Below, piece after piece: positions 1-64,000 of a stretch of 64,000 nt of DNA. The DNA is from a virus (lineage: Duplodnaviria > Caudoviricetes): positions 22,311 to 86,310 of the IMG/VR virus record IMGVR_UViG_3300001598_002233; one strand, written 5' to 3'. Position 1 is the first letter of the stretch, and each line of letters begins with the position of its first letter. Made by a program: the position numbers and the translations under genes. A model generated the notes under the pieces. The model was not told the DNA's origin and did no database searches. It saw nothing but the letters and a program-made list of their open reading frames with translations.

Positions 1-74
1 AAATAGGGAAGATTTGGACTTTTTTGATTGAAAGTTTATTAAATTTTCCCTATTTATTTTAAAAGGAATAATAT

Positions 75-2267
75 ATGGAAGTAAGAAAAAGTAATGGCTC
101 TTTTGAAGAGTTTGATAAAGAAAAAGTGAAGTACAGCGTTTGTTCTGCATATATTGCGGCTGGTGAAGAGTGTGATGAAGTTATCCTTGATGCTATTATG
201 GGTGGCCTTTATATCTACGATAGAATTACAACAATGGAAATTGAGAGACAGGTGTCTGAAATATTGATGTCCATTAACAAGAAGGTTGCTCGTAAATATC
301 TTGATAAGGCAAATGATAAAAGGCCTCTTAAGAAGAACGATGACTTTGTAAAGAATTATATTACGGCATCTAACGCTGCAACTGGGTCTAAATTTGACTC
401 TAATGCTAATGTATCAAATAAGAATATTGTTACTCTTGGGCAAGAAATTCATAAAGGTGAGAATATTCAGCAGAATAGATATATTATGCATAATAAGATT
501 AAGAATCTTTACAGCAAAAAACTTGCAGACCAATACATTTATGACCTTGAGCATCATGTGATTTATCGTCACGACGAGTCAGGTACTCCTGGTTTTCCTT
601 ATTGCGTAGCAATTACGATGTATCCATTCCTAACAGATGGACTTTCAAAATTAGGTGGTATTTCAGTAGCACCTACTGATTTAAAATCTTATTGTGGCGA
701 ATTTATTAATCTCGTTTATTCTGTTTCATCGCAGTTTATGGGGGCAGTGGCAACACCAGAATTCCTTATGTATATGGATTATTTCATTCGTAAAGATTAT
801 GGTGAAAACTACCTTGAAAGACTTGGTGAAGTTGTAGAAAATAATAGAAAATCAAGGACACTTGAACAGGTTATTGAAAACTATTTTCAACAGGTGGTTC
901 ATAGTATGAATATGCCAGCAGGTAACCGTGGATATCAAACAGTCTTTTGGAATGTGGGCTACTTTGATAAGCCTTATTTTGAAGGGGTGTTTGGCGAATT
1001 TGTTTTCCCTGATGGAACAAAGCCAGTATGGGAGACACTTTCTTGGTTGCAGAAAAAATTTATGAAGTGGTTTAATCATGAGCGTGAGAGATATGTGCTT
1101 ACATTCCCTGTCGAGACAATGGCAATGCTTACAGATGGAAATGATGATTTCGTAGATAAGGAGTATGCTGATTTTACTGCTGAAATGTGGGCAGAAGGCC
1201 ATAGTTTCTTCTGTTATCTTTCAGATAGCCCAGATAGTCTTAGTAGTTGCTGCCGATTGAGAAATTCTTTAAAGGATAGTGAAAATACTGATGAGCACAA
1301 CCATACAACGCATCAGTTCTCTATGGGTACAGCATCAGTAGCAACAGGCTCAAAGTGTGTTATGACCATCGACCTTAATCGTGCAATACAGGACGCTACA
1401 TTTAAGTATTATGAGGATAAAGGTATTTCATATAAGCGTGGAGAACAATTAAAGAAAGATGCAAACCGCGAAGAAGTTTATGATTATATCAAAACATATC
1501 TTGCAGAACTTACAGAGAGAGTGCATAAGTATCTTGCATCATTCAATGCAATTGTAAAAGATTTTTATCAGGCAAGGATGCTTACTGTTTATGATGCAGG
1601 TTTTATTGATATGAAAAAGCAATATCTTACAGTTGGTGTTAATGGGCTTACTGATGCCGCAGAATTTTTAAGACTTGAGCCAAATCCCAATAAGGATTAT
1701 GAATTTTTTGTAAATGAAATTCTCGAAACCATTAATAAAGTAAATAAGAAGGATAGGACCAGAGATTGTATGTTTAATACGGAATTTATTCCTGGTGAAA
1801 ATGTTTCTTACAAGCATTATAAGTGGGACGAAAAAGACGATTACTATGTATCCCCGAAGCATATAATGTATAGTTCCTATTTTTACAACCCAGAAGATAA
1901 TAGTCTTTCTGTTCTTGATAAATTTGAACTTCACGGAAAAAAGTATGTTCAGTACCTCGATGGTGGCTCTGCACTTCATATGAACCTTAACGAGCATCTT
2001 TCTAAAGAACAATATAGAAATCTATTAAAGGTTGCGGCTAGAAAGGGTACAAACTACTTTACATTTAATGTTAAAAATACAGTTTGTGAAGATTGTGGGT
2101 ATATTAGCAAGCATACTCTTGATACTTGTCCCCATTGTGGAAGTAAAAATCTGTCTTATTTGACACGAATTATTGGTTACTTAAAGAAAGTATCTTCATT
2201 TAGCGAAGCTCGACAGAAAGAAGAAGGAGTAAGATTTTATACAAAGGAAAATGATGTTAAGTTATGA
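75..2267 (+). CDS. nrdD: Anaerobic (class III) ribonucleoside-triphosphate reductase with N-terminal ATP-cone
   Basis: N-terminal MEVRKSNGSFEEFDKEKV ATP-cone start; SCCRL finger-loop cysteines; C-terminal Zn ribbon CEDC..CPHC and glycyl-radical motif YLTRIIGYL; followed by nrdG. Confidence 0.97.
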   Translation: MEVRKSNGSFEEFDKEKVKYSVCSAYIAAGEECDEVILDAIMGGLYIYDRITTMEIERQVSEILMSINKKVARKYLDKANDKRPLKKNDDFVKNYITASNAATGSKFDSNANVSNKNIVTLGQEIHKGENIQQNRYIMHNKIKNLYSKKLADQYIYDLEHHVIYRHDESGTPGFPYCVAITMYPFLTDGLSKLGGISVAPTDLKSYCGEFINLVYSVSSQFMGAVATPEFLMYMDYFIRKDYGENYLERLGEVVENNRKSRTLEQVIENYFQQVVHSMNMPAGNRGYQTVFWNVGYFDKPYFEGVFGEFVFPDGTKPVWETLSWLQKKFMKWFNHERERYVLTFPVETMAMLTDGNDDFVDKEYADFTAEMWAEGHSFFCYLSDSPDSLSSCCRLRNSLKDSENTDEHNHTTHQFSMGTASVATGSKCVMTIDLNRAIQDATFKYYEDKGISYKRGEQLKKDANREEVYDYIKTYLAELTERVHKYLASFNAIVKDFYQARMLTVYDAGFIDMKKQYLTVGVNGLTDAAEFLRLEPNPNKDYEFFVNEILETINKVNKKDRTRDCMFNTEFIPGENVSYKHYKWDEKDDYYVSPKHIMYSSYFYNPEDNSLSVLDKFELHGKKYVQYLDGGSALHMNLNEHLSKEQYRNLLKVAARKGTNYFTFNVKNTVCEDCGYISKHTLDTCPHCGSKNLSYLTRIIGYLKKVSSFSEARQKEEGVRFYTKENDVKL

Positions 2268-2767
2268 TTAGATATGTTAAAGAAGATACAACAGTAGCAT
2301 TTGCTGAAATCCCTAATGAGACCAGCCTTTGTCTTAACATCTCAAATTGCCAAAATTCTTGTGTTGGATGTCACAGTCCGTATTTAAAGAAAAATATTGG
2401 GGAATATCTTGATTATGCTGAACTTGATAAGTTGGCTAAGGAAAATGAGGGTATTACTTGTATTTGCTTAATGGGAGAAGGTAATGACTTTTGCGATATT
2501 ATCCATTACGGTGCTTATATTCACAATATCTTAGGCCTAAAGTCGGCTGTTTATTCAGGAAGGGAAGATATTCCCGAAGCAGCATATTGGGATGTATTCG
2601 ATTATATCAAAATTGGCCCATATAAGGCCGAATTTGGGCCCTTAAACTCAAAGACAACCAACCAACGCCTATACCATCATAATGGCGAGAAAGAGGCTGA
2701 AATTGAGATTAATGGGGTAAAGCATCAGGGATGGACTGATATAACTCACAAGTTTTGGGAAAAATGA
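2264..2767 (+). CDS. nrdG: Anaerobic RNR activating enzyme (radical SAM)
   Basis: CQNSCVGCHS CxxxCxxC motif, YIKIGPY and TTNQRLY motifs; ATGA overlap with the nrdD stop. Confidence 0.93.
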   Translation: MIRYVKEDTTVAFAEIPNETSLCLNISNCQNSCVGCHSPYLKKNIGEYLDYAELDKLAKENEGITCICLMGEGNDFCDIIHYGAYIHNILGLKSAVYSGREDIPEAAYWDVFDYIKIGPYKAEFGPLNSKTTNQRLYHHNGEKEAEIEINGVKHQGWTDITHKFWEK

Positions 2768-3549
2768 GAAAACTCATAATAACAGAGGGCCAAGCAAAAG
2801 AGATACTTGGAGGGCGATTTTTAAGGGAAAGTAAGAGTGTGCTTGATATTTTTAATGTTAAGAGAACACCGTTATTGGAGGCTTATTATGCTACTTATCC
2901 CATAAAAAAGGTGGTGGAATACTTAACGAAACATTTTTACCTAAGTCAAGATTATCAAAATTTTTTGAATAATAGTGAAAAATATCAAGGGTTTATAACT
3001 ATTACAGAGATGGAAAGTGGGGAAGAAAGTATTAGTTTAGTATTTCCTAACGGGGAATATCCTTTAAAAAAATTGGGTGAAGCGATGTCGTTATGTGGCT
3101 ATTATGAAAGTGATAGAAAAAAGATAGGTGAAATTGGTGGGGTAGAGTATGTGAATATAAATTTTGAAAAACGCCATCAAGATAATGTTTCTGAAAAGAT
3201 TAAGGGAGAGTATAAGTATCTTTATCATATAACTTTGAAAGAAAAAGAAGATAAGATAAGAAGAATAGGCTTGGTTCCAAAGGCGTATAATAAGCGAAGT
3301 AATCATCCAGAAAGAGTTTATTTAATACCAAGTAATAGCCCAATACCGTATTTAATGTTTCATTTTTATCAAGTAGGAAAAATGCTTTATCCTGATAAAA
3401 ACAGTTTTATTGTTTGTGGCATTGAGACTAAAGATTTGGATTGTGAATTTCATTTTGACCCCAATATGGAAAGTGCAGTATATATAACTGAAAATATCTC
3501 GCCACAAATATTGCACATAAAAGATATAATTGTTAAAAACCAAGCATAA
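2764..3549 (+). CDS. Putative ADP-ribosyltransferase-fold protein (Tpt1/DarT-like) with N-terminal KLIITE motif
   Basis: C-terminal YLYHIT..KIRRIGLVP..RVYL..DPNMESAVYITENISP matches the H-x-T / GL / VYL / IPP-like pattern of ART-fold proteins. Start moved from the TTG at 2755 to the ATG at 2764 (ATGA overlap). Confidence 0.55.
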   Translation: MRKLIITEGQAKEILGGRFLRESKSVLDIFNVKRTPLLEAYYATYPIKKVVEYLTKHFYLSQDYQNFLNNSEKYQGFITITEMESGEESISLVFPNGEYPLKKLGEAMSLCGYYESDRKKIGEIGGVEYVNINFEKRHQDNVSEKIKGEYKYLYHITLKEKEDKIRRIGLVPKAYNKRSNHPERVYLIPSNSPIPYLMFHFYQVGKMLYPDKNSFIVCGIETKDLDCEFHFDPNMESAVYITENISPQILHIKDIIVKNQA

Positions 3550-3561
3550 TGCTTGGTTTTT
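3535..3561 (+). terminator. Intrinsic terminator after the nrdD-nrdG-ART unit
   Basis: AAAAACCAAGCAT-A-ATGCTTGGTTTTT inverted repeat with T-run. Confidence 0.7.
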
Positions 3562-3585
3562 TGTTGCCTATTTCAAATATTTTTG

Positions 3586-3593
3586 CTATTTAT
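3586..3593 (+). promoter_or_regulatory. CTATTTAT motif (candidate late promoter) upstream of the glycan locus
   Basis: Same 8-nt core as the motifs at 13426, 40161, 40847 and 56861; lies ~20 nt before the ATG at 3613 and just after a terminator. Confidence 0.45.
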
Positions 3594-3612
3594 TTAAAAA
3601 TGCGTTTTTGTC

Positions 3613-6600
3613 ATGACAAGTAAATACGAAAAATATATTCCATTAATTAAGGAAGTCTGTAAAAAGAAGGGATTTGATATTGACCTCGAACACCCAACAA
3701 CTATTCAGGATAAACTAAACTGGTATAATATCTACGATTATCCTTCAAGGAAAACCAATTGCACTGATAAATATTTATTGCATAAACATTCCGAGACAAA
3801 ACTTGGAAAGGATTTTTGTATTCCAATGTATAAGGTATATAAGAATGTGCTTGAAATTGATTGGAAATCACTCCCTAATAAGTTTGTGATAAGGTGCAAT
3901 CATGGTAGTGGAATGCATATTGTTGTCAGAGATAAAAGCAAGGCTGATATTTCGGGTATAATGGCTCAGTTAAATAAGTGGATGGAGGAAGATTATACTT
4001 TCAGAAATAATTTCGAGTTCTGTTATCACGAGATAGAGCATAGAATTATGGTTGAGGAACTTCTTGAAGACCCTTCACAGCCAAAGTTATTGCAGACATT
4101 CAGATTTTGGTGCTTCAATGGTAAGGTAAAGTTTATGTCAGTACAAGAGGGTGAGTTCGGCCCTATCAACCATTATGATGCTGATGAAAATTTTATGAAA
4201 TGGTTATCAAGAACTGATTATCCTAGCCAATACAAGTCTGATTATTTTATTCCGTATAATTATGATGCAATGAAACTTTATGCAAGGAGACTTGCAGAGG
4301 ACTTTGAATTTGCTTGTGTTGACTTTTACGAGGTTAATGGAAAACCATATCTAAAGAAGATGTGTTTCACGCCTAACGCCAATTATTTTCTATACAAAGA
4401 GGTGGAATCTAATTTTAAGGTTGGGAAAATGTTAACTTTGGGGATAAAGGGGGAGAATGAACACCAAGGAACATATAAGATGTTTGAAACATTGCTTCCA
4501 AAGCCACAGGTGAAGCCAATAGCAGCAGAAAAGTCCGTGGAAGTAAAGCCAAAAGTGGAGCAAAAGCCAGTTAATAGTCAACCACAACCGAAGGTTAATA
4601 CCCAAAAGGTAGAAGCATTAATTGAGAAGAAGGTAAAAGAAATACTTCAAAAGAAAGTAAAAGAGGACGAGGCTAAAAAAGTGGTTAAGCCTGTTGGCAG
4701 ACAAGTATATTACGGAAGTAATTTATTAAGCGGAGGCATTAGTAGCCCTTCAGATAATATAATACCAAAAGCATATCCTAAAAAGACGACATTTTTAGGT
4801 TCTAACGATGAATATTCTGTTTCTGATTCAGAGAAAATTATAGAGCAGAAGGGTAGTATGGAAAAGCCAGAAACTTCTCTTAAAATATCGTTATCTTCCA
4901 TTTTTAAAGACGATGCACAAGCAATTGATTATCTAAAAACTGAGGTGTTGAAGGATAAAAGTATTTTCTGGGAGGTAAATAATGCTATTGAGGAAAATCG
5001 CAGAATGAACCTTATCAAGAGAGAAAGTGTGGAGAAGGTTATTTCTGATTATGTTTGGAAAAGCACAAACAGCATACTGAGTGAAGATATTGCCACGGAA
5101 GATGGTAGATTTATCCCACAAAAGTTTGAACAGCCTAAAAATATCATAGCAAGTGAAAATGTGGTATATGAGACCAATTTAACAACATACCAAAATAGTT
5201 TCAATCTTAATGGTATAAAGAAAGAGGTACCCATGGAGGTTGAAGTTGAGGAGGTAGAGGAGGAAAAGGAATTTTTCATTGCCGAGGGAAATAGTGAAAC
5301 TATTAATCTTTGTATAATTCACTATAACACACCGAAATTGACAGAATGTCTTATTAGGAGTATAAACAAATTCACACCCAATTGTGTTATATATATATTT
5401 GATAATAGTGATAAGGAGCCATTTACCTATAGGCAGGATAATATAATTTATTTGGATAATACAAAGGGACAATATATTGATTTTGAAAAATGGTTACAGA
5501 AATATCCAAATAGGAAAAGGTCCCCAGAAGCGACGCATCAATTTGGTAGTGCAAAACATTGTGTAAGCGTGGAGAAGTGTATGGAATTGATTGACAAGAA
5601 TTTCATATTACTCGACTCAGATATTCTATTGAAGAAAGATATTTCCGTATTTAATGATAATAAATATATATTCGTTGGAACAACAGAAAAACAGCCATTT
5701 GTAGGAATCAGTAGGGTACTTCCGTTTGTGTGTTTCATTAATGTTGACGCTTGTAAATTTTATGATGTCCATTATTTTGATGAAAATCGCATGCACGGCT
5801 TATTCAATAATGCAATTATTGCAAATGCAGACCATTATGATACTGGCGCAGCGTTCTTATATCACGCAAAGCCTTACCCACATAAAGAAATTGACTATAG
5901 GGGCTATATAGAGCATTTTAAGGGTGGCAGTTGGGAAAATATTTCTTCAAGACGAGGCAATCGAACAATGTCATCGAAAGATTGGCTTGCTAAATTCAAA
6001 AACTTATGGGACGACACCAAGCCATTCCGTAAAGTTGTTTATACTTGCATTACTGGTGGATACGAGAGTCTTAAGAAACCAAGTTATGTGAATGCTGATT
6101 TTGACTACATATGTTTTACTGACGCTGATATCAAGAGTGACTTTTGGCAGATAAGACCATTACCAAAGGAAACGGAGGGGTTAAGCAATGTTAAAAAACA
6201 AAGATATGTAAAGATTAATGCACATAAGGTGCTTCCAGAATATGACTTCTCTGTTTGGATTGATGGAAATGTTGACATCAGGGGAAATATTAATGAATAT
6301 ATTGCAGCAAACTGTCAACGAAGCAAAGGCGTAATTTCAATAGGAACGCACCCAGAAAGAGATTGCACTTATGAGGAAGCAAAGGCATGTGTTCATTACA
6401 AGAAAGACACAATGGACAATATGGCAGAGCAGATAGATTTCTACAGAAAAGAGGGACTTCCTGAACATTATGGGCTCGTACAGACTTGCATTGTGTTTAG
6501 ATATCATAATGACGAACAATGTGTACAACTAATGGAAGAGTGGTGGAATGAACTATATTCCCATAAGAGTCATAGAGACCAACTTTCAATAAGTTATGTG

Positions 6601-6687
6601 CAATGGAAAACGGGAATTAGGATAAACAAGTTAGATAAATCAATTTTCAAAAATAAATACTTTTGGTGGGGGGTAACACACAGATGA
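3613..6687 (+). CDS. Multidomain glyco-enzyme: TupA-like ATP-grasp + low-complexity linker + GT2-like + DUF616 (TOD1/MUCI70-like) glycosyltransferase
   Basis: N-terminus TDKY..LPNKFVIRCNHGSG..FWCFNGKVKF (TupA-like); middle INLCIIHYNTPKLTECLIRSI..YIFDNSD..ILLDSD (GT2); C-terminus VVYTCITGGY..DYICFTD..VWIDGN..HPERDC..RDQLS (DUF616). Confidence 0.8.
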   Translation: MTSKYEKYIPLIKEVCKKKGFDIDLEHPTTIQDKLNWYNIYDYPSRKTNCTDKYLLHKHSETKLGKDFCIPMYKVYKNVLEIDWKSLPNKFVIRCNHGSGMHIVVRDKSKADISGIMAQLNKWMEEDYTFRNNFEFCYHEIEHRIMVEELLEDPSQPKLLQTFRFWCFNGKVKFMSVQEGEFGPINHYDADENFMKWLSRTDYPSQYKSDYFIPYNYDAMKLYARRLAEDFEFACVDFYEVNGKPYLKKMCFTPNANYFLYKEVESNFKVGKMLTLGIKGENEHQGTYKMFETLLPKPQVKPIAAEKSVEVKPKVEQKPVNSQPQPKVNTQKVEALIEKKVKEILQKKVKEDEAKKVVKPVGRQVYYGSNLLSGGISSPSDNIIPKAYPKKTTFLGSNDEYSVSDSEKIIEQKGSMEKPETSLKISLSSIFKDDAQAIDYLKTEVLKDKSIFWEVNNAIEENRRMNLIKRESVEKVISDYVWKSTNSILSEDIATEDGRFIPQKFEQPKNIIASENVVYETNLTTYQNSFNLNGIKKEVPMEVEVEEVEEEKEFFIAEGNSETINLCIIHYNTPKLTECLIRSINKFTPNCVIYIFDNSDKEPFTYRQDNIIYLDNTKGQYIDFEKWLQKYPNRKRSPEATHQFGSAKHCVSVEKCMELIDKNFILLDSDILLKKDISVFNDNKYIFVGTTEKQPFVGISRVLPFVCFINVDACKFYDVHYFDENRMHGLFNNAIIANADHYDTGAAFLYHAKPYPHKEIDYRGYIEHFKGGSWENISSRRGNRTMSSKDWLAKFKNLWDDTKPFRKVVYTCITGGYESLKKPSYVNADFDYICFTDADIKSDFWQIRPLPKETEGLSNVKKQRYVKINAHKVLPEYDFSVWIDGNVDIRGNINEYIAANCQRSKGVISIGTHPERDCTYEEAKACVHYKKDTMDNMAEQIDFYRKEGLPEHYGLVQTCIVFRYHNDEQCVQLMEEWWNELYSHKSHRDQLSISYVQWKTGIRINKLDKSIFKNKYFWWGVTHR

Positions 6688-8072
6688 TGACAGAGCAACC
6701 GATTACAATTCAAGAAAAATTACAATGGCTTAAAGAGAATGATAAGAATCCATTGAAAGAAAAATGTAAGGACCAATTAAAACTAAGAGAATGCCTAAAG
6801 TCTGTTTTAGGCAAGGACTTTTGTGCACCTGCATTAAAGATTTATAAGTCTTCAGCATATATTGAATGGGATAAACTTCCAAAGAGTTTTGTTATTAAGT
6901 GTAATCTTAATGATAAGAGCATTTTTGTCAAGGATAAAGATTCGGCTAATAGGGGCAAAATTAATAAGGAAGTAGATTCGTGGCTTATTGATGAACAACA
7001 TAAGATTGTAATTGAGAAATATGTTGTGGATAAAAAAGAGTTATTAAAATTTGGACTATGGTATTTTAGCGGGGAATTAAAATTCTATGAGGTGAAGGAG
7101 GGAGATAATGGAAGGTACTGCAATTTTTATGATACTCAAAATAGGTTCTTAAAAAAGTTTTTGGTAAAAGGGTATGTTAATGATGAAATGATTCAATTCC
7201 AAAGGCCCCCACATTTTGGCTTGATGAAAGAGTATGGAAAAAAACTTTCTAAGCCATTTAAATTTGTTATAATTAATTTTTATGAGGGTAATGGGGAACT
7301 ATTTGTCGATAATTTTTGCTTTGAACCCTATGGCGGGGATTTTTCTTTCGAAAGGCCCGATATAAATCGTTATGTGGGGGATTTTCTCAATTTGGACTTA
7401 GAATTAAAGAAAAAGGTTATATATACTTGTATTACTGGCGAATATGAAACGCCTTATGTTCAAGAGTGTGAGAAACAGCCCAATTTTGATTATATTTGTT
7501 TTACAGATTCTAATATTCAGAGTGATTTTTGGGAGATAAGGCCATTGCCAAGAGGACTTGAGGGCCTTAGTAATGTTAAAAAACAGAGATGGATAAAGAT
7601 AAATGCCCACAAGATATTGCCAGAATATGAATTTTCCATTTGGGTTGATGGGAATGTAAAAATGGGAGGTAATATGAATCAGTTCTTATCTGAAAACATA
7701 ACGAATAAACCTTATAAGTTTTATGTCGGAACACATCCACAAAGGGACGATGTATATGAGGAAGGAAAGGCTTGCATAGAACTTAAAAAAGATACCCCCG
7801 AAAATATCCACAGACAGTTAGATATTTATAAGAAAGAGGGCCTTCCAAGTCACTATGGAATGGCTCAGACTTGTATGTTATTTAGATGGCATAATAATGA
7901 AGAATGTATAACATTAATGGAAGCGTGGTGGGACGAGATGGAGAAATACGGTCATAGAGACCAATTATCGTTTCCTTATGCATTATGGAAAACAGGAATT
8001 AAGATTGGATTCTTAGATAAGAAAATATTTAAAAGTGAATATTTTAGAAGAATTCCACATAATAAAAAGTAA
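6684..8072 (+). CDS. Degenerate TupA-like ATP-grasp fused to DUF616 glycosyltransferase-like domain
   Basis: IEWDKLPKSFVIKCN at the N-terminus; VIYTCITGEY..DYICFTD..IWVDGN..HRDQLSFPY at the C-terminus. Start placed at ATG 6684 (ATGA overlap). Confidence 0.78.
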   Translation: MMTEQPITIQEKLQWLKENDKNPLKEKCKDQLKLRECLKSVLGKDFCAPALKIYKSSAYIEWDKLPKSFVIKCNLNDKSIFVKDKDSANRGKINKEVDSWLIDEQHKIVIEKYVVDKKELLKFGLWYFSGELKFYEVKEGDNGRYCNFYDTQNRFLKKFLVKGYVNDEMIQFQRPPHFGLMKEYGKKLSKPFKFVIINFYEGNGELFVDNFCFEPYGGDFSFERPDINRYVGDFLNLDLELKKKVIYTCITGEYETPYVQECEKQPNFDYICFTDSNIQSDFWEIRPLPRGLEGLSNVKKQRWIKINAHKILPEYEFSIWVDGNVKMGGNMNQFLSENITNKPYKFYVGTHPQRDDVYEEGKACIELKKDTPENIHRQLDIYKKEGLPSHYGMAQTCMLFRWHNNEECITLMEAWWDEMEKYGHRDQLSFPYALWKTGIKIGFLDKKIFKSEYFRRIPHNKK

Positions 8073-8084
8073 AAATAGTAAATT

Positions 8085-8567
8085 ATGATTACATACACAA
8101 TAGAAAATGCTCAAAAACAAGGAATGAAAGTTGGAAAAAATGTGGGATTTACAGATACACCCAACTTTGGCTCAGAGCCTTATCTAATAGAAATTGGGGA
8201 TAATACAACATTTAGTTTCGAGGTTGCCTTTGTCAATCACGATGCGGCGACACGTGTTATTAGACAACTTCCAGACGGCGACCCGAATACAATTATATAT
8301 GGAAAAATAAAAATAGGTAAAAATTGCTTTATTGGGTGTAGAACTACTTTATTACCAGGAATAGAAATTGGCGACAATGTGGTAATTGGGGCGGGAAGTG
8401 TGGTCAATAAGTCAATTCCTTCAAATTCCATTGCTGCAGGAGTACCTTGTAAGGTAATATGTAGTTTAGACGAATATCGAGAAAAGCATCAGGATGATTT
8501 TTTATATATGGTAAATTTACCATATAATGAAAAAAAGAAATTCTTAACAGAGCATTTTGGTGATTAA
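8085..8567 (+). CDS. Left-handed beta-helix (hexapeptide repeat) acyltransferase, polysaccharide O-acetyltransferase type
   Basis: FGSEPYLIEIGDN, KIKIGKNCFIG..LLPGIEIGDNVVIGAGSVV..IAAGVPCKVI hexapeptide repeats. Confidence 0.9.
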   Translation: MITYTIENAQKQGMKVGKNVGFTDTPNFGSEPYLIEIGDNTTFSFEVAFVNHDAATRVIRQLPDGDPNTIIYGKIKIGKNCFIGCRTTLLPGIEIGDNVVIGAGSVVNKSIPSNSIAAGVPCKVICSLDEYREKHQDDFLYMVNLPYNEKKKFLTEHFGD

Positions 8568-8593
8568 TAATAAGAGTTTAAAGTACATAAAGA

Positions 8594-9448
8594 ATGAAAG
8601 ATATTAAAGTTGCAATAGGTGCTATTGCTAAATGCGAAAACCTTTATATTCGTGAATGGGTGGAATACCATAAAAATCTTGGTATATATAAGATATTTTT
8701 ATACGATAATAACGATATAGACGGGGAACGGTTTGAAGAAGTTATTGACGATTATATTAAAAATGGCTATGTTACTATAGTGGATTATAGGGGGCGTAAG
8801 AATGACCCTAATGGAGATTTACATCATATGCATATAAATCTCCAATCACAAATGTGCAACCATTGTTATAAAATAGTTTCTGAAGAATATAAGGAAATTG
8901 ATTGGCTTGCTATTATTGATATTGATGAATTTATTGCTTTCAGCAATGAATTTAAGAACATAGGTGAATTTTTATCACAGGATATATTCAAGGATTGCGA
9001 ATGTGTAAGGCTTAATTGGAAGATGTATGGGGATAGTGGGTATTATAAAGTCGAAAATGGTAATTATTCAGTTGCAAGATTTAAAGAGTGGAAGATAGAT
9101 AAATTAGGGAAGTCAATATTTAAAACTGGATTATCGCATTTGTATGGCATAATAGAAGGGCATGGGTCTTATGTTTCTGTAAATTTTGATGAAGAGGGAA
9201 ATAGATTACCGATTTTTAATAATCGTATATCAATTGTTAATCCCAATCCCAAGTATTTACATGCTTGGATTAATCATTACAAATCAAAAACAATAGAAGA
9301 ATTTATAATTAGGCGATGTGTCATTAAAGATTTGGTGCCTTTTATTGAATACAAACCGATTTCATTTTTTTTATACAATGAAAGGACTAAGGAAAAAGAA
9401 GATTGGGCAAAAATTATTTGTAAAAAATATGGAATAAAGTATGAGTAA
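8594..9448 (+). CDS. Glycosyltransferase, GT2-like / Glyco_tranf_2_4 / GT92-like
   Basis: IAKCENLYIREWVEYH..FLYDNND..DWLAIIDIDEF (DxD motif)..WINHY. Confidence 0.85.
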   Translation: MKDIKVAIGAIAKCENLYIREWVEYHKNLGIYKIFLYDNNDIDGERFEEVIDDYIKNGYVTIVDYRGRKNDPNGDLHHMHINLQSQMCNHCYKIVSEEYKEIDWLAIIDIDEFIAFSNEFKNIGEFLSQDIFKDCECVRLNWKMYGDSGYYKVENGNYSVARFKEWKIDKLGKSIFKTGLSHLYGIIEGHGSYVSVNFDEEGNRLPIFNNRISIVNPNPKYLHAWINHYKSKTIEEFIIRRCVIKDLVPFIEYKPISFFLYNERTKEKEDWAKIICKKYGIKYE

Positions 9449-10157
9449 ATGTATATATTTTCCGCCTTCTACGGAAGAAGCAAACAAGGAATTTATTAAG
9501 GATAAAGAAGAATTTTTATCTCGTAATGATTCACTTATATTAGATATGAATAAGTTGCAATTTTATGACAATTGGGAGCATAATGAACTGCATATTACAA
9601 CAGAAAGTCATTATACTTATATTTTACCTGAAATGGGAAAATTTCTCGGCTTCAACTATGATATAAATGATTTTGAACTAATAGAGAAAAAAGATAGGAC
9701 AGGAAATTTTGATATAAGTTATTTATTCCCTAAAAAGAACAAGAAATTTAAAATAGCCTTTCAAGATAAACAATATATGTGTGGGTATGAGGGAATGATA
9801 GGTTTTAATAATGCAGAAAAGTGCGAAAAAGATTTTTTTGATAATACAAGTTTTAAAGAGATGAACCCAGATTATCATCTTTTGTTTTTTGCATCACATC
9901 AGTGCTGTGTAATAGAAAATTTAGATGAAAATAATGGGAAAACTGTAGTAATTAGTGGGGATTCGCAACTCATACCAGATGTACCAATATTAGCATATTA
10001 TTATAAAAAAATAGTATATTTAGATAAGCGTAGAGCAGATTATGGTTCTGTTTTATTTAATATTTCCAGAAAAGATGAGGTTGTTTATGTAATGTCTAAA
10101 TATGACCTTGCTAAGTATACAGACATAAATTCCAAAAAATGTAGATTTATAGATTAA
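9441..10157 (+). CDS. Hypothetical protein in the glycan locus, possibly SGNH/AlgX-like
   Basis: 238-aa ORF coupled to its neighbours; VVISGDSQ resembles the SGNH block I (GDS). Assignment is weak. Confidence 0.5.
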   Translation: MSKCIYFPPSTEEANKEFIKDKEEFLSRNDSLILDMNKLQFYDNWEHNELHITTESHYTYILPEMGKFLGFNYDINDFELIEKKDRTGNFDISYLFPKKNKKFKIAFQDKQYMCGYEGMIGFNNAEKCEKDFFDNTSFKEMNPDYHLLFFASHQCCVIENLDENNGKTVVISGDSQLIPDVPILAYYYKKIVYLDKRRADYGSVLFNISRKDEVVYVMSKYDLAKYTDINSKKCRFID

Positions 10158-10160
10158 ATT

Positions 10161-10841
10161 ATGAATAAGAATGTTTTTTATACTTGTATAACGGGAAAAT
10201 ATGAAATTCCATTTGAGAACAAATGTCAAAAATTACCAGACTTTGATTATATTTGCTTCGCTGACACTGATATCAAAAGTAATTTTTGGGAGATAAGGCC
10301 GATGCCTAAGACACCAGAAGGCTTAAGTGATGTTAAAAAACAAAGATGGGTAAAGATAAATGCTCATAAGGTGTTACCAGAATATGAATTTTCAGTATGG
10401 GTTGATGGTAATATATTTATGGGAGGTGATATGTCAGCATTTTTAAAAAATACAGTATTTAACTTTCCTTATAGTTTTTTTGTTGGGAAACATCCAGAAA
10501 GAAATTGCGTTTATGAAGAAGCAAAGGCATGTATTAATCTAAAGAAGGACATAAAGGAGAATATAAACCCACAAATGGAGGCATATAAAAAGGAAGGGCT
10601 CCCTGCTCATTTTGCCTTAGCACAAACTTGTATGCTATTCAGATATCACAATAGGGAGGATTGTATTAAATTAATGGAAACTTGGTGGGCTGAAATGGAA
10701 AAATATGGCTATAGAGACCAATTATCGTTCCCATATGCTGTGTGGAAAAATCCAGATGTTAAAATTGGGTGGATGGATAAACGTATTTTTTGTAGTGCAT
10801 TTTTTAGGAGAATACCACATAATAAACAGAAGAAATCTTGA
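10161..10841 (+). CDS. Stand-alone DUF616 glycosyltransferase-like protein
   Basis: VFYTCITGKY..DYICFAD..VWVDGN..HPERNC..RDQLSFPY; close paralog of the C-termini of 3613-6687 and 6684-8072. Confidence 0.85.
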   Translation: MNKNVFYTCITGKYEIPFENKCQKLPDFDYICFADTDIKSNFWEIRPMPKTPEGLSDVKKQRWVKINAHKVLPEYEFSVWVDGNIFMGGDMSAFLKNTVFNFPYSFFVGKHPERNCVYEEAKACINLKKDIKENINPQMEAYKKEGLPAHFALAQTCMLFRYHNREDCIKLMETWWAEMEKYGYRDQLSFPYAVWKNPDVKIGWMDKRIFCSAFFRRIPHNKQKKS

Positions 10842-10879
10842 CATTTTGCCTTATATTTCTTATTTTTAAAGAAAAAGTA

Positions 10880-11668
10880 TTGGCAAAGAAGATTATCATA
10901 TTATGTATGTCCTGCAATATTGAGCGATTCAGAAACGAAGAGCAGGTAATAAAGGAAACATGGGGTAAACCTATTATAGAGGGGGACCCTGATGTTTCTA
11001 TTTATTTTTATAGGGGTGGGTGCAATATGAATGTGGTAAATGACAAAACACATGAAATACTTTTAAGTTGTGGTGATGGCTTAGATAATACATTTGAAAA
11101 AACGATAAAGGCTTTTCTTGGCATAAACAGAAAAGATTATGATTATGTTATCAGAACTAATACAACCACATATCTAAATATTCCATTATTAAAGCAAGTA
11201 ATAGAACAATTAGATAATACGGCACAATTTTATGGGGGAAGACTGGTCAGTAATAGGAAGAGTGAGTATGTGCCTTTCTTTAGGGGGTGCTTTATGATGT
11301 TTCCGAAGTCATTAGTCACAGAATTGTTGGAAGTGGTTCCCAAGTATGGGGTGAAAGGTGTTGATGATATTGACATAGCGAAAATACTCTGCAACGAAAG
11401 AAGAAAAGATGGAAATCTTAAAGAGTATATAGAATTATTGAGGGAGGCACCAGGAATAGAGAAGATAAGCGAAACTGATTTCTTAGAGAAGGTAAAAACT
11501 GCATATTATATTAGAGCGAAGGAAAATAAAACTGGCGAAAACCATGTGGCTATTTTTAAGGTGCTTCACGAACTATTATCAGGATTAAATTGTGAATATG
11601 AGGTTACAATGCCACATAAAGTTACAAAGGTAGAAACAATAAAAGGAATAATTAATTTGAATATATGA
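10880..11668 (+). CDS. Putative GT-A fold glycosyltransferase, GT31/galactosyltransferase-like
   Basis: IIILCMSC..GDGLDNTFEKTIKAF..YDYVIRTNTTTYLNIPLL..FYGG..FFRG..DDIDI pattern. Likely TTG start at 10880; the ORF track begins at 10838. Confidence 0.6.
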   Translation: MAKKIIILCMSCNIERFRNEEQVIKETWGKPIIEGDPDVSIYFYRGGCNMNVVNDKTHEILLSCGDGLDNTFEKTIKAFLGINRKDYDYVIRTNTTTYLNIPLLKQVIEQLDNTAQFYGGRLVSNRKSEYVPFFRGCFMMFPKSLVTELLEVVPKYGVKGVDDIDIAKILCNERRKDGNLKEYIELLREAPGIEKISETDFLEKVKTAYYIRAKENKTGENHVAIFKVLHELLSGLNCEYEVTMPHKVTKVETIKGIINLNI

Positions 11669-13341
11669 CAACATTATTGTGCTGCATAGGCAGAAAAGAG
11701 AACAGATACATACGAGAGTATGTTGAGTGGTATAAGCATTTAGGGTTTACAAACATTGTTATTTATGACAATAATTATGATGGGGAAGACAATTTCCGTG
11801 ACGTAATTGGTGATTATATTGATAGTGGATTTGTAATTATAAAAGATTACAGAAATAGAACGATATGTCAACACGAGGCATATAACGAGTGTTATAGAGA
11901 ACACGGAGATAGTTACGATTGGATTGCCTTCTTTGATTGTGATGAGTTCTTGACATTGCCCAGAAAGAAAGATATAAACACGTTTTTGTCTTCAATATTG
12001 TTTAGGAAGTATGATATGATTCATGTGAATTGGATGAGTTACGGTGATAGTGAAAATATCTATTATGAGGACAAGCCACTTACGGAGAGATTTCCTAGTC
12101 CAGTAAAGCCATATGACTTTAAGAAGACCTATAATTTCCCAGACAACAATCATATTAAGAGTATTGTTAGGGGTGGATTAAAAACTGTGTTGTTTGGTAA
12201 TAGAGGGTGGTCCCATACACCGAGTGGAGTTGCTACTTGCTGCACAGCAAAGGGAATTGCTTGTGACCCCAATTCACCCTTCACACCGTTTGACTTTACA
12301 GAAGCATATTTAAGACATTATGTAACAAAGAGTACGGAAGAATATGTAGATAAACTTCGTAGGGGTTTTCCTGACCAAGAATTCAATCCTGAAAGATTTA
12401 AATATCTTGTGGAACTCTATTTCAAGATAAATACAAAGACACAGGAAAAGATGGATTATTTCAATGAAAAACTTGGAATGAATTATGCAGCCAAGAGAGA
12501 TGATGTACAGATATTTACATTGTGCTACGATAAGAAAGATTATGAGTTTATGGAGGATTCCGTGATTACTCCCCTTCAGTGTGGTGCTGCAAATGGTAAG
12601 GATGTGTGTAAGGTAAAGGATAATACGGGGGATAATATTTCTGGCCAGAACTATGTTTATATTGAAAATACTGGCGTTTATTGGATTTGGAAGAATGTGA
12701 AGAACGCTAAGTATAAGGGAAATATGCAGTATAGGAGACTTCTTGAGGGTGTTAATGAGAACATGAACTTTAATGAAGTATTTAAGAATTATGATGTAAT
12801 TACTTGTGTACCATTTAATCACCCAGAACATAAAATACCAAAGTTCCAAGGAGATGCAATTATTCCTGCTGACACGGTAAGAGAAGGTTATACTTTTAGT
12901 AATTGTGGTGCTGATTTGGATATTATGGAAAAGGTTGTTAAGGAACTATATCCTGATTATGCAGAATCGTGGGATAAATACATTAATAATGGTGAGAACC
13001 TTTATTATTCTTGTGGATATGTTCTTAGGGCTGAGGATTATGACCGATATGCTGAATTCCTTTTCAGATGTGGTGCGGAGTTTTTGTCAAGAACGGAGAT
13101 TAGAGATGAATTCAGTTTATATCTGCATGTTGCAATTGATATGGGCAAGGGGCTCTATCCAAAGATTGCGGGTCATGACCCCCACGATATACTAAAATCT
13201 GGTTTTGACTTTTTAAGATGGGAGAAGAGTATTTTAGGATTTTTAGGGGAACGACTATGGACATTATGGGTGCAGCATAACTTCACTCGTGACAGAATTA
13301 TGGAAGTCCCATTTAAGAAAGTAGAAAATCAATGGATTTAA
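11665..13341 (+). CDS. GT2_4/GT92-like glycosyltransferase fused to a DUF4422 domain
   Basis: N-terminus IGRKENRYIREYVEWY..DWIAFFDCDEF; C-terminus PLQCGA..DNTGDNIS..YIENTGVYWIWKN..QYRR..GFLGERLW (DUF4422 pattern). Confidence 0.8.
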   Translation: MTTLLCCIGRKENRYIREYVEWYKHLGFTNIVIYDNNYDGEDNFRDVIGDYIDSGFVIIKDYRNRTICQHEAYNECYREHGDSYDWIAFFDCDEFLTLPRKKDINTFLSSILFRKYDMIHVNWMSYGDSENIYYEDKPLTERFPSPVKPYDFKKTYNFPDNNHIKSIVRGGLKTVLFGNRGWSHTPSGVATCCTAKGIACDPNSPFTPFDFTEAYLRHYVTKSTEEYVDKLRRGFPDQEFNPERFKYLVELYFKINTKTQEKMDYFNEKLGMNYAAKRDDVQIFTLCYDKKDYEFMEDSVITPLQCGAANGKDVCKVKDNTGDNISGQNYVYIENTGVYWIWKNVKNAKYKGNMQYRRLLEGVNENMNFNEVFKNYDVITCVPFNHPEHKIPKFQGDAIIPADTVREGYTFSNCGADLDIMEKVVKELYPDYAESWDKYINNGENLYYSCGYVLRAEDYDRYAEFLFRCGAEFLSRTEIRDEFSLYLHVAIDMGKGLYPKIAGHDPHDILKSGFDFLRWEKSILGFLGERLWTLWVQHNFTRDRIMEVPFKKVENQWI

Positions 13342-13346
13342 TATGG

Positions 13347-13372
13347 AAGCGTGGTTTTGCCACGCTTTTTTC
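13347..13372 (+). terminator. Intrinsic terminator closing the glycan locus
   Basis: AAGCGTGG-TTTTG-CCACGCTT followed by a T-run. Confidence 0.85.
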
Positions 13373-13422
13373 TTTCCTTTTTCCGAGAATTTTGTTAATT
13401 TTAGATAGGAAAAATGTAAGGT

Positions 13423-13435
13423 AAACTATTTATAG
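13423..13435 (+). promoter_or_regulatory. AAACTATTTATAG candidate late promoter upstream of baseplate genes
   Basis: Identical 13-mer at 40158-40170 and 40844-40856, each just upstream of a plus-strand gene start. Confidence 0.65.
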
Positions 13436-13449
13436 GAAATATTGTGAAT

Positions 13450-13827
13450 ATGATACAAAAATTCGGAATAAAATACCCTTTTACCTTGGAGAACAACGAC
13501 GAACTATATATGGATGTGAATGATTCATATACAGATATGGTCAAATCTAATGTTCTCCATGTGCTTTTTACACCAAAGGGGCAGAGATTAATGAATCCTG
13601 ATTTCGGGACAGATTTGGTGAGGTTTTTATTTGATGCAAACGATGATATTACATTAGACGACCTTAAATCTTCTCTCAAATCAGATATATCAAAATATGT
13701 CAGTGGGGTTGAATTTAACGATATCTCCATTTATAATGATGGGGAGAATGGAAGGGTGGTAGTTGTTCATTATACCGTCGTTAGAGGCAATAATAAGGAG
13801 CAAACAAGCGTTGCTGTAAAAATATAG
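13450..13827 (+). CDS. Baseplate wedge protein, T4 gp25-like (GPW/gp25 family)
   Basis: GIKYPF..VKSNVLHVLFTPKGQRLMNPDFGTDLVRFLFD is the typical gp25 signature; ~125 aa. Confidence 0.92.
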   Translation: MIQKFGIKYPFTLENNDELYMDVNDSYTDMVKSNVLHVLFTPKGQRLMNPDFGTDLVRFLFDANDDITLDDLKSSLKSDISKYVSGVEFNDISIYNDGENGRVVVVHYTVVRGNNKEQTSVAVKI

Positions 13828-13834
13828 TTGAGTT

Positions 13835-15742
13835 ATGTCAGAAAAGAAAATATCTTATTTAAATAGAACCTTTGCAGATTATAAGGAGGCTTTAATAGAC
13901 TTTGCAAAGAAGTATTATCCCAATTTAGCAACATCATATGATGATGCGTCAGTTGGGTCATTCATTATTGATATTAACGCTGCAACTGCAGACGCATTGG
14001 GGTATTATGTAGATAGGGCATATCAAGAAACCAATATAGAAAGTGCAAATGAAAGGGCATCACTATATGCATTGGCCAGAAATAACGGTTTGAAAACACC
14101 AGGGCCTAAGGGTGCAATGGCAGAAGTTCAGTTCAGTTGCCAATTACCTAAAAATTCTGATGGTACTGTTGACTTTACCTATGCACCTGTTGTTAGAAGG
14201 GGAACAAAGGTATCAGCTGGCTCTCAAGTATTTGAATTGCTTACAGATGTTGATTTCAGTAAACAATTTAGCGAAGAGGGTACTTCAGATAGAACAATTT
14301 ATCCTATGTTAGATTCTAATGGCGTTATTCAGCAATATAAGGTAACAAAACTTGCTGTTGTTGTTGCTGGCGAATCAAAGGTTTATAAGAAAGTTGTTTA
14401 TATGAAAGATGTGGTTCCTTTTATGGAAATACTTCTTCCAGAAAAGAACATTATGAACGTGGAATCCATTATAGTAAAAGATGGAACAAACATTGTCTCA
14501 ACACCTACATATAGTGAATTTTATATGGAAAGTGAAAGTGGGTGTACTGATGCCACAAAAGGCAAGGTGATAAGGTTTTTCGAAGCAGACTCATTAGCAC
14601 AGCAATATAGATGGGGTGATGAGGAAGAGAATGGAAAGGCATTATCAAGTACATATAAAGACAAGAACGGTAATGAGGTATATTACATTACAAAGGGAAA
14701 GTGGCATCGTCTTGAACACAAGTTTATAACAGAATATACGGATAATGGCTATCTTAAAGTAATATTTGGCTCAGGAACTGACGAAAAAAATACTTCGGTA
14801 TTAGATGGGGCAAGCGCATTTTCAAAATTCCAAATTGAAAGGGTGATAAAGAACGATTCACTTGGTATACTTCCAAATGCAGATACAACAGTATTTGTAT
14901 TATACAGAGTAGGTGGGGGCAAATCAAGCAACGTTGCGAAGGGTGCAATCAACTATATAAATTATCTTAATGCTGAAATTCCTGGTGGCAATGCTTCAAT
15001 GAAGAGCCAAGTCGCAAGGTCAATTACCGTTATTAGTACAACGCCTTCTGTTTCTGGTAAGGATATGCCAACAGCTAATGAATTAAGATACCTTATTAAG
15101 TATAACAATGGCTCACAAGACAGATGTGTTACTGTAAAGGATTACATACATAGGATATTGATGATGCCCTCAAGATATGGCTGTCCTTTTAGAGTGGGTG
15201 TTAGTGAGGAAAATAATAAGATAATGGTCAATTTGTTAGGGCTCAATGCTGATGGACAACTTGACACGGCAATGCCAGCCTTACTTATTCATAACATCAG
15301 AGAATATCTTGCAAATTATCGTATGATAAATGACTATATTGAGATAAAGCCAGGTAAGATTGTCAATATTTCTTTTGATATTGATGTTTATGTGGACAAG
15401 AATTACAATAAGTCAGACGTAATTTCTGCTATCATCAATAAGGTTTATGACTATATGGATATTAATGCTCATAATATGGGTGATGATATATTTGTTGGTG
15501 ATATTGAGAAGGAAATTTCAAAGATTGACGGTGTAATTAACCTTATAGATTTACAGGTATGGAACGAGTATGGCAATGGATATTCAGAAACAAGAACAAC
15601 ACAGGAAATTGAAAGTACCAATGTTGCTAACAGAAGCAAAATTGACCTCGAAGCGTCTGAGGGCATTCTTTATAGTGATGGAGACACAATGTTAGAGATA
15701 AAGACACTCCAAGATGTGAGAGTTCGTTGTAAAACTCGTTAA
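13835..15742 (+). CDS. Baseplate wedge protein, T4 gp6 / baseplate J-like
   Basis: SYLNRTFADYKEALIDFAKKYYP..ALGYYVDRAYQE..SLYALAR; YRVGGG; QDRCVTVKDY; directly follows the gp25-like gene. Confidence 0.88.
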   Translation: MSEKKISYLNRTFADYKEALIDFAKKYYPNLATSYDDASVGSFIIDINAATADALGYYVDRAYQETNIESANERASLYALARNNGLKTPGPKGAMAEVQFSCQLPKNSDGTVDFTYAPVVRRGTKVSAGSQVFELLTDVDFSKQFSEEGTSDRTIYPMLDSNGVIQQYKVTKLAVVVAGESKVYKKVVYMKDVVPFMEILLPEKNIMNVESIIVKDGTNIVSTPTYSEFYMESESGCTDATKGKVIRFFEADSLAQQYRWGDEEENGKALSSTYKDKNGNEVYYITKGKWHRLEHKFITEYTDNGYLKVIFGSGTDEKNTSVLDGASAFSKFQIERVIKNDSLGILPNADTTVFVLYRVGGGKSSNVAKGAINYINYLNAEIPGGNASMKSQVARSITVISTTPSVSGKDMPTANELRYLIKYNNGSQDRCVTVKDYIHRILMMPSRYGCPFRVGVSEENNKIMVNLLGLNADGQLDTAMPALLIHNIREYLANYRMINDYIEIKPGKIVNISFDIDVYVDKNYNKSDVISAIINKVYDYMDINAHNMGDDIFVGDIEKEISKIDGVINLIDLQVWNEYGNGYSETRTTQEIESTNVANRSKIDLEASEGILYSDGDTMLEIKTLQDVRVRCKTR

Positions 15743-15746
15743 ATAT

Positions 15747-15989
15747 ATGGCGTGTGCGTGTAAGGTAAATCAGCAGATTGATTATCTGCATAAAAAATAT
15801 GGGACAAAGGTACCTGTAAGTAAAAAAACACAAATTTCTTTCCATATTGGAGAGGCTTTTAAGAAATTGCTTATAGGGATATTAACTCTTCCTTTAACAA
15901 TTGTTATGCTTATACATGTTTTGTTTAAAGCATTTTCAAAAAACAAAGTTATAAATATCAACAGATTATTAAGATTGAAACATGTCTGA
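15747..15989 (+). CDS. Small membrane protein with N-terminal CxC
   Basis: 80 aa, MACACK start, one hydrophobic helix (LLIGILTLPLTIVMLIHVLF); tightly packed between structural genes. Confidence 0.6.
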   Translation: MACACKVNQQIDYLHKKYGTKVPVSKKTQISFHIGEAFKKLLIGILTLPLTIVMLIHVLFKAFSKNKVININRLLRLKHV

Positions 15990-18900
15990 ATTAAATAAAT
16001 CATATAGAATAAAAGCAAATGTGGGTGGGGATTCAAACATTAGTTTGATGCTTAACCAAGATTATAATGTGCTTGAGGTATTGTCCATAAAGATAAACCA
16101 AGAAGATACTTATAAAATTCATTCTGCAAATTACGGAGTCATTGTTGGTCGCGTTTTGGCCAATAATGGCTTTGGTGTTCCTAATGCTAAATTAAGTATT
16201 TTCATTGAAGGTGAGTTCAGCAGTGTTGAAGATACTGCATTATATCCTTTTTCAAGCACGGCAAGTAGAGATGGTAATGGTACTCGTTATAACCTTCTTG
16301 TAGATAAGAAAGTGGATGATTGCCATCAGGTTGTTGGTACTTTCCCCAATAAGACATATTTGCTCGACAATAATGATTTAATTGAAATTTTCGACAAGTA
16401 TTATAAATATACAACCAGAACAAACAATTCTGGCGATTATCTCATCTGTGGCGTACCTGTGGGAAATCACACGCTTCATATGGACCTTGACCTTTCCGAT
16501 TGCGGCATTCTTTCACAGAGACCAAGAGACTTCGTTTATAAAGGTTATACAATTGAGCAATTTGAAAATCCCAATCAGTTCAAGACAGACACAGAACTGG
16601 ATGTATTAAGCCAAGTATTTTCACAAGACCAAACTGTAAATGTAATTCCATTCTGGGGAGAAGAAAACAATGGGCAAGAAATTGGTATTACAAGGGCAGA
16701 TGTTAATGTTAAGTTCAAATTTGAGCCTACTTGTGTATTTATGGGAAGCCTTGTTGCTGACAATGCTTCGAATGGTATTTCGAAGAAATGTGTTCCAACA
16801 AATCAGATGGGTGCAATGGATGAACTTACAACTGGTGAGGGTACAATTGAAATGATTAGGAAAACAATGTCAGACGACGTTGAGGAATTTCAGATTAAGG
16901 GAACACAATTAATTGATGGTAACGGAGTATGGTGCTATCAGATTCCTATGAATCTTGACTATATGATGACAGATGAGTATGGCAATACCGTCCCTACAGA
17001 TGACCCAGAAAGAGGTATTCCTACAAGAGCTCGTGTTCGTTTCAGGATATCAATGCAAGATAATGAAATGAATACTGACAATTATTTCAGAGCAAAGGTG
17101 CTTGTTCCCCACAATCCACAGGATACTGTAGAGGGACATGAGGAATATGATTATGAGTTTGGTTCCTATACAAAGGACGAGTCATTTAGAGACTTGTTTT
17201 GGAATAATGTTTACACAGTTAAGTCCTATATTCCAAGAATACAGAAATCACAGGTAACAAGGTCTGAGAGGTTCACTGGTATCAAGCACTGCAACATTTA
17301 TGGTAATAATAATCCAATGCCTTATAATAACATTAGAATTAGATTACCATTGATGTTCACTATTCTTTGTGCATTGATAAAGTCATATATTAGAATTGTT
17401 AGATGGATAAATACCATATTAGACTTTTTTATATTTTGCTTTGGTCAAATTTCTACTGCGGGAGATGGTGTAACGTTTGGAATGGCATCAAAATTTGTAC
17501 ATTTAGTAGAAAATAGTAAATTTATTACTCTTGCAGATGGTTTATGCCCTGACCTTGAAAATTGGTATTTTGCACCTTCTAATAGTAATAAGACAATATA
17601 CTATGATTGGGGTAAAGATACAAAGGCTACTACAATGCTGAAATTGACATTTAATTCTTTAATATACGATAATGCTGCTGATACTACCGCAATAGATACA
17701 ACAAATAGTAGTAATAATACACAATCAATATGTTTAACAAGTTCAATTGATTACCTTGTTTCTTGTATTGAAATGAATCTTGCACAAGAATATAAAGTAA
17801 TTAATTTTGATTTCTACAACGATTGGGTAAATGGTGTGATTTATATGCCACGATGGATGAAATTCATCAGAAAGAAGCGTAGTTTTCTTTTTGGCCTTAT
17901 TACTATTAAGTCTAAGGTAAAGGCTTGTATGGATGATTCCACTATTTTTGGTAAGACAAGAAGATATACACAGCAATGTTCACTGCAGTATAAAAGGGCC
18001 AACAATAAGCCATATACGGAGGTAATTACAGACCTTGGGTGCGATGAAAAGAACAAAAACAAGACAACACAGAAGTGCCATAAAAACCAAGGAATGAATC
18101 AGTATTCTATATTTGGAAGTGGAAATAGGTCACAGAAAGGTAATGGTGGGGCTGTCCACGAAACAAAGACAATGAAAGACCAATATGTGTACTATTTTAA
18201 ACCTTGTGAGTGGGGACTTACTGATAACAAGAAAACTATATTGTTTGCTAATGATATAATATTATTAGGCTCATTAAATGATTGTAATTTATATGGGCTC
18301 CCACAAGCATTTAAACATCTTACGAGTTCATCATATATTATGCCTACTAATTTGGCATTAACGAATATGGACGATGATGGATATCTCTATGCTGACAATA
18401 ATGGTACTATTTGCAGTAGAACTACTTTGGATGAAAATCTCTCAGTAAAGAAAGTTGAAACAAGTTTTTCATCAACAAGTAAATATTATTCGACAGCACA
18501 AGATGAGACAGTACAATATGGGGTAGACAGTGAAGGGAATGCTGTGAATGATGATACTATTCCTTTAACGGAGGCTGCAGGTATTGCTTGGAATTATACA
18601 GGCCCAGGACAAGGAACTGCTAATTTCAGCAAACGAAATAATACGATATATCAACCTGGTGGTCACTTCTTAGGTATTTCTTGCGTTAATTCTGAGACTA
18701 ATATTAAGTCTTGTATAAACCTGCAGCGAATATGTGAGGCGGGTGCCACAATGTCTCAAAGACGAGAAGAAGTAAGACAAGTCAGTATGGAAAACGGAAG
18801 CCCTAAACTTAGTTATAGATATTTCATACCAACAGGACTTATTTCACAAGATGAGGTTCTTGATGGCGATTTCAGAACAATGTTTGCAACGATGAATCAC

Positions 18901-21900
18901 AGAAGATTATTGTGTGGCGATAAGGTTGATGAGCAAACTGGATATCCTATTTATGATTTCCTTTATTTAAGGGGTAATGGCTTTGACGGAAAAATGAACA
19001 AGCAAGTTACAGCAACTACTGAGTATAATAAGAAGGTGGATGTTAATGATGAATATAGTTGGATGCAGGGGCAAGGCAACCTCAAGTCAGACGATTATGA
19101 CAATGCGGAGAAGGGTGAGACCTATGCAAAGACATTGGAAAATGTCAATTCAGACTATTATATGTTCAGGATGGGCCTTGATACTCTAAAAAGCGAACAG
19201 CAAGATAAGAAGTTCCTCATAATTTCAAACGGAGCATCAATGCCTCAGTATGAAAATAGTTATTACTTTTATTTCGGACTTAAGGATGGTGCAACGGCAT
19301 TAGACGAGTTCAATAAACAATTCTTCTCAGTATGTGAAACTGATAGTTCTATAATAAATACACCTGCAGTAAATGCTGTTGGTAATGTTGAATCTGGCAG
19401 TTGCCTTACAGGTGATATTACGGTTATGGGTAGATTTGTAGAAACGCCAATTAGAGTAACGCTTAGTAGAACAGATGGGACACTTATTGATTCGGTGACA
19501 ACACAGAATGATTATCATATTTTTGAAGATATACCATTTGGCAATTATACCGTAAATCTTGTAGACGCAAATGAGGTGGAATTATCAACTTCAGTTATTC
19601 TTGGTTCTAATGTAATGGAAGTAAATTATGAAACAAGTGATTTCAGTTTTAGAACAAGAGGAATGGATATTGGAGATATTACAGACAAGGCAAGTGAAAC
19701 ACAAAGTGGATTATTTAAAGTTAGAAATAAAATTCAGGTGGGAGAGGATACCTATATTTTATCCACAGCATTAACAGATTTTGCTATTGCACTTGTAAAC
19801 ACAACACCAAAGGATGGGAAAATTGAATATATGCATTACCCAACGGGCACAAATGTCCCTATTGATGAATCATTGCTATATAATGAAGATAAACAGCGTG
19901 TTTATACAGGGTCTGATATTACAAATAGTATACAAGGCATTACACAGACAGCAGGTGAAAATGGAACAACGACAATACCAATGTGGCGAAGCGAAAGTAA
20001 TTATAGCCTTTATATTTATCTTACATGTGGTAGTAGTTGGAAGTATACACAGCATAGCAATTTCAGTGTTAATGGCATTGATGCCTATGACCTATATTTA
20101 GGTAGCAAACTATTACCTTATAGCGAAAAATTAGTAGGATTAAGTGACAAATGGTGGGATAGTATAGGTGATGACAGTACTAATATAGATAATTGGGCAA
20201 TGAGGCACGCCTTATTCAGGCAAACAGATGATAGTGGTGAGGAGTTTGAAAACAAAATTTATGCACTTAATGAGAACGATAAAGAGATAGATACGGCATT
20301 GTTTGGGCAGCCAGAACAATTTATCGGAGGCGTTCCTGTTCCATATTCAAAGGATGGGAAAACCATATGGTATGAAGGTGATAACGCATTTGAAGGCGAC
20401 CTTTCAGATGAAAGCATACTTCCTACTTGGCCAACAGGGACAACGAGCCGTGCTCATTTTAGTGAAATGGCTTATTATAAGGGATTGGTTATCTCAGATT
20501 CAATAGGAAAGGCCACAATAACAAATAGCACTACAGGAAGGGCAGATAGTATTTGTATTACTATTAGCAAAACAATGAGTTCGATTGCGGCGAATGACGC
20601 TTGTATCATCAAATTAAATGATGGGAATGTTATTTATGCCGTTAAAGTATCTGACAAGAAATATGAATATTATGGTGAAACTTATTCGAATGGAACAGAA
20701 TTAGAATTTCACCCCGTGTTCAAATATCCTGTAATGGATAGGCCATTTTACGCAAATATGAATTTCCTTATATGGAATATAGCAACATTAGACGCTGAGA
20801 TTGATGAGGAAACACAGAGTACTACTTTTGTTACCGTGGATGGCCTTGGATGGAGAATGGATAAGTGCAAAGTTCATAATGGTATTACATACCAGAAGAA
20901 TTTCAATCAAGTGCTAATAAATGGGCTCAGTGCAATAACAATAAATGGTGCAGTAACTCCATATGCTTCTATAATTAGAAGGCCAGTTAGTGAAACTGAT
21001 ATAAAAGAAGAGTGTATTATAAGTGCAAGCATAGATATTAATAGGATAGATGAAAATCTTAATGACAATGTTTCTTTCTATATTGAAGAGGGTGTTCCTG
21101 GTAGTGTTTTGGATAAGACAAGCGATGTTTACCAGAAGATAAATAAGCCAAGGAAATTTGAATCTGCAAGTATAGAGGGAAGCGTTAGTTTTGGGGATAT
21201 GGAGAATGAAATCAGATATTATAGAAATGGTGATGCATTTACATTCTCAGGGTCTTCAACGATGGATTATTATCTATTTAATGCGACAACAACTTCAGTC
21301 GGATATGTTGAGCAACCATTAGGCGTAGGCGATGTTGTTAGTTATTTGATGCCAGATTTCTCATACTCTACATTGCACTTTGCAGTAAAGGGTAGAATAA
21401 ATAGTACAGGTGTTGGCATTGATTCAAGGAATGTTTTGAATGAAACTATTATTTGTGAATGTCAGAAAGATATTTATAATTCGAAAATTTTTAACATTGT
21501 TTTCTCAATATATAGCGGGTCTACGATTAAATCAAAGATTACGGTAAAATGTGAAAATAAGTATGATGCTATTACTGCAACAACTCCTTATGAAGTTTTA
21601 GACTATGAGTTTGACAAATTTTATGGAGGAAAGGAAGACATTGAAGATATGGGTTATACCACTATTGACTATTTAAGTGAATATTGTGGAATTGATATCT
21701 GTATGTCTTATACATATGACAGAGCAAATCCTCCAACAGGATATACTTGTTGGTTAGATTATTACAAGAAGGAAATCGGGGATGGTAATGCATATAAAAT
21801 TAAAATGGGTGAAACCCATAGATTTTTAATGATAGACGATAGTTCCTTTGCCATTGCAATGGCAAGTAATACAAGTGGGGCACAAGGTGATATCAACGTA

Positions 21901-21942
21901 CTAAAAATATATCCAGAATTAAAGGAAATAAAGAAATTGTAG
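15982..21942 (+). CDS. Very large putative structural (baseplate/tail-associated) protein
   Basis: 1986-aa uninterrupted ORF in the baseplate operon; N-terminal YGVIVGRVLANNGFGVPNAKLSIF transthyretin/carboxypeptidase-regulatory-like beta domain; Cys-rich middle. Function inferred from context. Confidence 0.6.
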   Translation: MSELNKSYRIKANVGGDSNISLMLNQDYNVLEVLSIKINQEDTYKIHSANYGVIVGRVLANNGFGVPNAKLSIFIEGEFSSVEDTALYPFSSTASRDGNGTRYNLLVDKKVDDCHQVVGTFPNKTYLLDNNDLIEIFDKYYKYTTRTNNSGDYLICGVPVGNHTLHMDLDLSDCGILSQRPRDFVYKGYTIEQFENPNQFKTDTELDVLSQVFSQDQTVNVIPFWGEENNGQEIGITRADVNVKFKFEPTCVFMGSLVADNASNGISKKCVPTNQMGAMDELTTGEGTIEMIRKTMSDDVEEFQIKGTQLIDGNGVWCYQIPMNLDYMMTDEYGNTVPTDDPERGIPTRARVRFRISMQDNEMNTDNYFRAKVLVPHNPQDTVEGHEEYDYEFGSYTKDESFRDLFWNNVYTVKSYIPRIQKSQVTRSERFTGIKHCNIYGNNNPMPYNNIRIRLPLMFTILCALIKSYIRIVRWINTILDFFIFCFGQISTAGDGVTFGMASKFVHLVENSKFITLADGLCPDLENWYFAPSNSNKTIYYDWGKDTKATTMLKLTFNSLIYDNAADTTAIDTTNSSNNTQSICLTSSIDYLVSCIEMNLAQEYKVINFDFYNDWVNGVIYMPRWMKFIRKKRSFLFGLITIKSKVKACMDDSTIFGKTRRYTQQCSLQYKRANNKPYTEVITDLGCDEKNKNKTTQKCHKNQGMNQYSIFGSGNRSQKGNGGAVHETKTMKDQYVYYFKPCEWGLTDNKKTILFANDIILLGSLNDCNLYGLPQAFKHLTSSSYIMPTNLALTNMDDDGYLYADNNGTICSRTTLDENLSVKKVETSFSSTSKYYSTAQDETVQYGVDSEGNAVNDDTIPLTEAAGIAWNYTGPGQGTANFSKRNNTIYQPGGHFLGISCVNSETNIKSCINLQRICEAGATMSQRREEVRQVSMENGSPKLSYRYFIPTGLISQDEVLDGDFRTMFATMNHRRLLCGDKVDEQTGYPIYDFLYLRGNGFDGKMNKQVTATTEYNKKVDVNDEYSWMQGQGNLKSDDYDNAEKGETYAKTLENVNSDYYMFRMGLDTLKSEQQDKKFLIISNGASMPQYENSYYFYFGLKDGATALDEFNKQFFSVCETDSSIINTPAVNAVGNVESGSCLTGDITVMGRFVETPIRVTLSRTDGTLIDSVTTQNDYHIFEDIPFGNYTVNLVDANEVELSTSVILGSNVMEVNYETSDFSFRTRGMDIGDITDKASETQSGLFKVRNKIQVGEDTYILSTALTDFAIALVNTTPKDGKIEYMHYPTGTNVPIDESLLYNEDKQRVYTGSDITNSIQGITQTAGENGTTTIPMWRSESNYSLYIYLTCGSSWKYTQHSNFSVNGIDAYDLYLGSKLLPYSEKLVGLSDKWWDSIGDDSTNIDNWAMRHALFRQTDDSGEEFENKIYALNENDKEIDTALFGQPEQFIGGVPVPYSKDGKTIWYEGDNAFEGDLSDESILPTWPTGTTSRAHFSEMAYYKGLVISDSIGKATITNSTTGRADSICITISKTMSSIAANDACIIKLNDGNVIYAVKVSDKKYEYYGETYSNGTELEFHPVFKYPVMDRPFYANMNFLIWNIATLDAEIDEETQSTTFVTVDGLGWRMDKCKVHNGITYQKNFNQVLINGLSAITINGAVTPYASIIRRPVSETDIKEECIISASIDINRIDENLNDNVSFYIEEGVPGSVLDKTSDVYQKINKPRKFESASIEGSVSFGDMENEIRYYRNGDAFTFSGSSTMDYYLFNATTTSVGYVEQPLGVGDVVSYLMPDFSYSTLHFAVKGRINSTGVGIDSRNVLNETIICECQKDIYNSKIFNIVFSIYSGSTIKSKITVKCENKYDAITATTPYEVLDYEFDKFYGGKEDIEDMGYTTIDYLSEYCGIDICMSYTYDRANPPTGYTCWLDYYKKEIGDGNAYKIKMGETHRFLMIDDSSFAIAMASNTSGAQGDINVLKIYPELKEIKKL

Positions 21943-21943
21943 T

Positions 21944-24622
21944 ATGGAAAATAAAATTTTATTAAACTCTAAAAAAAGTAAATATTCGGTGAATAAGGAG
22001 GAAAATTTAGCGATAAATCTTTCCTCCAAATCCCGTATTATTCCATATAATGATGTCAGTACAAAATTTAATTTGTATAATCTATACAATGAGGAACGTG
22101 ATAACAGTGACAAGTATAGAATAATACTAACAGTAAATCCCATATGCTCCAATGTTCTTCTCAATATGAGAACTGAGGTCGTTAAGGGCGAGGGAGGGGA
22201 TAATTGTGAAACATTAGTTGGAGATGCTACTTTTACTGGTATATCCTCAATCAACAACGCATCTCTTGATTGGAAACAAGCAATTAGGGATACGGAATAT
22301 ACACACCCACAAGAATGGAAAGATGGCAAGCCGATTGTTTATCATTGCGGGCTCGATATACTTAACAATCATCTTTTAAGGCAGAACGGATTTATATATG
22401 TCGCATCGGCTGGCACAAGTGGAGTATTTAACACAATTTATGATTATGTTAGGGACCTTAATGGAAAAACAGTAGAGGAGGCAACAGGCGTTGATTCAAA
22501 AACACAACCAATTCATCTTTATCAGTATGACACTATTCTAACAATGTATAATGCTTATATTAATAGAGTGAAAGAGGAAAATGGGTGGTACGGTTTTAAA
22601 AATAGTGCAAATATAGATATTCCTAATGCAGCAAAGACTGGTGTTGGGGGTGGGCTTTTTACCATCAATAAAATTATGAACAACAACAAACCTTGTGAGT
22701 TTATTGATTTTTACCCTGACCGTTCCTTATATTCATTTATACCCAAGGTAAACAAGTATAGACATAGAGTTGAAAAGAATTGGGATTATTGTTTAACTTA
22801 TCCTTACGAGAAAGATTACAAGAAACTACATCAAGTATGCCAACCAGAAATAAGCACTGCAATTACGGTGGATGGGGGTAATGATGCTATTAGGATAATT
22901 AATGCCGAGGTATTTAATACAGCAAGTGGCTTCGAATGTGTTAGATTCAAGTCAATGTTCAAACATACGATAAAGGCTAAGGATTATATTACATTATTCT
23001 ATAAGAATGGAGATACATTAGTGAAACGCCCTTTAAGGATTAAGATTTATTCAGTGGGTGATTTAGACGGAAAGGATAAGGACAGATATTTTTCAATTAG
23101 AATGTCTGATATTGCTGATACTTTTGGGAATAGGGATGGAAAGGTCGTGTTCCGAGACGGTGATTTAAAGCCAACAGAGGAAGTTGCACAATTTTTCTAT
23201 AAAAAATCTATCGAAGGGTATGATTGCCATTATTATTTCAGAAAATTCAAAAAGATAGATTGCAATAGCGAAATAAACAAACTCGCATTTGGAGAAAATA
23301 TCTATGGCGATAGAATGGCTCAAATTGTATTTACTGATGTTGTAGATACAATGGGACTTGTTGACCATAATGGAAAGCCATTAACTGAATTGTACCTTAC
23401 AATTATCAAAAGAAATAAGGGATATGAGGAGTGGTATGACAAAGGAAATTATAGGGGAGAAGATGTTGAGTTTTCGCATTGTTTTGGAAAGGTGACTTCT
23501 GGGCTCGATATGCCTACCGACGAAGATTGTTATCAGTATAATGTAAGAAGGCTTCACAATGTGGATTTAGAGGCGTTTTCAAGCATTTATAAGAGTCAGA
23601 CGAAGGCAGTCTTCGGAAATGTATTAAGCAAGAAAATAACCCCATTAGAAGACGATATAACAATAAGCAATGATACTTTCTATGGCGATATTGTTGAGTA
23701 TGATATCATAAATATGAAAGAAACCGTTTTAGAACATGTTTATTATCGTTTTAATACGGCACAGAGAGAGACTGCAAATAGTGGTTATTGTGATATATTA
23801 TATGATAGGCTTGACTATGATGATTACGATAAGAACATAAATCAGAGTGGGGTAGATGGATTTAAGATAACTTCTGGAAATATGAATACCACAAATTATG
23901 GCACACTTCCTACTGGACATACAAGCCTTGACAATTTATTTGCAGGAAATATTCAGCCAGAGGGGTATTATTATAATCCTCATTATAAGATAAAGATAAA
24001 GGAGGTTTCAGAAGAAGTAACAACTGCTTCTGGCCGTACTATGAATTATAAATCTGCAAATGTAATAACTGACATTTCAGGAGACACTTATGCAATAATT
24101 CAATTATCTTCAAGATATTCATTAATAAAGGATACCATTATTGGATTCTATAATTATGAAACCAATAAATTAATGTGGGGCTCATTAAGTGCATTTACAT
24201 TAAATGATAAGGGGGAAGAAATAACGGTCTTGATGGCAGAAAGTGTAAATCAGACAGAGTTATACACCGCGTTTAGAGATAGGAAGATATATGTTATTTT
24301 AACAAGCAATGAAATTGCACCCTATGCAACATATCTTAGTGGCTCACATAGTTTCGTTTGGAGAGAAATAAAACCAATGTCAAGTCTTGTGGAGGGGGAG
24401 GATTTGTATTCAATGCCGTTCACGAATGGATGTCACTATATAAATCAAAATATCAACTTGTTCTTAAAGAGGCAAGACCCAAGGAATGAATATTTCTTAT
24501 TATCACCAGAAGAAAAAAGTGGTGTTGTAAGCCCACTAAGGGTGTATAAAGTATGGGGATGGGATGTCGTGGATACTTCATCTTCTGAATATAATGATGG
24601 CATAGGACAATTGTGCGTGTAA
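21944..24622 (+). CDS. Hypothetical protein, probably structural
   Basis: 892-aa ORF 1 nt after the previous stop, within the baseplate operon; no motif recognised. Confidence 0.6.
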   Translation: MENKILLNSKKSKYSVNKEENLAINLSSKSRIIPYNDVSTKFNLYNLYNEERDNSDKYRIILTVNPICSNVLLNMRTEVVKGEGGDNCETLVGDATFTGISSINNASLDWKQAIRDTEYTHPQEWKDGKPIVYHCGLDILNNHLLRQNGFIYVASAGTSGVFNTIYDYVRDLNGKTVEEATGVDSKTQPIHLYQYDTILTMYNAYINRVKEENGWYGFKNSANIDIPNAAKTGVGGGLFTINKIMNNNKPCEFIDFYPDRSLYSFIPKVNKYRHRVEKNWDYCLTYPYEKDYKKLHQVCQPEISTAITVDGGNDAIRIINAEVFNTASGFECVRFKSMFKHTIKAKDYITLFYKNGDTLVKRPLRIKIYSVGDLDGKDKDRYFSIRMSDIADTFGNRDGKVVFRDGDLKPTEEVAQFFYKKSIEGYDCHYYFRKFKKIDCNSEINKLAFGENIYGDRMAQIVFTDVVDTMGLVDHNGKPLTELYLTIIKRNKGYEEWYDKGNYRGEDVEFSHCFGKVTSGLDMPTDEDCYQYNVRRLHNVDLEAFSSIYKSQTKAVFGNVLSKKITPLEDDITISNDTFYGDIVEYDIINMKETVLEHVYYRFNTAQRETANSGYCDILYDRLDYDDYDKNINQSGVDGFKITSGNMNTTNYGTLPTGHTSLDNLFAGNIQPEGYYYNPHYKIKIKEVSEEVTTASGRTMNYKSANVITDISGDTYAIIQLSSRYSLIKDTIIGFYNYETNKLMWGSLSAFTLNDKGEEITVLMAESVNQTELYTAFRDRKIYVILTSNEIAPYATYLSGSHSFVWREIKPMSSLVEGEDLYSMPFTNGCHYINQNINLFLKRQDPRNEYFLLSPEEKSGVVSPLRVYKVWGWDVVDTSSSEYNDGIGQLCV

Positions 24623-24623
24623 T

Positions 24624-26153
24624 ATGGAAAAGATAGAAATTAGTTTAAATAGTAAAAAAGATAGGGAAGTTTCTTTCAAGATAGTAGAAATGTCTGACTA
24701 TGGCAATTATCTGAAGATAAAAACCAATATCAAGATAAGCCCACAAGATACCATATGTTTTAGAAGATATGTTTCTTCTGAGGCATATGATGCCGATGTT
24801 TGCATTAGGACATACTATACAACCGTTGTAAAGTCTCTTTCCGATGCTGAATTTATAATTGAGCACCCTAAGCCACAACAGTTAATTGTTAGTGCTGTAA
24901 GTGGCAATTGTATAACATTTAAGGAAGAACATAATATTTTCGCACAAGACCTAATACAATATCCTTATACTTTAGTGTCATCAGCAAAGTCATACACAGG
25001 CTTATCAATGTGTGATGCTTTTACCCATAGTAGCGTTACCCCTTCAGATTTTGTAAAGACAAGGGCGATAAATACCAATGTAATGTGTGAAACGGGTAAA
25101 ACAATCGTTGATGGTAAAATAAAATACTATATTCCAGTAAAGTTAGATAGATTGAATATCTATGTGGCTGATGCTACGGGTTTAGGGCTAAATTCAGCAG
25201 TAACACCTTCTGTAAATGAGTTCTATTATAAGTCAGGAACGGCATATACAATGTTTAGTGGGGTAAGTGTAACTTTGGTTAAAAACTATTACCAAATCCC
25301 CTTAAATTTAAGTGAAAATACTGATTATGTTCACTTAATGCAAGAGGAGAATATTAACAATGAGTTTATTGCTAATGCTAAAGCATCATTAGTTCCAGAA
25401 GTGATTGACTTTGAAAAATTAAAGTATTCACCGTATGTGAATATTACTGGTGACACTCCAAGTATGGCCTCAAGCATTACTTTCAATCTTCATTTCAGGA
25501 AAAGAACAGAAGACAGCAAGTGGGAAATAACGGGCGAGGATTGGAATAATTCAACACCAGGTACATCAGATGTGTTAGGGTGGCTTAATTTTGTGGATAG
25601 TGATGTGCAATATCAAAAACTAAAGGTTAGGAAGTCGTTTATAAGATTGTCATTTTACACAACCAATGACCCTCTTACACAGAAGTTATTATTTTACTCT
25701 ACTGTTTTTCTTGACGGAGGAGAACTTTATGGGAAATTTGTAAAGACAAAGGCTTATTTAAAAAACAATACGGGATATACTGAACAGGTAATATCATACA
25801 CAGGAACTCCTCGTGTTGATAGCCAAATTGTTATTAAAAATGAATATAACTATGATAAATCAAGTGAAGGATTTTATCTATATTTATTTGCTTCTGATGC
25901 CCCAGAAAATGAGCCTAAAACTATTTATATGAAAGTGGAGTTTAACCATGCGGGGGTTGGAAGAACATTCCCTATGATTCCTGCTAAAGAAGGTGTTACC
26001 CTTGAAAATTATATGGAAAATCTTTACATTCCTTTAAATATTCGTTATAAGGGTGGCAAATATATGTATGGCTTCAAACCAATTAAAGATTTTTGTACAG
26101 AAACTAATAACAATATAATATTTGATTTATACGAACCAATTTTAGACAAGTAA
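24624..26153 (+). CDS. Hypothetical protein, probably structural
   Basis: 509-aa ORF, coupled to neighbours. Confidence 0.6.
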   Translation: MEKIEISLNSKKDREVSFKIVEMSDYGNYLKIKTNIKISPQDTICFRRYVSSEAYDADVCIRTYYTTVVKSLSDAEFIIEHPKPQQLIVSAVSGNCITFKEEHNIFAQDLIQYPYTLVSSAKSYTGLSMCDAFTHSSVTPSDFVKTRAINTNVMCETGKTIVDGKIKYYIPVKLDRLNIYVADATGLGLNSAVTPSVNEFYYKSGTAYTMFSGVSVTLVKNYYQIPLNLSENTDYVHLMQEENINNEFIANAKASLVPEVIDFEKLKYSPYVNITGDTPSMASSITFNLHFRKRTEDSKWEITGEDWNNSTPGTSDVLGWLNFVDSDVQYQKLKVRKSFIRLSFYTTNDPLTQKLLFYSTVFLDGGELYGKFVKTKAYLKNNTGYTEQVISYTGTPRVDSQIVIKNEYNYDKSSEGFYLYLFASDAPENEPKTIYMKVEFNHAGVGRTFPMIPAKEGVTLENYMENLYIPLNIRYKGGKYMYGFKPIKDFCTETNNNIIFDLYEPILDK

Positions 26154-26154
26154 T

Positions 26155-27864
26155 ATGGAAATAATAAGAAAGAAAATATATCTTGAAGACAGCAGATGCA
26201 GAACAAACAGCAATCTGCCCTTTATTCCATATAATGTAAGTGTAGAAGGACAAGATTGGACAGCAATCACCCAAAGTACAATTAATAAAGGAAGTTGGGG
26301 AAATTTTGCTGCTGACCTTTCTGGGGAAACCATACAAATGTCATATAAGGATTTTGATGGGGCATCAATAGTAGATACCACAAGTACTTGGGTGGGGAAA
26401 AGTAATGTTATCAGAACATTGGAATTGCTCAAAAGATACTATGATATTCTCAAAATATTAAGAAATGGTGAATATATAGAGGGAAAACAAAATGCTATGT
26501 GTGATACGGCCAGTACTTGGGACGGAAAGACCTATGTGAAGGTGGCTGTTATAAATGGCACCGCAGAGAAAACAATGCGTGATTATATTCCATATAATAG
26601 AGTGTGGTTCGATAAAAATGGAAATGAATTCATTAAAAAATATGGGGAAGCGTCAGCTAGTAGAAAAGTAAATCTGATATCGCCAACAGAATATGAAGAA
26701 TATCAAAAGTTAGGGGGGATGGGATTAGTTAGATATGTTGATGAATTGATAAATAGTTCAATAACTTGGTCTAATAAATATACAAAGCCTACAATTGATA
26801 TGGATATCTTCTTATCTCAAGATATGGCAGATGTTGGCGTGCTAACTACATATGAAACACTAACGCTACAAATTAATTCAATAGGTGCGGCACTTTTTGA
26901 TAGCACAACTTTTTCAGTCCCAATGGTGCAAGCAATTGCAAGCAGTTCAACTTGGACTGATTTTAGCAGTATAACTGCAGAGTCAAGACTTCAAGAACTG
27001 CAATTAGAGTACAATATGTCTGATGATGAGACACTGTCAGGAGTATTTGAACCTTATTGTGGGGACACCTACTTCACCAAGGCAAAATACAGTGGAGGAA
27101 AATGGAAATTAAATAACCCGACAGTACAAACAGGATTAACTTGTGGAGATGGAAAGTATATTGGCGATTTAGGTGAAAAAGAATACCAAACATTTTCAAC
27201 GCCGTCAGCATTACTTAGTGCGTTATCTACAGCACCAACAGTTAAAGATTATTGGTTTAAGATAAAGTATAAAGATAGTTTAGGTATTCCTTATAAAGTA
27301 AATGTACCATTTAATAGTATGCTTGTGGAAAGTGGAACAACAGGTGGTACATATGTGGGTGACTATATAACAGAAATTAAAGATGAGGGTTCTGCAATTA
27401 CATTTACCTATGTAATGGGTGGCAGATTTATTGAGAGAGGAAAGAATATTACTCCAATAGTTAAAACTGGTGTTGTTTATACAGAAAAGTACCCCTATAA
27501 GAAAGGTATTAGTGCCACTACGGTGTTAGATGGCTATAATGCAACTATTTATTATAATAAAATTGATTATGATGCAAATAAACAAACAATATATAATGGT
27601 GATTTGAACCTATATAGGCAAGCGATAATAAGCAACATAATAGGATATAATGTATATGACTTTTTAAGCGATAGTGGCGAAACAATAAACGCTCCTTGCT
27701 TCTCACAGGAATACTTATTTGGAATGCCATTCCCCATCACTTCAGAAGTTGATGTTGAGGTTGATAGAGGAAGCAGCACGGCGTTTGAAAAGCATTTCAA
27801 GATTGCTGAATGCAATTCATTTGAAGACCTCGAAAATTACGGAAATAACTTTTTTAATATATAA
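26155..27864 (+). CDS. Hypothetical protein, probably structural
   Basis: 569-aa ORF, coupled to neighbours. Confidence 0.6.
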   Translation: MEIIRKKIYLEDSRCRTNSNLPFIPYNVSVEGQDWTAITQSTINKGSWGNFAADLSGETIQMSYKDFDGASIVDTTSTWVGKSNVIRTLELLKRYYDILKILRNGEYIEGKQNAMCDTASTWDGKTYVKVAVINGTAEKTMRDYIPYNRVWFDKNGNEFIKKYGEASASRKVNLISPTEYEEYQKLGGMGLVRYVDELINSSITWSNKYTKPTIDMDIFLSQDMADVGVLTTYETLTLQINSIGAALFDSTTFSVPMVQAIASSSTWTDFSSITAESRLQELQLEYNMSDDETLSGVFEPYCGDTYFTKAKYSGGKWKLNNPTVQTGLTCGDGKYIGDLGEKEYQTFSTPSALLSALSTAPTVKDYWFKIKYKDSLGIPYKVNVPFNSMLVESGTTGGTYVGDYITEIKDEGSAITFTYVMGGRFIERGKNITPIVKTGVVYTEKYPYKKGISATTVLDGYNATIYYNKIDYDANKQTIYNGDLNLYRQAIISNIIGYNVYDFLSDSGETINAPCFSQEYLFGMPFPITSEVDVEVDRGSSTAFEKHFKIAECNSFEDLENYGNNFFNI

Positions 27865-27869
27865 AGCAT

Positions 27870-28754
27870 ATGTCAGGAACTTATGGGACAATACGTCCAG
27901 CAAATATAGATGTTAGTAAAGATGTTGAAATGTTTTACTATTATAGGCCTACAAGAGGCTCAGAATCACAGGACTTCAATGGATATAAGCCCCTTGATAG
28001 TTCATTCTTGGTAGGTGGCACTAAAGATAGTGACGGTACTGGTATTCTTGGAGTATATAATTTAAGATTACCTGTTGATAAGTTCAATAGGAAGGGCTTT
28101 TATAGCGTATATATTAGGCCAAAGGAGGTAATATGCAATATATTGGATGTTAGTGTGCTTGCTGCCTACCCTGATGTTAAAGGCATTGTTTTTAATTTAA
28201 GTGACTTAAATGGCTTGGGTATTTCTGATACTGACTTAACTGGCTACAGAATTGATTATTTTGACAATTCTGGTAATAGGACTGATACAACAAGATTGAT
28301 TACATCTTGCAATTATTGCGAGCCTGTTCTTGTCACAATTACTGACACTTATCCAAAGTCCACGAGATATAAATATACTGATAGTAGCAGTAATATGGTT
28401 TTCTGCACGGTAACACCGAGTTCTTCACTCAGTTTCAGGCCTAATATCGTGCCTTATATTGGTTATGCAGGGTGCAAGATTGCCTTGTCCAACACAAAGT
28501 TCAATCCAGTACTTCTTGACCTTGAAATGGTTGAACATGACATTGAGACAATCACGAATATGGTAGAAGGCGACCAAGTTAGGAATAGGGATAAAGGTAT
28601 TATTACCGTATTTAATGGCGATAAGGAAATTTACAAGCAACAGGAATACTACACTGTTAAGGATAAACTTGGAAATGCCCTATATGATGTTAAGAAAGGC
28701 AAGGATTCAATAGATAGTGGCGAATCATATGATAAAACGATAGACAATGTTTAA
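27870..28754 (+). CDS. Hypothetical protein, probably structural
   Basis: 294-aa ORF in the same operon. Confidence 0.6.
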   Translation: MSGTYGTIRPANIDVSKDVEMFYYYRPTRGSESQDFNGYKPLDSSFLVGGTKDSDGTGILGVYNLRLPVDKFNRKGFYSVYIRPKEVICNILDVSVLAAYPDVKGIVFNLSDLNGLGISDTDLTGYRIDYFDNSGNRTDTTRLITSCNYCEPVLVTITDTYPKSTRYKYTDSSSNMVFCTVTPSSSLSFRPNIVPYIGYAGCKIALSNTKFNPVLLDLEMVEHDIETITNMVEGDQVRNRDKGIITVFNGDKEIYKQQEYYTVKDKLGNALYDVKKGKDSIDSGESYDKTIDNV

Positions 28755-28756
28755 GT

Positions 28757-31573
28757 ATGGCAGAAAAATATAAAATAAAATCAGACTATACTCTATTAAG
28801 AAAGAAGTCCCAAACAGTTGACGATGGTAATATCTATGAAAATGATATTATGACAATATCGCCAATGGCTGATTTATTCGATGATGGGCAAGTCCTATAT
28901 GCCGATTCCAATTTTAGATTTAGTGTTAACAATAGCCTTAATTTAAAGAAAAAGCATACAAGAAATAGTTGGGAGAAAACCCCAAGTGGCAAAATTGAAT
29001 GGACTTATTCTGATGTTGAGGATTCGCCTATTTCAGAAGAATCAGAGGTTAGAATTAAGCCAGATTATTCTCGATTAAATGACTTCGCTTACTTTGGCTC
29101 TGCTGTAAAAATGGTGGAGGCTGCAGTAAATGATGTTGTTATGAACTTCCCTGCTGAACTTTATTTTACAGATAAAAAGATAGAGTTAAATGGAACAACA
29201 TACTATATAATATCTAATGATTTCCAGATTAATGCAGATATTCCTTATATTGGAGAGGATAATGTGCCTAATCCAATGAGATATCTTTGTAGTAAGATAG
29301 CAGATTACAATTATGTAACAAAGAGTGGTGCAGTGACTTCTGGCCTGACAATATCAATTACTCAAAATAGTGGATGGACTTGTGAGAATAATGAAAAAGG
29401 TGGAATATTTGCTTCAGCGACGGTAAAAACCAATGGGGGTAAATTAGTTGATATCTATACATACCAAAAAAGTGACATTAAAACGTTACTTTATACAGAT
29501 ACAGCACTCAATGGTTGTAGTATTAGGCCTTCAGATGCTGTTGTTGATAGATTTTTCTATACAATAGACTTGTTTGAATTTGTACTATTGGACAGAACCA
29601 GTAACCCTATATATAAGGCAGTTTTTGAAACCCCATATCAGACGGAAACAGGTTTCTTCTATAAGATGAAATCCTATATATGGCCATCAATAAATGGGTG
29701 GAATCCAGACTTAGCGTCTCAAGCATATACCAAGTATATTAATTCTTTAATTTCATTGGCTGATTTTTACGATGAGTATTATTCAGATAACCTATGGAGA
29801 ATGGGCACCCACGAGGCCATTAAGAACCTTGATTGGACATTTATGCGTGATAAGGGGGATACCATTGAGGACCTTTCTAATATAGATACGAGCAGAATTG
29901 AGCCTGCTATTCGTTTATATGGAAGGCAATTTGATGGCATTAAGAGATATATTGACAATATCAAGCATTCTAATCAGGTAACATATAATCAGAAAAACAA
30001 TCTTCCAGATTATTGCCTAACAGATGTGGCAGGATTATCTGGGTGGGATGCTCTTGTCATTAAGCCAAAGGCACAATCAAATGTGGTTGGCGATATCATA
30101 TATTCAGCAATGACCAAGGGGTTCTCAGAAGTTGATATGAACACTTATTTTATGAGGAACTTGAAGATTAATTCAAGGGCATTAATGTCAATGAAGGGAA
30201 CAAGAAAGGGCGTTGAGGCAATGCTTGGCCTTCTTGGAATAAGGGAAGATGAATACAAAATTCATGAGAAGATAGGTATTGCAAAAGGCGGAGATAAATG
30301 TGAATTCAGTGGAGCAACCCCTTCTTCAGCAAGTTCTGTTTACCCAACTTACGAAAGTATTAGACTAATCAATGAAAGAAAAGATAATTTCATATTCGGA
30401 GAAGAGGATATTCAAACCGATGAATTACAGGGATTGGCTGTTAAACAAGTTAAAGATTATGTTGTTCCTTGGTTTGACTCAAGTGTTGAACACGATGGCG
30501 ATTGGTATTTCCAATGCAAAGGCGGATGGGGAAAACGTAAGGATAAACAAATATACTTACCAGAACTAACCAATGTAACTGCAATAACAGCAACAGCAGA
30601 TTTTCCTATATATGATGAAACAGAACCATATATGAAATTTGCAACCGATATAAGTGAAATGCTTCACTATTTACCAGGAGAAGTTAAGGCAGGTGATGTT
30701 TGCTATGTAAACGATGTTACCGATATTGACACATATAAGGAATATGATAGTATTAAGTCAGAAATAACAGCAAGCGGCATTTCTCATTATTTCATATTAA
30801 AAGATGTGAATAGAAGTACTTATTTTGGTGAAGATGGATGGAAATATATTACCGTTACCGAAATAAGAACAGCATCATCTACCAATGGAAAGAAGGTTGT
30901 TTATTTGGAAAGCCTTGTAGATAAGACAGAGGGTAATAATCCACATATAGGAAAGGGTGAATATGACGATGGACGTGAATATATTGATTATTTGGACAAT
31001 ATATTCAAAAATGCCATTGAAACAAGTGGAATGTCATTATTCACAAAGACCGATATAGATAATATAAAGAAATATTACAAGTTTAATATCAGTGGTGCCA
31101 CTGATGATATTAAGTGTTGGTATTTCTTAAATGCTACAGGAAACAATTACACATCGTCAATAGACAAATTAAAGGATGAGACAATATCAAATGAAGATAA
31201 AAATACACAATTCATAAACCCAGAAAGTGGTGATAAACGATTAATTGCTGCAGCAAATTCCGTGGTAAATCTTAAAAATATGGAGATTGTCTTCGATTAT
31301 CCTAAAGTATTCAGTGGAATTACAGCATTAAAACAAGAGTGGAAGCAATATATTGACAATATTGCAATGGAATATGTAAAACAAATGCTTCCTTCTACTA
31401 CAATATTGGAATATTATATGTCAGGAGAAACTACTTATTCAGTAGCAATACCGATTGATGATACTAATCCATATAGCACTGCTAATAAGGTATATGGTAT
31501 TACCTATACAGATATGGATGCTGCAGACGGAAACGACTCTTCGAATACGAATAAAATTATTAAAAAATCATAA
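28757..31573 (+). CDS. Putative baseplate wedge protein containing a P2 gpI / T4 gp7-like KGT segment
   Basis: DFAYFGSAVKMV near the N-terminus and ALMSMKGTRKGVEAMLGLLG, resembling the KGT motif of tail protein I-type wedge subunits. Confidence 0.55.
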   Translation: MAEKYKIKSDYTLLRKKSQTVDDGNIYENDIMTISPMADLFDDGQVLYADSNFRFSVNNSLNLKKKHTRNSWEKTPSGKIEWTYSDVEDSPISEESEVRIKPDYSRLNDFAYFGSAVKMVEAAVNDVVMNFPAELYFTDKKIELNGTTYYIISNDFQINADIPYIGEDNVPNPMRYLCSKIADYNYVTKSGAVTSGLTISITQNSGWTCENNEKGGIFASATVKTNGGKLVDIYTYQKSDIKTLLYTDTALNGCSIRPSDAVVDRFFYTIDLFEFVLLDRTSNPIYKAVFETPYQTETGFFYKMKSYIWPSINGWNPDLASQAYTKYINSLISLADFYDEYYSDNLWRMGTHEAIKNLDWTFMRDKGDTIEDLSNIDTSRIEPAIRLYGRQFDGIKRYIDNIKHSNQVTYNQKNNLPDYCLTDVAGLSGWDALVIKPKAQSNVVGDIIYSAMTKGFSEVDMNTYFMRNLKINSRALMSMKGTRKGVEAMLGLLGIREDEYKIHEKIGIAKGGDKCEFSGATPSSASSVYPTYESIRLINERKDNFIFGEEDIQTDELQGLAVKQVKDYVVPWFDSSVEHDGDWYFQCKGGWGKRKDKQIYLPELTNVTAITATADFPIYDETEPYMKFATDISEMLHYLPGEVKAGDVCYVNDVTDIDTYKEYDSIKSEITASGISHYFILKDVNRSTYFGEDGWKYITVTEIRTASSTNGKKVVYLESLVDKTEGNNPHIGKGEYDDGREYIDYLDNIFKNAIETSGMSLFTKTDIDNIKKYYKFNISGATDDIKCWYFLNATGNNYTSSIDKLKDETISNEDKNTQFINPESGDKRLIAAANSVVNLKNMEIVFDYPKVFSGITALKQEWKQYIDNIAMEYVKQMLPSTTILEYYMSGETTYSVAIPIDDTNPYSTANKVYGITYTDMDAADGNDSSNTNKIIKKS

Positions 31574-31576
31574 TAT

Positions 31577-34500
31577 ATGGCAAGAATATTTAGTTGGAAA
31601 GTAAAAGATGAATATGCATATTTGGGTAAAGTGGGATTGGTTAAAGAGTGGTTCCACCAAACGACTCAGATAACGGACAACAATGAGTTGAGTGCAATTT
31701 CAAGAACGGTGATGACATACTCTGAAGAAGAGTATAAATCGTTGTTCAATTCAATGGCTGCTTGGGCAACAGGCAAGGGTGTTTCATTAGAGCCATATAA
31801 CTACTATTATGATGTTGCAGGAAGCCTCCTTATGTTGATTGGGCCTGAAGGACAACAAGGTGTTCAAGGAAAAGAGGGACAGCAAGGTATTTCAGGCGCT
31901 ACTGGTGCGGCAGGCAAAGGCCGTAATGTAATTTGTTATAGGTCAACGCCAGAAAGTGCAACAACGCTACAAGCCCCAACAGGGGGTAGTTTTAATCCTG
32001 ATAAGTGGGATATTGAATACCCCTATTCGCCAGAAGACGGCAAGCAATGGCAGGATTCAAGCGAGTTTGGTGAGGGAAAAAAGGTATGGATGTCAAATGC
32101 AGACTTTGATAATAATGGATATAATCTTCACGGATGGGTAAAACCTATATGTATATCGGGCCCAAAGGGTGATAATGGTGCTGATGGCGATAATACAGAG
32201 TTTATATATAAGAGAACAAAAGAAAGAACTGAACTTCCAGTTCCTAATCCTCCTACAGGTACAACAGAAGAAGAAGCGAAAACACAGGGATGGACGGACC
32301 ATCCTATGGGAATTGGGGTCGATAGCGGCACTGGCGTTTTCTATAAAGCAGAATGGCTATCTTATCACACAAAAGATGAACACGGCGTTTGGGGAACGTG
32401 GAGCACGGCGGTTCTTTGGTCCTCATGGGGCGAAGATGGTGCTGATGGTGATGGTATTGAATATATCTATGCAGTAACATCTACTAATTATGACCCGCCA
32501 AAAGAAAGTATCCCTGGTAACCCTGCAGCGCCACACTATGATGACCTTATGCTACATTGGCAAGAGCCTGAAATATGGGATTATATTGTATCTAATCATT
32601 GGGAAGAAGACTACAAATTTGTGGATGAATCTGGTGTAACAAGATTTTGGACAGACGACCCAAGTGATGTTTCAGACACTGAACCTTACGAATGGGTTAG
32701 TATGAGGAAAAAGAAATGGGACGCTACACAAGAGGCTGGCATATTTGGCAAATTTGAAGACCCAAAGTTATGGGCACACTGGGGAAAAGATGGAGAACCA
32801 GGAAAGGATGGTACTTCTTTAAATGTTAAAGGAAAATATGATAGTCTATATTCAGTTCTTAAAAAATTAGAAGACGATTCTGCCTTCCCTCCTGCTGTAG
32901 GCGATTCATATGCCATCAGTGCAAATACTGGCGAAGTACATATGTGGGTATGGATGGAAGTGACAACAGAAGGTAGAACTCTATATGATAGATTTCCTAA
33001 GGCTGGAGTAGATTACACTAATTACTATTATACAGTAGAGGCAAAGCCTTATTGGTTTGTTGATTGTGGAAAATTCCAAGGAGAAGATGGTAAAACAGCA
33101 TATCTTCATATAAAATATGCAACAGATTGGGATGGAGTTCCCTCACATATTCATAGTGCTGCCACAATTGCTCGCGTCGGTGTTGTTGACATTATGTTCA
33201 CAGACCAAGACAAGGCAGAAAAGGGTGAAACCCCTGGCCCCTATGTAGCACAATATTCTGATAATATTTATACAGATAATGACAATTTGGAATTTTATTG
33301 TGAAAACAATCTTTGGGTTAAGTATGAAGGTGATGATGGACAAAGTTTTGGACAAGAACAAGTATTCTTCAGAACATTTGGAAATGAACTACCAAGTAAT
33401 TTCTATTATAAACTGAAAGATGGGGATATATTACACGGCTTTAAGGCAGGTGATACCATTCTTTCAGGATTTACATACCCTGCAGAAGCATTTACGACTT
33501 CGGATTGGGTGCCTACGGTTGGTAGTGGTGCAGATGGGTGGACAGATAGACCTAAGGGACTTGAAGATAATAAATATAACTTTGAATGGGTGGCCACAAG
33601 AAGGCTTATAGATAAAAATATAGAGCCAGAATTTGGTGGGGAGTGGTCTTATTTTGGAGAACCAAGAATATATACCCAAGCAACTGATACAGAAAGAACA
33701 CAGATAGAATATACGACATATTCTGGTGATTTGCGTTCAGTTAAGTTCGATAAATTTACAGGTGAAGCATATCCTTTAACAACTGCAGATGAAACAGCGT
33801 GGAGAAATAAATATAGCACTTATGGAACATGGTCAGACAATGCAAAAGATGCTGTGTGGAAATTAACCTGTTATGCTATTATAAAGAGTAAGGAAAAAGG
33901 CGTTGCGGGTAAGACAGAGTGGTCAGACTGGAAGGTAGAAAAAATAAAGGGTGCAACTGAATTTGCTGCATTTGCTTATGTTTCTTTACCAGAAGGTGTT
34001 AATATCAGTAATATACAGCCTAAAAACGGTACATTTACCAATCCTATTCCAGACAAGCAAACAGCAAGTTCATATACAATTACTTGGAAAGATGTTCCAG
34101 AAGGAAAAGTCAATGAAGTCCTATGGATGACAAAAGCAATGTTCACATCAGAAGAGCCCACAAGACCAATTACTTCAACAACATTGCTATATGGATGGTC
34201 ACTACCAAGTGTTTTGGCTGATACCAATGATTTCGAGGTAATGTATGCTAGTTTTAGTGGTGAGCCTTATCAGATTAGCGCTATTACTGGCTTTAAAAAG
34301 ATAGGAAAAGACATTGATACAAATTGGCTAACTAGGGCAAATGCTAAGGGATGGTTTGATGAAGTTCACGAGGTTACTGGTGGTGATATTACCTATATGG
34401 CACAAATCAGGGGCATAAACAATAAATTTGAAGATAAGGATTGGCAAATAACCAGAATTAAGGGGGCAACAGAGTTTGTCTCGTATGCTTATTTTGCTGC

Positions 34501-37033
34501 AGATGAAGGTGTAATACTCTCAGGACTAACTCCAACAGGAGGAACATATGACAACCCAATACCTGGAAATAATACAGTTACATATACTTTTAGCGGAAAG
34601 ACTTACACAGTAACAGTTAAATGGACAGATGGCCCCAAGGCAGAGCCAGGACAAATACTTTGGATGACCAAGGCAAGTTTCAAATCGTCAGTCAGTGGCC
34701 CTTCCAAGGCATGGACAACACCTACTTCAATGGCTGACACCAATGATTTCGAGGTGATGTATGGTGCGTTTAATGGAGACCCTTATCCTCTTAGTGCAGT
34801 TACTGGATTTAAGAAAATAGGGCTCGCCATAGACCCTGTTTGGTATGCAGCAGCAAAGGCAAAGGGGTGGTATGATGATGTATGGGAGGTAACAGCAGCA
34901 ACGCACTCAGCGGCAACCCATATGGCAACAATCAAGGGAACAAATAACTCGTTCAAAGATAAGGATTGGCAGATATCAAAAGTAAAGGGTGAAAGTGGTG
35001 ATACTAAATTTATTTCATTTGTATATGCACTATTGCCAGAAGGTATAGAAGAAATGACAGGAATAACGCCAACAGGTGGTACATTTGCAAGCCCGAAGCC
35101 TACGGCACCTACAGGTGTTACTCATAAAGGTACAACATATCCTATTACTTGGACAGATGGCCCCACAGGAGGTGGAAATGGAAAGGCTCTATGGATGTCT
35201 AAGGCTACTTTTGATAGTGCAACCCCAAGTTCGCCTATAACACCAGGTTGGTCAAAACCAACATTGTTGGCTGATACAGAGGATTTCGAGGTGATGTATG
35301 GCGCATTTACAGGAACCCCAGAACCAATGCCTTCAGGATTCACTAAAGTAGGTGTAACGATTGATGCTACATGGTATGCAGCAGCAAAAGCAAAGGGTTG
35401 GTATGACGATGTGGATGAAGTAACAGCAGCAACTCATTCAGCCGTAACGCATCAAGCACAAATTAAGGGCAAGAACAATAAGTTCAATGATGGGGATTGG
35501 CAGATATTTAAGGTTAAGGGTGAAGATGGACAGTCTGGTAAGTCAGATGTTGATTGGTTGAAGGAAGTATTTGGCTCTGGGGTTACTGTAAATCCAGATG
35601 AGGCTGCATTAAAGGGGCTAATTGGCGTTGTGGATAGTGCAAATAATGTCAAGGCATTTATGAATGGAAAATCAGCATATTCAAGTGCTAAAGACGGAAC
35701 GCTGATGATTGCAGCAGGTGTTGAAGGAATGTCTGACCCCAATACTGCCAAATTCAGAGTTTATGAAAATGGAACAATATATGCTGAGAATGCTAACATT
35801 CAAGGTACAGTTAATGCAACCAATGGATATATTGGAGGCATTGAAATTGGAGCTGGAGGATTATCTTCTGCAAATTTCGGTCTTTCAAGTGATGGTAAAG
35901 TTACTGCTAGTGATATTAATATTAATAACGATAATATTACAATAGACAATAGCGGTATCGTTTTCAAAAATGCGGGATTACCAGCTCTTTCTGTAAATGC
36001 AAAGACCTATAATTCAAGTTCTGAATGGATTACGACGGGTTCAACAGCATCTACTTCTTATTCTGCAATAACAGTATGGTCTGGACAAGGCACAAATGTT
36101 GTGCAGAAGGGTGCAGAATGGCAGTGGTCTACCAATTATGAGACTCCGTATGTTATTTCGGCGGGAACGCTGAATATAAGCAGTTATTCGAAATTAAAAA
36201 TATCGGGAAAAATAAATTATTATTTAACCCCATATAATGTAGGAGGTGCATATGGTGATGGTCGTGCTTCAATAAGTTCAAACATGGGTTTTCATTTTAT
36301 ATCAGGCGATTCAGGATATGATGTATGGGAGACAAAAATTTTGAACGCTTATTATTATTCAACAATTAACTGTGGTGTAACTTTTACAAAAGAGTTATTA
36401 ATTCCTGCTGGTGTTTATAATTTTGTTATAAGCGATAATGCTACTTTGGGAATGATGGTAATTCCTCAATTACCAGATACTGCAGGAACATATTCTGGCA
36501 AATGGGAAATTGGAATTACAGGATTAGAAATCACGGTAACACCACAGCAGGATTATACGGAAATATTCAAAAATGGATTTGGAACGAAGGCTGATGTAAA
36601 TAATTATTTCTTTGTTTGCAAAGACTCTACAGATAATAAAATAACTTTTGAAGTTGTTAGTGACGGTAAGAAGATGATTTTGGACGAAACAGGCTTAAAG
36701 TTGGCTCCAAAGAAACTTACCAAGATAACAACTAATGGTGTAGGATTATCTTCGTGTACAAAATACGAAGAAATTATATGGGATGTTCCTGTTGATGATA
36801 GTGAAATAATACTACCTTCAAGTGCTAATATGAAAGATGGAGAGATAATTTATTTAAATACAACAGGTAATATATATAAACTGAAATGCTCTTCTCGTAC
36901 ATGGATTGGTGTTGGAGATACAAGAGGATGGTATAACAGTGGCAATTATTCTCCGATGATACGCGGAGTCACTGTTGTAAAAATAATAAGAATGGGCACA
37001 GATATGTATGCCTTTATTACCAAATATCCTTAA
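31577..37033 (+). CDS. Long tail fibre with collagen-like G-X-Y segments and internal repeats
   Basis: GPEGQQGVQGKEGQQGISGATGAAGKG collagen run; recurring G.DG.DG..EFIY junctions; three ~175-aa repeats; last gene before a strong terminator. Confidence 0.8.
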   Translation: MARIFSWKVKDEYAYLGKVGLVKEWFHQTTQITDNNELSAISRTVMTYSEEEYKSLFNSMAAWATGKGVSLEPYNYYYDVAGSLLMLIGPEGQQGVQGKEGQQGISGATGAAGKGRNVICYRSTPESATTLQAPTGGSFNPDKWDIEYPYSPEDGKQWQDSSEFGEGKKVWMSNADFDNNGYNLHGWVKPICISGPKGDNGADGDNTEFIYKRTKERTELPVPNPPTGTTEEEAKTQGWTDHPMGIGVDSGTGVFYKAEWLSYHTKDEHGVWGTWSTAVLWSSWGEDGADGDGIEYIYAVTSTNYDPPKESIPGNPAAPHYDDLMLHWQEPEIWDYIVSNHWEEDYKFVDESGVTRFWTDDPSDVSDTEPYEWVSMRKKKWDATQEAGIFGKFEDPKLWAHWGKDGEPGKDGTSLNVKGKYDSLYSVLKKLEDDSAFPPAVGDSYAISANTGEVHMWVWMEVTTEGRTLYDRFPKAGVDYTNYYYTVEAKPYWFVDCGKFQGEDGKTAYLHIKYATDWDGVPSHIHSAATIARVGVVDIMFTDQDKAEKGETPGPYVAQYSDNIYTDNDNLEFYCENNLWVKYEGDDGQSFGQEQVFFRTFGNELPSNFYYKLKDGDILHGFKAGDTILSGFTYPAEAFTTSDWVPTVGSGADGWTDRPKGLEDNKYNFEWVATRRLIDKNIEPEFGGEWSYFGEPRIYTQATDTERTQIEYTTYSGDLRSVKFDKFTGEAYPLTTADETAWRNKYSTYGTWSDNAKDAVWKLTCYAIIKSKEKGVAGKTEWSDWKVEKIKGATEFAAFAYVSLPEGVNISNIQPKNGTFTNPIPDKQTASSYTITWKDVPEGKVNEVLWMTKAMFTSEEPTRPITSTTLLYGWSLPSVLADTNDFEVMYASFSGEPYQISAITGFKKIGKDIDTNWLTRANAKGWFDEVHEVTGGDITYMAQIRGINNKFEDKDWQITRIKGATEFVSYAYFAADEGVILSGLTPTGGTYDNPIPGNNTVTYTFSGKTYTVTVKWTDGPKAEPGQILWMTKASFKSSVSGPSKAWTTPTSMADTNDFEVMYGAFNGDPYPLSAVTGFKKIGLAIDPVWYAAAKAKGWYDDVWEVTAATHSAATHMATIKGTNNSFKDKDWQISKVKGESGDTKFISFVYALLPEGIEEMTGITPTGGTFASPKPTAPTGVTHKGTTYPITWTDGPTGGGNGKALWMSKATFDSATPSSPITPGWSKPTLLADTEDFEVMYGAFTGTPEPMPSGFTKVGVTIDATWYAAAKAKGWYDDVDEVTAATHSAVTHQAQIKGKNNKFNDGDWQIFKVKGEDGQSGKSDVDWLKEVFGSGVTVNPDEAALKGLIGVVDSANNVKAFMNGKSAYSSAKDGTLMIAAGVEGMSDPNTAKFRVYENGTIYAENANIQGTVNATNGYIGGIEIGAGGLSSANFGLSSDGKVTASDININNDNITIDNSGIVFKNAGLPALSVNAKTYNSSSEWITTGSTASTSYSAITVWSGQGTNVVQKGAEWQWSTNYETPYVISAGTLNISSYSKLKISGKINYYLTPYNVGGAYGDGRASISSNMGFHFISGDSGYDVWETKILNAYYYSTINCGVTFTKELLIPAGVYNFVISDNATLGMMVIPQLPDTAGTYSGKWEIGITGLEITVTPQQDYTEIFKNGFGTKADVNNYFFVCKDSTDNKITFEVVSDGKKMILDETGLKLAPKKLTKITTNGVGLSSCTKYEEIIWDVPVDDSEIILPSSANMKDGEIIYLNTTGNIYKLKCSSRTWIGVGDTRGWYNSGNYSPMIRGVTVVKIIRMGTDMYAFITKYP
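33941..35520 (+). repeat. Three tandem ~520-bp (~175-aa) coding repeats in the tail fibre
   Basis: Each unit reads K(I/V)KG..F..(A/V)Y..P..GT(F/Y)..P..W(T/K)D.P..LWM(T/S)KA.F..W..P..ADT.DFEVMY..F.G.P..AKGW.D.V.EVT..DWQI; DNA-level similarity, e.g. TGGTATGCAGCAGCAAA at ~34841 and ~35371. Confidence 0.9.
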
Positions 37034-37036
37034 TAG

Positions 37037-37066
37037 AAAATCCCACTCGAAACTGAGTGGGATTTT
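37037..37066. terminator. Bidirectional intrinsic terminator between convergent genes
   Basis: AAAATCCCACTC-GAAACT-GAGTGGGATTTT perfect 12-bp stem. Confidence 0.9.
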
Positions 37067-37070
37067 TGTT

Positions 37071-37535
37071 TTAGAATCCTTTCTTTTTAGATTTCTTTGA
37101 TTCTTTTTCTTCCTTTTCCTTATCCTTTATCTGTTGCAAAGTAAGGGCTGCAAGTTGAAGTTTCTGAACAGCGATATCCTTATACTTATCATAGATTCCG
37201 AGAGGGAGAGTAATTTTCGGTTCAGCACCAATGATGAGTTTTCCCTTCTCAATGTCATAAGCAACCTGACAGAGGGCGTTCTCAATCCAGAACTTCTGTG
37301 TCTGTTCGTCCACAAGGTCAAACGCCTTCTCGTAAATATAGACGTCAATCATGTCTTCGCCATCAAGAGCGACTTCCATAGGTTCTGATGTCTTCTTTAC
37401 CTTAATAACTTCCTTTGATGATTTAAGCATATTGAATACCTTCATTTCAACATACTTTCCAATACCGCAATCATCAGCAACGGTCTTTACAAGTGCAACA
37501 TAATCTTCACTTGCTTCAATAAGATTTCTTGCCAT
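37071..37535 (-). CDS. Putative phage metallopeptidase-like protein lacking HExxH
   Basis: IDVYIYEKAFDLVDEQTQKFWIENALCQVAYD aligns by eye with the 'W..L..EQ..ALIDHELCH' phage metallopeptidase-like pattern, but H and E are replaced. Confidence 0.45.
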   Translation of the reverse strand: MARNLIEASEDYVALVKTVADDCGIGKYVEMKVFNMLKSSKEVIKVKKTSEPMEVALDGEDMIDVYIYEKAFDLVDEQTQKFWIENALCQVAYDIEKGKLIIGAEPKITLPLGIYDKYKDIAVQKLQLAALTLQQIKDKEKEEKESKKSKKKGF

Positions 37536-37617
37536 AAAATTTAATTTATTAGTTGATTATTATTAGAATTTTCGTTATATTTTTAGTGAATATACAGAAA
37601 AAAAACTTAAAATCCAA

Positions 37618-38664
37618 ATGAATTTACCAGAAGGAATATCTGAAAAGGAAAAGCAGAGAAGAATTAAAATTTCAATTGCCAAGAAGAAGTCAATTGAAAA
37701 GAAAATTCGTGCTTGGAATAGGAAACAGCATTTGGAAGCGTTGAAGAGGAAACGCAAGAGAGAAAAGGAGAAAGAGAAGGAAAGGAAGAAGCGTGAGGAA
37801 AAACGCCTTAGGGAGAAGGAGAAGAAACTTCTTAAATTGGAGAAGATAAAAGAAGCAAACGGAGGTAGGATTCCGAAGAAGAGGAAACCAGGAAGACCAA
37901 GGAAACCTGGGCCGAAGAAGAGTTACTACAAGAAAAAGAAAAAGGCAGTAGTTAAAGAAAGGAAAGAGCCAAAGTTTATTTCTTATAAGGTGGTTGCTTG
38001 TAGAAATGGTAAGGAAATCAAGTTTATGGGACAATTTATTGAGTCTGCAGATGCTTATGAATTGGTTAAGTCCTTATTGGCAGAAAGCGAAAAGGTCATA
38101 TTCCCGATAGAGAAAGAGAATAATGAGGTTCTTGAGGATACCAATTTTGAATACCTTATTCTGGAAAGCAATAGAACAGAACAGCCCAATCCTTTTATGC
38201 CAAATGAATATGGCAAACTTGTGGAACAGAAGACAACAAGCAACAAGTGGATAATCCTTGATAAATTTCCTTATAAGGAAGAGGAATTGTTTTGGGTATG
38301 GGGATATAACCCAAGGACAGACAGAAAAGACTTTCAGTGGATATATGATAATATCATTGTAAATAATTTAAGTGCTTATGACATTAAGCGTGTTATTCTT
38401 TATAAGAACAAGATAATTATTAAAGATGATAATAATGATATTGAAATGATATTATGCAAGACATTATCTGATGCTGTTAGATTTTATAATTTGTTAGAAA
38501 CATTTACCAAAAGAGATAATTTAAAACAAATTGTTTTCCTTGGTTCTTATAATAAGATAAGTGATAAACGCAGAAGGCTTGAAGAAGAACTAATGGAATT
38601 AACAGGATGGAATAAGACAAAAATACAAATGTCAGGAACGAAAAAACACGCAAAAAAAGAATAG
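37618..38664 (+). CDS. Basic, putative DNA-binding protein with an AT-hook-like motif
   Basis: N-terminal ~115 aa extremely K/R/E-rich; KRKPGRPRK at 37879-37905. Confidence 0.6.
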   Translation: MNLPEGISEKEKQRRIKISIAKKKSIEKKIRAWNRKQHLEALKRKRKREKEKEKERKKREEKRLREKEKKLLKLEKIKEANGGRIPKKRKPGRPRKPGPKKSYYKKKKKAVVKERKEPKFISYKVVACRNGKEIKFMGQFIESADAYELVKSLLAESEKVIFPIEKENNEVLEDTNFEYLILESNRTEQPNPFMPNEYGKLVEQKTTSNKWIILDKFPYKEEELFWVWGYNPRTDRKDFQWIYDNIIVNNLSAYDIKRVILYKNKIIIKDDNNDIEMILCKTLSDAVRFYNLLETFTKRDNLKQIVFLGSYNKISDKRRRLEEELMELTGWNKTKIQMSGTKKHAKKE

Positions 38665-38763
38665 TTATGGAAAAGATTAAATTATTTTGCTTAAAGCATA
38701 CTTGGTTGGTGAATATGTATTTGCCATATGTGCCAATGATAATTGACTTTATTGGGTTCTAAA

Positions 38764-38789
38764 AAAGGAGAGCGTCACTGCTCTCCTTT
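38764..38789. terminator. Bidirectional terminator between convergent units
   Basis: AAAGGAGAGC-GTCACT-GCTCTCCTTT. Confidence 0.8.
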
Positions 38790-39098
38790 AATTATTTTTT
38801 TGAAGTTGGATTTTATTCTTTCCCACTTTGACGAATAAGTTTCTTCCTTTGGGGGTTCCGTATTTTCATATGGGTTTGCTTGGCTATAATATCCGTTTAA
38901 TTGGGGATTGGATAAGTAAGATAGAATCTCGGCCATTTTCGTATCATAATCGGTCATTATGGCCCGTTTTTCAGCATCTAAAAGGGCGTTATCGTCCTTC
39001 ACTGCAGCAATGAGGTCGTCAGTATCTTTTATCTCGTCAAGATAATCTTTTTCTTCTATGTTAATCATGGATTTCAATTGAGTCATCTTGTTTTTCAT
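38775..39098 (-). CDS. Hypothetical protein
   Basis: 107-aa ORF continuing the minus-strand operon; overlaps the upstream gene's end. Confidence 0.6.
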   Translation of the reverse strand: MKNKMTQLKSMINIEEKDYLDEIKDTDDLIAAVKDDNALLDAEKRAIMTDYDTKMAEILSYLSNPQLNGYYSQANPYENTEPPKEETYSSKWERIKSNFKKIIKGEQ

Positions 39099-39483
39099 CT
39101 TCTATAATGCTATTTTGAGCATTGCCCTCAGCAATATTTTCAAAAAATAGTTCAACGTGATGGATAAACCATACAATGCCACTCGTAAATGCAATATCTG
39201 CAAGGACGGCCACCCACCATAGGCCAGTTCCTGCAAGGAGGATGTTAAACGGTGTAATTGCAATCTGTGGAAGAAAGAACCAATCAACGAGACTGCATAT
39301 GAGTCCAACATTTGCAGGGAAACACATCATACATCCAAACATACTACCAAAATGCTCACTAATTGAACTGGCAATGTTACGGATGTGCTCAAAAATACGG
39401 AATGGGCCACTTCCAAATACCATCATATTTGATAGTCCGTAAGCGGCGATGCTATAAAGCAATATTGTTAAACCTGCACTCAC
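39061..39483 (-). CDS. Membrane protein with CxxC (DUF1360-like)
   Basis: Three hydrophobic segments; MFGCMMCFPANVG CxxC motif. Confidence 0.65.
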   Translation of the reverse strand: MSAGLTILLYSIAAYGLSNMMVFGSGPFRIFEHIRNIASSISEHFGSMFGCMMCFPANVGLICSLVDWFFLPQIAITPFNILLAGTGLWWVAVLADIAFTSGIVWFIHHVELFFENIAEGNAQNSIIEDEKQDDSIEIHD

Positions 39484-39926
39484 TTTTCTTCTTCGTTTTC
39501 GTTAGTCTTTTCCTCAACTGTAGGGACCATTATTTTTTTGTCCTTTCTCTTTCCCTTATAAGTAAAGTCCAATGTTCTCAATGACTCCAATGCTATTGAC
39601 TCATCTTCGAATAATTTACGGAGTTCATCCACCTTAGCCTTTAGAAGCATAGCACGTTCTTGAGCCGTTACCATTTTTTCAATATTATAGTCAATTGCGT
39701 CAAAAACAGCATCAAAGCCATCTTCTATTGAAGCACAGAAATAATATTGATTACCATCATTTCCTGGAGCAATGGAAACTTTAAACTTATTGGGAATAGT
39801 TTCGTCAACAATCCAAAGGGGAGGAAATTCAACAATGACGTAAACGATTTGCTCGTTGTCAATCGTTTCCACTTGCATTCCCCTAAAGTATTGCCCTATT
39901 CTTTTTATTCTATCTTTAATCTCCAT
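39480..39926 (-). CDS. Hypothetical protein
   Basis: 148-aa ORF with 4-nt overlap to the next gene; C-terminal coiled coil. Confidence 0.7.
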   Translation of the reverse strand: MEIKDRIKRIGQYFRGMQVETIDNEQIVYVIVEFPPLWIVDETIPNKFKVSIAPGNDGNQYYFCASIEDGFDAVFDAIDYNIEKMVTAQERAMLLKAKVDELRKLFEDESIALESLRTLDFTYKGKRKDKKIMVPTVEEKTNENEEEK

Positions 39927-39930
39927 GATT

Positions 39931-40113
39931 TTAAAGTGGTAGCCCTAGTATTATAATTGTAAGTATGTATGAAATTGCACTGCCAATAAGAATCAATCTC
40001 CTGGTCGTTATATCACTTTTACCAGTAATAAGTGCCCTATAAAAATTAAACCCTTCTTTACAAAGATATAGAGCAGCAAATATCAAAACAAATAAAAATA
40101 TTCCTCTAATCAT
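39931..40113 (-). CDS. Small two-TM membrane protein
   Basis: 60 aa with two hydrophobic helices; first gene of the minus-strand unit. Confidence 0.6.
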   Translation of the reverse strand: MIRGIFLFVLIFAALYLCKEGFNFYRALITGKSDITTRRLILIGSAISYILTIIILGLPL

Positions 40114-40157
40114 AGTTTTTGTTTAAATATACAAAAAACATATGAAAAAAGCAAGAG

Positions 40158-40170
40158 AAACTATTTATAG
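40158..40170 (+). promoter_or_regulatory. AAACTATTTATAG candidate late promoter
   Basis: Exact copy of the 13423-13435 motif, 3 nt before the ATG at 40174. Confidence 0.6.
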
Positions 40171-40173
40171 AAG

Positions 40174-40818
40174 ATGAAAACATGGCAAAAAATAGCAATA
40201 TTCGCTATGATAATGGCGATATGCGTAGCAATAGGATTTTTCACGGGAAGGAAGATAAGTACAATAAAAACAGTTACGGTAACTGAATATGTGGAATTAC
40301 CGCCTATCCACGATTCTGTTACTTGTTTCGTTCCATATGAGGTGGTAAAACCTTGTGATACTCTTAATATTATAAAACAATGTATTAAGGATGGAAAATT
40401 TGCTGAAATGTGGCCGAAGAGGGAAATAAGAGATTCGATAATTATAACTAAAGCAGATACAACTGCAATAATGGCTGATTGGGCAACAATTAGAAATTAT
40501 AAGGATACTTTGTTTAATTCTGACTCTGTTGGAACTTGTATCTATGAGGCTCGTGTTCAGTATAATGAAATGAAAATGCTTGGATATACATACACCCCAA
40601 TACAAAAAGAGGTAAAGACCATTGAACAGAAGGTAAGAACATTCTCTCCGTTTATTGGAGTGGGGATATCAATTCAGCCTACTGTGGAAGCAGAGTTTGG
40701 TGGCTTTATTGATGAGAAGTGGGGTGCGAGCATATCTGGTAGGTATAATTTAAAACCTGTGGATAATCAGTTCCTATCCAAGTATGATTTTTCACTTAAA
40801 GTGATTAGAAAATTTTAA
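40174..40818 (+). CDS. Membrane-anchored protein with C-terminal beta-strands ending in Phe (spanin-like candidate)
   Basis: N-terminal TM (IAIFAMIMAICVAIGFF), periplasmic-type middle, and amphipathic strands FSPFIGVGISI..YDFSLKVIRKF. Confidence 0.5.
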   Translation: MKTWQKIAIFAMIMAICVAIGFFTGRKISTIKTVTVTEYVELPPIHDSVTCFVPYEVVKPCDTLNIIKQCIKDGKFAEMWPKREIRDSIIITKADTTAIMADWATIRNYKDTLFNSDSVGTCIYEARVQYNEMKMLGYTYTPIQKEVKTIEQKVRTFSPFIGVGISIQPTVEAEFGGFIDEKWGASISGRYNLKPVDNQFLSKYDFSLKVIRKF

Positions 40819-40843
40819 GCATTGCCTTATTTTTAAGAATAAT

Positions 40844-40856
40844 AAACTATTTATAG
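40844..40856 (+). promoter_or_regulatory. AAACTATTTATAG candidate late promoter
   Basis: Exact copy of the motif, 17 nt before the ATG at 40874. Confidence 0.65.
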
Positions 40857-40873
40857 AGAAAAATGGTTATAAT

Positions 40874-43800
40874 ATGGGAAAATTAACATTAAATAAACAC
40901 TACAGTACACCTTCGCAATGTATAAGCAATTTTGATGCGATATATGGAAAAAGTGAAGTTATCGTTTGCAATGACATAGACCAACCTGGTATATATATTT
41001 ATACCACGGGTGCTTCAGGCAACAAGGCTATAAATGTAATGGATATGTCTGTTATAAAATTAAAGGCTAATCCTAGTACAGCAACAACAGGTGAAGTTGT
41101 TTCTGGAGATACTCTTGAAAACATAGTTTCAAAACTTCAGAATAAAATAAATGCAGCTTCTGGCGTTTCAAGTGGTATAACTGAAAAGGTGGAAAATATT
41201 ATTATAGGCGTTGGGCTTAATCCTGATGGTACCTATAAAGCAATTACTGGTAAGTATGTCAGCACCGCAACAACAGTTGCAGATGCTATTACATTATTGA
41301 GCAATGCTATTGAGAATGAAAAGGCAGATGCTATTGCACAAGGTAAGACATATACTGACACAAAGGTACAAGAGGAAATTGAGAAGCTTGACGCTGAGGC
41401 TAAGGCCCCTCTTGGAGGCGTATTTACTGCAATTACCGAAACAGATGGTAAAATTAGTGCAGATACGCAGATGCTTGCAGTTGAACTTAACCCCGCTATG
41501 ACTACTTCTAACCACTATGACTTCTATCTTAGTGGGGGTACTTCAAGGCATAAATGGGGTGAAATTGATGTCCCCAAGGACCAATTCTTAAAGGATGTTA
41601 GTTTCATTGCAAGTGCGACTTCTTCTGATATTACAACAGCCCATGACCGTGGATGTATCATTGAGTTGGGTAAGGCTTATCTTGTATTTAACTTCACAAC
41701 TTCAGCAGGAGATAAGTGGGTTTATACAGATATGACAAGCCTCGTTAGAGGATTAACTGCTAAGGATATTAAAATTTCTACTGCATATACAAAAACCTCT
41801 TATAATATTAAAGCAGGTACTCCAACTGAAGATGCTATTAATGAAATTACTGAAGAACTTGATAAACTTAACGAAAAGGCTTCTGCTATTACAATTACAT
41901 CTACAGGAAAGACCATTAATATCACTACAGGTACAACAGGTACAAATGTTGATGTTTATATAGACAACGAGTCAATCGTAACAAACGAAAAGGCTCAGTC
42001 TGGACAAGAAGGTAGACTTAGTACATATATTAATATTAAGCGTGATATTGAGGGAGCAAAAGAGGCAACTGCAAGTACTAGAATGACATATCACCTTGTT
42101 AAATCAGGCGGTACTTATTATGGTGGTGGCTCTGAAACCTATATGACAACCGATATTGTGATTCCTCGTCACTTTATTACTCCCGACGAAGCAACTGGCC
42201 CTGGTAAATGGGTTAAGGTTGGAACATCAGCTGAAACAGCTATTGGTAGATATGTTGTTGATACAACCAAGATTGGCCTCGCTGTTCAGGAGAATATTAA
42301 AAATGCTCTTGGTGAGACAGAAGCAATGGGTAATGGCCTTACCACTGCTTGGGCTGTTAGAGAGTTTATGAAAGAAGGTATTGACGGTGATGATGTTATG
42401 GTAGGTTGGGCAGACCACCTTCCTGGTAGCCTTTTATCATACTATGGTAATATCGCAGACGGACATATATTAGGACCTGTTGCAAAGGCAAATAATGTGC
42501 ACGAAGCAGTATGGAAGGTCAATAATAACTTTGATAGAGTTGCTGACTCCATTGGGCTAGTAAATCTTAATTTTACAGCAAGTACATATGTTGATGATGT
42601 ATATAAATACGATTCTGCAAATACACAAGCATATAGATATATTTCTGGCGCAACTACAGTGATGGGAGCAATCAAGAAACTTGATGATAATATTGCAACA
42701 GAATGGGGTGACTTTGCAAATAAGTCAATTAGAACAAGGCAAACAGGGTGTGAGGCAATAGGCAAGGGCTCATTTGCTGAAGGTAGTGGGACAACAGCAG
42801 AGGGTGCAACGTCTCACTCAGAGGGCTATTTAACAAAGGCACAGGGTGCACAATCACACGCTGAGGGTAATACAACCATTGCAAGTGGTGTGGATTCTCA
42901 CGCAGAAGGTAATAATACAAAAGCACAGGGCAACGCTTCACATTCTGAAGGATATTTTACAACTGCAACAGGAAATGGCTCTCACGCAGAAGGTAGTGCA
43001 ACAACCGCAAGTGCAGTCTATGCACACGCCGAAGGACAAGGCACAACAGCTAGTAAGGGTAGTGCCCACGCTGAAGGCCTTAATTCGGTAGCAGACGGTA
43101 TTGCAGCTCACGCTGAAGGTACAAGTACAGAAGCAAGCAAGGATAATGCACATGCTGAAGGACAGTTAACCAAGGCAAAAGAAGTTTATTCACATGCTGA
43201 AGGTTATTCAACCAACGCACTTAGTGCAGCAACGCACGCAGAGGGATATCAAACAAGTGCTAATGGACTCGCAGCACACGCTGAAGGTAAGTCAACGACA
43301 GCAACAGGCGATACAGCCCACGCTGAGGGCTTATCCACAACAGCATCTGCTGCTCAAGCACACGCTGAAGGTAATACAACTACTGCAAGTGGTGTGGATT
43401 CACACGCAGAAGGCAATAATACAAAAGCACAGGGTGCTGCCTCACATTCTGAAGGTACAACTACAACAGCAGTTACAGCCAATGCCCATGCTGAAGGCTT
43501 AACTTCTAAAGCAAGCGGAAATGCTTCTCACGCTGAAGGTAATACAACTACTGCAAGTGGTGATAATGCACACGCCGAAGGACATTTTACAGTCGCAAGT
43601 GGTATAGACTCACATGCTGAAGGTAATGCAACAACAGCAAGCACAACAAATGCTCATGCTGAAGGCCAATCTACCCAAGCAAACGCCACTGCTGCTCACG
43701 CTGAAGGTGGATTATCCGTTGCTGGGGGAATTGCTTCACACGCTGAGGGTAGTGCGACAACCGCAAGTGGCGTAGCATCTCACGCTGAAGGTACAAGCAC

Positions 43801-45340
43801 GGTTGCTTCAACCGCTAATTCTCATACAGAAGGTCTTGGCACAAAGGTTTCCAACACGGAAGAGCACGCAAGTGGTAAATATAATGCAACTGAAGCAGGA
43901 CAGATATTCTCAATCGGTATTGGTACATCAGATGCTGCAAGAAAGAATGCAATGTGCTTTTCAACAAGTGGTACTGTTAAGGGTGAAACAATCCTTACAA
44001 CCAAGGAGCAATTGTCTGCACAAACAACTACAGGAAAACTTGTAGACGCAAAGGCTGTTAATGACTTATTCAATTATCAAAGAGGTTGGAGTGCTATCAC
44101 ACTTAGTGCAGGTAACACAATTAAGGCAGATAATAATGGTGACACAATCACTATTAGTGGCAATACTTATGTTGATGTCGTTGGTACAGACGACCCTGAA
44201 AAGATACAAATTACAACTGATGTTGCTGACACCAAGGCTGCTCTTACTGCAGCAACTGCAAACAATCAATTAGCAGGTGCTTATGGTGTTAGAGAGTGGA
44301 TTCAGTCTCTTGATAAGACAGGTGTGACAACAACGGGACAATTCCTTCGTTATGTAACTGAGGCAGACGGTGTTGTTGCTGAGGTTAAGGGTTATATTAA
44401 GGATACTGATGTTAAGATTAGTGCTGTTACCCCTTCTTCTACAAATGTTAAAGAAGAATTTGCCTTATTTAATGGAAACAATGTAGAACTTGGAAATCGT
44501 ATTAAGATTTATAAGGATAGTGCATTTGTTAGAGCATATATAGGTACAATGGGTGACACGATTAACAATGACACTGGTGTTGTAACACCTGGTACAGGAA
44601 GTGAATCACTTAACATTATCCATCTTGATGTGAATGGTAAATATCAAATGGTTAAGATTGACCTTGAGACATTTGTGATAGAAACAGAATTCAAGGATGG
44701 TCTTAAAGTTTCTGGCCATAATGTTTATGTGACTGTTGATACGAATTCAGAAAAAGATGATGAGGGAAAACATTTCTTACAGGTACTTTCTGGCGGTGTA
44801 GAGGTTAGAGGCATTAATAACCAAATTGCTCGTAGAATTAATGAACTTAATGCAAGTGTATCTTCTAATGACCAAGGCGTTGCTGTGACCGTTGCTGAAA
44901 CTAACGGTAAACTTTCAGGAATCGCAGTTGCCGTTACTACACTTGATACAGATACAGCAATTACATCTGCTGCAACTTCAGTTGTTTCTGGTAAGGGTGT
45001 TCGTGCAGCAATTGATGCTCTTGATTCAACAGCCACAACAACAAGCAATGCTTACGCTCTTACATCAGTTACAATTACTAATGGTAAGATAAGTGCAAAG
45101 GGAGAAACCAATAAGATTGCCTCTGCTTCAACTGCTGCTTCTGCAGATACTCTTGATGGAAAACACGCGACAGACCTTCTTACAGAATTTACCAATACTT
45201 CAACAGGAACTAATGGAGAATCAAGAATTACTGTTGGTGGAACATCTAAGACTTGCAAAGTCAATGCAGATACCGTTGATGGTTATCACTTTGTTGTGGG
45301 TTCAACAGGAACTACAGCAAATACAATTTATTTTCTTTAG
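40874..45340 (+). CDS. Tail fibre / adhesin with trimeric-autotransporter (YadA/Hep_Hag) head-type repeats
   Basis: About 27 consecutive 14-aa repeats xGxxSHAEGxxTxA followed by GKYN..IFSIGIGTSDAARKNA neck-like motif. Confidence 0.85.
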   Translation: MGKLTLNKHYSTPSQCISNFDAIYGKSEVIVCNDIDQPGIYIYTTGASGNKAINVMDMSVIKLKANPSTATTGEVVSGDTLENIVSKLQNKINAASGVSSGITEKVENIIIGVGLNPDGTYKAITGKYVSTATTVADAITLLSNAIENEKADAIAQGKTYTDTKVQEEIEKLDAEAKAPLGGVFTAITETDGKISADTQMLAVELNPAMTTSNHYDFYLSGGTSRHKWGEIDVPKDQFLKDVSFIASATSSDITTAHDRGCIIELGKAYLVFNFTTSAGDKWVYTDMTSLVRGLTAKDIKISTAYTKTSYNIKAGTPTEDAINEITEELDKLNEKASAITITSTGKTINITTGTTGTNVDVYIDNESIVTNEKAQSGQEGRLSTYINIKRDIEGAKEATASTRMTYHLVKSGGTYYGGGSETYMTTDIVIPRHFITPDEATGPGKWVKVGTSAETAIGRYVVDTTKIGLAVQENIKNALGETEAMGNGLTTAWAVREFMKEGIDGDDVMVGWADHLPGSLLSYYGNIADGHILGPVAKANNVHEAVWKVNNNFDRVADSIGLVNLNFTASTYVDDVYKYDSANTQAYRYISGATTVMGAIKKLDDNIATEWGDFANKSIRTRQTGCEAIGKGSFAEGSGTTAEGATSHSEGYLTKAQGAQSHAEGNTTIASGVDSHAEGNNTKAQGNASHSEGYFTTATGNGSHAEGSATTASAVYAHAEGQGTTASKGSAHAEGLNSVADGIAAHAEGTSTEASKDNAHAEGQLTKAKEVYSHAEGYSTNALSAATHAEGYQTSANGLAAHAEGKSTTATGDTAHAEGLSTTASAAQAHAEGNTTTASGVDSHAEGNNTKAQGAASHSEGTTTTAVTANAHAEGLTSKASGNASHAEGNTTTASGDNAHAEGHFTVASGIDSHAEGNATTASTTNAHAEGQSTQANATAAHAEGGLSVAGGIASHAEGSATTASGVASHAEGTSTVASTANSHTEGLGTKVSNTEEHASGKYNATEAGQIFSIGIGTSDAARKNAMCFSTSGTVKGETILTTKEQLSAQTTTGKLVDAKAVNDLFNYQRGWSAITLSAGNTIKADNNGDTITISGNTYVDVVGTDDPEKIQITTDVADTKAALTAATANNQLAGAYGVREWIQSLDKTGVTTTGQFLRYVTEADGVVAEVKGYIKDTDVKISAVTPSSTNVKEEFALFNGNNVELGNRIKIYKDSAFVRAYIGTMGDTINNDTGVVTPGTGSESLNIIHLDVNGKYQMVKIDLETFVIETEFKDGLKVSGHNVYVTVDTNSEKDDEGKHFLQVLSGGVEVRGINNQIARRINELNASVSSNDQGVAVTVAETNGKLSGIAVAVTTLDTDTAITSAATSVVSGKGVRAAIDALDSTATTTSNAYALTSVTITNGKISAKGETNKIASASTAASADTLDGKHATDLLTEFTNTSTGTNGESRITVGGTSKTCKVNADTVDGYHFVVGSTGTTANTIYFL
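42761..43885 (+). repeat. 42-bp-period coding tandem repeat (~27 units)
   Basis: Recurrent CA(C/T)GC(T/A)GA(A/G)GG every 42 nt; near-identical ~95-bp blocks at ~42857-42950 and ~43361-43455. Confidence 0.92.
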
Positions 45341-45350
45341 TATTTAATTT

Positions 45351-45378
45351 ATCTCCCTCATCATTAGGTGGGGGAGAT
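45351..45378 (+). terminator. Possible terminator/hairpin between the two adhesin genes
   Basis: ATCTCCCTCA-TCATTAGG-TGGGGGAGAT imperfect stem; weak T-run. Confidence 0.4.
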
Positions 45379-45413
45379 TGATATAAAAATATTTTCAAAA
45401 AACCAATATTTAA

Positions 45414-48158
45414 ATGGCAACAAAATATAATATTGACATAAATAATGCAAGGCCTAATGGTAATAAACTAACAACAGGAGTTTACATTGGAAATGGTACT
45501 TCCAATAGGGAGTCGTTTTTTGGTGTAAGAGGTACTGGTGGCGGTAGTGTTACTATATACGATAAGGTTCTTTATACCCTTGAAATGACTAATGCTACAG
45601 GTCTTGAACCATCAGCAGGTAGATACTATGCTTCATCATATGCTTCAACAAATAAAAGGAAGCACGGCAACGGCGTTGAAGAGACAGGTATGGCATTGAA
45701 AATTACTTCAAGTTCACAAGCATATATTGACATACCCGCTAATACAAGCACATCTTCTACTCAGACAACTGCCGCACAAACGGTTACTCAGTATGATGAT
45801 TCTTCTGAACATCTTGCATATGATGGTGCACAGGTTACCAATTGGACTTTAACACAGAAAAAGAATTATCCTACAGGAATCACACTAACACTTTCAACAC
45901 CAACAGATATTCCTGCAAATGGAGGTTCTGTAAATTCTGTAACTTACACAGCAAAGGCACAAATGAAGGCAGGAAACGAAGTTGACGTAACTTCAGACAC
46001 TGCTTGTACAATTACATGGACAGGCGTTACTGGTAATAATTTAACAACAACAATTAAAAATAGAACTAATTTAGGTAATCTAACAGGCAAGGTTACATAT
46101 GTATGTAACGGTGCAACTGTCACGGCAACAGCTTCTGTAGCCGTTTATCAAGCAGAGAACAAGGTCACTGCAGTGGCTGCAACTTGTGGAACATTTGCTT
46201 ATACACAATTTACGGCTGCAGGCGGTTCCGCAGTTCCTTCTACCAATAACGCAAACACATTTGTGGTTACTTATTCTTCTACATCCACATCTACCACAGC
46301 CCCTGCATCTACTTATGGTACTTGGGCTGCAAGTGTGGTTTATTCAATGACTGCGGGAAATGGCTTCACACTTGGAAGCACAACAACAGGTAGCGTAACA
46401 GCAGCGGGTAGAGGAACCACAACAGGTGCAACAAGGTCTTCAAATACCATTACAAAGAAATACGATATTTCTTGGACACCTAATGCAAGTTATCCTGGTA
46501 CAACGAGAACATCATCAAACAGCAAGACAACAACAGCAAGTCAGGAAGCAAATGCTATTACATCATACGATGCTCCTACAGGCCTTTCACTTTCTGCCAC
46601 TGCAGACATTCCTGCAAGTGGTGGTACAAGAACGGCTGGTGTAGCAGGTACTTGTTCACAGGTTCGTCATTATACATCAACCTCAACAGATACAATAAAT
46701 CCTACAGCAACTTATACAGCTCCTTCGGAAACGGCAAGTTCACTTGGAACAACAGCGAAGGCAAGAACCAAGATTTCAACAAAGTCTATGACGTATACAG
46801 CAAATGGTAAGTCATCTACAACAAATAACGTTGATTTCTATCAGGAAGCAAATGCAATCACTGCCACAACTTGGAACAATCCTGTGGTTTCCCTTGCCTA
46901 TGCTACCCCTATTGGTGCAGGTGGAGGATATACACTTCCTACTACTAAATCAGCAACACAGAGTGGTACATTACACTATACTTCTTCATCAACTGCAGCA
47001 ACTTCAAACACTGCATTTACTTGGTCATTCTCTCATACTTCAACAGGTAGATTCTCATTAACTGATTCTTCTACAGGACAAATGTATGCTTCAAGTAAAG
47101 GAACAAGTGTAGAAGGTATTACATATTCAAATGATATTACCGCAACAGCAACAGGTTCAGGAAGTAAGACTGGTTCAAACACAGCAAATGTTTCTCAAGG
47201 TGAAAATAAACTTGAATCTACAACTTGGAATAACCCTGTTGTTACTGCTGTTGTATTCGCAACAAAAGATAGCTCTGCTGGTGCAGCCACAAGAAGTACT
47301 AATGCAAGTGCAACACAAAGCGGTACTTTGAAATATACATCAACAGCAACTGCAGCAACATCGAATACTTCATTTACTTGGGCTATTTCAAGTAATAATG
47401 CCAATGCTGTTATTACAAATGGTACAACCACAACGCCTACCTTAACATGGGCTACCAATACAGGAACTACAGAGAGAAGTGCTACTATTACAACAAAGGC
47501 TACAGGCGCGGGCTCTAAATCAGCAAGTGCTACAAGTACTGCAAAACAAGAAGGAACATCGTCTGGGTATCTTAGAGTGACTCCTAACTCTCATGGTGTT
47601 GCCAGCTCTGGTGCAACGGGTCGTCAAATAAATGTTAGTGCTACAACTGCATGGGTAGCATATAATGTTCCTTCGTGGGTAACGTTAGACCGAACCACTG
47701 GAAGTGCTGGTAGTGTAACCTTTAGTGCCAATGTAGCATCTAATTCTAGTACTAGTGATAGAAGCGCAACCATTACTTTTAGTGGAGGGGGAATGTCTGA
47801 TACAATAACATTTAATCAGAGTGGTGTCACTGTACCTACTTTTACTTGGTACTTGAAAAACAATACTAGTAACCTTATTTTAGGTACTTCAACTGTTATT
47901 TATAATGACGGAACTGCCGATAGTGGAGGAGGTGGACAATCTCCAGGGATGCAAGCACCTTATACGAGGGCAAAATTAGGGATTTCAACTGCTGTAACAT
48001 CAGTATCTTTAATACTGAATGGTATGACTTATCCCTCCTCTATAAAATTTGACGGACAGACTGTGAATAAAACAAGTGAAACAGGTGGTAGTGCTACTTA
48101 TTCTGGAAGCGTTAATGTTTCAATTAGTGCAGGAACAACAATATCTATTACAGACTAA
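45414..48158 (+). CDS. Thr/Ser-rich multi-beta-sandwich virion protein with C-terminal BACON-like domain(s)
   Basis: Repeating ~100-120-aa units beginning Q(A/E/G)(A/E)N; near the C-terminus LRVTP..INVSATTAW..VPSWVTLDRTTGS..NVASNSSTSDRSATITF..ITFNQSG is a typical BACON pattern. Confidence 0.7.
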   Translation: MATKYNIDINNARPNGNKLTTGVYIGNGTSNRESFFGVRGTGGGSVTIYDKVLYTLEMTNATGLEPSAGRYYASSYASTNKRKHGNGVEETGMALKITSSSQAYIDIPANTSTSSTQTTAAQTVTQYDDSSEHLAYDGAQVTNWTLTQKKNYPTGITLTLSTPTDIPANGGSVNSVTYTAKAQMKAGNEVDVTSDTACTITWTGVTGNNLTTTIKNRTNLGNLTGKVTYVCNGATVTATASVAVYQAENKVTAVAATCGTFAYTQFTAAGGSAVPSTNNANTFVVTYSSTSTSTTAPASTYGTWAASVVYSMTAGNGFTLGSTTTGSVTAAGRGTTTGATRSSNTITKKYDISWTPNASYPGTTRTSSNSKTTTASQEANAITSYDAPTGLSLSATADIPASGGTRTAGVAGTCSQVRHYTSTSTDTINPTATYTAPSETASSLGTTAKARTKISTKSMTYTANGKSSTTNNVDFYQEANAITATTWNNPVVSLAYATPIGAGGGYTLPTTKSATQSGTLHYTSSSTAATSNTAFTWSFSHTSTGRFSLTDSSTGQMYASSKGTSVEGITYSNDITATATGSGSKTGSNTANVSQGENKLESTTWNNPVVTAVVFATKDSSAGAATRSTNASATQSGTLKYTSTATAATSNTSFTWAISSNNANAVITNGTTTTPTLTWATNTGTTERSATITTKATGAGSKSASATSTAKQEGTSSGYLRVTPNSHGVASSGATGRQINVSATTAWVAYNVPSWVTLDRTTGSAGSVTFSANVASNSSTSDRSATITFSGGGMSDTITFNQSGVTVPTFTWYLKNNTSNLILGTSTVIYNDGTADSGGGGQSPGMQAPYTRAKLGISTAVTSVSLILNGMTYPSSIKFDGQTVNKTSETGGSATYSGSVNVSISAGTTISITD

Positions 48159-48162
48159 TAAC

Positions 48163-48193
48163 AAAAAAGAGAAGCAAATCACTTCTCTTTTTT
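48163..48193. terminator. Bidirectional terminator between convergent units
   Basis: AAAAAAGAGAAG-CAAATCA-CTTCTCTTTTTT. Confidence 0.88.
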
Positions 48194-48198
48194 CTTTT

Positions 48199-48894
48199 CT
48201 ATATATCCTTTACTTCCTTAACAATGTCTGTGGTAATATATCCTCCATATTCTGATTTAAGGTATTCATCAACAGGAATCCATACTGGGTTCCAACCGAA
48301 TTCAGCATTTCTCACGGTTCTAATGCCATAGCAATCCTCAGATACTGGAATGGTTTTGCGTCTCCATGATTTGAAGCATTTGTACATAACTTCTTCCCCA
48401 TCGGCATCAATGATTATAATTTTATGTTGTTTTTCATCAAAACAAGAAGCAAGGTCATTCCAAGGCAATAGGTCTTCGAGGTCACTGAGGCTGAAATATG
48501 ACTTTATCGTTGGTTCACATGGATTAAACTCAAATTTATTTTCGTGTGAGTGATAGATAATTTCAGAAAACTTGACGAACTCATCTACTGAGGTAATATT
48601 CTGCTCGTTGATAAATGTAAACAGAACATCGAGTGGATTAAGTTCATCATAGTTATAGACACGATGAATTTCAAATTTAAAAGGAAGCCGTTTAAGGTGG
48701 TCCATAATTTCCCTACGTATATCAGTAGCGGTAAACTCCTTTCTATCTGTGCCAAGCCTATCATAATAGTGCTTGGCAATATCGTGAGCCATTGATGTTA
48801 CATAAGTATGTCGCCCAATACAATATCTATACGAAGTCCACATAAGCATCTCTTCAAAGAGAGAGCATTTTTCTATTTCTTTCTTTTTAGCCAT
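48199..48894 (-). CDS. Hypothetical protein
   Basis: 231-aa ORF, last gene of the minus-strand operon. Confidence 0.7.
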   Translation of the reverse strand: MAKKKEIEKCSLFEEMLMWTSYRYCIGRHTYVTSMAHDIAKHYYDRLGTDRKEFTATDIRREIMDHLKRLPFKFEIHRVYNYDELNPLDVLFTFINEQNITSVDEFVKFSEIIYHSHENKFEFNPCEPTIKSYFSLSDLEDLLPWNDLASCFDEKQHKIIIIDADGEEVMYKCFKSWRRKTIPVSEDCYGIRTVRNAEFGWNPVWIPVDEYLKSEYGGYITTDIVKEVKDI

Positions 48895-48896
48895 AG

Positions 48897-49361
48897 TTAA
48901 AAGTTAATTGAGAACGAAGAGGGTGAATATGTGAGATATATATTATTAATTTTTTTACTTCCCTGACACCAATTGCTAAGTCCAACTGCAATGTATATGA
49001 TACCGAATGCTGTTAGTCCCGCGCCTGTATAAAACAAGCCAATATCAGTACCCGTATAATCTCTATATTCAGAATTGGCAACAATATAAGGAACACCTGC
49101 AATTGTAATACCTGAAATAAAGAAGGATGAGCCAATGAGGAACTCCTGCTGTCCAAGTTTAATCTGCTTGTTGATTTCTTCGTACTTCGGCCAAGCAATC
49201 TGTACGATGGTTTCAGGATTTACTTTCGTGGGAGATGCATTAGTTTCAGCATATTCCACGTTAACGGAGTCAGCAGCAACGACGGGCTGCTCAATGTACT
49301 GTGCCTTCATAATCAATGAAGCACAAATAAAAATTAGAGATGTTAAAATTTTCTTTATCAT
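48897..49361 (-). CDS. Secreted/membrane protein of unknown function
   Basis: Signal peptide (MIKKILTSLIFICASLIMKA-Q), two Gly-rich hydrophobic helices, C-terminal YSPSSFSINF. Confidence 0.65.
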   Translation of the reverse strand: MIKKILTSLIFICASLIMKAQYIEQPVVAADSVNVEYAETNASPTKVNPETIVQIAWPKYEEINKQIKLGQQEFLIGSSFFISGITIAGVPYIVANSEYRDYTGTDIGLFYTGAGLTAFGIIYIAVGLSNWCQGSKKINNIYLTYSPSSFSINF

Positions 49362-50119
49362 TTTTCTATAATATTAATATAATTTTCACTATCCATTACC
49401 TCACACTTATCAAGAAGGTCTTCAAAGAAGAAGTTCTTAGAATTCTTTTTAACGACCTTTTTAAAGACCAAGAATTGGCTTGTATAACTTCTTGAGTGTT
49501 GCTGTCCACTTTTATACTTTGTGGGGCTAATAAGCCTTGCTTTTGCTTGTAATGTGAATTTATCTTCCATTGTGAATCCAAAACGCTGTGCGGCCATGAA
49601 ACTGAACTCCTCAATGCTGTGCCGAAGTCCACCAGAAATGCAACTCTGGCACTTAAAGATGCAAATTCCATTATCGTCAAGAACCCTATAAGCCTCCTTT
49701 AGCCAATGATAGTAACTATAATATAGGTTATCAACAGGGTAATATGAGGCAAATCTTTTATAAATAAGGTTTGAGCCCTCCTTTACATTTTTCGTTGCGG
49801 AAGGTGCATTTGCAGGAGAAATTACAAACGGCAGGTCCATTACTATACTATGAATACTACTGTCTTCTAAGGGAAGATTTCCCCATTTTTCAATTTTAAT
49901 GATATCCTCTCTTGTTGGACAGACATCCATTAGTATTTTGGGCTCAGGGATACAATATTTTTTTCCTCTTTTCTTGTTATAAAAACCGAGTGAACTTGCT
50001 GTAATATCACAATCAAATTGGTCTGAGCCGTTATTATATAATACGCCTATATTGTGAAGAATTTCACTTTGGTCTTCACTAATGTTTTTGATAATGTTTG
50101 AATTATTAAGTTTTTCCAT
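49358..50119 (-). CDS. Putative amino (N6A/N4C) DNA methyltransferase
   Basis: FDCDITAS..FY; LPLEDSSIHSIVMDLPF (motif IV, DPPF-like); EAYRVLDDNGICIFKCQ. Confidence 0.75.
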   Translation of the reverse strand: MEKLNNSNIIKNISEDQSEILHNIGVLYNNGSDQFDCDITASSLGFYNKKRGKKYCIPEPKILMDVCPTREDIIKIEKWGNLPLEDSSIHSIVMDLPFVISPANAPSATKNVKEGSNLIYKRFASYYPVDNLYYSYYHWLKEAYRVLDDNGICIFKCQSCISGGLRHSIEEFSFMAAQRFGFTMEDKFTLQAKARLISPTKYKSGQQHSRSYTSQFLVFKKVVKKNSKNFFFEDLLDKCEVMDSENYINIIEK

Positions 50120-50123
50120 GATT

Positions 50124-50154
50124 CAAATATACAAAAAGTTATTCATTTTTCAAA
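50124..50154 (-). promoter_or_regulatory. Bacteroidota primary-sigma promoter (-33 TTTG, -7 TATATTTG)
   Basis: Minus strand reads TTTG-N19-TATATTTG, ending 4 nt before the methyltransferase ATG. Confidence 0.75.
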
Positions 50155-50540
50155 ATTTCAATTATATCACCAACGCAATCAGTCATCCATTCGAATTCAG
50201 CATCAATCTTCTCATGTTTTTGAATGTTCCTAAAATGAGGAAAGTTTTTCTCGTAATGGCCTTTAACGAAGTCGGCCAACTTTTCAAAATCAACAATGTT
50301 TTCTTCTGTGCATGTACTTAATATTCCTATAATAATAGAAGTTAAGTATAAGGCATAAAAATCTTCAACATTACCATCAACAGCCCATTCAGCATATCGA
50401 GAAAGCGTTTCTACTATTTTTACGAAATTTTCTTCACTCTCACACTTCTCATAAAATATGGACTTCCAAAACCTATAAGGATTCTCTAAGGAACGCTTTA
50501 AATATTCGAGGTTACGCATAGCATAATTTTCTTGCTTCAA
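50139..50540 (-). CDS. Hypothetical protein
   Basis: 133-aa ORF overlapping the upstream gene's end. Confidence 0.65.
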   Translation of the reverse strand: MKQENYAMRNLEYLKRSLENPYRFWKSIFYEKCESEENFVKIVETLSRYAEWAVDGNVEDFYALYLTSIIIGILSTCTEENIVDFEKLADFVKGHYEKNFPHFRNIQKHEKIDAEFEWMTDCVGDIIEILKNE

Positions 50541-51780
50541 TTAGAAGATTATTTACCTTATTATAATCAATTTTATCTGGCAACTTACAAGTTTTAACGA
50601 GTTCATCGAACTCTGTTTTCTTTTCGGTAACGTACTTCATAATTTCCTCATAAGACATTTTATGATTTTTAATATTAAGAAGGAAATCTCTATCCCAAGT
50701 ACGTTTTACATTAAAGCCATCTCCCCTTGCAAGTTCAATTCCAGTATGAATAAGCCTAACGGTTTCACACATGTTTTTTGCATCAAAATTATATCCCCTA
50801 TTATCATAAAACCTAATTGGATTTCTGTTGGCTTTCCATTCTGACCATTCTTTATAATCTCTACAATGAGACTCGTAACCACTTTGATTATATGACATTA
50901 CAATGAGTGGCCTAAGATATTTTGGAACGGTACAAACACGAACCTCGTTACTATTTTCTTCCTGATTTACAATACCTGTAAAGCCATAGGGCTCAATACG
51001 TTTAAACTGATTAAAACAGGCTTCGTATACGTCTGTAAAGACATAATCAAATAGAGTATCTCCAAAACATTGCATACTCTCATCTTCCCAATTATCCATC
51101 TCCTCACAGATTTTATCCCATGCTTCTTTTACATTTTTCCCCGTGGTGAAATCAACTCCATACTCACAGATGATATGTGTCCCCCAATCATAGTAAAGTC
51201 CATAGTTATCGTGCATATTAGGAAGTGCAACAAGTCCACAATATTTCTGAAATAGACCACGGTCCTTAAGCCAATCCTTAATCTTTTTTGTCCCTTGCTT
51301 ATAAGGTACACAGCAAAAATCAAGAACGCCTTTTCTTTCCATATTCTCAGGATAATTGCACTTTTTATTATACCCAGTTGCTTTCTTAATTTGATTGAAG
51401 GAATATCCCAACAACGGAGCAAAAGATTCTTTAGTAAGGAACATATCCCTATTCTCAATAATTTTTTTCACTACAGGGTGAACATCTCCTATAATGAATT
51501 CTTTATCAATAAACAGGCTTTCGAGTGCTGTGGGGTTAGATTTAAGGAGTAATTCAAACCATCTTCCGAGTTCGTAATATACTTCATCATTCTTTTCATC
51601 AGCAATTTGTTCCTTATAACTGCTACGAAGTCCCAAAAGGGTATCAAGAGGGGCAGCGAATACCCCTCCAAAGTCATAATCAGACTTTCCTTCCACGGCA
51701 ATGCCGTGGCTCCAACTGCCGCGAAGATATCTATAAAGCAGTTTATTATCATCGTTAAAGTCAATTTTCCACCTTTCCAT
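50512..51780 (-). CDS. DNA polymerase beta-superfamily nucleotidyltransferase, RlaP-like (PF10127-type)
   Basis: LYRYLRGSWSHG..KSDYDFGGVF (GS..DxD); YYELGRWFELLLKSNPTALE; C-terminal YDAKN-like FDAKNMCETVRLI. Confidence 0.85.
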   Translation of the reverse strand: MERWKIDFNDDNKLLYRYLRGSWSHGIAVEGKSDYDFGGVFAAPLDTLLGLRSSYKEQIADEKNDEVYYELGRWFELLLKSNPTALESLFIDKEFIIGDVHPVVKKIIENRDMFLTKESFAPLLGYSFNQIKKATGYNKKCNYPENMERKGVLDFCCVPYKQGTKKIKDWLKDRGLFQKYCGLVALPNMHDNYGLYYDWGTHIICEYGVDFTTGKNVKEAWDKICEEMDNWEDESMQCFGDTLFDYVFTDVYEACFNQFKRIEPYGFTGIVNQEENSNEVRVCTVPKYLRPLIVMSYNQSGYESHCRDYKEWSEWKANRNPIRFYDNRGYNFDAKNMCETVRLIHTGIELARGDGFNVKRTWDRDFLLNIKNHKMSYEEIMKYVTEKKTEFDELVKTCKLPDKIDYNKVNNLLIEARKLCYA

Positions 51781-53041
51781 TTTTAAAAGACATTAAATAG
51801 TTTATAAAAAATTCTCTTGATAACTTTGGATTTTCATATGCAATATCCATAAGTTTGTCCATAACATTCTTAACTTCTACAGATGGCCCTATATTAAGAA
51901 TTTCCATTACATCATTACCATTTACTGGCAATATATAGCCAAACATAATATGATTTTTATCAATCATCTGTTCTGTTCGCCGTTCAACATAATCAGCCAA
52001 CACCGTGTCGTTTATTGTACATCTAAAGACAGACATTGCTTTATAAAACATTTCTAAAGTTTTACAAAGATATTGAAATTTGCGTATCTCCACACTACTG
52101 TTGCCATATTCAACATTAACAATAAGTCTGTTGCTTTTAATTAGAAAAAGAACTTCGCTAATAATATCATTAGAATATTTCAGTTCTTTCAGATGTTTCT
52201 CTGGGTCTCTAACAAAAGAAAGTAGTATTGCAAGATTAACTGTCAATTCGTTACAATATGACTTACTAAGAGCAGCAAGAGCGATTTCGCCACTATTGCC
52301 ATCATATCCATCAATAACATATTTAAGAGCACCAGTGATAAGCATAAGCCTAAGCCCAGAAGTTCTTCCTTCCTTATCACAAACAAGGATTTTATTAAGT
52401 TCTTCCTGTATGCGTTCCTTACTGATAATCGTAAGCCTTTCGGCGTGCTTTTTCATTCCCTCAAAGGTTGCGTTATCAACACTTGAATCAAATCTTGCAA
52501 CAAATCTGCAAGCCCTAAGAATCCTTAAAGGGTCCTCCGTAAATATAATGTCAGGGTCTCCACAAGTTCTTAGAAGATTTAGCGAAAGGTCGCTTACGCT
52601 CCTACCATTAAAGTCGTTGATATCGCCACTATCTATATTCCTATAAATTGCATTATAAGTGAAGTCTCTCCTTATACAATCGTCGTGGACGGTTCCAAAA
52701 GTTATTTCTGGATTTCTTGAATTTTCATCTCTATATGCTTCCTTCCTTGTCTGCACTGCTTCAAGTTCTATTTCGGGCTCTTCAGCAAGACGAAACATTG
52801 CTGTGCCAAAATTTTCGTAAATAACTGGATGCCCGCTAAGTAGATTATGCTCTTCGAGATATTTTGCAAGCCTTATCCCTCCGTTAGGAATGTCAATAAC
52901 GAGGTCAATATCCTTTATTTCACGATGGCACATACAGTCTCGCTCACACCCGCCAACAGAATAAACATGTCCTTCAAATTCTGTGTTTTTTAGGACATAT
53001 TTAAGTATTGTTAAAATTTTTTCGTAAGTTTCAGTTTTCAT
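51761..53041 (-). CDS. cca: Class II CCA tRNA nucleotidyltransferase
   Basis: VYSVGGCERD..KDIDLVI, ENFGTAMF, RKEAY loop, RRDFTYNAI, EDPLRILRACRF, ISKERIQEEL; no poly(A)-polymerase G[RK][RK]F signature. Confidence 0.88.
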   Translation of the reverse strand: MKTETYEKILTILKYVLKNTEFEGHVYSVGGCERDCMCHREIKDIDLVIDIPNGGIRLAKYLEEHNLLSGHPVIYENFGTAMFRLAEEPEIELEAVQTRKEAYRDENSRNPEITFGTVHDDCIRRDFTYNAIYRNIDSGDINDFNGRSVSDLSLNLLRTCGDPDIIFTEDPLRILRACRFVARFDSSVDNATFEGMKKHAERLTIISKERIQEELNKILVCDKEGRTSGLRLMLITGALKYVIDGYDGNSGEIALAALSKSYCNELTVNLAILLSFVRDPEKHLKELKYSNDIISEVLFLIKSNRLIVNVEYGNSSVEIRKFQYLCKTLEMFYKAMSVFRCTINDTVLADYVERRTEQMIDKNHIMFGYILPVNGNDVMEILNIGPSVEVKNVMDKLMDIAYENPKLSREFFINYLMSFKNGKVEN

Positions 53042-54164
53042 TGTTTTTGTGTTTTGAAAAACTATCGTATTCTTCGTAAGTAGGCCACTCGAAATTTTTT
53101 ATCATATTGGTAAAAACTTCTTCTTTAATCTGTCCCTTTCTTCTGTCAATATTTGTTTGCAGTGAAGGTGCTTCAATATAAACATATACAATATTCATGC
53201 CAAACTTTTTCACCTTTTCAGCAATATCAACACGATACTTCTTTTTAAGATTAATTCCATTGACAATAATATCTTTCCCTTCTTCTGCTGCCTTAACAAG
53301 TCGTTCATCGAATATTCTACTTACTTCTGCTTCCTGTTCTGGCGTACCAACTATTTTTTCATCAGCGGTGCAATACCCAAGTTCAACTCTAATATCGTCA
53401 CGACAGACAATAGTGTAATTCCTATCAATAGTTGCCACCTTATTAATGAAAGTGTCTTTCCCCGCACCAGGAAGTCCAATCATTATAAAAAGATTACTTT
53501 CAACTTCATTCTTTTCCCAATCATATTTTCTTCCAAGTGGAAGTGACGTTGAAGAATAAAAGCAAGAAAGCCCACGTGCAATATCACGAATATTTACGAG
53601 TTTTCTATAATCAAGCGTTTGCCCTTTTTTATCTTGCTGAATACTACCATCAACATCACATGTTTTAAGAAGAAGTAATTTTCTAAGATTGGCAAGTTTG
53701 GACAACTTTAATATTTCAGTAACGGGATTTTTATGGGTGAAGATATTAAGTGGCTCCATATGCCACCTAACAAGAGAACAGATTTCTTCCCTAATATCAT
53801 AGCCTTCATCCCAAAGAAGTAATCTGGTAATACGTTCAGACTCCATCTCATGCCCATAAGAGTGCCAATTATCTTTAACAAACTTCGTTGTTGTACTCTT
53901 ACCAATGTCATGGAACAATGCTGCAGCCATCATCGTCTTAACAAAAAATGGGTTTACATCATATGTTTCGTCCATTATATTAAGCCTCTTTACCATTGCC
54001 TCACATACAAGTTTGGTATGGACCCATGCATTACCCTCAGAGTGCCATTTAGGGCTCTGCTGACAATCTTTAAGGACTTTAAACTCCTCTATGGTTTCGA
54101 TGTAATCCCAATCATAAAGGAGTTCTCCGTTTTCTACTTTGAATATTTTTGATAATAATTTCAT
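53031..54164 (-). CDS. HD phosphohydrolase fused to P-loop polynucleotide kinase (AAA_33)
   Basis: QSPKWHSEGNAWVHT..AALFHDIGK..GHE..RWHM HD motifs; MIGLPGAGKDT Walker A; IVCRDDIR. Confidence 0.88.
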   Translation of the reverse strand: MKLLSKIFKVENGELLYDWDYIETIEEFKVLKDCQQSPKWHSEGNAWVHTKLVCEAMVKRLNIMDETYDVNPFFVKTMMAAALFHDIGKSTTTKFVKDNWHSYGHEMESERITRLLLWDEGYDIREEICSLVRWHMEPLNIFTHKNPVTEILKLSKLANLRKLLLLKTCDVDGSIQQDKKGQTLDYRKLVNIRDIARGLSCFYSSTSLPLGRKYDWEKNEVESNLFIMIGLPGAGKDTFINKVATIDRNYTIVCRDDIRVELGYCTADEKIVGTPEQEAEVSRIFDERLVKAAEEGKDIIVNGINLKKKYRVDIAEKVKKFGMNIVYVYIEAPSLQTNIDRRKGQIKEEVFTNMIKNFEWPTYEEYDSFSKHKNNEN

Positions 54165-55003
54165 GCCGTCATATATGAAGTTGCAAGCATAAAGAGTCCT
54201 GAATTCACTTCAATATCCTTCTTGATTGAAGTGATACCTCTCTGCTTTCTTGTTTTATCATTCTTTGTAAGGTAATATCCGCCCTTAATCAGTTTTTCCT
54301 GAAGGACATTAAATGTCGCCCAAAGACTATTACCTTCATCTTCCTTTCTAACAGGGGAAAGAATGTCCATAATCTCCTCCTTCGTAAGAGAATAATTATC
54401 TTCTTCCTTGAGTCCCTTGCGGATTTTCATTGCCTTGGAAGCAAACTCCTCCCTCTGCTCATTGGTAAGTTCAACACCCATCATATCGTTAATCACATTC
54501 ACTCTTTCGGAAATTGAACTTACTGAAGACTTAACAACTTCACGAAGTTCCTCGAAAGTATAATTGATATGACGGATTGAAAGGTTTGCAAATTCAGCAT
54601 CTGCGACAACGAGTCCGTTACTACAGACGAGACGGTATAGCCCGCACATAAACTTGAAAGAGTTGAACCCGTCGTGGCTGTTGGTCAATATGATGCGAGG
54701 AAATGCCTCAACATTATCGCCCTTCATAATTTTGAAGTCGGGGTTTTGGAATGAAAGCATATGGAATGACCTGATTCCAGAAGAGTTTTTCTTCATACGG
54801 CACTGCTTTGCCTGTACAGGATACCAACCAAGTTTAGCCATATCACGAACAACGTCAATAGAAGTAGCCTGAACATAACGCTCAGATACCTTAGGGTTAG
54901 AAGGCTCAGTAAGAAAAGCCATAGGACAAGTTTTACGAATGTCATCCTCTGTGAGGAAAGTGGTGCTGAGATTGTTGTCAGCAAAATTAAGCATTGTACT
55001 CAT
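54161..55003 (-). CDS. DUF932/DUF945 family phage/plasmid protein
   Basis: SERY..HMLSF..PRIILTNSHDGFNSFKFMCGLYRLVCSNG..SLWATFNVLQE. Start moved to ATG 55003, downstream of the promoter. Confidence 0.85.
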   Translation of the reverse strand: MSTMLNFADNNLSTTFLTEDDIRKTCPMAFLTEPSNPKVSERYVQATSIDVVRDMAKLGWYPVQAKQCRMKKNSSGIRSFHMLSFQNPDFKIMKGDNVEAFPRIILTNSHDGFNSFKFMCGLYRLVCSNGLVVADAEFANLSIRHINYTFEELREVVKSSVSSISERVNVINDMMGVELTNEQREEFASKAMKIRKGLKEEDNYSLTKEEIMDILSPVRKEDEGNSLWATFNVLQEKLIKGGYYLTKNDKTRKQRGITSIKKDIEVNSGLFMLATSYMTA

Positions 55004-55032
55004 AAAAATATTTTGTTTAAAGTTTAACACTG

Positions 55033-55064
55033 CAAATGTACAAATAAATTTTCTAATTTACAAA
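55033..55064 (-). promoter_or_regulatory. Bacteroidota promoter driving the DUF932 / RNA-repair operon
   Basis: Minus strand reads TTTG-N20-TACATTTG(CA). Confidence 0.8.
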
Positions 55065-55082
55065 TAGTTCAAAAAAAATAAA

Positions 55083-55100
55083 CCCACGGTTTTCCGTGGG
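55083..55100 (-). terminator. Intrinsic terminator downstream of the lipoprotein gene
   Basis: CCCACGG-AAAA-CCGTGGG on the minus strand followed by TTTATTTTTTTT. Confidence 0.85.
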
Positions 55101-55127
55101 AGTTAAAAATAGATATGTTAAAAGTAA

Positions 55128-55670
55128 TTAATTCCAATCTTGAACAGAAGGATTAAATGTGATTTCATTGAATTTGGGACAGAAAGCATAGTCGTATGAA
55201 CAATATGGTTCCCATTTTGTTATTCTATTTCCTATAGCATCATATGTTAGATATTCCTTTATAACATCGTCTTTAGCCAAACAACAATTATTTACAATTT
55301 GATATGCATCATATGTATATTCAATATATATGTTAGAATAAACAATAGAAGAAGGAACATTTAAATTGGAGATTAAATTTCCGTCGTTACTCGTCAACAT
55401 TTCCCCATTAAAAAGGTTAATTCTACTTAATTCGCCTTCATTATTTATAACACAATAATCAACGTTCTTTAATATAACATTAATATCTTCACTATAACTA
55501 TTATAGAAAAATATATTAAGAGTAGAAGTCCTGTTAGAATTTTTCTCACCAGATTTCGTAGATAATTCAACATTTTGGCTTGAATACGGAATTTCATTAA
55601 GTTCTATTTTGCTACAACCAATAAGTACAAACGCTAATAAAATAGAGATACTTTTAATAATTTTTTCCAT
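55128..55670 (-). CDS. Lipoprotein, possibly type V pilin / fimbrillin-like
   Basis: Lipobox VLIG-C; STKS propeptide-like site; C-terminal ITFNPSVQDWN resembles the terminal strand of Bacteroidota fimbrillins. Confidence 0.55.
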   Translation of the reverse strand: MEKIIKSISILLAFVLIGCSKIELNEIPYSSQNVELSTKSGEKNSNRTSTLNIFFYNSYSEDINVILKNVDYCVINNEGELSRINLFNGEMLTSNDGNLISNLNVPSSIVYSNIYIEYTYDAYQIVNNCCLAKDDVIKEYLTYDAIGNRITKWEPYCSYDYAFCPKFNEITFNPSVQDWN

Positions 55671-55714
55671 AATTTGTAATGCTTTTGTTTGTTATTCTAT
55701 ATATAAATATCTCG

Positions 55715-55792
55715 TTTTTCTAAAAAATGATATTAAATACGAAATTTTTTCTAAAAAATGACACGAATTATATGCTGTTTTTCTAAAAAATG
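55715..55792 (+). repeat. Three direct repeats TTTTTCTAAAAAATG at 31-32-bp spacing
   Basis: Copies start at 55715, 55746 and 55778; a degenerate fourth lies at 55827-55841; all in the divergent intergenic region. Confidence 0.85.
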
Positions 55793-55887
55793 TTATGCAA
55801 ATAGTTAATATTAGAATTTTTAAAGCTTTTTTCAAAAAATGTTGATTTTTAGCAAGAAAATGTTTATTTTTAAAGAAACAACAAATT

Positions 55888-56802
55888 ATGGGACTTGATT
55901 TTTTAAACTTTTTAAAGAGAACAAACAAAACTGCACCTATTGAAAGCCATCCTTCGAAGTCGGCTCTTAAATTAGAATTTGTCTCCGAGATGGATGATAA
56001 AGAAAGGGTGTTAGTAGAAAATGTGAAAGATGCTACAATACTTGTGGTTGATGACAATAGAGAATTGCTTAGATATCTTAAGGAAGCAATGGGGGAATAT
56101 GTTAAAGAAACCGTGGTTGCTGGTAATGCATTTGAGGCGATAGAACGTTTAACAACAAGGCATATAGATGTAATAATTAGCGATATTATGATGCCAGGAT
56201 TAGACGGGTTTGAATTATGTAGGTACATTAAAAACAATATTGTAATAAGCCATATCCCTGTCATATTACTTACCGCACGCATTGATGCTGAGTCACGTAA
56301 TTTGGGCTATAAGAATGGTGCTGATGCTTACTTAACAAAGCCTTTTTCAGAAGAAGAATTGGTTTCAACGATGGATACATTGTTGAAAAAATGTTTTGAA
56401 AAAAAGAAACAAATAGCAGAAACGCTTAAGATAGATGGTGAAAGTACCATAAGTGGAGTAGACGAAGAAATATTAAAGCAATTTCACAATATAGTAGAAG
56501 AAAATATTAAAGACCCTGAATTTGGTGTACAGAAAGTAGAGGAACTGATGAATATGAATCACTCAGTCTTGTTTAATAAAATAGTACAACTAACTGGCCT
56601 AAATATTATTTCATATATAAATAGAGTGAGGCTTGAGCGTGCTATAACATTGATGAAAAATACGGAAATGTCAATGGCTGAAATTGCTGAAGACTCTGGA
56701 TTTAGCAATCAACGATATTTCAGTACTTCATTTAAAAACTATACAGGACAAACACCACTGAAATATAAGAAGAAATTCCAAAAAAGAGAAAGCAGCAATT
56801 GA
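55888..56802 (+). CDS. Response-regulator receiver + AraC HTH (isolated C-terminal module of a Bacteroidota hybrid two-component system)
   Basis: ILVVDDN..DVIISDIMMPGLDG..HIPVILLTAR..GADAYLTKPF receiver; IAEDSGFSNQRYFSTSFKNYTGQTP AraC signature; no sensor or kinase domain. Confidence 0.93.
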   Translation: MGLDFLNFLKRTNKTAPIESHPSKSALKLEFVSEMDDKERVLVENVKDATILVVDDNRELLRYLKEAMGEYVKETVVAGNAFEAIERLTTRHIDVIISDIMMPGLDGFELCRYIKNNIVISHIPVILLTARIDAESRNLGYKNGADAYLTKPFSEEELVSTMDTLLKKCFEKKKQIAETLKIDGESTISGVDEEILKQFHNIVEENIKDPEFGVQKVEELMNMNHSVLFNKIVQLTGLNIISYINRVRLERAITLMKNTEMSMAEIAEDSGFSNQRYFSTSFKNYTGQTPLKYKKKFQKRESSN

Positions 56803-56815
56803 TTGCTGCTTTTTT
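56789..56815 (+). terminator. Intrinsic terminator after the REC-AraC gene
   Basis: AAAGCAGCAAT-TG-ATTGCTGCTTT followed by T-run. Confidence 0.8.
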
Positions 56816-56858
56816 AGTGCGAAATTAGAGAAAATAATTTAACTTTTTGCAAGTCAAT

Positions 56859-56869
56859 AACTATTTATA
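56859..56869 (+). promoter_or_regulatory. AACTATTTATA candidate late promoter
   Basis: Same motif as before structural genes; ~19 nt before the ATG at 56889. Confidence 0.6.
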
Positions 56870-56888
56870 AGTGAAAAATTGATTGAAT

Positions 56889-57134
56889 ATGGCTTCAAAA
56901 AAAGTTATAATTAGTGAGAATATGCTAAAGCGATTGATTCTTAGTGAAACAATTGCTAAGGCAGATATTGAAGAAATTCTTTCAAGCAAAGAATTTGACA
57001 AGAAAATGAAAGATGCCATTAAGTCAAATAAAGATATTGAAAGCGAAATAAAAAAGATAATTGCACAATCTCTTACTGAGGTGCTTAAGATACTTTGGCA
57101 AAGAAACAATTTTTGGAAAGACCTTATTAAATGA
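56889..57134 (+). CDS. Small protein with KVIISE..LKRLI.SE N-terminal motif (putative head-internal protein)
   Basis: MASKKVIISENMLKRLILSE; ATG at 56889 (ORF track starts at TTG 56883). Confidence 0.6.
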   Translation: MASKKVIISENMLKRLILSETIAKADIEEILSSKEFDKKMKDAIKSNKDIESEIKKIIAQSLTEVLKILWQRNNFWKDLIK

Positions 57135-57784
57135 GTAGATTAAATAACATAGTTGAAAGTTATTTTCCAGAAGACGAGATGACAAAATATGGCTTCATAT
57201 CTCATATGGAGGCATATATTAAGCAACTCTTGTCCGACCCAATTCATGCTAAGGTAGATGATTATCTTGAAAAACACGGTATTGATTCACCTAAGGCATT
57301 AAAAATTCTCTTAAAGAGAAATGACCCCAATAATGAACGTAGTGCAATCTTGATAAGAACAACAAAAATTCGTCCAGAAGAGTTATCAGAAGAAGATGCT
57401 GCGGAGAATAAGACACCAAAAGACGCATTCTGTGTAAAATATAAATTACCAAGAGAAGGTTATTCAAGGAAGATGGCTCGTGCTTTCGTTGAAAATTGTG
57501 AAAACACTTTAAACGAAGAAACTGTAAATGAAGATGGTGACGGTGCAACTAATTGCAGCAGTTCTGGCCAATTTGTACAACCATTATTTGGACAACCTAT
57601 AAGAAGAAAAAGTCTTTATATTACAGAAAAGCAAAAAGCATATATAAAGAAAGTTATAGACGAGGAAGCGGTTATGAATACTGCTGCAGGTGACTTTGGG
57701 TATGATGTTCCTGCTCTTGCAAAGAAAGGGGACCCTACAATGGACCACCAAGATATGATGAAAAAAAGTTGGGAGGGACGATAA
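57131..57784 (+). CDS. Hypothetical protein, putative head-associated
   Basis: 217 aa, coupled by ATGA; several (L/V/I)xE sites (TLNEE, TVNED, VIDEE). Confidence 0.6.
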   Translation: MSRLNNIVESYFPEDEMTKYGFISHMEAYIKQLLSDPIHAKVDDYLEKHGIDSPKALKILLKRNDPNNERSAILIRTTKIRPEELSEEDAAENKTPKDAFCVKYKLPREGYSRKMARAFVENCENTLNEETVNEDGDGATNCSSSGQFVQPLFGQPIRRKSLYITEKQKAYIKKVIDEEAVMNTAAGDFGYDVPALAKKGDPTMDHQDMMKKSWEGR

Positions 57785-57969
57785 TGAATAATTTTAATGA
57801 CGATGTACTTAAAGACCTTAAAGACATAGAAAATCAAATTAAGGAAGAAAAAGAAAACCCAGAAGCAGATGCGGAAAAACTTCTAAAACTTAGATTGAAA
57901 AAACTTTATCGTGGAATGGAATTAAATAGTGGATTTGGAAATAATATAAGAAGAGGAATACCATATTAA
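57784..57969 (+). CDS. Small hypothetical protein
   Basis: ATG overlaps the previous TAA; fills the gap in the operon; charged coiled-coil sequence. Confidence 0.55.
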   Translation: MNNFNDDVLKDLKDIENQIKEEKENPEADAEKLLKLRLKKLYRGMELNSGFGNNIRRGIPY

Positions 57970-58443
57970 ATGAAAATACAAATTACAGAAAACGACATAA
58001 AAAATATAATTAAAGAATGTGCTAAAAGAATCATTCAAGAAAGGTTCTATAAAGGATATGTTCAACCTGATGGTAATGGAATGACTGGTGGACATTGGGG
58101 AGGACACGACTACACTAAGACAATAAAATTTAAACCATATGACTTACTTGATAATGTAGAATTCCCAGAAAATGATAATCTTGATTGGATGAATAAGACT
58201 TATACTGCAGAGTTATCTATAGATTCTTCATATGATGAAAGTACTGGGTATGGCACTGAAAGTTGCCCAGTAACAGAGATATCTGATATAAATATTGAAG
58301 ATTCTTTCTATTATGATGTTAAAAATCTTCCATATGACGACACAATTAAAGAAAATATTATAGATTCTGTGGAGGATGGCTTATCTAACTATGAAGACCT
58401 TAGTGACGATAATGAATATTATGACCCTGATGATAAATATTAA
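57970..58443 (+). CDS. Acidic protein with KIQITE..IKNIIKE..RIIQE N-terminal motif (putative head-internal protein)
   Basis: MKIQITENDIKNIIKECAKRIIQE; very acidic C-terminus. Confidence 0.65.
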   Translation: MKIQITENDIKNIIKECAKRIIQERFYKGYVQPDGNGMTGGHWGGHDYTKTIKFKPYDLLDNVEFPENDNLDWMNKTYTAELSIDSSYDESTGYGTESCPVTEISDINIEDSFYYDVKNLPYDDTIKENIIDSVEDGLSNYEDLSDDNEYYDPDDKY

Positions 58444-58470
58444 AAAATAACAATATAATATAATAATAAA

Positions 58471-59358
58471 ATGGAAACAACATACAAAGTAGGTGATTTA
58501 AGAAAACTTGTTTCGGAAAGTTCAAGTGAGTTTAAGGCAAAACTTGGCTCAGGCGTTGAAAGTGAAGACAAGAAAAACAATGGTAAGGCCTATAGTGATG
58601 CTAAACAAAGAGCAAAGTCATTTGACGGTGGGCTTGCTGATGAAATTGGTAAAAACAAGGCCGAATACAAAAAAGAAGATGGCAATAAGACAACTTTACA
58701 TTATGATATTAATGGTGCAACACCAGAATATAGAAATAGAGTAAAGGCAAATGTTAAAGGCTATTCTTCTGAAAAAGAAATGAAAAACGGAATTGAAAAA
58801 TCTGGCGAGTTCGACAATAATGAAAATATATATAATGCCTTCAAAAAGGAAAGTGAAGACCTCCGTGACAAAGAAGTCGCTAATAGGAAAAGCGGGTTAA
58901 AATCCTCAAAGCAACCAGAAGATATGTTTGACAGAGAAGGAATGTTCGAATCTGTTGACGGCTTTAATATGAGAGCAATGATTGAAGGACTTAAGTCTAT
59001 TACTGAAAATAATGAAAAGCCAGATACTTCTCATGTAAAAACGGTATTCTTCAAGAAGACCGAATTCCTTAATGAAACACATATGAAAAGCCGTATTCCA
59101 GATGACTTTAAAACAAATGGAACAACCTTTAAGATGAAAGATAAGACTGGTAATGAATATCTCCTTGAATGGAGAAATAATAAAGCAGTCGTTCTCGAAC
59201 ATACAAACAAAAATGGTGCTGATGAAGCACTTGATAGAATGAAAAACTTATTTGATTATAAAACTTCTGATACACAAACTTCCCGTTCTTCAAGACTTAA
59301 TGAAAATGACGATGTTTATGCTGAAACATTGAATAAAATGAGAAGAATAATCAAATAA
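58471..59358 (+). CDS. Hypothetical highly charged protein, putative head-associated
   Basis: 295 aa; LRKLVSES at the N-terminus and RLNEN near the C-terminus. Confidence 0.65.
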   Translation: METTYKVGDLRKLVSESSSEFKAKLGSGVESEDKKNNGKAYSDAKQRAKSFDGGLADEIGKNKAEYKKEDGNKTTLHYDINGATPEYRNRVKANVKGYSSEKEMKNGIEKSGEFDNNENIYNAFKKESEDLRDKEVANRKSGLKSSKQPEDMFDREGMFESVDGFNMRAMIEGLKSITENNEKPDTSHVKTVFFKKTEFLNETHMKSRIPDDFKTNGTTFKMKDKTGNEYLLEWRNNKAVVLEHTNKNGADEALDRMKNLFDYKTSDTQTSRSSRLNENDDVYAETLNKMRRIIK

Positions 59359-59372
59359 AAGTTTTTACAACA

Positions 59373-60098
59373 ATGGCTGAGAAATCAAAATTAACAGAGG
59401 CAAAAACTACAACCCAAGAAGTTGGTGAAGTAGTTACTTTAATGGAAAGAGTAAAGGCTTTTATTGATAAACACGGAATTAGTGGTACCTTTACCACCTT
59501 ATTGACTGTGTTCATTGCATCAGTGGTTGGCTACTTTGCATTAAACCCAGGTGTTATCTTTGAAGAATATCAAAGAATTTCAACAGAAAAGCATAATGAG
59601 GCTATAAAGGCAAGAATTAAGGCAGACCCACAGATTAGAACCTATCTTCTTAATCTTAGAACAGAGCTTGACGCAGATAGAGCATTTATCTTGGAAACAC
59701 ATAACGGCGGTAGTAACCTAACCAATCTCCCTTTCCTATATGTTGACCTAACATATGCTGAGCCAAAAACAGACTTTGGGTGGATGGAAAGTGAGTATAA
59801 AAACCTTCGACTATCACGTTATCCTTGGGCAACATATATATATCAAATAGGCTATTGGTATGGGCCAATTACAGAAATAGAAGATAATGACCCAGAACTA
59901 TATTATAGGCTACAAAAAGAAGGGGTTTCCCACATCGGAATGATGATGATGTTCGGCGAAGATTATATGCCTTCAGGAACCTTAGGAATTATTTATAGCA
60001 ATGAAGAAAATGCACTGACCCGTGCAGAAGTTATGAAAGCACTACAAAAATATACGACAATAATAGCACCCCTACTTGTAAATTCAGAATCATATTAA
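59373..60098 (+). CDS. Single-TM protein with C-terminal GAF-like domain; T4 T-type holin candidate
   Basis: TM GISGTFTTLLTVFIASVVGYFAL; LRTELDADRAFILETHNG..SGTLGIIY GAF-like pattern; last gene of a putative late unit. Confidence 0.5.
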   Translation: MAEKSKLTEAKTTTQEVGEVVTLMERVKAFIDKHGISGTFTTLLTVFIASVVGYFALNPGVIFEEYQRISTEKHNEAIKARIKADPQIRTYLLNLRTELDADRAFILETHNGGSNLTNLPFLYVDLTYAEPKTDFGWMESEYKNLRLSRYPWATYIYQIGYWYGPITEIEDNDPELYYRLQKEGVSHIGMMMMFGEDYMPSGTLGIIYSNEENALTRAEVMKALQKYTTIIAPLLVNSESY

Positions 60099-60102
60099 TA
60101 CA

Positions 60103-60133
60103 AAAAAACCTCAGAGAATATCTGAGGTTTTTT
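60103..60133. terminator. Bidirectional terminator between convergent units
   Basis: AAAAAACCTCAGA-GAATA-TCTGAGGTTTTTT. Confidence 0.9.
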
Positions 60134-60134
60134 G

Positions 60135-62033
60135 CTATTTAGAGAAAGGATTGCTTCCATTCCCAAAAGGATTATCTCCTCCGAATGGGTTACTTCCATT
60201 TCCAAAAGGATTTGTTCCTCCATTCTGCGAAGCCCCTCCGTACATTGTTTCAGAAACTTTGTGCCAAGCCTCTTCAAGTTCCTTCTGAGCCTTCTCAATG
60301 CTTTCAAGGTTATCTTCCTTCAATGCTTCCTTTAGGGCTGTCAACGGGGCTGAAATTGACGATTTCTGCTCTTCTGTGAGTTTATCTTCCATATCCTTGA
60401 GATTCTTCTCAGTTTGGAATACGAAGGCATCAGCCTGATTAACCTTATCAATGCGTTCCTTTGCTTTAGTATCAGCCTCCTCATTAGCCTTGGCCTCATT
60501 CTTCATTCGTTCAATTTCTTCGTCAGAAAGACTTGAGGCAGATTCAATCTTGATATGCTGTTCCTTACCCGTACCCTTATCAGTCGCCGAGACATTAAGA
60601 ATGCCGTTGGCATCAATATCAAAGGAAACTTCAATCTGAGGTACACCCCTCATTGCAGGGGCAATACCATCAAGTGTAAAGATGCCAATCTGCTTGTTAT
60701 CCTTCGCTAAAGGACGCTCTCCCTGACATACCGAAATTGTAACAGCGGGCTGATTATCTACTGCTGTTGAAAATATCTGACTTTTCTTAACAGGAATCGT
60801 TGTGTTACTGTCAATGATTTTTGTCATAACGCCACCCATAGTTTCGATACCCAATGATAACGGAGTGACATCGAGGAGAAGTATATCCTTTACATCACCA
60901 GCAAGAACGCCACCCTGTATTGCTGCACCAAGGGCAACTGCTTCATCGGGATTAACACTCTTATTAAGTTCTTTACCGAAATAGTTTTTAACAGATTCCT
61001 GTACCTTTGGAATACGTGTTGAGCCACCAACAAGGATAACTTCATCAATATCTGAAACAGAAATTTTAGCATCAGCAACTGCTTTCTTACAGGGTTCAAG
61101 CGTTCTATTTACAAGATGCTCTGTAAGAGATTCAAACTTTGTCCTTGAAAGTGTTTTAACAAGATGAACAGGCATACCGTCTACTGCAGTGATATAAGGA
61201 AGATTTATTTCAGTTGTAGTCTGGTTTGAAAGTTCAATCTTTGCCTTTTCTGCAGCCTCTTTAAGACGCTGCAATGCCATAGAGTCTTTTCTAAGGTCAA
61301 TCTTAGAATAATCCTTTAAAAATTCTTCAGCAAGCCAATCTATAATACACTGGTCAAAATCATCACCTCCAAGATGTGTATCGCCATTAGTAGAAAGCAC
61401 TTCAAATACACCATCTCCAAGTTCAAGAATGGAAATATCAAAGGTTCCCTGTCCCAAGTCAAAAACGGCAATCTTGCAATTGTTCTTAAGTTTATCAAGT
61501 CCATAAGCAAGTGCTGCAGCAGTGGGCTCATTGATGATTCGCTTCACATCAAGTCCTGCAATAATACCTGCCTCCTTTGTTGACTGTCTCTGAGAATCTG
61601 AGAAGTAAGCAGGTACGGTAATTACCGCCTCTTTCACCTCTTCGCCAAGATAATCTTCCGCACTCTTCTTTAGATGCTGAAGCACAGCAGCAGAAATTTC
61701 CTGTGGTGTATAAAGTTTACCTTCAATTTCAATTCTAGGAAAATCGTTATTTCCCTTTACGACCTTATACGGTACTCTCTTAACTTCTTCACTTACTTGT
61801 TCGTAAGTTTCACCCATAAATCTCTTAATTGAAAATACGGTATTAAGAGGATTGGTTATTGCCTGCCTCTTAGCTGAATCTCCAACCTTTCTTTCTCCTT
61901 CTTTTGTAAATCCTACAATTGAAGGAGTAGTACGCTTACCCTCACTATTGATTATAATAGTGGGAGTTCCTCCCTCCATAACGGCAACTGCTGAGTTACC
62001 AGTTCCGAGGTCAATTCCAATAATTTTACCCAT
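60135..62033 (-). CDS. dnaK: Hsp70 chaperone DnaK
   Basis: Full-length: [69 protein letters not shown]. Confidence 0.97.
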
Positions 62034-62050
62034 AATTTTATAATTTTATA

Positions 62051-62081
62051 CAAATATACATTTATTTTTCTATATTTCAAA
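62051..62081 (-). promoter_or_regulatory. Bacteroidota promoter upstream of dnaK
   Basis: Minus strand reads TTTG-N19-TATATTTG, 17 nt before the ATG. Confidence 0.8.
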
Positions 62082-62085
62082 TAGT

Positions 62086-63633
62086 TTACAACCCTACATT
62101 TAGGGGCAATTTAATTGCGGGATATGACTCATAACCTACAATTTTAATGTCATCATATGTAAAATCGTTTATATTCTTAATTTCTGGATTCAATTCTAAC
62201 TTAGGCAAAGCATACATATGAGGATTTCTCTTTAATTGCTCCTTAAGAGGCTCAATATGATTATCATAAATATGTGCATCACCTACTTCATAAATTAGTT
62301 CATCCACATCCATATTAACACATTGTGCAATCATATGAGTAAGTATAGCATACGAGAGCCAGTTGAAGCTTGTCCCGCTGCCTAAATCATTGCTGCGCAT
62401 ATGGAAACAACAACTCAATTTTCTCGAAGGAACACCAATTTTATCATATTCTTCGTGGGTCATAAGAGTATGAGTAGCAAGATGTGGTATCATTTCATAC
62501 ATCTTACGATGTCTGTCTTCCAAAGTCATTTTCTTTGTGTAGAACTGACAGCAGAAGTGACAAGGAGGAAGTGCCATATCGGGAATATCTTCAACATTCC
62601 AAGCAGATACAATCATTCGTCTATCATCAGGGTTAGTTTTAAGTGTATCAATAACTTCCTGAATCTGATTATGCCCACCCCACTTTGTCCACTGATATCC
62701 ATAGACATGATTAAGGTCTCCGTAACAATATTTGGTGTAAGTATCATCATGTTTTGTTTTCAAAAACAATGATTCACCAAGATGTGTAAGGAAGTCTTCT
62801 TTAGCTAGTGCTTTTTTATTGTGGTTAAGGTTCAATTGCATTAATTCAAGATAATATCTATAAGCGTCATCATCCCAAATATGCACACCATTATCTACAA
62901 GATATTTGATATTGGTATCACCCTTAAGGAACCAAAGGAGTTCGTGGATAACACCCTTGCTAAAAACCTTTTTTGTGGTAAGCATAGGGAGTCCTTCTTT
63001 AAGGTTAAACCTCATCTGTCTTGAGAAAAGTGAGTGTGTCTTTCCTGCACGGGTATCTTTTTCTTCTCCGTGTTCAATAATCTCATTAACAAGATTAAGA
63101 TATTGTTCATCCACATGATTGTTTTTACCATTTAATCTTGAAAATTCAAAGGCATAAGCCTTACCTTTCTCCACTTCTATAGGACCATTTACTTCTGTCC
63201 AATTTACATCTGTAATAACATCGGGGAAGAAAGCATCAGCATCAGGAACTTCTTCTGCAAGGAAATCAATGTAGATTTTATTAACAAGATTATGGTCAAG
63301 AGCATAGTCATAAATGGATGCACCGCCAATAATAAATACATCATTATCATTGGAGAGTGATTTTGCCATTTTTATTGCATCCTCTATGGAAGTGGCTTTA
63401 TAAATATCACAGCCTTTAGCGTCTTTTGTTACAATTATATTAATTCTACCCTCCAATGGTTTTCCTATTGATTCCCATGTTTTTCTACCCATAATAACTG
63501 GGTGACCCATTGTCGTTTCCTTAAACCACTTAAGGTCTGCTGAATTATGCCAAGGGAGTTTTCCATCTTTCCCTATTGGCCATCCCTTTTCTGTAAGGTA
63601 ATTACCTAATGCTACTATTATATTAACACTCAT
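62086..63633 (-). CDS. thyA: Bifunctional dihydrofolate reductase-thymidylate synthase (FolA-ThyA fusion)
   Basis: N-terminal DHFR (IGKDGKLPW..DLKWFK..VIMGRKTWES..IIGGASIY..DAFFP) in frame with TS (QYL..LTTKK..ELLWFL..RRMIVSAWN..LPPCH..RSND..FN..GDAHIY). Confidence 0.93.
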   Translation of the reverse strand: MSVNIIVALGNYLTEKGWPIGKDGKLPWHNSADLKWFKETTMGHPVIMGRKTWESIGKPLEGRINIIVTKDAKGCDIYKATSIEDAIKMAKSLSNDNDVFIIGGASIYDYALDHNLVNKIYIDFLAEEVPDADAFFPDVITDVNWTEVNGPIEVEKGKAYAFEFSRLNGKNNHVDEQYLNLVNEIIEHGEEKDTRAGKTHSLFSRQMRFNLKEGLPMLTTKKVFSKGVIHELLWFLKGDTNIKYLVDNGVHIWDDDAYRYYLELMQLNLNHNKKALAKEDFLTHLGESLFLKTKHDDTYTKYCYGDLNHVYGYQWTKWGGHNQIQEVIDTLKTNPDDRRMIVSAWNVEDIPDMALPPCHFCCQFYTKKMTLEDRHRKMYEMIPHLATHTLMTHEEYDKIGVPSRKLSCCFHMRSNDLGSGTSFNWLSYAILTHMIAQCVNMDVDELIYEVGDAHIYDNHIEPLKEQLKRNPHMYALPKLELNPEIKNINDFTYDDIKIVGYESYPAIKLPLNVGL

Positions 63634-63882
63634 TTAATTTTGTTTTTCTATTCTTATATCCAAATATTCAGTATACTGAAGCAATTTTGCTGCTTCCTTA
63701 AGCGAGGCAACAAAATTATTAGCATCGTCCTGTTTTAAAAACGCCTTTGCTACACGGGTCACATCACCATTATAATGTCCGTAACGAGATAACCAAGACA
63801 CCATATAAACCTCAGCACCTTCAACCTCGATAGTTTCTACCGACTTGATTATTGTTTCTTTTTTCTTTGTAAAAATACTCAT
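63634..63882 (-). CDS. Hypothetical protein
   Basis: 82-aa ORF abutting the DHFR-TS start. Confidence 0.65.
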   Translation of the reverse strand: MSIFTKKKETIIKSVETIEVEGAEVYMVSWLSRYGHYNGDVTRVAKAFLKQDDANNFVASLKEAAKLLQYTEYLDIRIEKQN

Positions 63883-63914
63883 TTTTCTTCTTAATTAATT
63901 CTTTTATGATAATT

Positions 63915-63958
63915 ACGAGGAGAAAACCCACGAATTCATTCGTGGGATGAATCCTCGT
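63915..63958 (-). other. Long imperfect hairpin in the predicted 5' leader; resembles IS200/IS605 end palindromes
   Basis: Outer arms ACGAGGA/TCCTCGT and inner arms CCCACGAAT/ATTCGTGGG. Confidence 0.7.
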
Positions 63959-63961
63959 TAA

Positions 63962-63992
63962 CAAATATACATTTTTTAAATTAAAAAACAAA
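63962..63992 (-). promoter_or_regulatory. Bacteroidota promoter upstream of the DHFR-TS unit
   Basis: Minus strand reads TTTG-N19-TATATTTG. Confidence 0.8.
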
Positions 63993-64000
63993 ATTTTTCT

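Follow-up and report, generated by a model that had tools for sequence, protein, structure and literature searches.

In giant viruses, cytoplasmic glycosyltransferases (GTs) put bacterial-type glycans on virion proteins, as in the case of the chlorovirus multi-domain GTs and the clade-specific clusters of the Megavirinae. The locus described here is reminiscent of this capsid and fibril glycosylation (PMC10117803, PMC9614988) in that GT31-like relatives of one of its proteins, g7, occur in Nucleocytoviricota; however, homology is limited to this one family, the hosts are eukaryotic and the virions unrelated. Among phages, virion glycosylation has been described for the mycobacteriophages Che8, Corndog and Myrna (Freeman et al. 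2023, as cited in PMC12619734 and PMC12801897). Both systems have phage-encoded soluble GTs without export genes and a content that varies between related phages, and cytoplasmic action on virion proteins is the proposal they have in common. The enzyme families differ, as do the hosts (Actinobacteria instead of Gram-negative-type Bacteroidota) and the phage, here a jumbo myovirus. Furthermore, the capsid proteins of its relatives are without a Ser/Thr C-terminal acceptor tail, methyltransferases are absent, and polymerase-like two-GT proteins and predicted uronic-acid amidoligases are present.

Clusters designated as 'cell-wall synthesis and modification' or LPS clusters are carried by the large cyanomyoviruses S-SCSM2R (13 GTs), S-SCSM1 and P-SSM2 (PMC12801897), and the 'moraphages' are GT-rich large phages as well (PMC12619734). 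As here, GT genes are clustered in large T4-like phages, with host-surface, DNA or virion targets proposed, and a DUF616-type GT of S-SCSM1 matches g1. However, the GT families differ, many sugar-nucleotide enzymes are present in their clusters, and ATP-grasp fusions are not reported for these. Since multi-GT clusters of large myoviruses are thus published, the original prediction of an undescribed system was overstated. What is new here is a hypervariable island at a fixed site, together with a core gene common to the clade.

Some bacterial enzymes resemble individual proteins of the locus. Cj1438, involved in the HS:2 capsule of Campylobacter jejuni, combines a GT2 with a TupA-like ATP-grasp domain, the latter amidating uronic-acid residues of the growing chain at their C6 carboxylate (PMC11800379). 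A GT domain is likewise fused to a TupA-like ATP-grasp domain in g1 and g2, but Cj1438 belongs to a capsule pathway that exports through Kps, and the GT joined to ATP-grasp here is TOD1/GT116-like, in some cases accompanied by a GT2; with similarity at the family level only, the phage activity is a predicted one. A TupA-like enzyme with a protein substrate is known as well (CfmP/FimA; PMC13419641). In Klebsiella WbbM and Kingella PamA, DUF4422 is a GT111 UDP-Galf transferase (PDB 6U4B; PMC12269835). The C-terminal DUF4422 domain of g8 is also fused to a second GT, and a UDP-Galp mutase is located beside the g8 ortholog in one relative, as in Kingella pamAB. In contrast to WbbM, where this domain is N-terminal, g8 has a GT92-like instead of a GT8 partner and the opposite order of domains, and an O-antigen export context is missing. 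Galacturonosyl transfer from UDP-GalA is known from plant MUCI70/RGGAT1 only (bioRxiv 10.64898/2026.09.18.752628, citing Amos 2022).

Operon layout and enzymes

The window, a stretch of 64,000 nucleotides, belongs to a fragmentary record of an uncultured jumbo myovirus of ~375 kb, the complete relatives of which measure 363-412 kb. The phage is of the lytic type and its host probably a rumen or gut Bacteroidota. As predicted, eight co-oriented, tightly coupled genes (ORFs 3613-13341) overlap by up to 8 nt or are separated by no more than 26 nt, and constitute a single operon of soluble enzymes (Table 1). The proposed bounding terminators were recovered too: no shuffled sequence folded as well as either hairpin. 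That the operon is self-contained, as had been claimed, is not established: the record is only 23% complete and in relatives sugar-nucleotide genes are also found at sites outside the island, one relative having dTDP-rhamnose-type enzymes. It lies at the boundary of a gp32/TK/UvsX/exonuclease/DnaB/NrdDG module, with nrdD-nrdG upstream and gp25-like and then Baseplate_J-like genes downstream; the location beside tail genes therefore holds for one side only, the other being occupied by the replication module.

The motif CTATTTAT is indeed present 5' of the operon, but it is not specific for structural genes, since it also precedes nrdD and a small replication-block gene. In the 86-kb record, 7 of its 15 copies are located 13-27 nt 5' of start codons, that of gp25 included, and in relatives it is kept 5' of nrdD, the island and gp25. 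Being common to nrdD and the island, in the window and in relatives, the motif does not establish the late expression that had been considered probable. The predicted lack of a host-type TAnnTTTG promoter is correct for a full promoter, but not for the octamer, of which a lone copy is present; a -33 TTTG was not found at 17-22 nt from it. Complete host-type promoters occur 5' of minus-strand genes only. Judged by its sequence, the promoter motif of the operon is of the phage type and not of the host type.

Table 1. Features of the glycan operon and its borders (positions in the window)
Feature	Position	Strand	Description
Terminator-like hairpin	3535-3561	+	12-bp stem and U-run, -13.8 kcal/mol, z -4.3; ends nrdD-nrdG-u264 unit; overlaps stop codon of ORF 2755-3549
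Lone TAnnTTTG octamer TATTTTTG	3578-3585	+	directly adjoins CTATTTAT motif
CTATTTAT promoter-like motif	3586-3593	+	27 nt 5' of g1 ATG
g1	3613-6687	+	1024 aa; TupA-like ATP-grasp aa 34-262 and TOD1/MUCI70 GT-A aa 806-1013 (Pfam)
g1, middle			Lys/Pro/Glu-rich spacer and region without assignment, about aa 285-560
g1, GT2-like GT-A			about aa 565-790; DSD = D668-S669-D670, invariant in homolog alignment
g2	6684-8072	+	462 aa; TupA-like ATP-grasp and TOD1/MUCI70 (Pfam); ATG overlaps g1 stop (ATGA); alternative start 6663 (start candidates 6663/6684)
g3	8085-8567	+	160 aa; left-handed beta-helix sugar O-acetyltransferase, WbbJ/LacA/Maa-like (Pfam Hexapep)
g4	8594-9448	+	284 aa; GT92/Glyco_tranf_2_4 GT-A glycosyltransferase (Pfam)
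g5	9441-10157	+	238 aa; SGNH-like PatB1/DHHW/AlgX-type fold, leaderless
g6	10161-10841	+	226 aa; TOD1/MUCI70 domain standing alone (Pfam)
g7	10838-11668	+	276 aa (253 aa from ATG at 10907); GT31/Fringe-like galactosyltransferase-type GT-A
g8	11665-13341	+	558 aa; GT92/GT2_4 aa 10-225 and DUF4422/GT111 aa 290-480; WbbM-like two-GT protein
Terminator-like hairpin ending operon	13345-13369	+	11-bp stem and U-run, -14.8 kcal/mol, z -3.9
Next CTATTTAT motif (AAACTATTTATAG)	13426-13433	+	5' of gp25-like baseplate gene
gp25-like baseplate gene	13444-13827	+	3' of operon

The locus encodes eight GT-type domains, two TupA-like ATP-grasp domains, one LbH O-acetyltransferase and one PatB/DHHW-like SGNH-fold protein, and all earlier domain calls were confirmed by Pfam, alignment, Atlas or structure models with Foldseek. 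Above the Pfam cut-offs are ATPgrasp_TupA (twice), TOD1_MUCI70, the current name of the former DUF616 (three times), Glyco_transf_92/Glyco_tranf_2_4 (twice), DUF4422 and Hexapep. In a Kyte-Doolittle scan, which is a crude method, none of the eight proteins showed a convincing TM segment or signal peptide. PF14305 matches g1 with 84 bits (profile positions 2-230 of 241) and g2 with 37 bits (1-238 of 241), at a cut-off of 25. PF04765 (TOD1/MUCI70 = CAZy GT116), with a cut-off of 21.4, is matched with 65-76 bits, but the matches are confined to its C-terminal half (positions about 149-308 of 314). The GT2-like domain of g1 was recognised when 13 homologs, carriers of PF00535 among them, were aligned with it, and the ATP-grasp+TOD1 fusion recurs in >100 metagenomic homologs of g1.

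The best NCBIfam matches of g3 are all under the equivalog cut-offs, and its copies in related phages are 65-73% identical. For g5, predicted as a possible SGNH protein, the fold was corroborated: the structure model (pLDDT 93) matches 4NZK and 5V8D in Foldseek (E 1e-8, prob 1.0, TM about 0.58), and HH, GDS (D174-S175), D195 and R197 are near-invariant in the alignment of the family, of which 183 representative clusters were found. On the basis of this fold, g5 is predicted to be a glycan O-acetyltransferase or esterase; a g5-like protein of L031 is fused to TOD1. The g6 model (pLDDT 92) folds as a GT-A, with retaining GT6/GT8 enzymes as its nearest neighbours and Foldseek matches to BoGT6a, GTA/GTB, LARGE1 and XXYLT1. 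The Pfam search gave no match for g7, the assignment of which is supported by Atlas features (0.98) and structure (TM 0.82); its Atlas clusters are viral almost throughout, and the g5-like family is mostly viral too. The DUF4422 domain of g8 matches PF14393 with 119 bits and WbbM 6U4B in phmmer with E 4.8e-14 (g8 residues 280-371). Orthologs of g8 (50-52%) are located 5' of gp25 in L025, L031 and L032, and in L025 a GLF mutase adjoins the ortholog, which supports Galf. GLF was not found in the window record or in four near-complete relatives; the host would therefore have to supply UDP-Galf.

A variable island at a fixed site

Synteny across related jumbo phages reveals a fixed nrdDG/gp25 site with variable content in five relatives. 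Throughout the subclade of the window (L018, L025, L031, L032, L033), the site between nrdD-nrdG and gp25/baseplate J holds a glycan island of 2 to about 9 genes with reshuffled fusions, and with extras such as a UDP-Galp mutase, a pyruvyl transferase and a GT11. The core gene, encoding a bifunctional GT2+TOD1 protein, is present in every relative examined (5 of 5 genomes) and is confined to the island. The proximity to tail genes is not preserved across the clade, the core gene being located elsewhere in the 387-412 kb subclade, either between exonuclease and UvsX or adjoining portal. The divergence of the core gene (about 50%) is similar to that of baseplate J (52-62%). In the window, a glycan module with a clade-wide core, variable accessories and a fixed site is present in expanded form.

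T-even phages carry glycosylated modified bases as a protection against restriction, and more elaborate cases of phage DNA hypermodification were reportedly treated by Pyle and colleagues in 2024. It is very unlikely that the GTs of the island build a glycan on a modified phage base in order to evade restriction, even though the island directly follows the nucleotide/replication module and has the same promoter motif as nrdD, and the core GT, common to the clade, lies between exonuclease and UvsX in another subclade. In one of the complete relatives that have the core GT, the thymidylate-synthase family (hydroxymethylase) is not represented by any gene, and a full-length ThyA-type match (330 bits) in the closest complete relative suggests ordinary dTMP synthesis. 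No family of the locus matches known DNA glycosyltransferases, and we know of no precedent on DNA for uronic-acid amidation, Galf, O-acetylation and pyruvylation modules.

The best cellular homologs of the island proteins are 30-47% identical, and two matches of 50-51% lie on MAG contigs of uncertain origin. With cellular homologs at most about 47-50% identical, the island is not a recent intact host capsule fragment, the case that had been named as contrary to the original prediction. TM segments are absent from four related islands, whereas in a bacterial homolog locus a 10-TM protein adjoins ATP-grasp+TOD1. Two partly overlapping sets of relatives were searched, five (four 100% and one 94% complete) and four (three complete and one 94% complete). 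PF02397 (Bac_transf), PF00953 (Glycos_transf_4) and PF01943 (Polysacc_synt) are absent from the five; in the four, PF00005 gave marginal P-loop matches only instead of a real ABC exporter, and there is no tyrosine integrase. The locus itself has no initiating phosphoglycosyl transferase, flippase/polymerase or ABC exporter, nor a recognisable protein-initiating O- or N-glycosyltransferase family. The original reading of a soluble glycan-building operon that resides in a phage and has no export machinery is supported. A Wzx/Wzy- or ABC-dependent surface polysaccharide locus was rejected for want of a priming transferase, flippase/polymerase or exporter; a seroconversion cassette (gtrABC, oac) was rejected because the islands are without TM proteins and the four relatives searched without tyrosine integrase.

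The proposed glycan and its possible acceptors

The most likely product of the island is a complex, acidic sugar chain that is made within the infected cell. Hexuronic acid would be added by the TOD1/GT116-like domains, which are retaining GT-As, in analogy with plant MUCI70, the RG-I galacturonosyltransferase. The cis-fused TupA-like ATP-grasp domains may then amidate the uronic acid C6 carboxylate with an amine or amino acid, a step that is modelled on the ATP-grasp domain of Campylobacter Cj1438 acting on GlcA and is proposed because of family membership and because a GT116-like domain is fused in cis in g1, g2 and >100 homologs. Further hexoses would be added by the GT2-, GT92- and GT31-like domains and galactofuranose, from host UDP-Galf, by the GT111 domain of g8, while g3 (LbH) and g5 (PatB-like) would O-acetylate the chain. 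In the least certain step, the chain would be put together in the cytoplasm, with an acceptor made by the phage that is most likely at least one virion protein. Such assembly is suggested by the relatives checked, which are without priming transferase, flippase, real ABC exporter and integrase.

Polymerase-like two-GT proteins (g1 and g8) without an export route would also suit another cytoplasmic product, namely a free or protein-primed polysaccharide that is released at lysis as a matrix, decoy or receptor-masking polymer, and the heavy investment in glycan genes, with a second locus in one relative, points in the same direction. This reading, which also covers the case that a host protein or a phage protein outside the virion is glycosylated, is an unlikely one: it is a residual category to which no specific sequence evidence leads, and we know of no precedent in phages for either product.

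Virion glycosylation is tentatively the leading reading, with host-surface remodelling close behind. The former is favoured by the lack of TM segments, the clade-wide core, the phage-type promoter motif and the mostly viral g5 and g7 families. On the other hand, characterised members of all locus families are known in polysaccharide synthesis only, and all of the families occur in its lipid-linked form. PatB/AlgX-type enzymes normally act outside the cytoplasm, typically with an MBOAT partner; g5 has no signal peptide or TM segment, and membrane proteins are absent from the islands. The gp23-like capsid proteins of four relatives (G001-G004) have no Ser/Thr C-terminal tail; the window record itself is without a capsid gene. 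Also against a virion target, the core gene is found among replication genes in other subclades and the promoter motif is common to nrdD. The earlier argument that soluble GTs favour such a target is weakened: the absence of TM segments does not discriminate, since polysaccharide GTs working on lipid-linked acceptors are soluble as well and ABC-transporter-type pathways use generic exporters.

It is a serious, if somewhat doubtful, possibility that the soluble GTs remodel the host envelope. They would extend or replace a lipid-linked (Und-PP- or lipid-primed) O-antigen or capsule intermediate at the cytoplasmic face, and the host priming enzyme and a generic exporter (ABC-transporter type or tolerant Wzx) would deliver the product. 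The surface of infected cells would be altered, whereby superinfection could be blocked, for example, or progeny kept from re-adsorbing to debris. The complete relatives checked have no priming, flippase, polymerase or exporter gene, but the two-GT polymerases WbbM and Cj1438 serve ABC-transporter pathways (PMC11800379, PMC12269835); as export in these does not depend on recognition of the polymer, the phage could do without an exporter of its own. GT2, GT92, GT111/WbbM, GT116, TupA amidoligase, LbH and PatB-like proteins, and the pyruvyl transferase of relatives, are polysaccharide enzymes; cellular homologs are housed in surface-polysaccharide loci; and dTDP-rhamnose-type enzymes in one relative, as well as the published reading of cyanomyovirus GT clusters (PMC12801897), fit in with such remodelling. 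However, a lysogenic seroconversion benefit falls away as the relatives are without tyrosine integrase, and the promoter motif is of the phage type instead of the host type of minus-strand genes. Moreover, a core gene that is clade-wide and diverges like structural genes would be unusual for an accessory host-modifying function. If virion glycosylation is the true role of the island, each phage lineage would have its own surface glycan 'serotype'.

Enzymes of the island and their proposed chemistry

The eight genes of the island are closely spaced, with junctions ranging from an 8-nt overlap to a 26-nt gap, and are bordered by two terminator hairpins, as well as which none of 200 shuffled sequences folds (0/200 for either). 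The GC content of the operon is that of the remaining phage sequence. Altogether, eight GT-type domains, two ATP-grasp domains and two acetyltransferase-type proteins are encoded, which reproduces the inventory of the original prediction. Its claim of soluble enzymes also holds, as a simple hydropathy scan revealed no membrane segment or leader in g1-g8.

The GT2-like domain of g1 (residues ~565-790) has a GT-A fold with an invariant DSD in an alignment with 13 homologs. The TOD1 domain (TOD1_MUCI70, formerly DUF616; CAZy GT116) of g6 is modelled with a pLDDT of 92 as a GT-A fold, with retaining GT6/GT8 enzymes nearest. PDB sequence searches with g1, g2 and profile A1 gave nothing meaningful. 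Pfam searches with g5 and g7 gave no match. Language-model features (0.98) and structure (TM 0.82) point to a GT31/Fringe-like enzyme for g7, whose clusters are almost entirely viral. The g5 family comprises 183 representative clusters, and an alignment of 50 sequences has near-invariant HH, D-S (GDSQ), D195 and R197; its model (pLDDT 93) matches the DHHW protein 4NZK and Bacillus cereus PatB1 (5V8D; E 1e-8, prob 1.0).

With moderate confidence, a glycan chemistry can be proposed by analogy. MUCI70, the founder of GT116, is an RG-I galacturonosyltransferase (bioRxiv 10.64898/2026.09.18.752628). In Cj1438 of Campylobacter jejuni, a TupA-like ATP-grasp domain joined to a GT2 amidates capsular GlcA at its C6 carboxylate (PMC11800379). 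Together with these activities, the recurrent fusion in cis of ATP-grasp and TOD1 suggests that TOD1 would add a uronic acid, which the fused ATP-grasp domain would then amidate. In WbbM, the GT111 UDP-Galf transferase is DUF4422, a domain that in Kingella travels with the mutase Glf (PMC12269835). This domain of g8 would transfer Galf, a step that fits the presence of UDP-galactopyranose mutase beside the g8 ortholog in the related locus L025. Finally, O-acetylation of the chain would fall to g3 and g5. In another related locus (L031), a g5-like domain is fused to TOD1, which ties g5 to the same glycan.

Features of the island, its surroundings and related loci
Feature	Sequence	Position	Strand	Description
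NrdG-like ORF	window	2264-2767		167 aa, after nrdD; C-x5-C-x3-C-x2-C (CLNISNCQNSCVGC), CX3CX2C cluster
Upstream terminator	window	3535-3561		hairpin + U-run; -13.8 kcal/mol, z -4.3
TAnnTTTG octamer	window	3578-3585		abuts CTATTTAT
CTATTTAT	window	3586-3593		27 nt before g1 ATG
g1-g8	window	3613-13341	+	operon
g1	window		+	ATP-grasp (TupA-like, PF14305) + GT2-like + TOD1
g2	window		+	ATP-grasp + TOD1
g3	window		+	hexapeptide O-acetyltransferase, WbbJ/LacA/Maa type
g4	window		+	GT92/GT2_4
g6	window		+	TOD1
g8	window		+	GT92/GT2_4 + DUF4422; WbbM 6U4B match, E 4.8e-14
Downstream terminator	window	13345-13369		hairpin + U-run; -14.8 kcal/mol, z -3.9
Probable fibre	window	40874-45340		1488 aa
Ser/Thr-rich protein	window	45414-48158		914 aa
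Island	L018			two genes: GT2+TOD1, GT92
Island	L032			814-aa GT2-ATPgrasp-TOD1 fusion, g8 ortholog
Island	L033			TOD1+GT31 fusion, separate ATP-grasp, NADAR protein, GT11, GT92
Island	L031			ATPgrasp+GT2, TOD1+g5-like fusion, GT31, g8 ortholog
Island	L025			916-aa GT92+pyruvyl-transferase+GT2 protein, separate ATP-grasp and TOD1, PRTase-domain protein, GT31, UDP-galactopyranose mutase, g8 ortholog
NADAR-domain protein	L033	5906-6487		within island; E 3e-41
Phosphoribosyltransferase-domain protein	L025	11915-12790		within island
DnaB-like helicase	L032	2633-5131		832 aa
nrdD	L025	3394-5766		790 aa
Second glycan locus	L161	G002:C1:218001-238000		364-kb relative
PS_pyruv_trans+GT92 fusion	Lak-A2 (L002)	13636-15825		729 aa

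A fixed site with variable content

The 64-kb window covers positions 22311-86310 of an IMG/VR record of 86,310 bp. CheckV rates this record as 23% complete, three-quarters of the genome being missing, which implies a genome of ~375 kb. The locus has no megablast match among 50,697 phage records, and the relatives of baseplate J in that set (Flavobacterium phage immuto, a 484-kb uncultured phage and a Microcystis phage) are only 24-27% identical. A related-locus search with g1 as single protein found none, whereas an alignment-based scan of IMG/VR yielded 387 related stretches, several on 363-412 kb contigs rated 94-100% complete. The host is likely a member of the rumen or gut Bacteroidota, since the cellular homologs come almost exclusively from rumen and gut MAGs and the minus-strand genes have TTTG-N17-22-TAnnTTTG promoters.

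Lak megaphages were rejected as kin, the PS_pyruv_trans+GT92 fusion being the only common feature, without any synteny, as was the uncultured phage LR756511, with a single GT92 gene. In the Prevotella phage Lak-A2, the fusion gene has 10 in-frame TAG codons and needs TAG to be read as glutamine. Its GT92 domain is 38% identical to g8, and the same pairing of domains recurs in the L025 island.

Upstream of the island lie genes for gp32-like, thymidine kinase, UvsX/RecA-like, 5'-3' exonuclease, DnaB-like helicase, NrdD and NrdG-like proteins; gp25-like and Baseplate_J-like genes follow downstream. The location directly before the baseplate genes, as originally described, is thus correct for the downstream side, but the replication and nucleotide block upstream places the island on a module boundary and not within the tail module. 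The ORF after nrdD, without Pfam match, probably encodes a NrdG-type radical-SAM activase, as it always accompanies nrdD in the relatives. In L033, island genes are inserted between these two genes.

Islands of relatives were read by tblastn of the window proteins onto IMG/VR loci, followed by Pfam. The order nrdD-(nrdG)-island-gp25-baseplate J is conserved in L018, L025, L031/L024, L032 and L033, while the island content varies (Table). The island ORFs of four relatives are devoid of TM segments. TOD1 is found in all five genomes searched, where it is confined to the island, and in none of 14 control bacterial and archaeal genomes. The three copies in the window phage are 54-67% identical to one another versus ~50% to their orthologs, which suggests that they arose by local duplication. 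In a 387-412 kb subclade, GT2+TOD1 is a lone gene between exonuclease and UvsX, or adjoins the portal gene. The second glycan locus of L161 lies on one strand around a T4-like portal gene and combines an RmlB-like 4,6-dehydratase, RmlD, another epimerase and four GT2/GT92 genes, with UvsX interleaved. The L032 helicase ORF is longer than that of the window (481 aa), and a stretch of ~1.1 kb, perhaps an inserted intein or homing endonuclease, splits its match. The L025 nrdD is just 42-46% identical and matches in two pieces.

The motif CTATTTAT occurs 15 times in 86 kb, and seven of these copies sit 13-27 nt before start codons, namely those of g1, gp25, nrdD, a small gene adjoining gp32 and three more plus-strand genes without assigned function. 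It is again found upstream of nrdD, island and gp25 in relatives. Therefore, the proposal that it precedes structural genes is true of gp25 but too narrow: capsid and portal genes in relatives have no copy within 80 nt upstream, and PHROGs gave no functional names for the other motif-preceded genes (40174, 40874, 56883 and a 97-aa gene), so that nothing ties it to structural genes beyond gp25. Nor does it give any sign of the late expression that had been assumed. The motif appears to be a promoter class specific to the phage, different from the host-type promoters found at minus-strand genes; the lone TAnnTTTG octamer beside it has no correctly spaced -33 element. A division into a nrdD/g1 type and a baseplate type was dropped, both forms being mixed in relatives. 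Outside the window, a near-identical AATATTTTTGTATATTAG element stands upstream of two genes (record positions 13739 and 20001) and may represent a third class of promoter-like sequence.

Origin of the enzymes and acceptor of the glycan

More than 100 metagenomic homologs of g1 (40-60% identity), several on 260-393 kb contigs, mostly have the same ATP-grasp+TOD1 fusion. Cellular homologs in rumen Bacteroidales, Methanosphaera, Lachnospiraceae, Treponema and Alphaproteobacteria are 30-47% identical, and two matches of 50-51% lie on MAG contigs that are possibly phage-derived. This low identity, far from the near-identical bacterial homologs of a recently captured host capsule fragment, and the phage-like GC rule out such an origin. 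With 41-47% identity to the phage domain, the TOD1 domains of the rumen and gut methanogen Methanosphaera (L087-L100, MAG contigs) are no more distant from it than the closest bacterial homologs, so that this GT family is common to both domains of life within the gut habitat.

In the one annotated bacterial context, a rumen Bacteroidales locus (L109), the same ATP-grasp+TOD1 pair stands alongside an epimerase, a 10-TM protein and two GT2 genes. As the phage islands have no membrane genes, the phages have retained the cytoplasmic enzymes and lost the membrane steps. Bac_transf, Glycos_transf_4 and Polysacc_synt (Wzx) are absent from five related genomes (four complete, one 94%), and no convincing ABC ATPase was found in four relatives that in part belong to these five (three of them complete, one 94%). 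This absence of priming and export genes argues for a glycan built on a virion or other phage protein, a reading that we favour while holding it to be open to considerable doubt. It is consistent with a lytic-type gene content (no tyrosine integrase in the latter four relatives), with a clade-wide core gene diverging like structural genes, with the phage-type promoter and with families that are partly virus-specific. There are precedents in giant viruses and in mycobacteriophages, and one TupA-like enzyme reportedly has a protein, FimA, as its substrate (PMC13419641).

However, neither an acceptor nor a protein-initiating GT family is recognised, and a Ser/Thr tail is missing from the gp23-like capsid proteins in four relatives. 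Furthermore, every family present consists of polysaccharide enzymes, the usual place of action of PatB-type enzymes is outside the cytoplasm, and in ABC-type pathways the phage could borrow a generic host exporter. Remodelling of the host envelope by the island enzymes is a possibility to be taken seriously, if a rather doubtful one. That the enzymes make some other cytoplasmic product seems improbable, and DNA modification more improbable still, since a thymidylate-synthase-family gene is missing from one complete relative that has the core GT, and the ThyA of the closest relative looks ordinary.

Two large proteins deserve mention with respect to a virion acceptor. The 914-aa protein, encoded in a GC-richer stretch directly after the fibre gene, contains 34% Ser+Thr (up to 50% in 60-aa windows), and its repeated Ig/BACON-like segments terminate in '...RSATITF.GGG'; it is a candidate for an acceptor of the glycan or for a decoration protein that binds glycans. 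The 1488-aa protein, preceded by AAACTATTTATAG, has more than 20 tandem 'SHAEG-x-TTA(S/T)G' units (residues ~640-1000), which resemble trimeric adhesin head repeats, so that it is probably a fibre; its sole PHROG match has no assigned function.

Extending the virion reading, it could tentatively be imagined, although we think it somewhat unlikely, that a whole 360-410 kb gut and rumen jumbo clade uses its own enzymes to decorate virion proteins, wholly within the cytoplasm, with a complex acidic glycan made up of amidated uronic acid, Gal/Galf and O-acetyl groups, reshuffling of the fixed-site island giving rise to phage 'serotypes'. Such a glycan might serve as a shield, or as bait for glycan-binding surface proteins of Bacteroidota hosts.

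Implications for phage glycobiology

To our knowledge, virion glycosylation in phages has been proven only in mycobacteriophages. If the extended reading is true, neither jumbo phages nor phages of Gram-negative-type hosts would have furnished such a system before. To name the locus the best candidate for an undescribed system, as was first done, overstates the case, as multi-GT clusters of large myoviruses, for which host-surface, DNA or virion targets have been proposed, are in print (PMC12801897, PMC12619734). What is new is the enzyme set (GT116-like + TupA amidoligase fusions, GT111 and a leaderless PatB-like protein), the clade of jumbo phages that share GT2+TOD1 as their universal core, and the documented reshuffling at a fixed site.

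With the glycan on the virion, gut and rumen phage particles would carry lineage-specific sugar coats, and these would affect host recognition, stability amid proteases and glycosidases, visibility to the immune system and the way in which phage preparations are designed. If the host surface is remodelled instead, the island would be a lytic phage's route to hijacking generic polysaccharide export. Whatever the target, the ATP-grasp+GT116-like fusion, a two-step module that is uncharacterised and open to direct assay, is widespread, having more than 100 homologs and occurring also in rumen Bacteroidales, Treponema and Methanosphaera, and the fixed-site island, with its universal core and swappable accessories, offers a clean natural experiment in glycan diversification.
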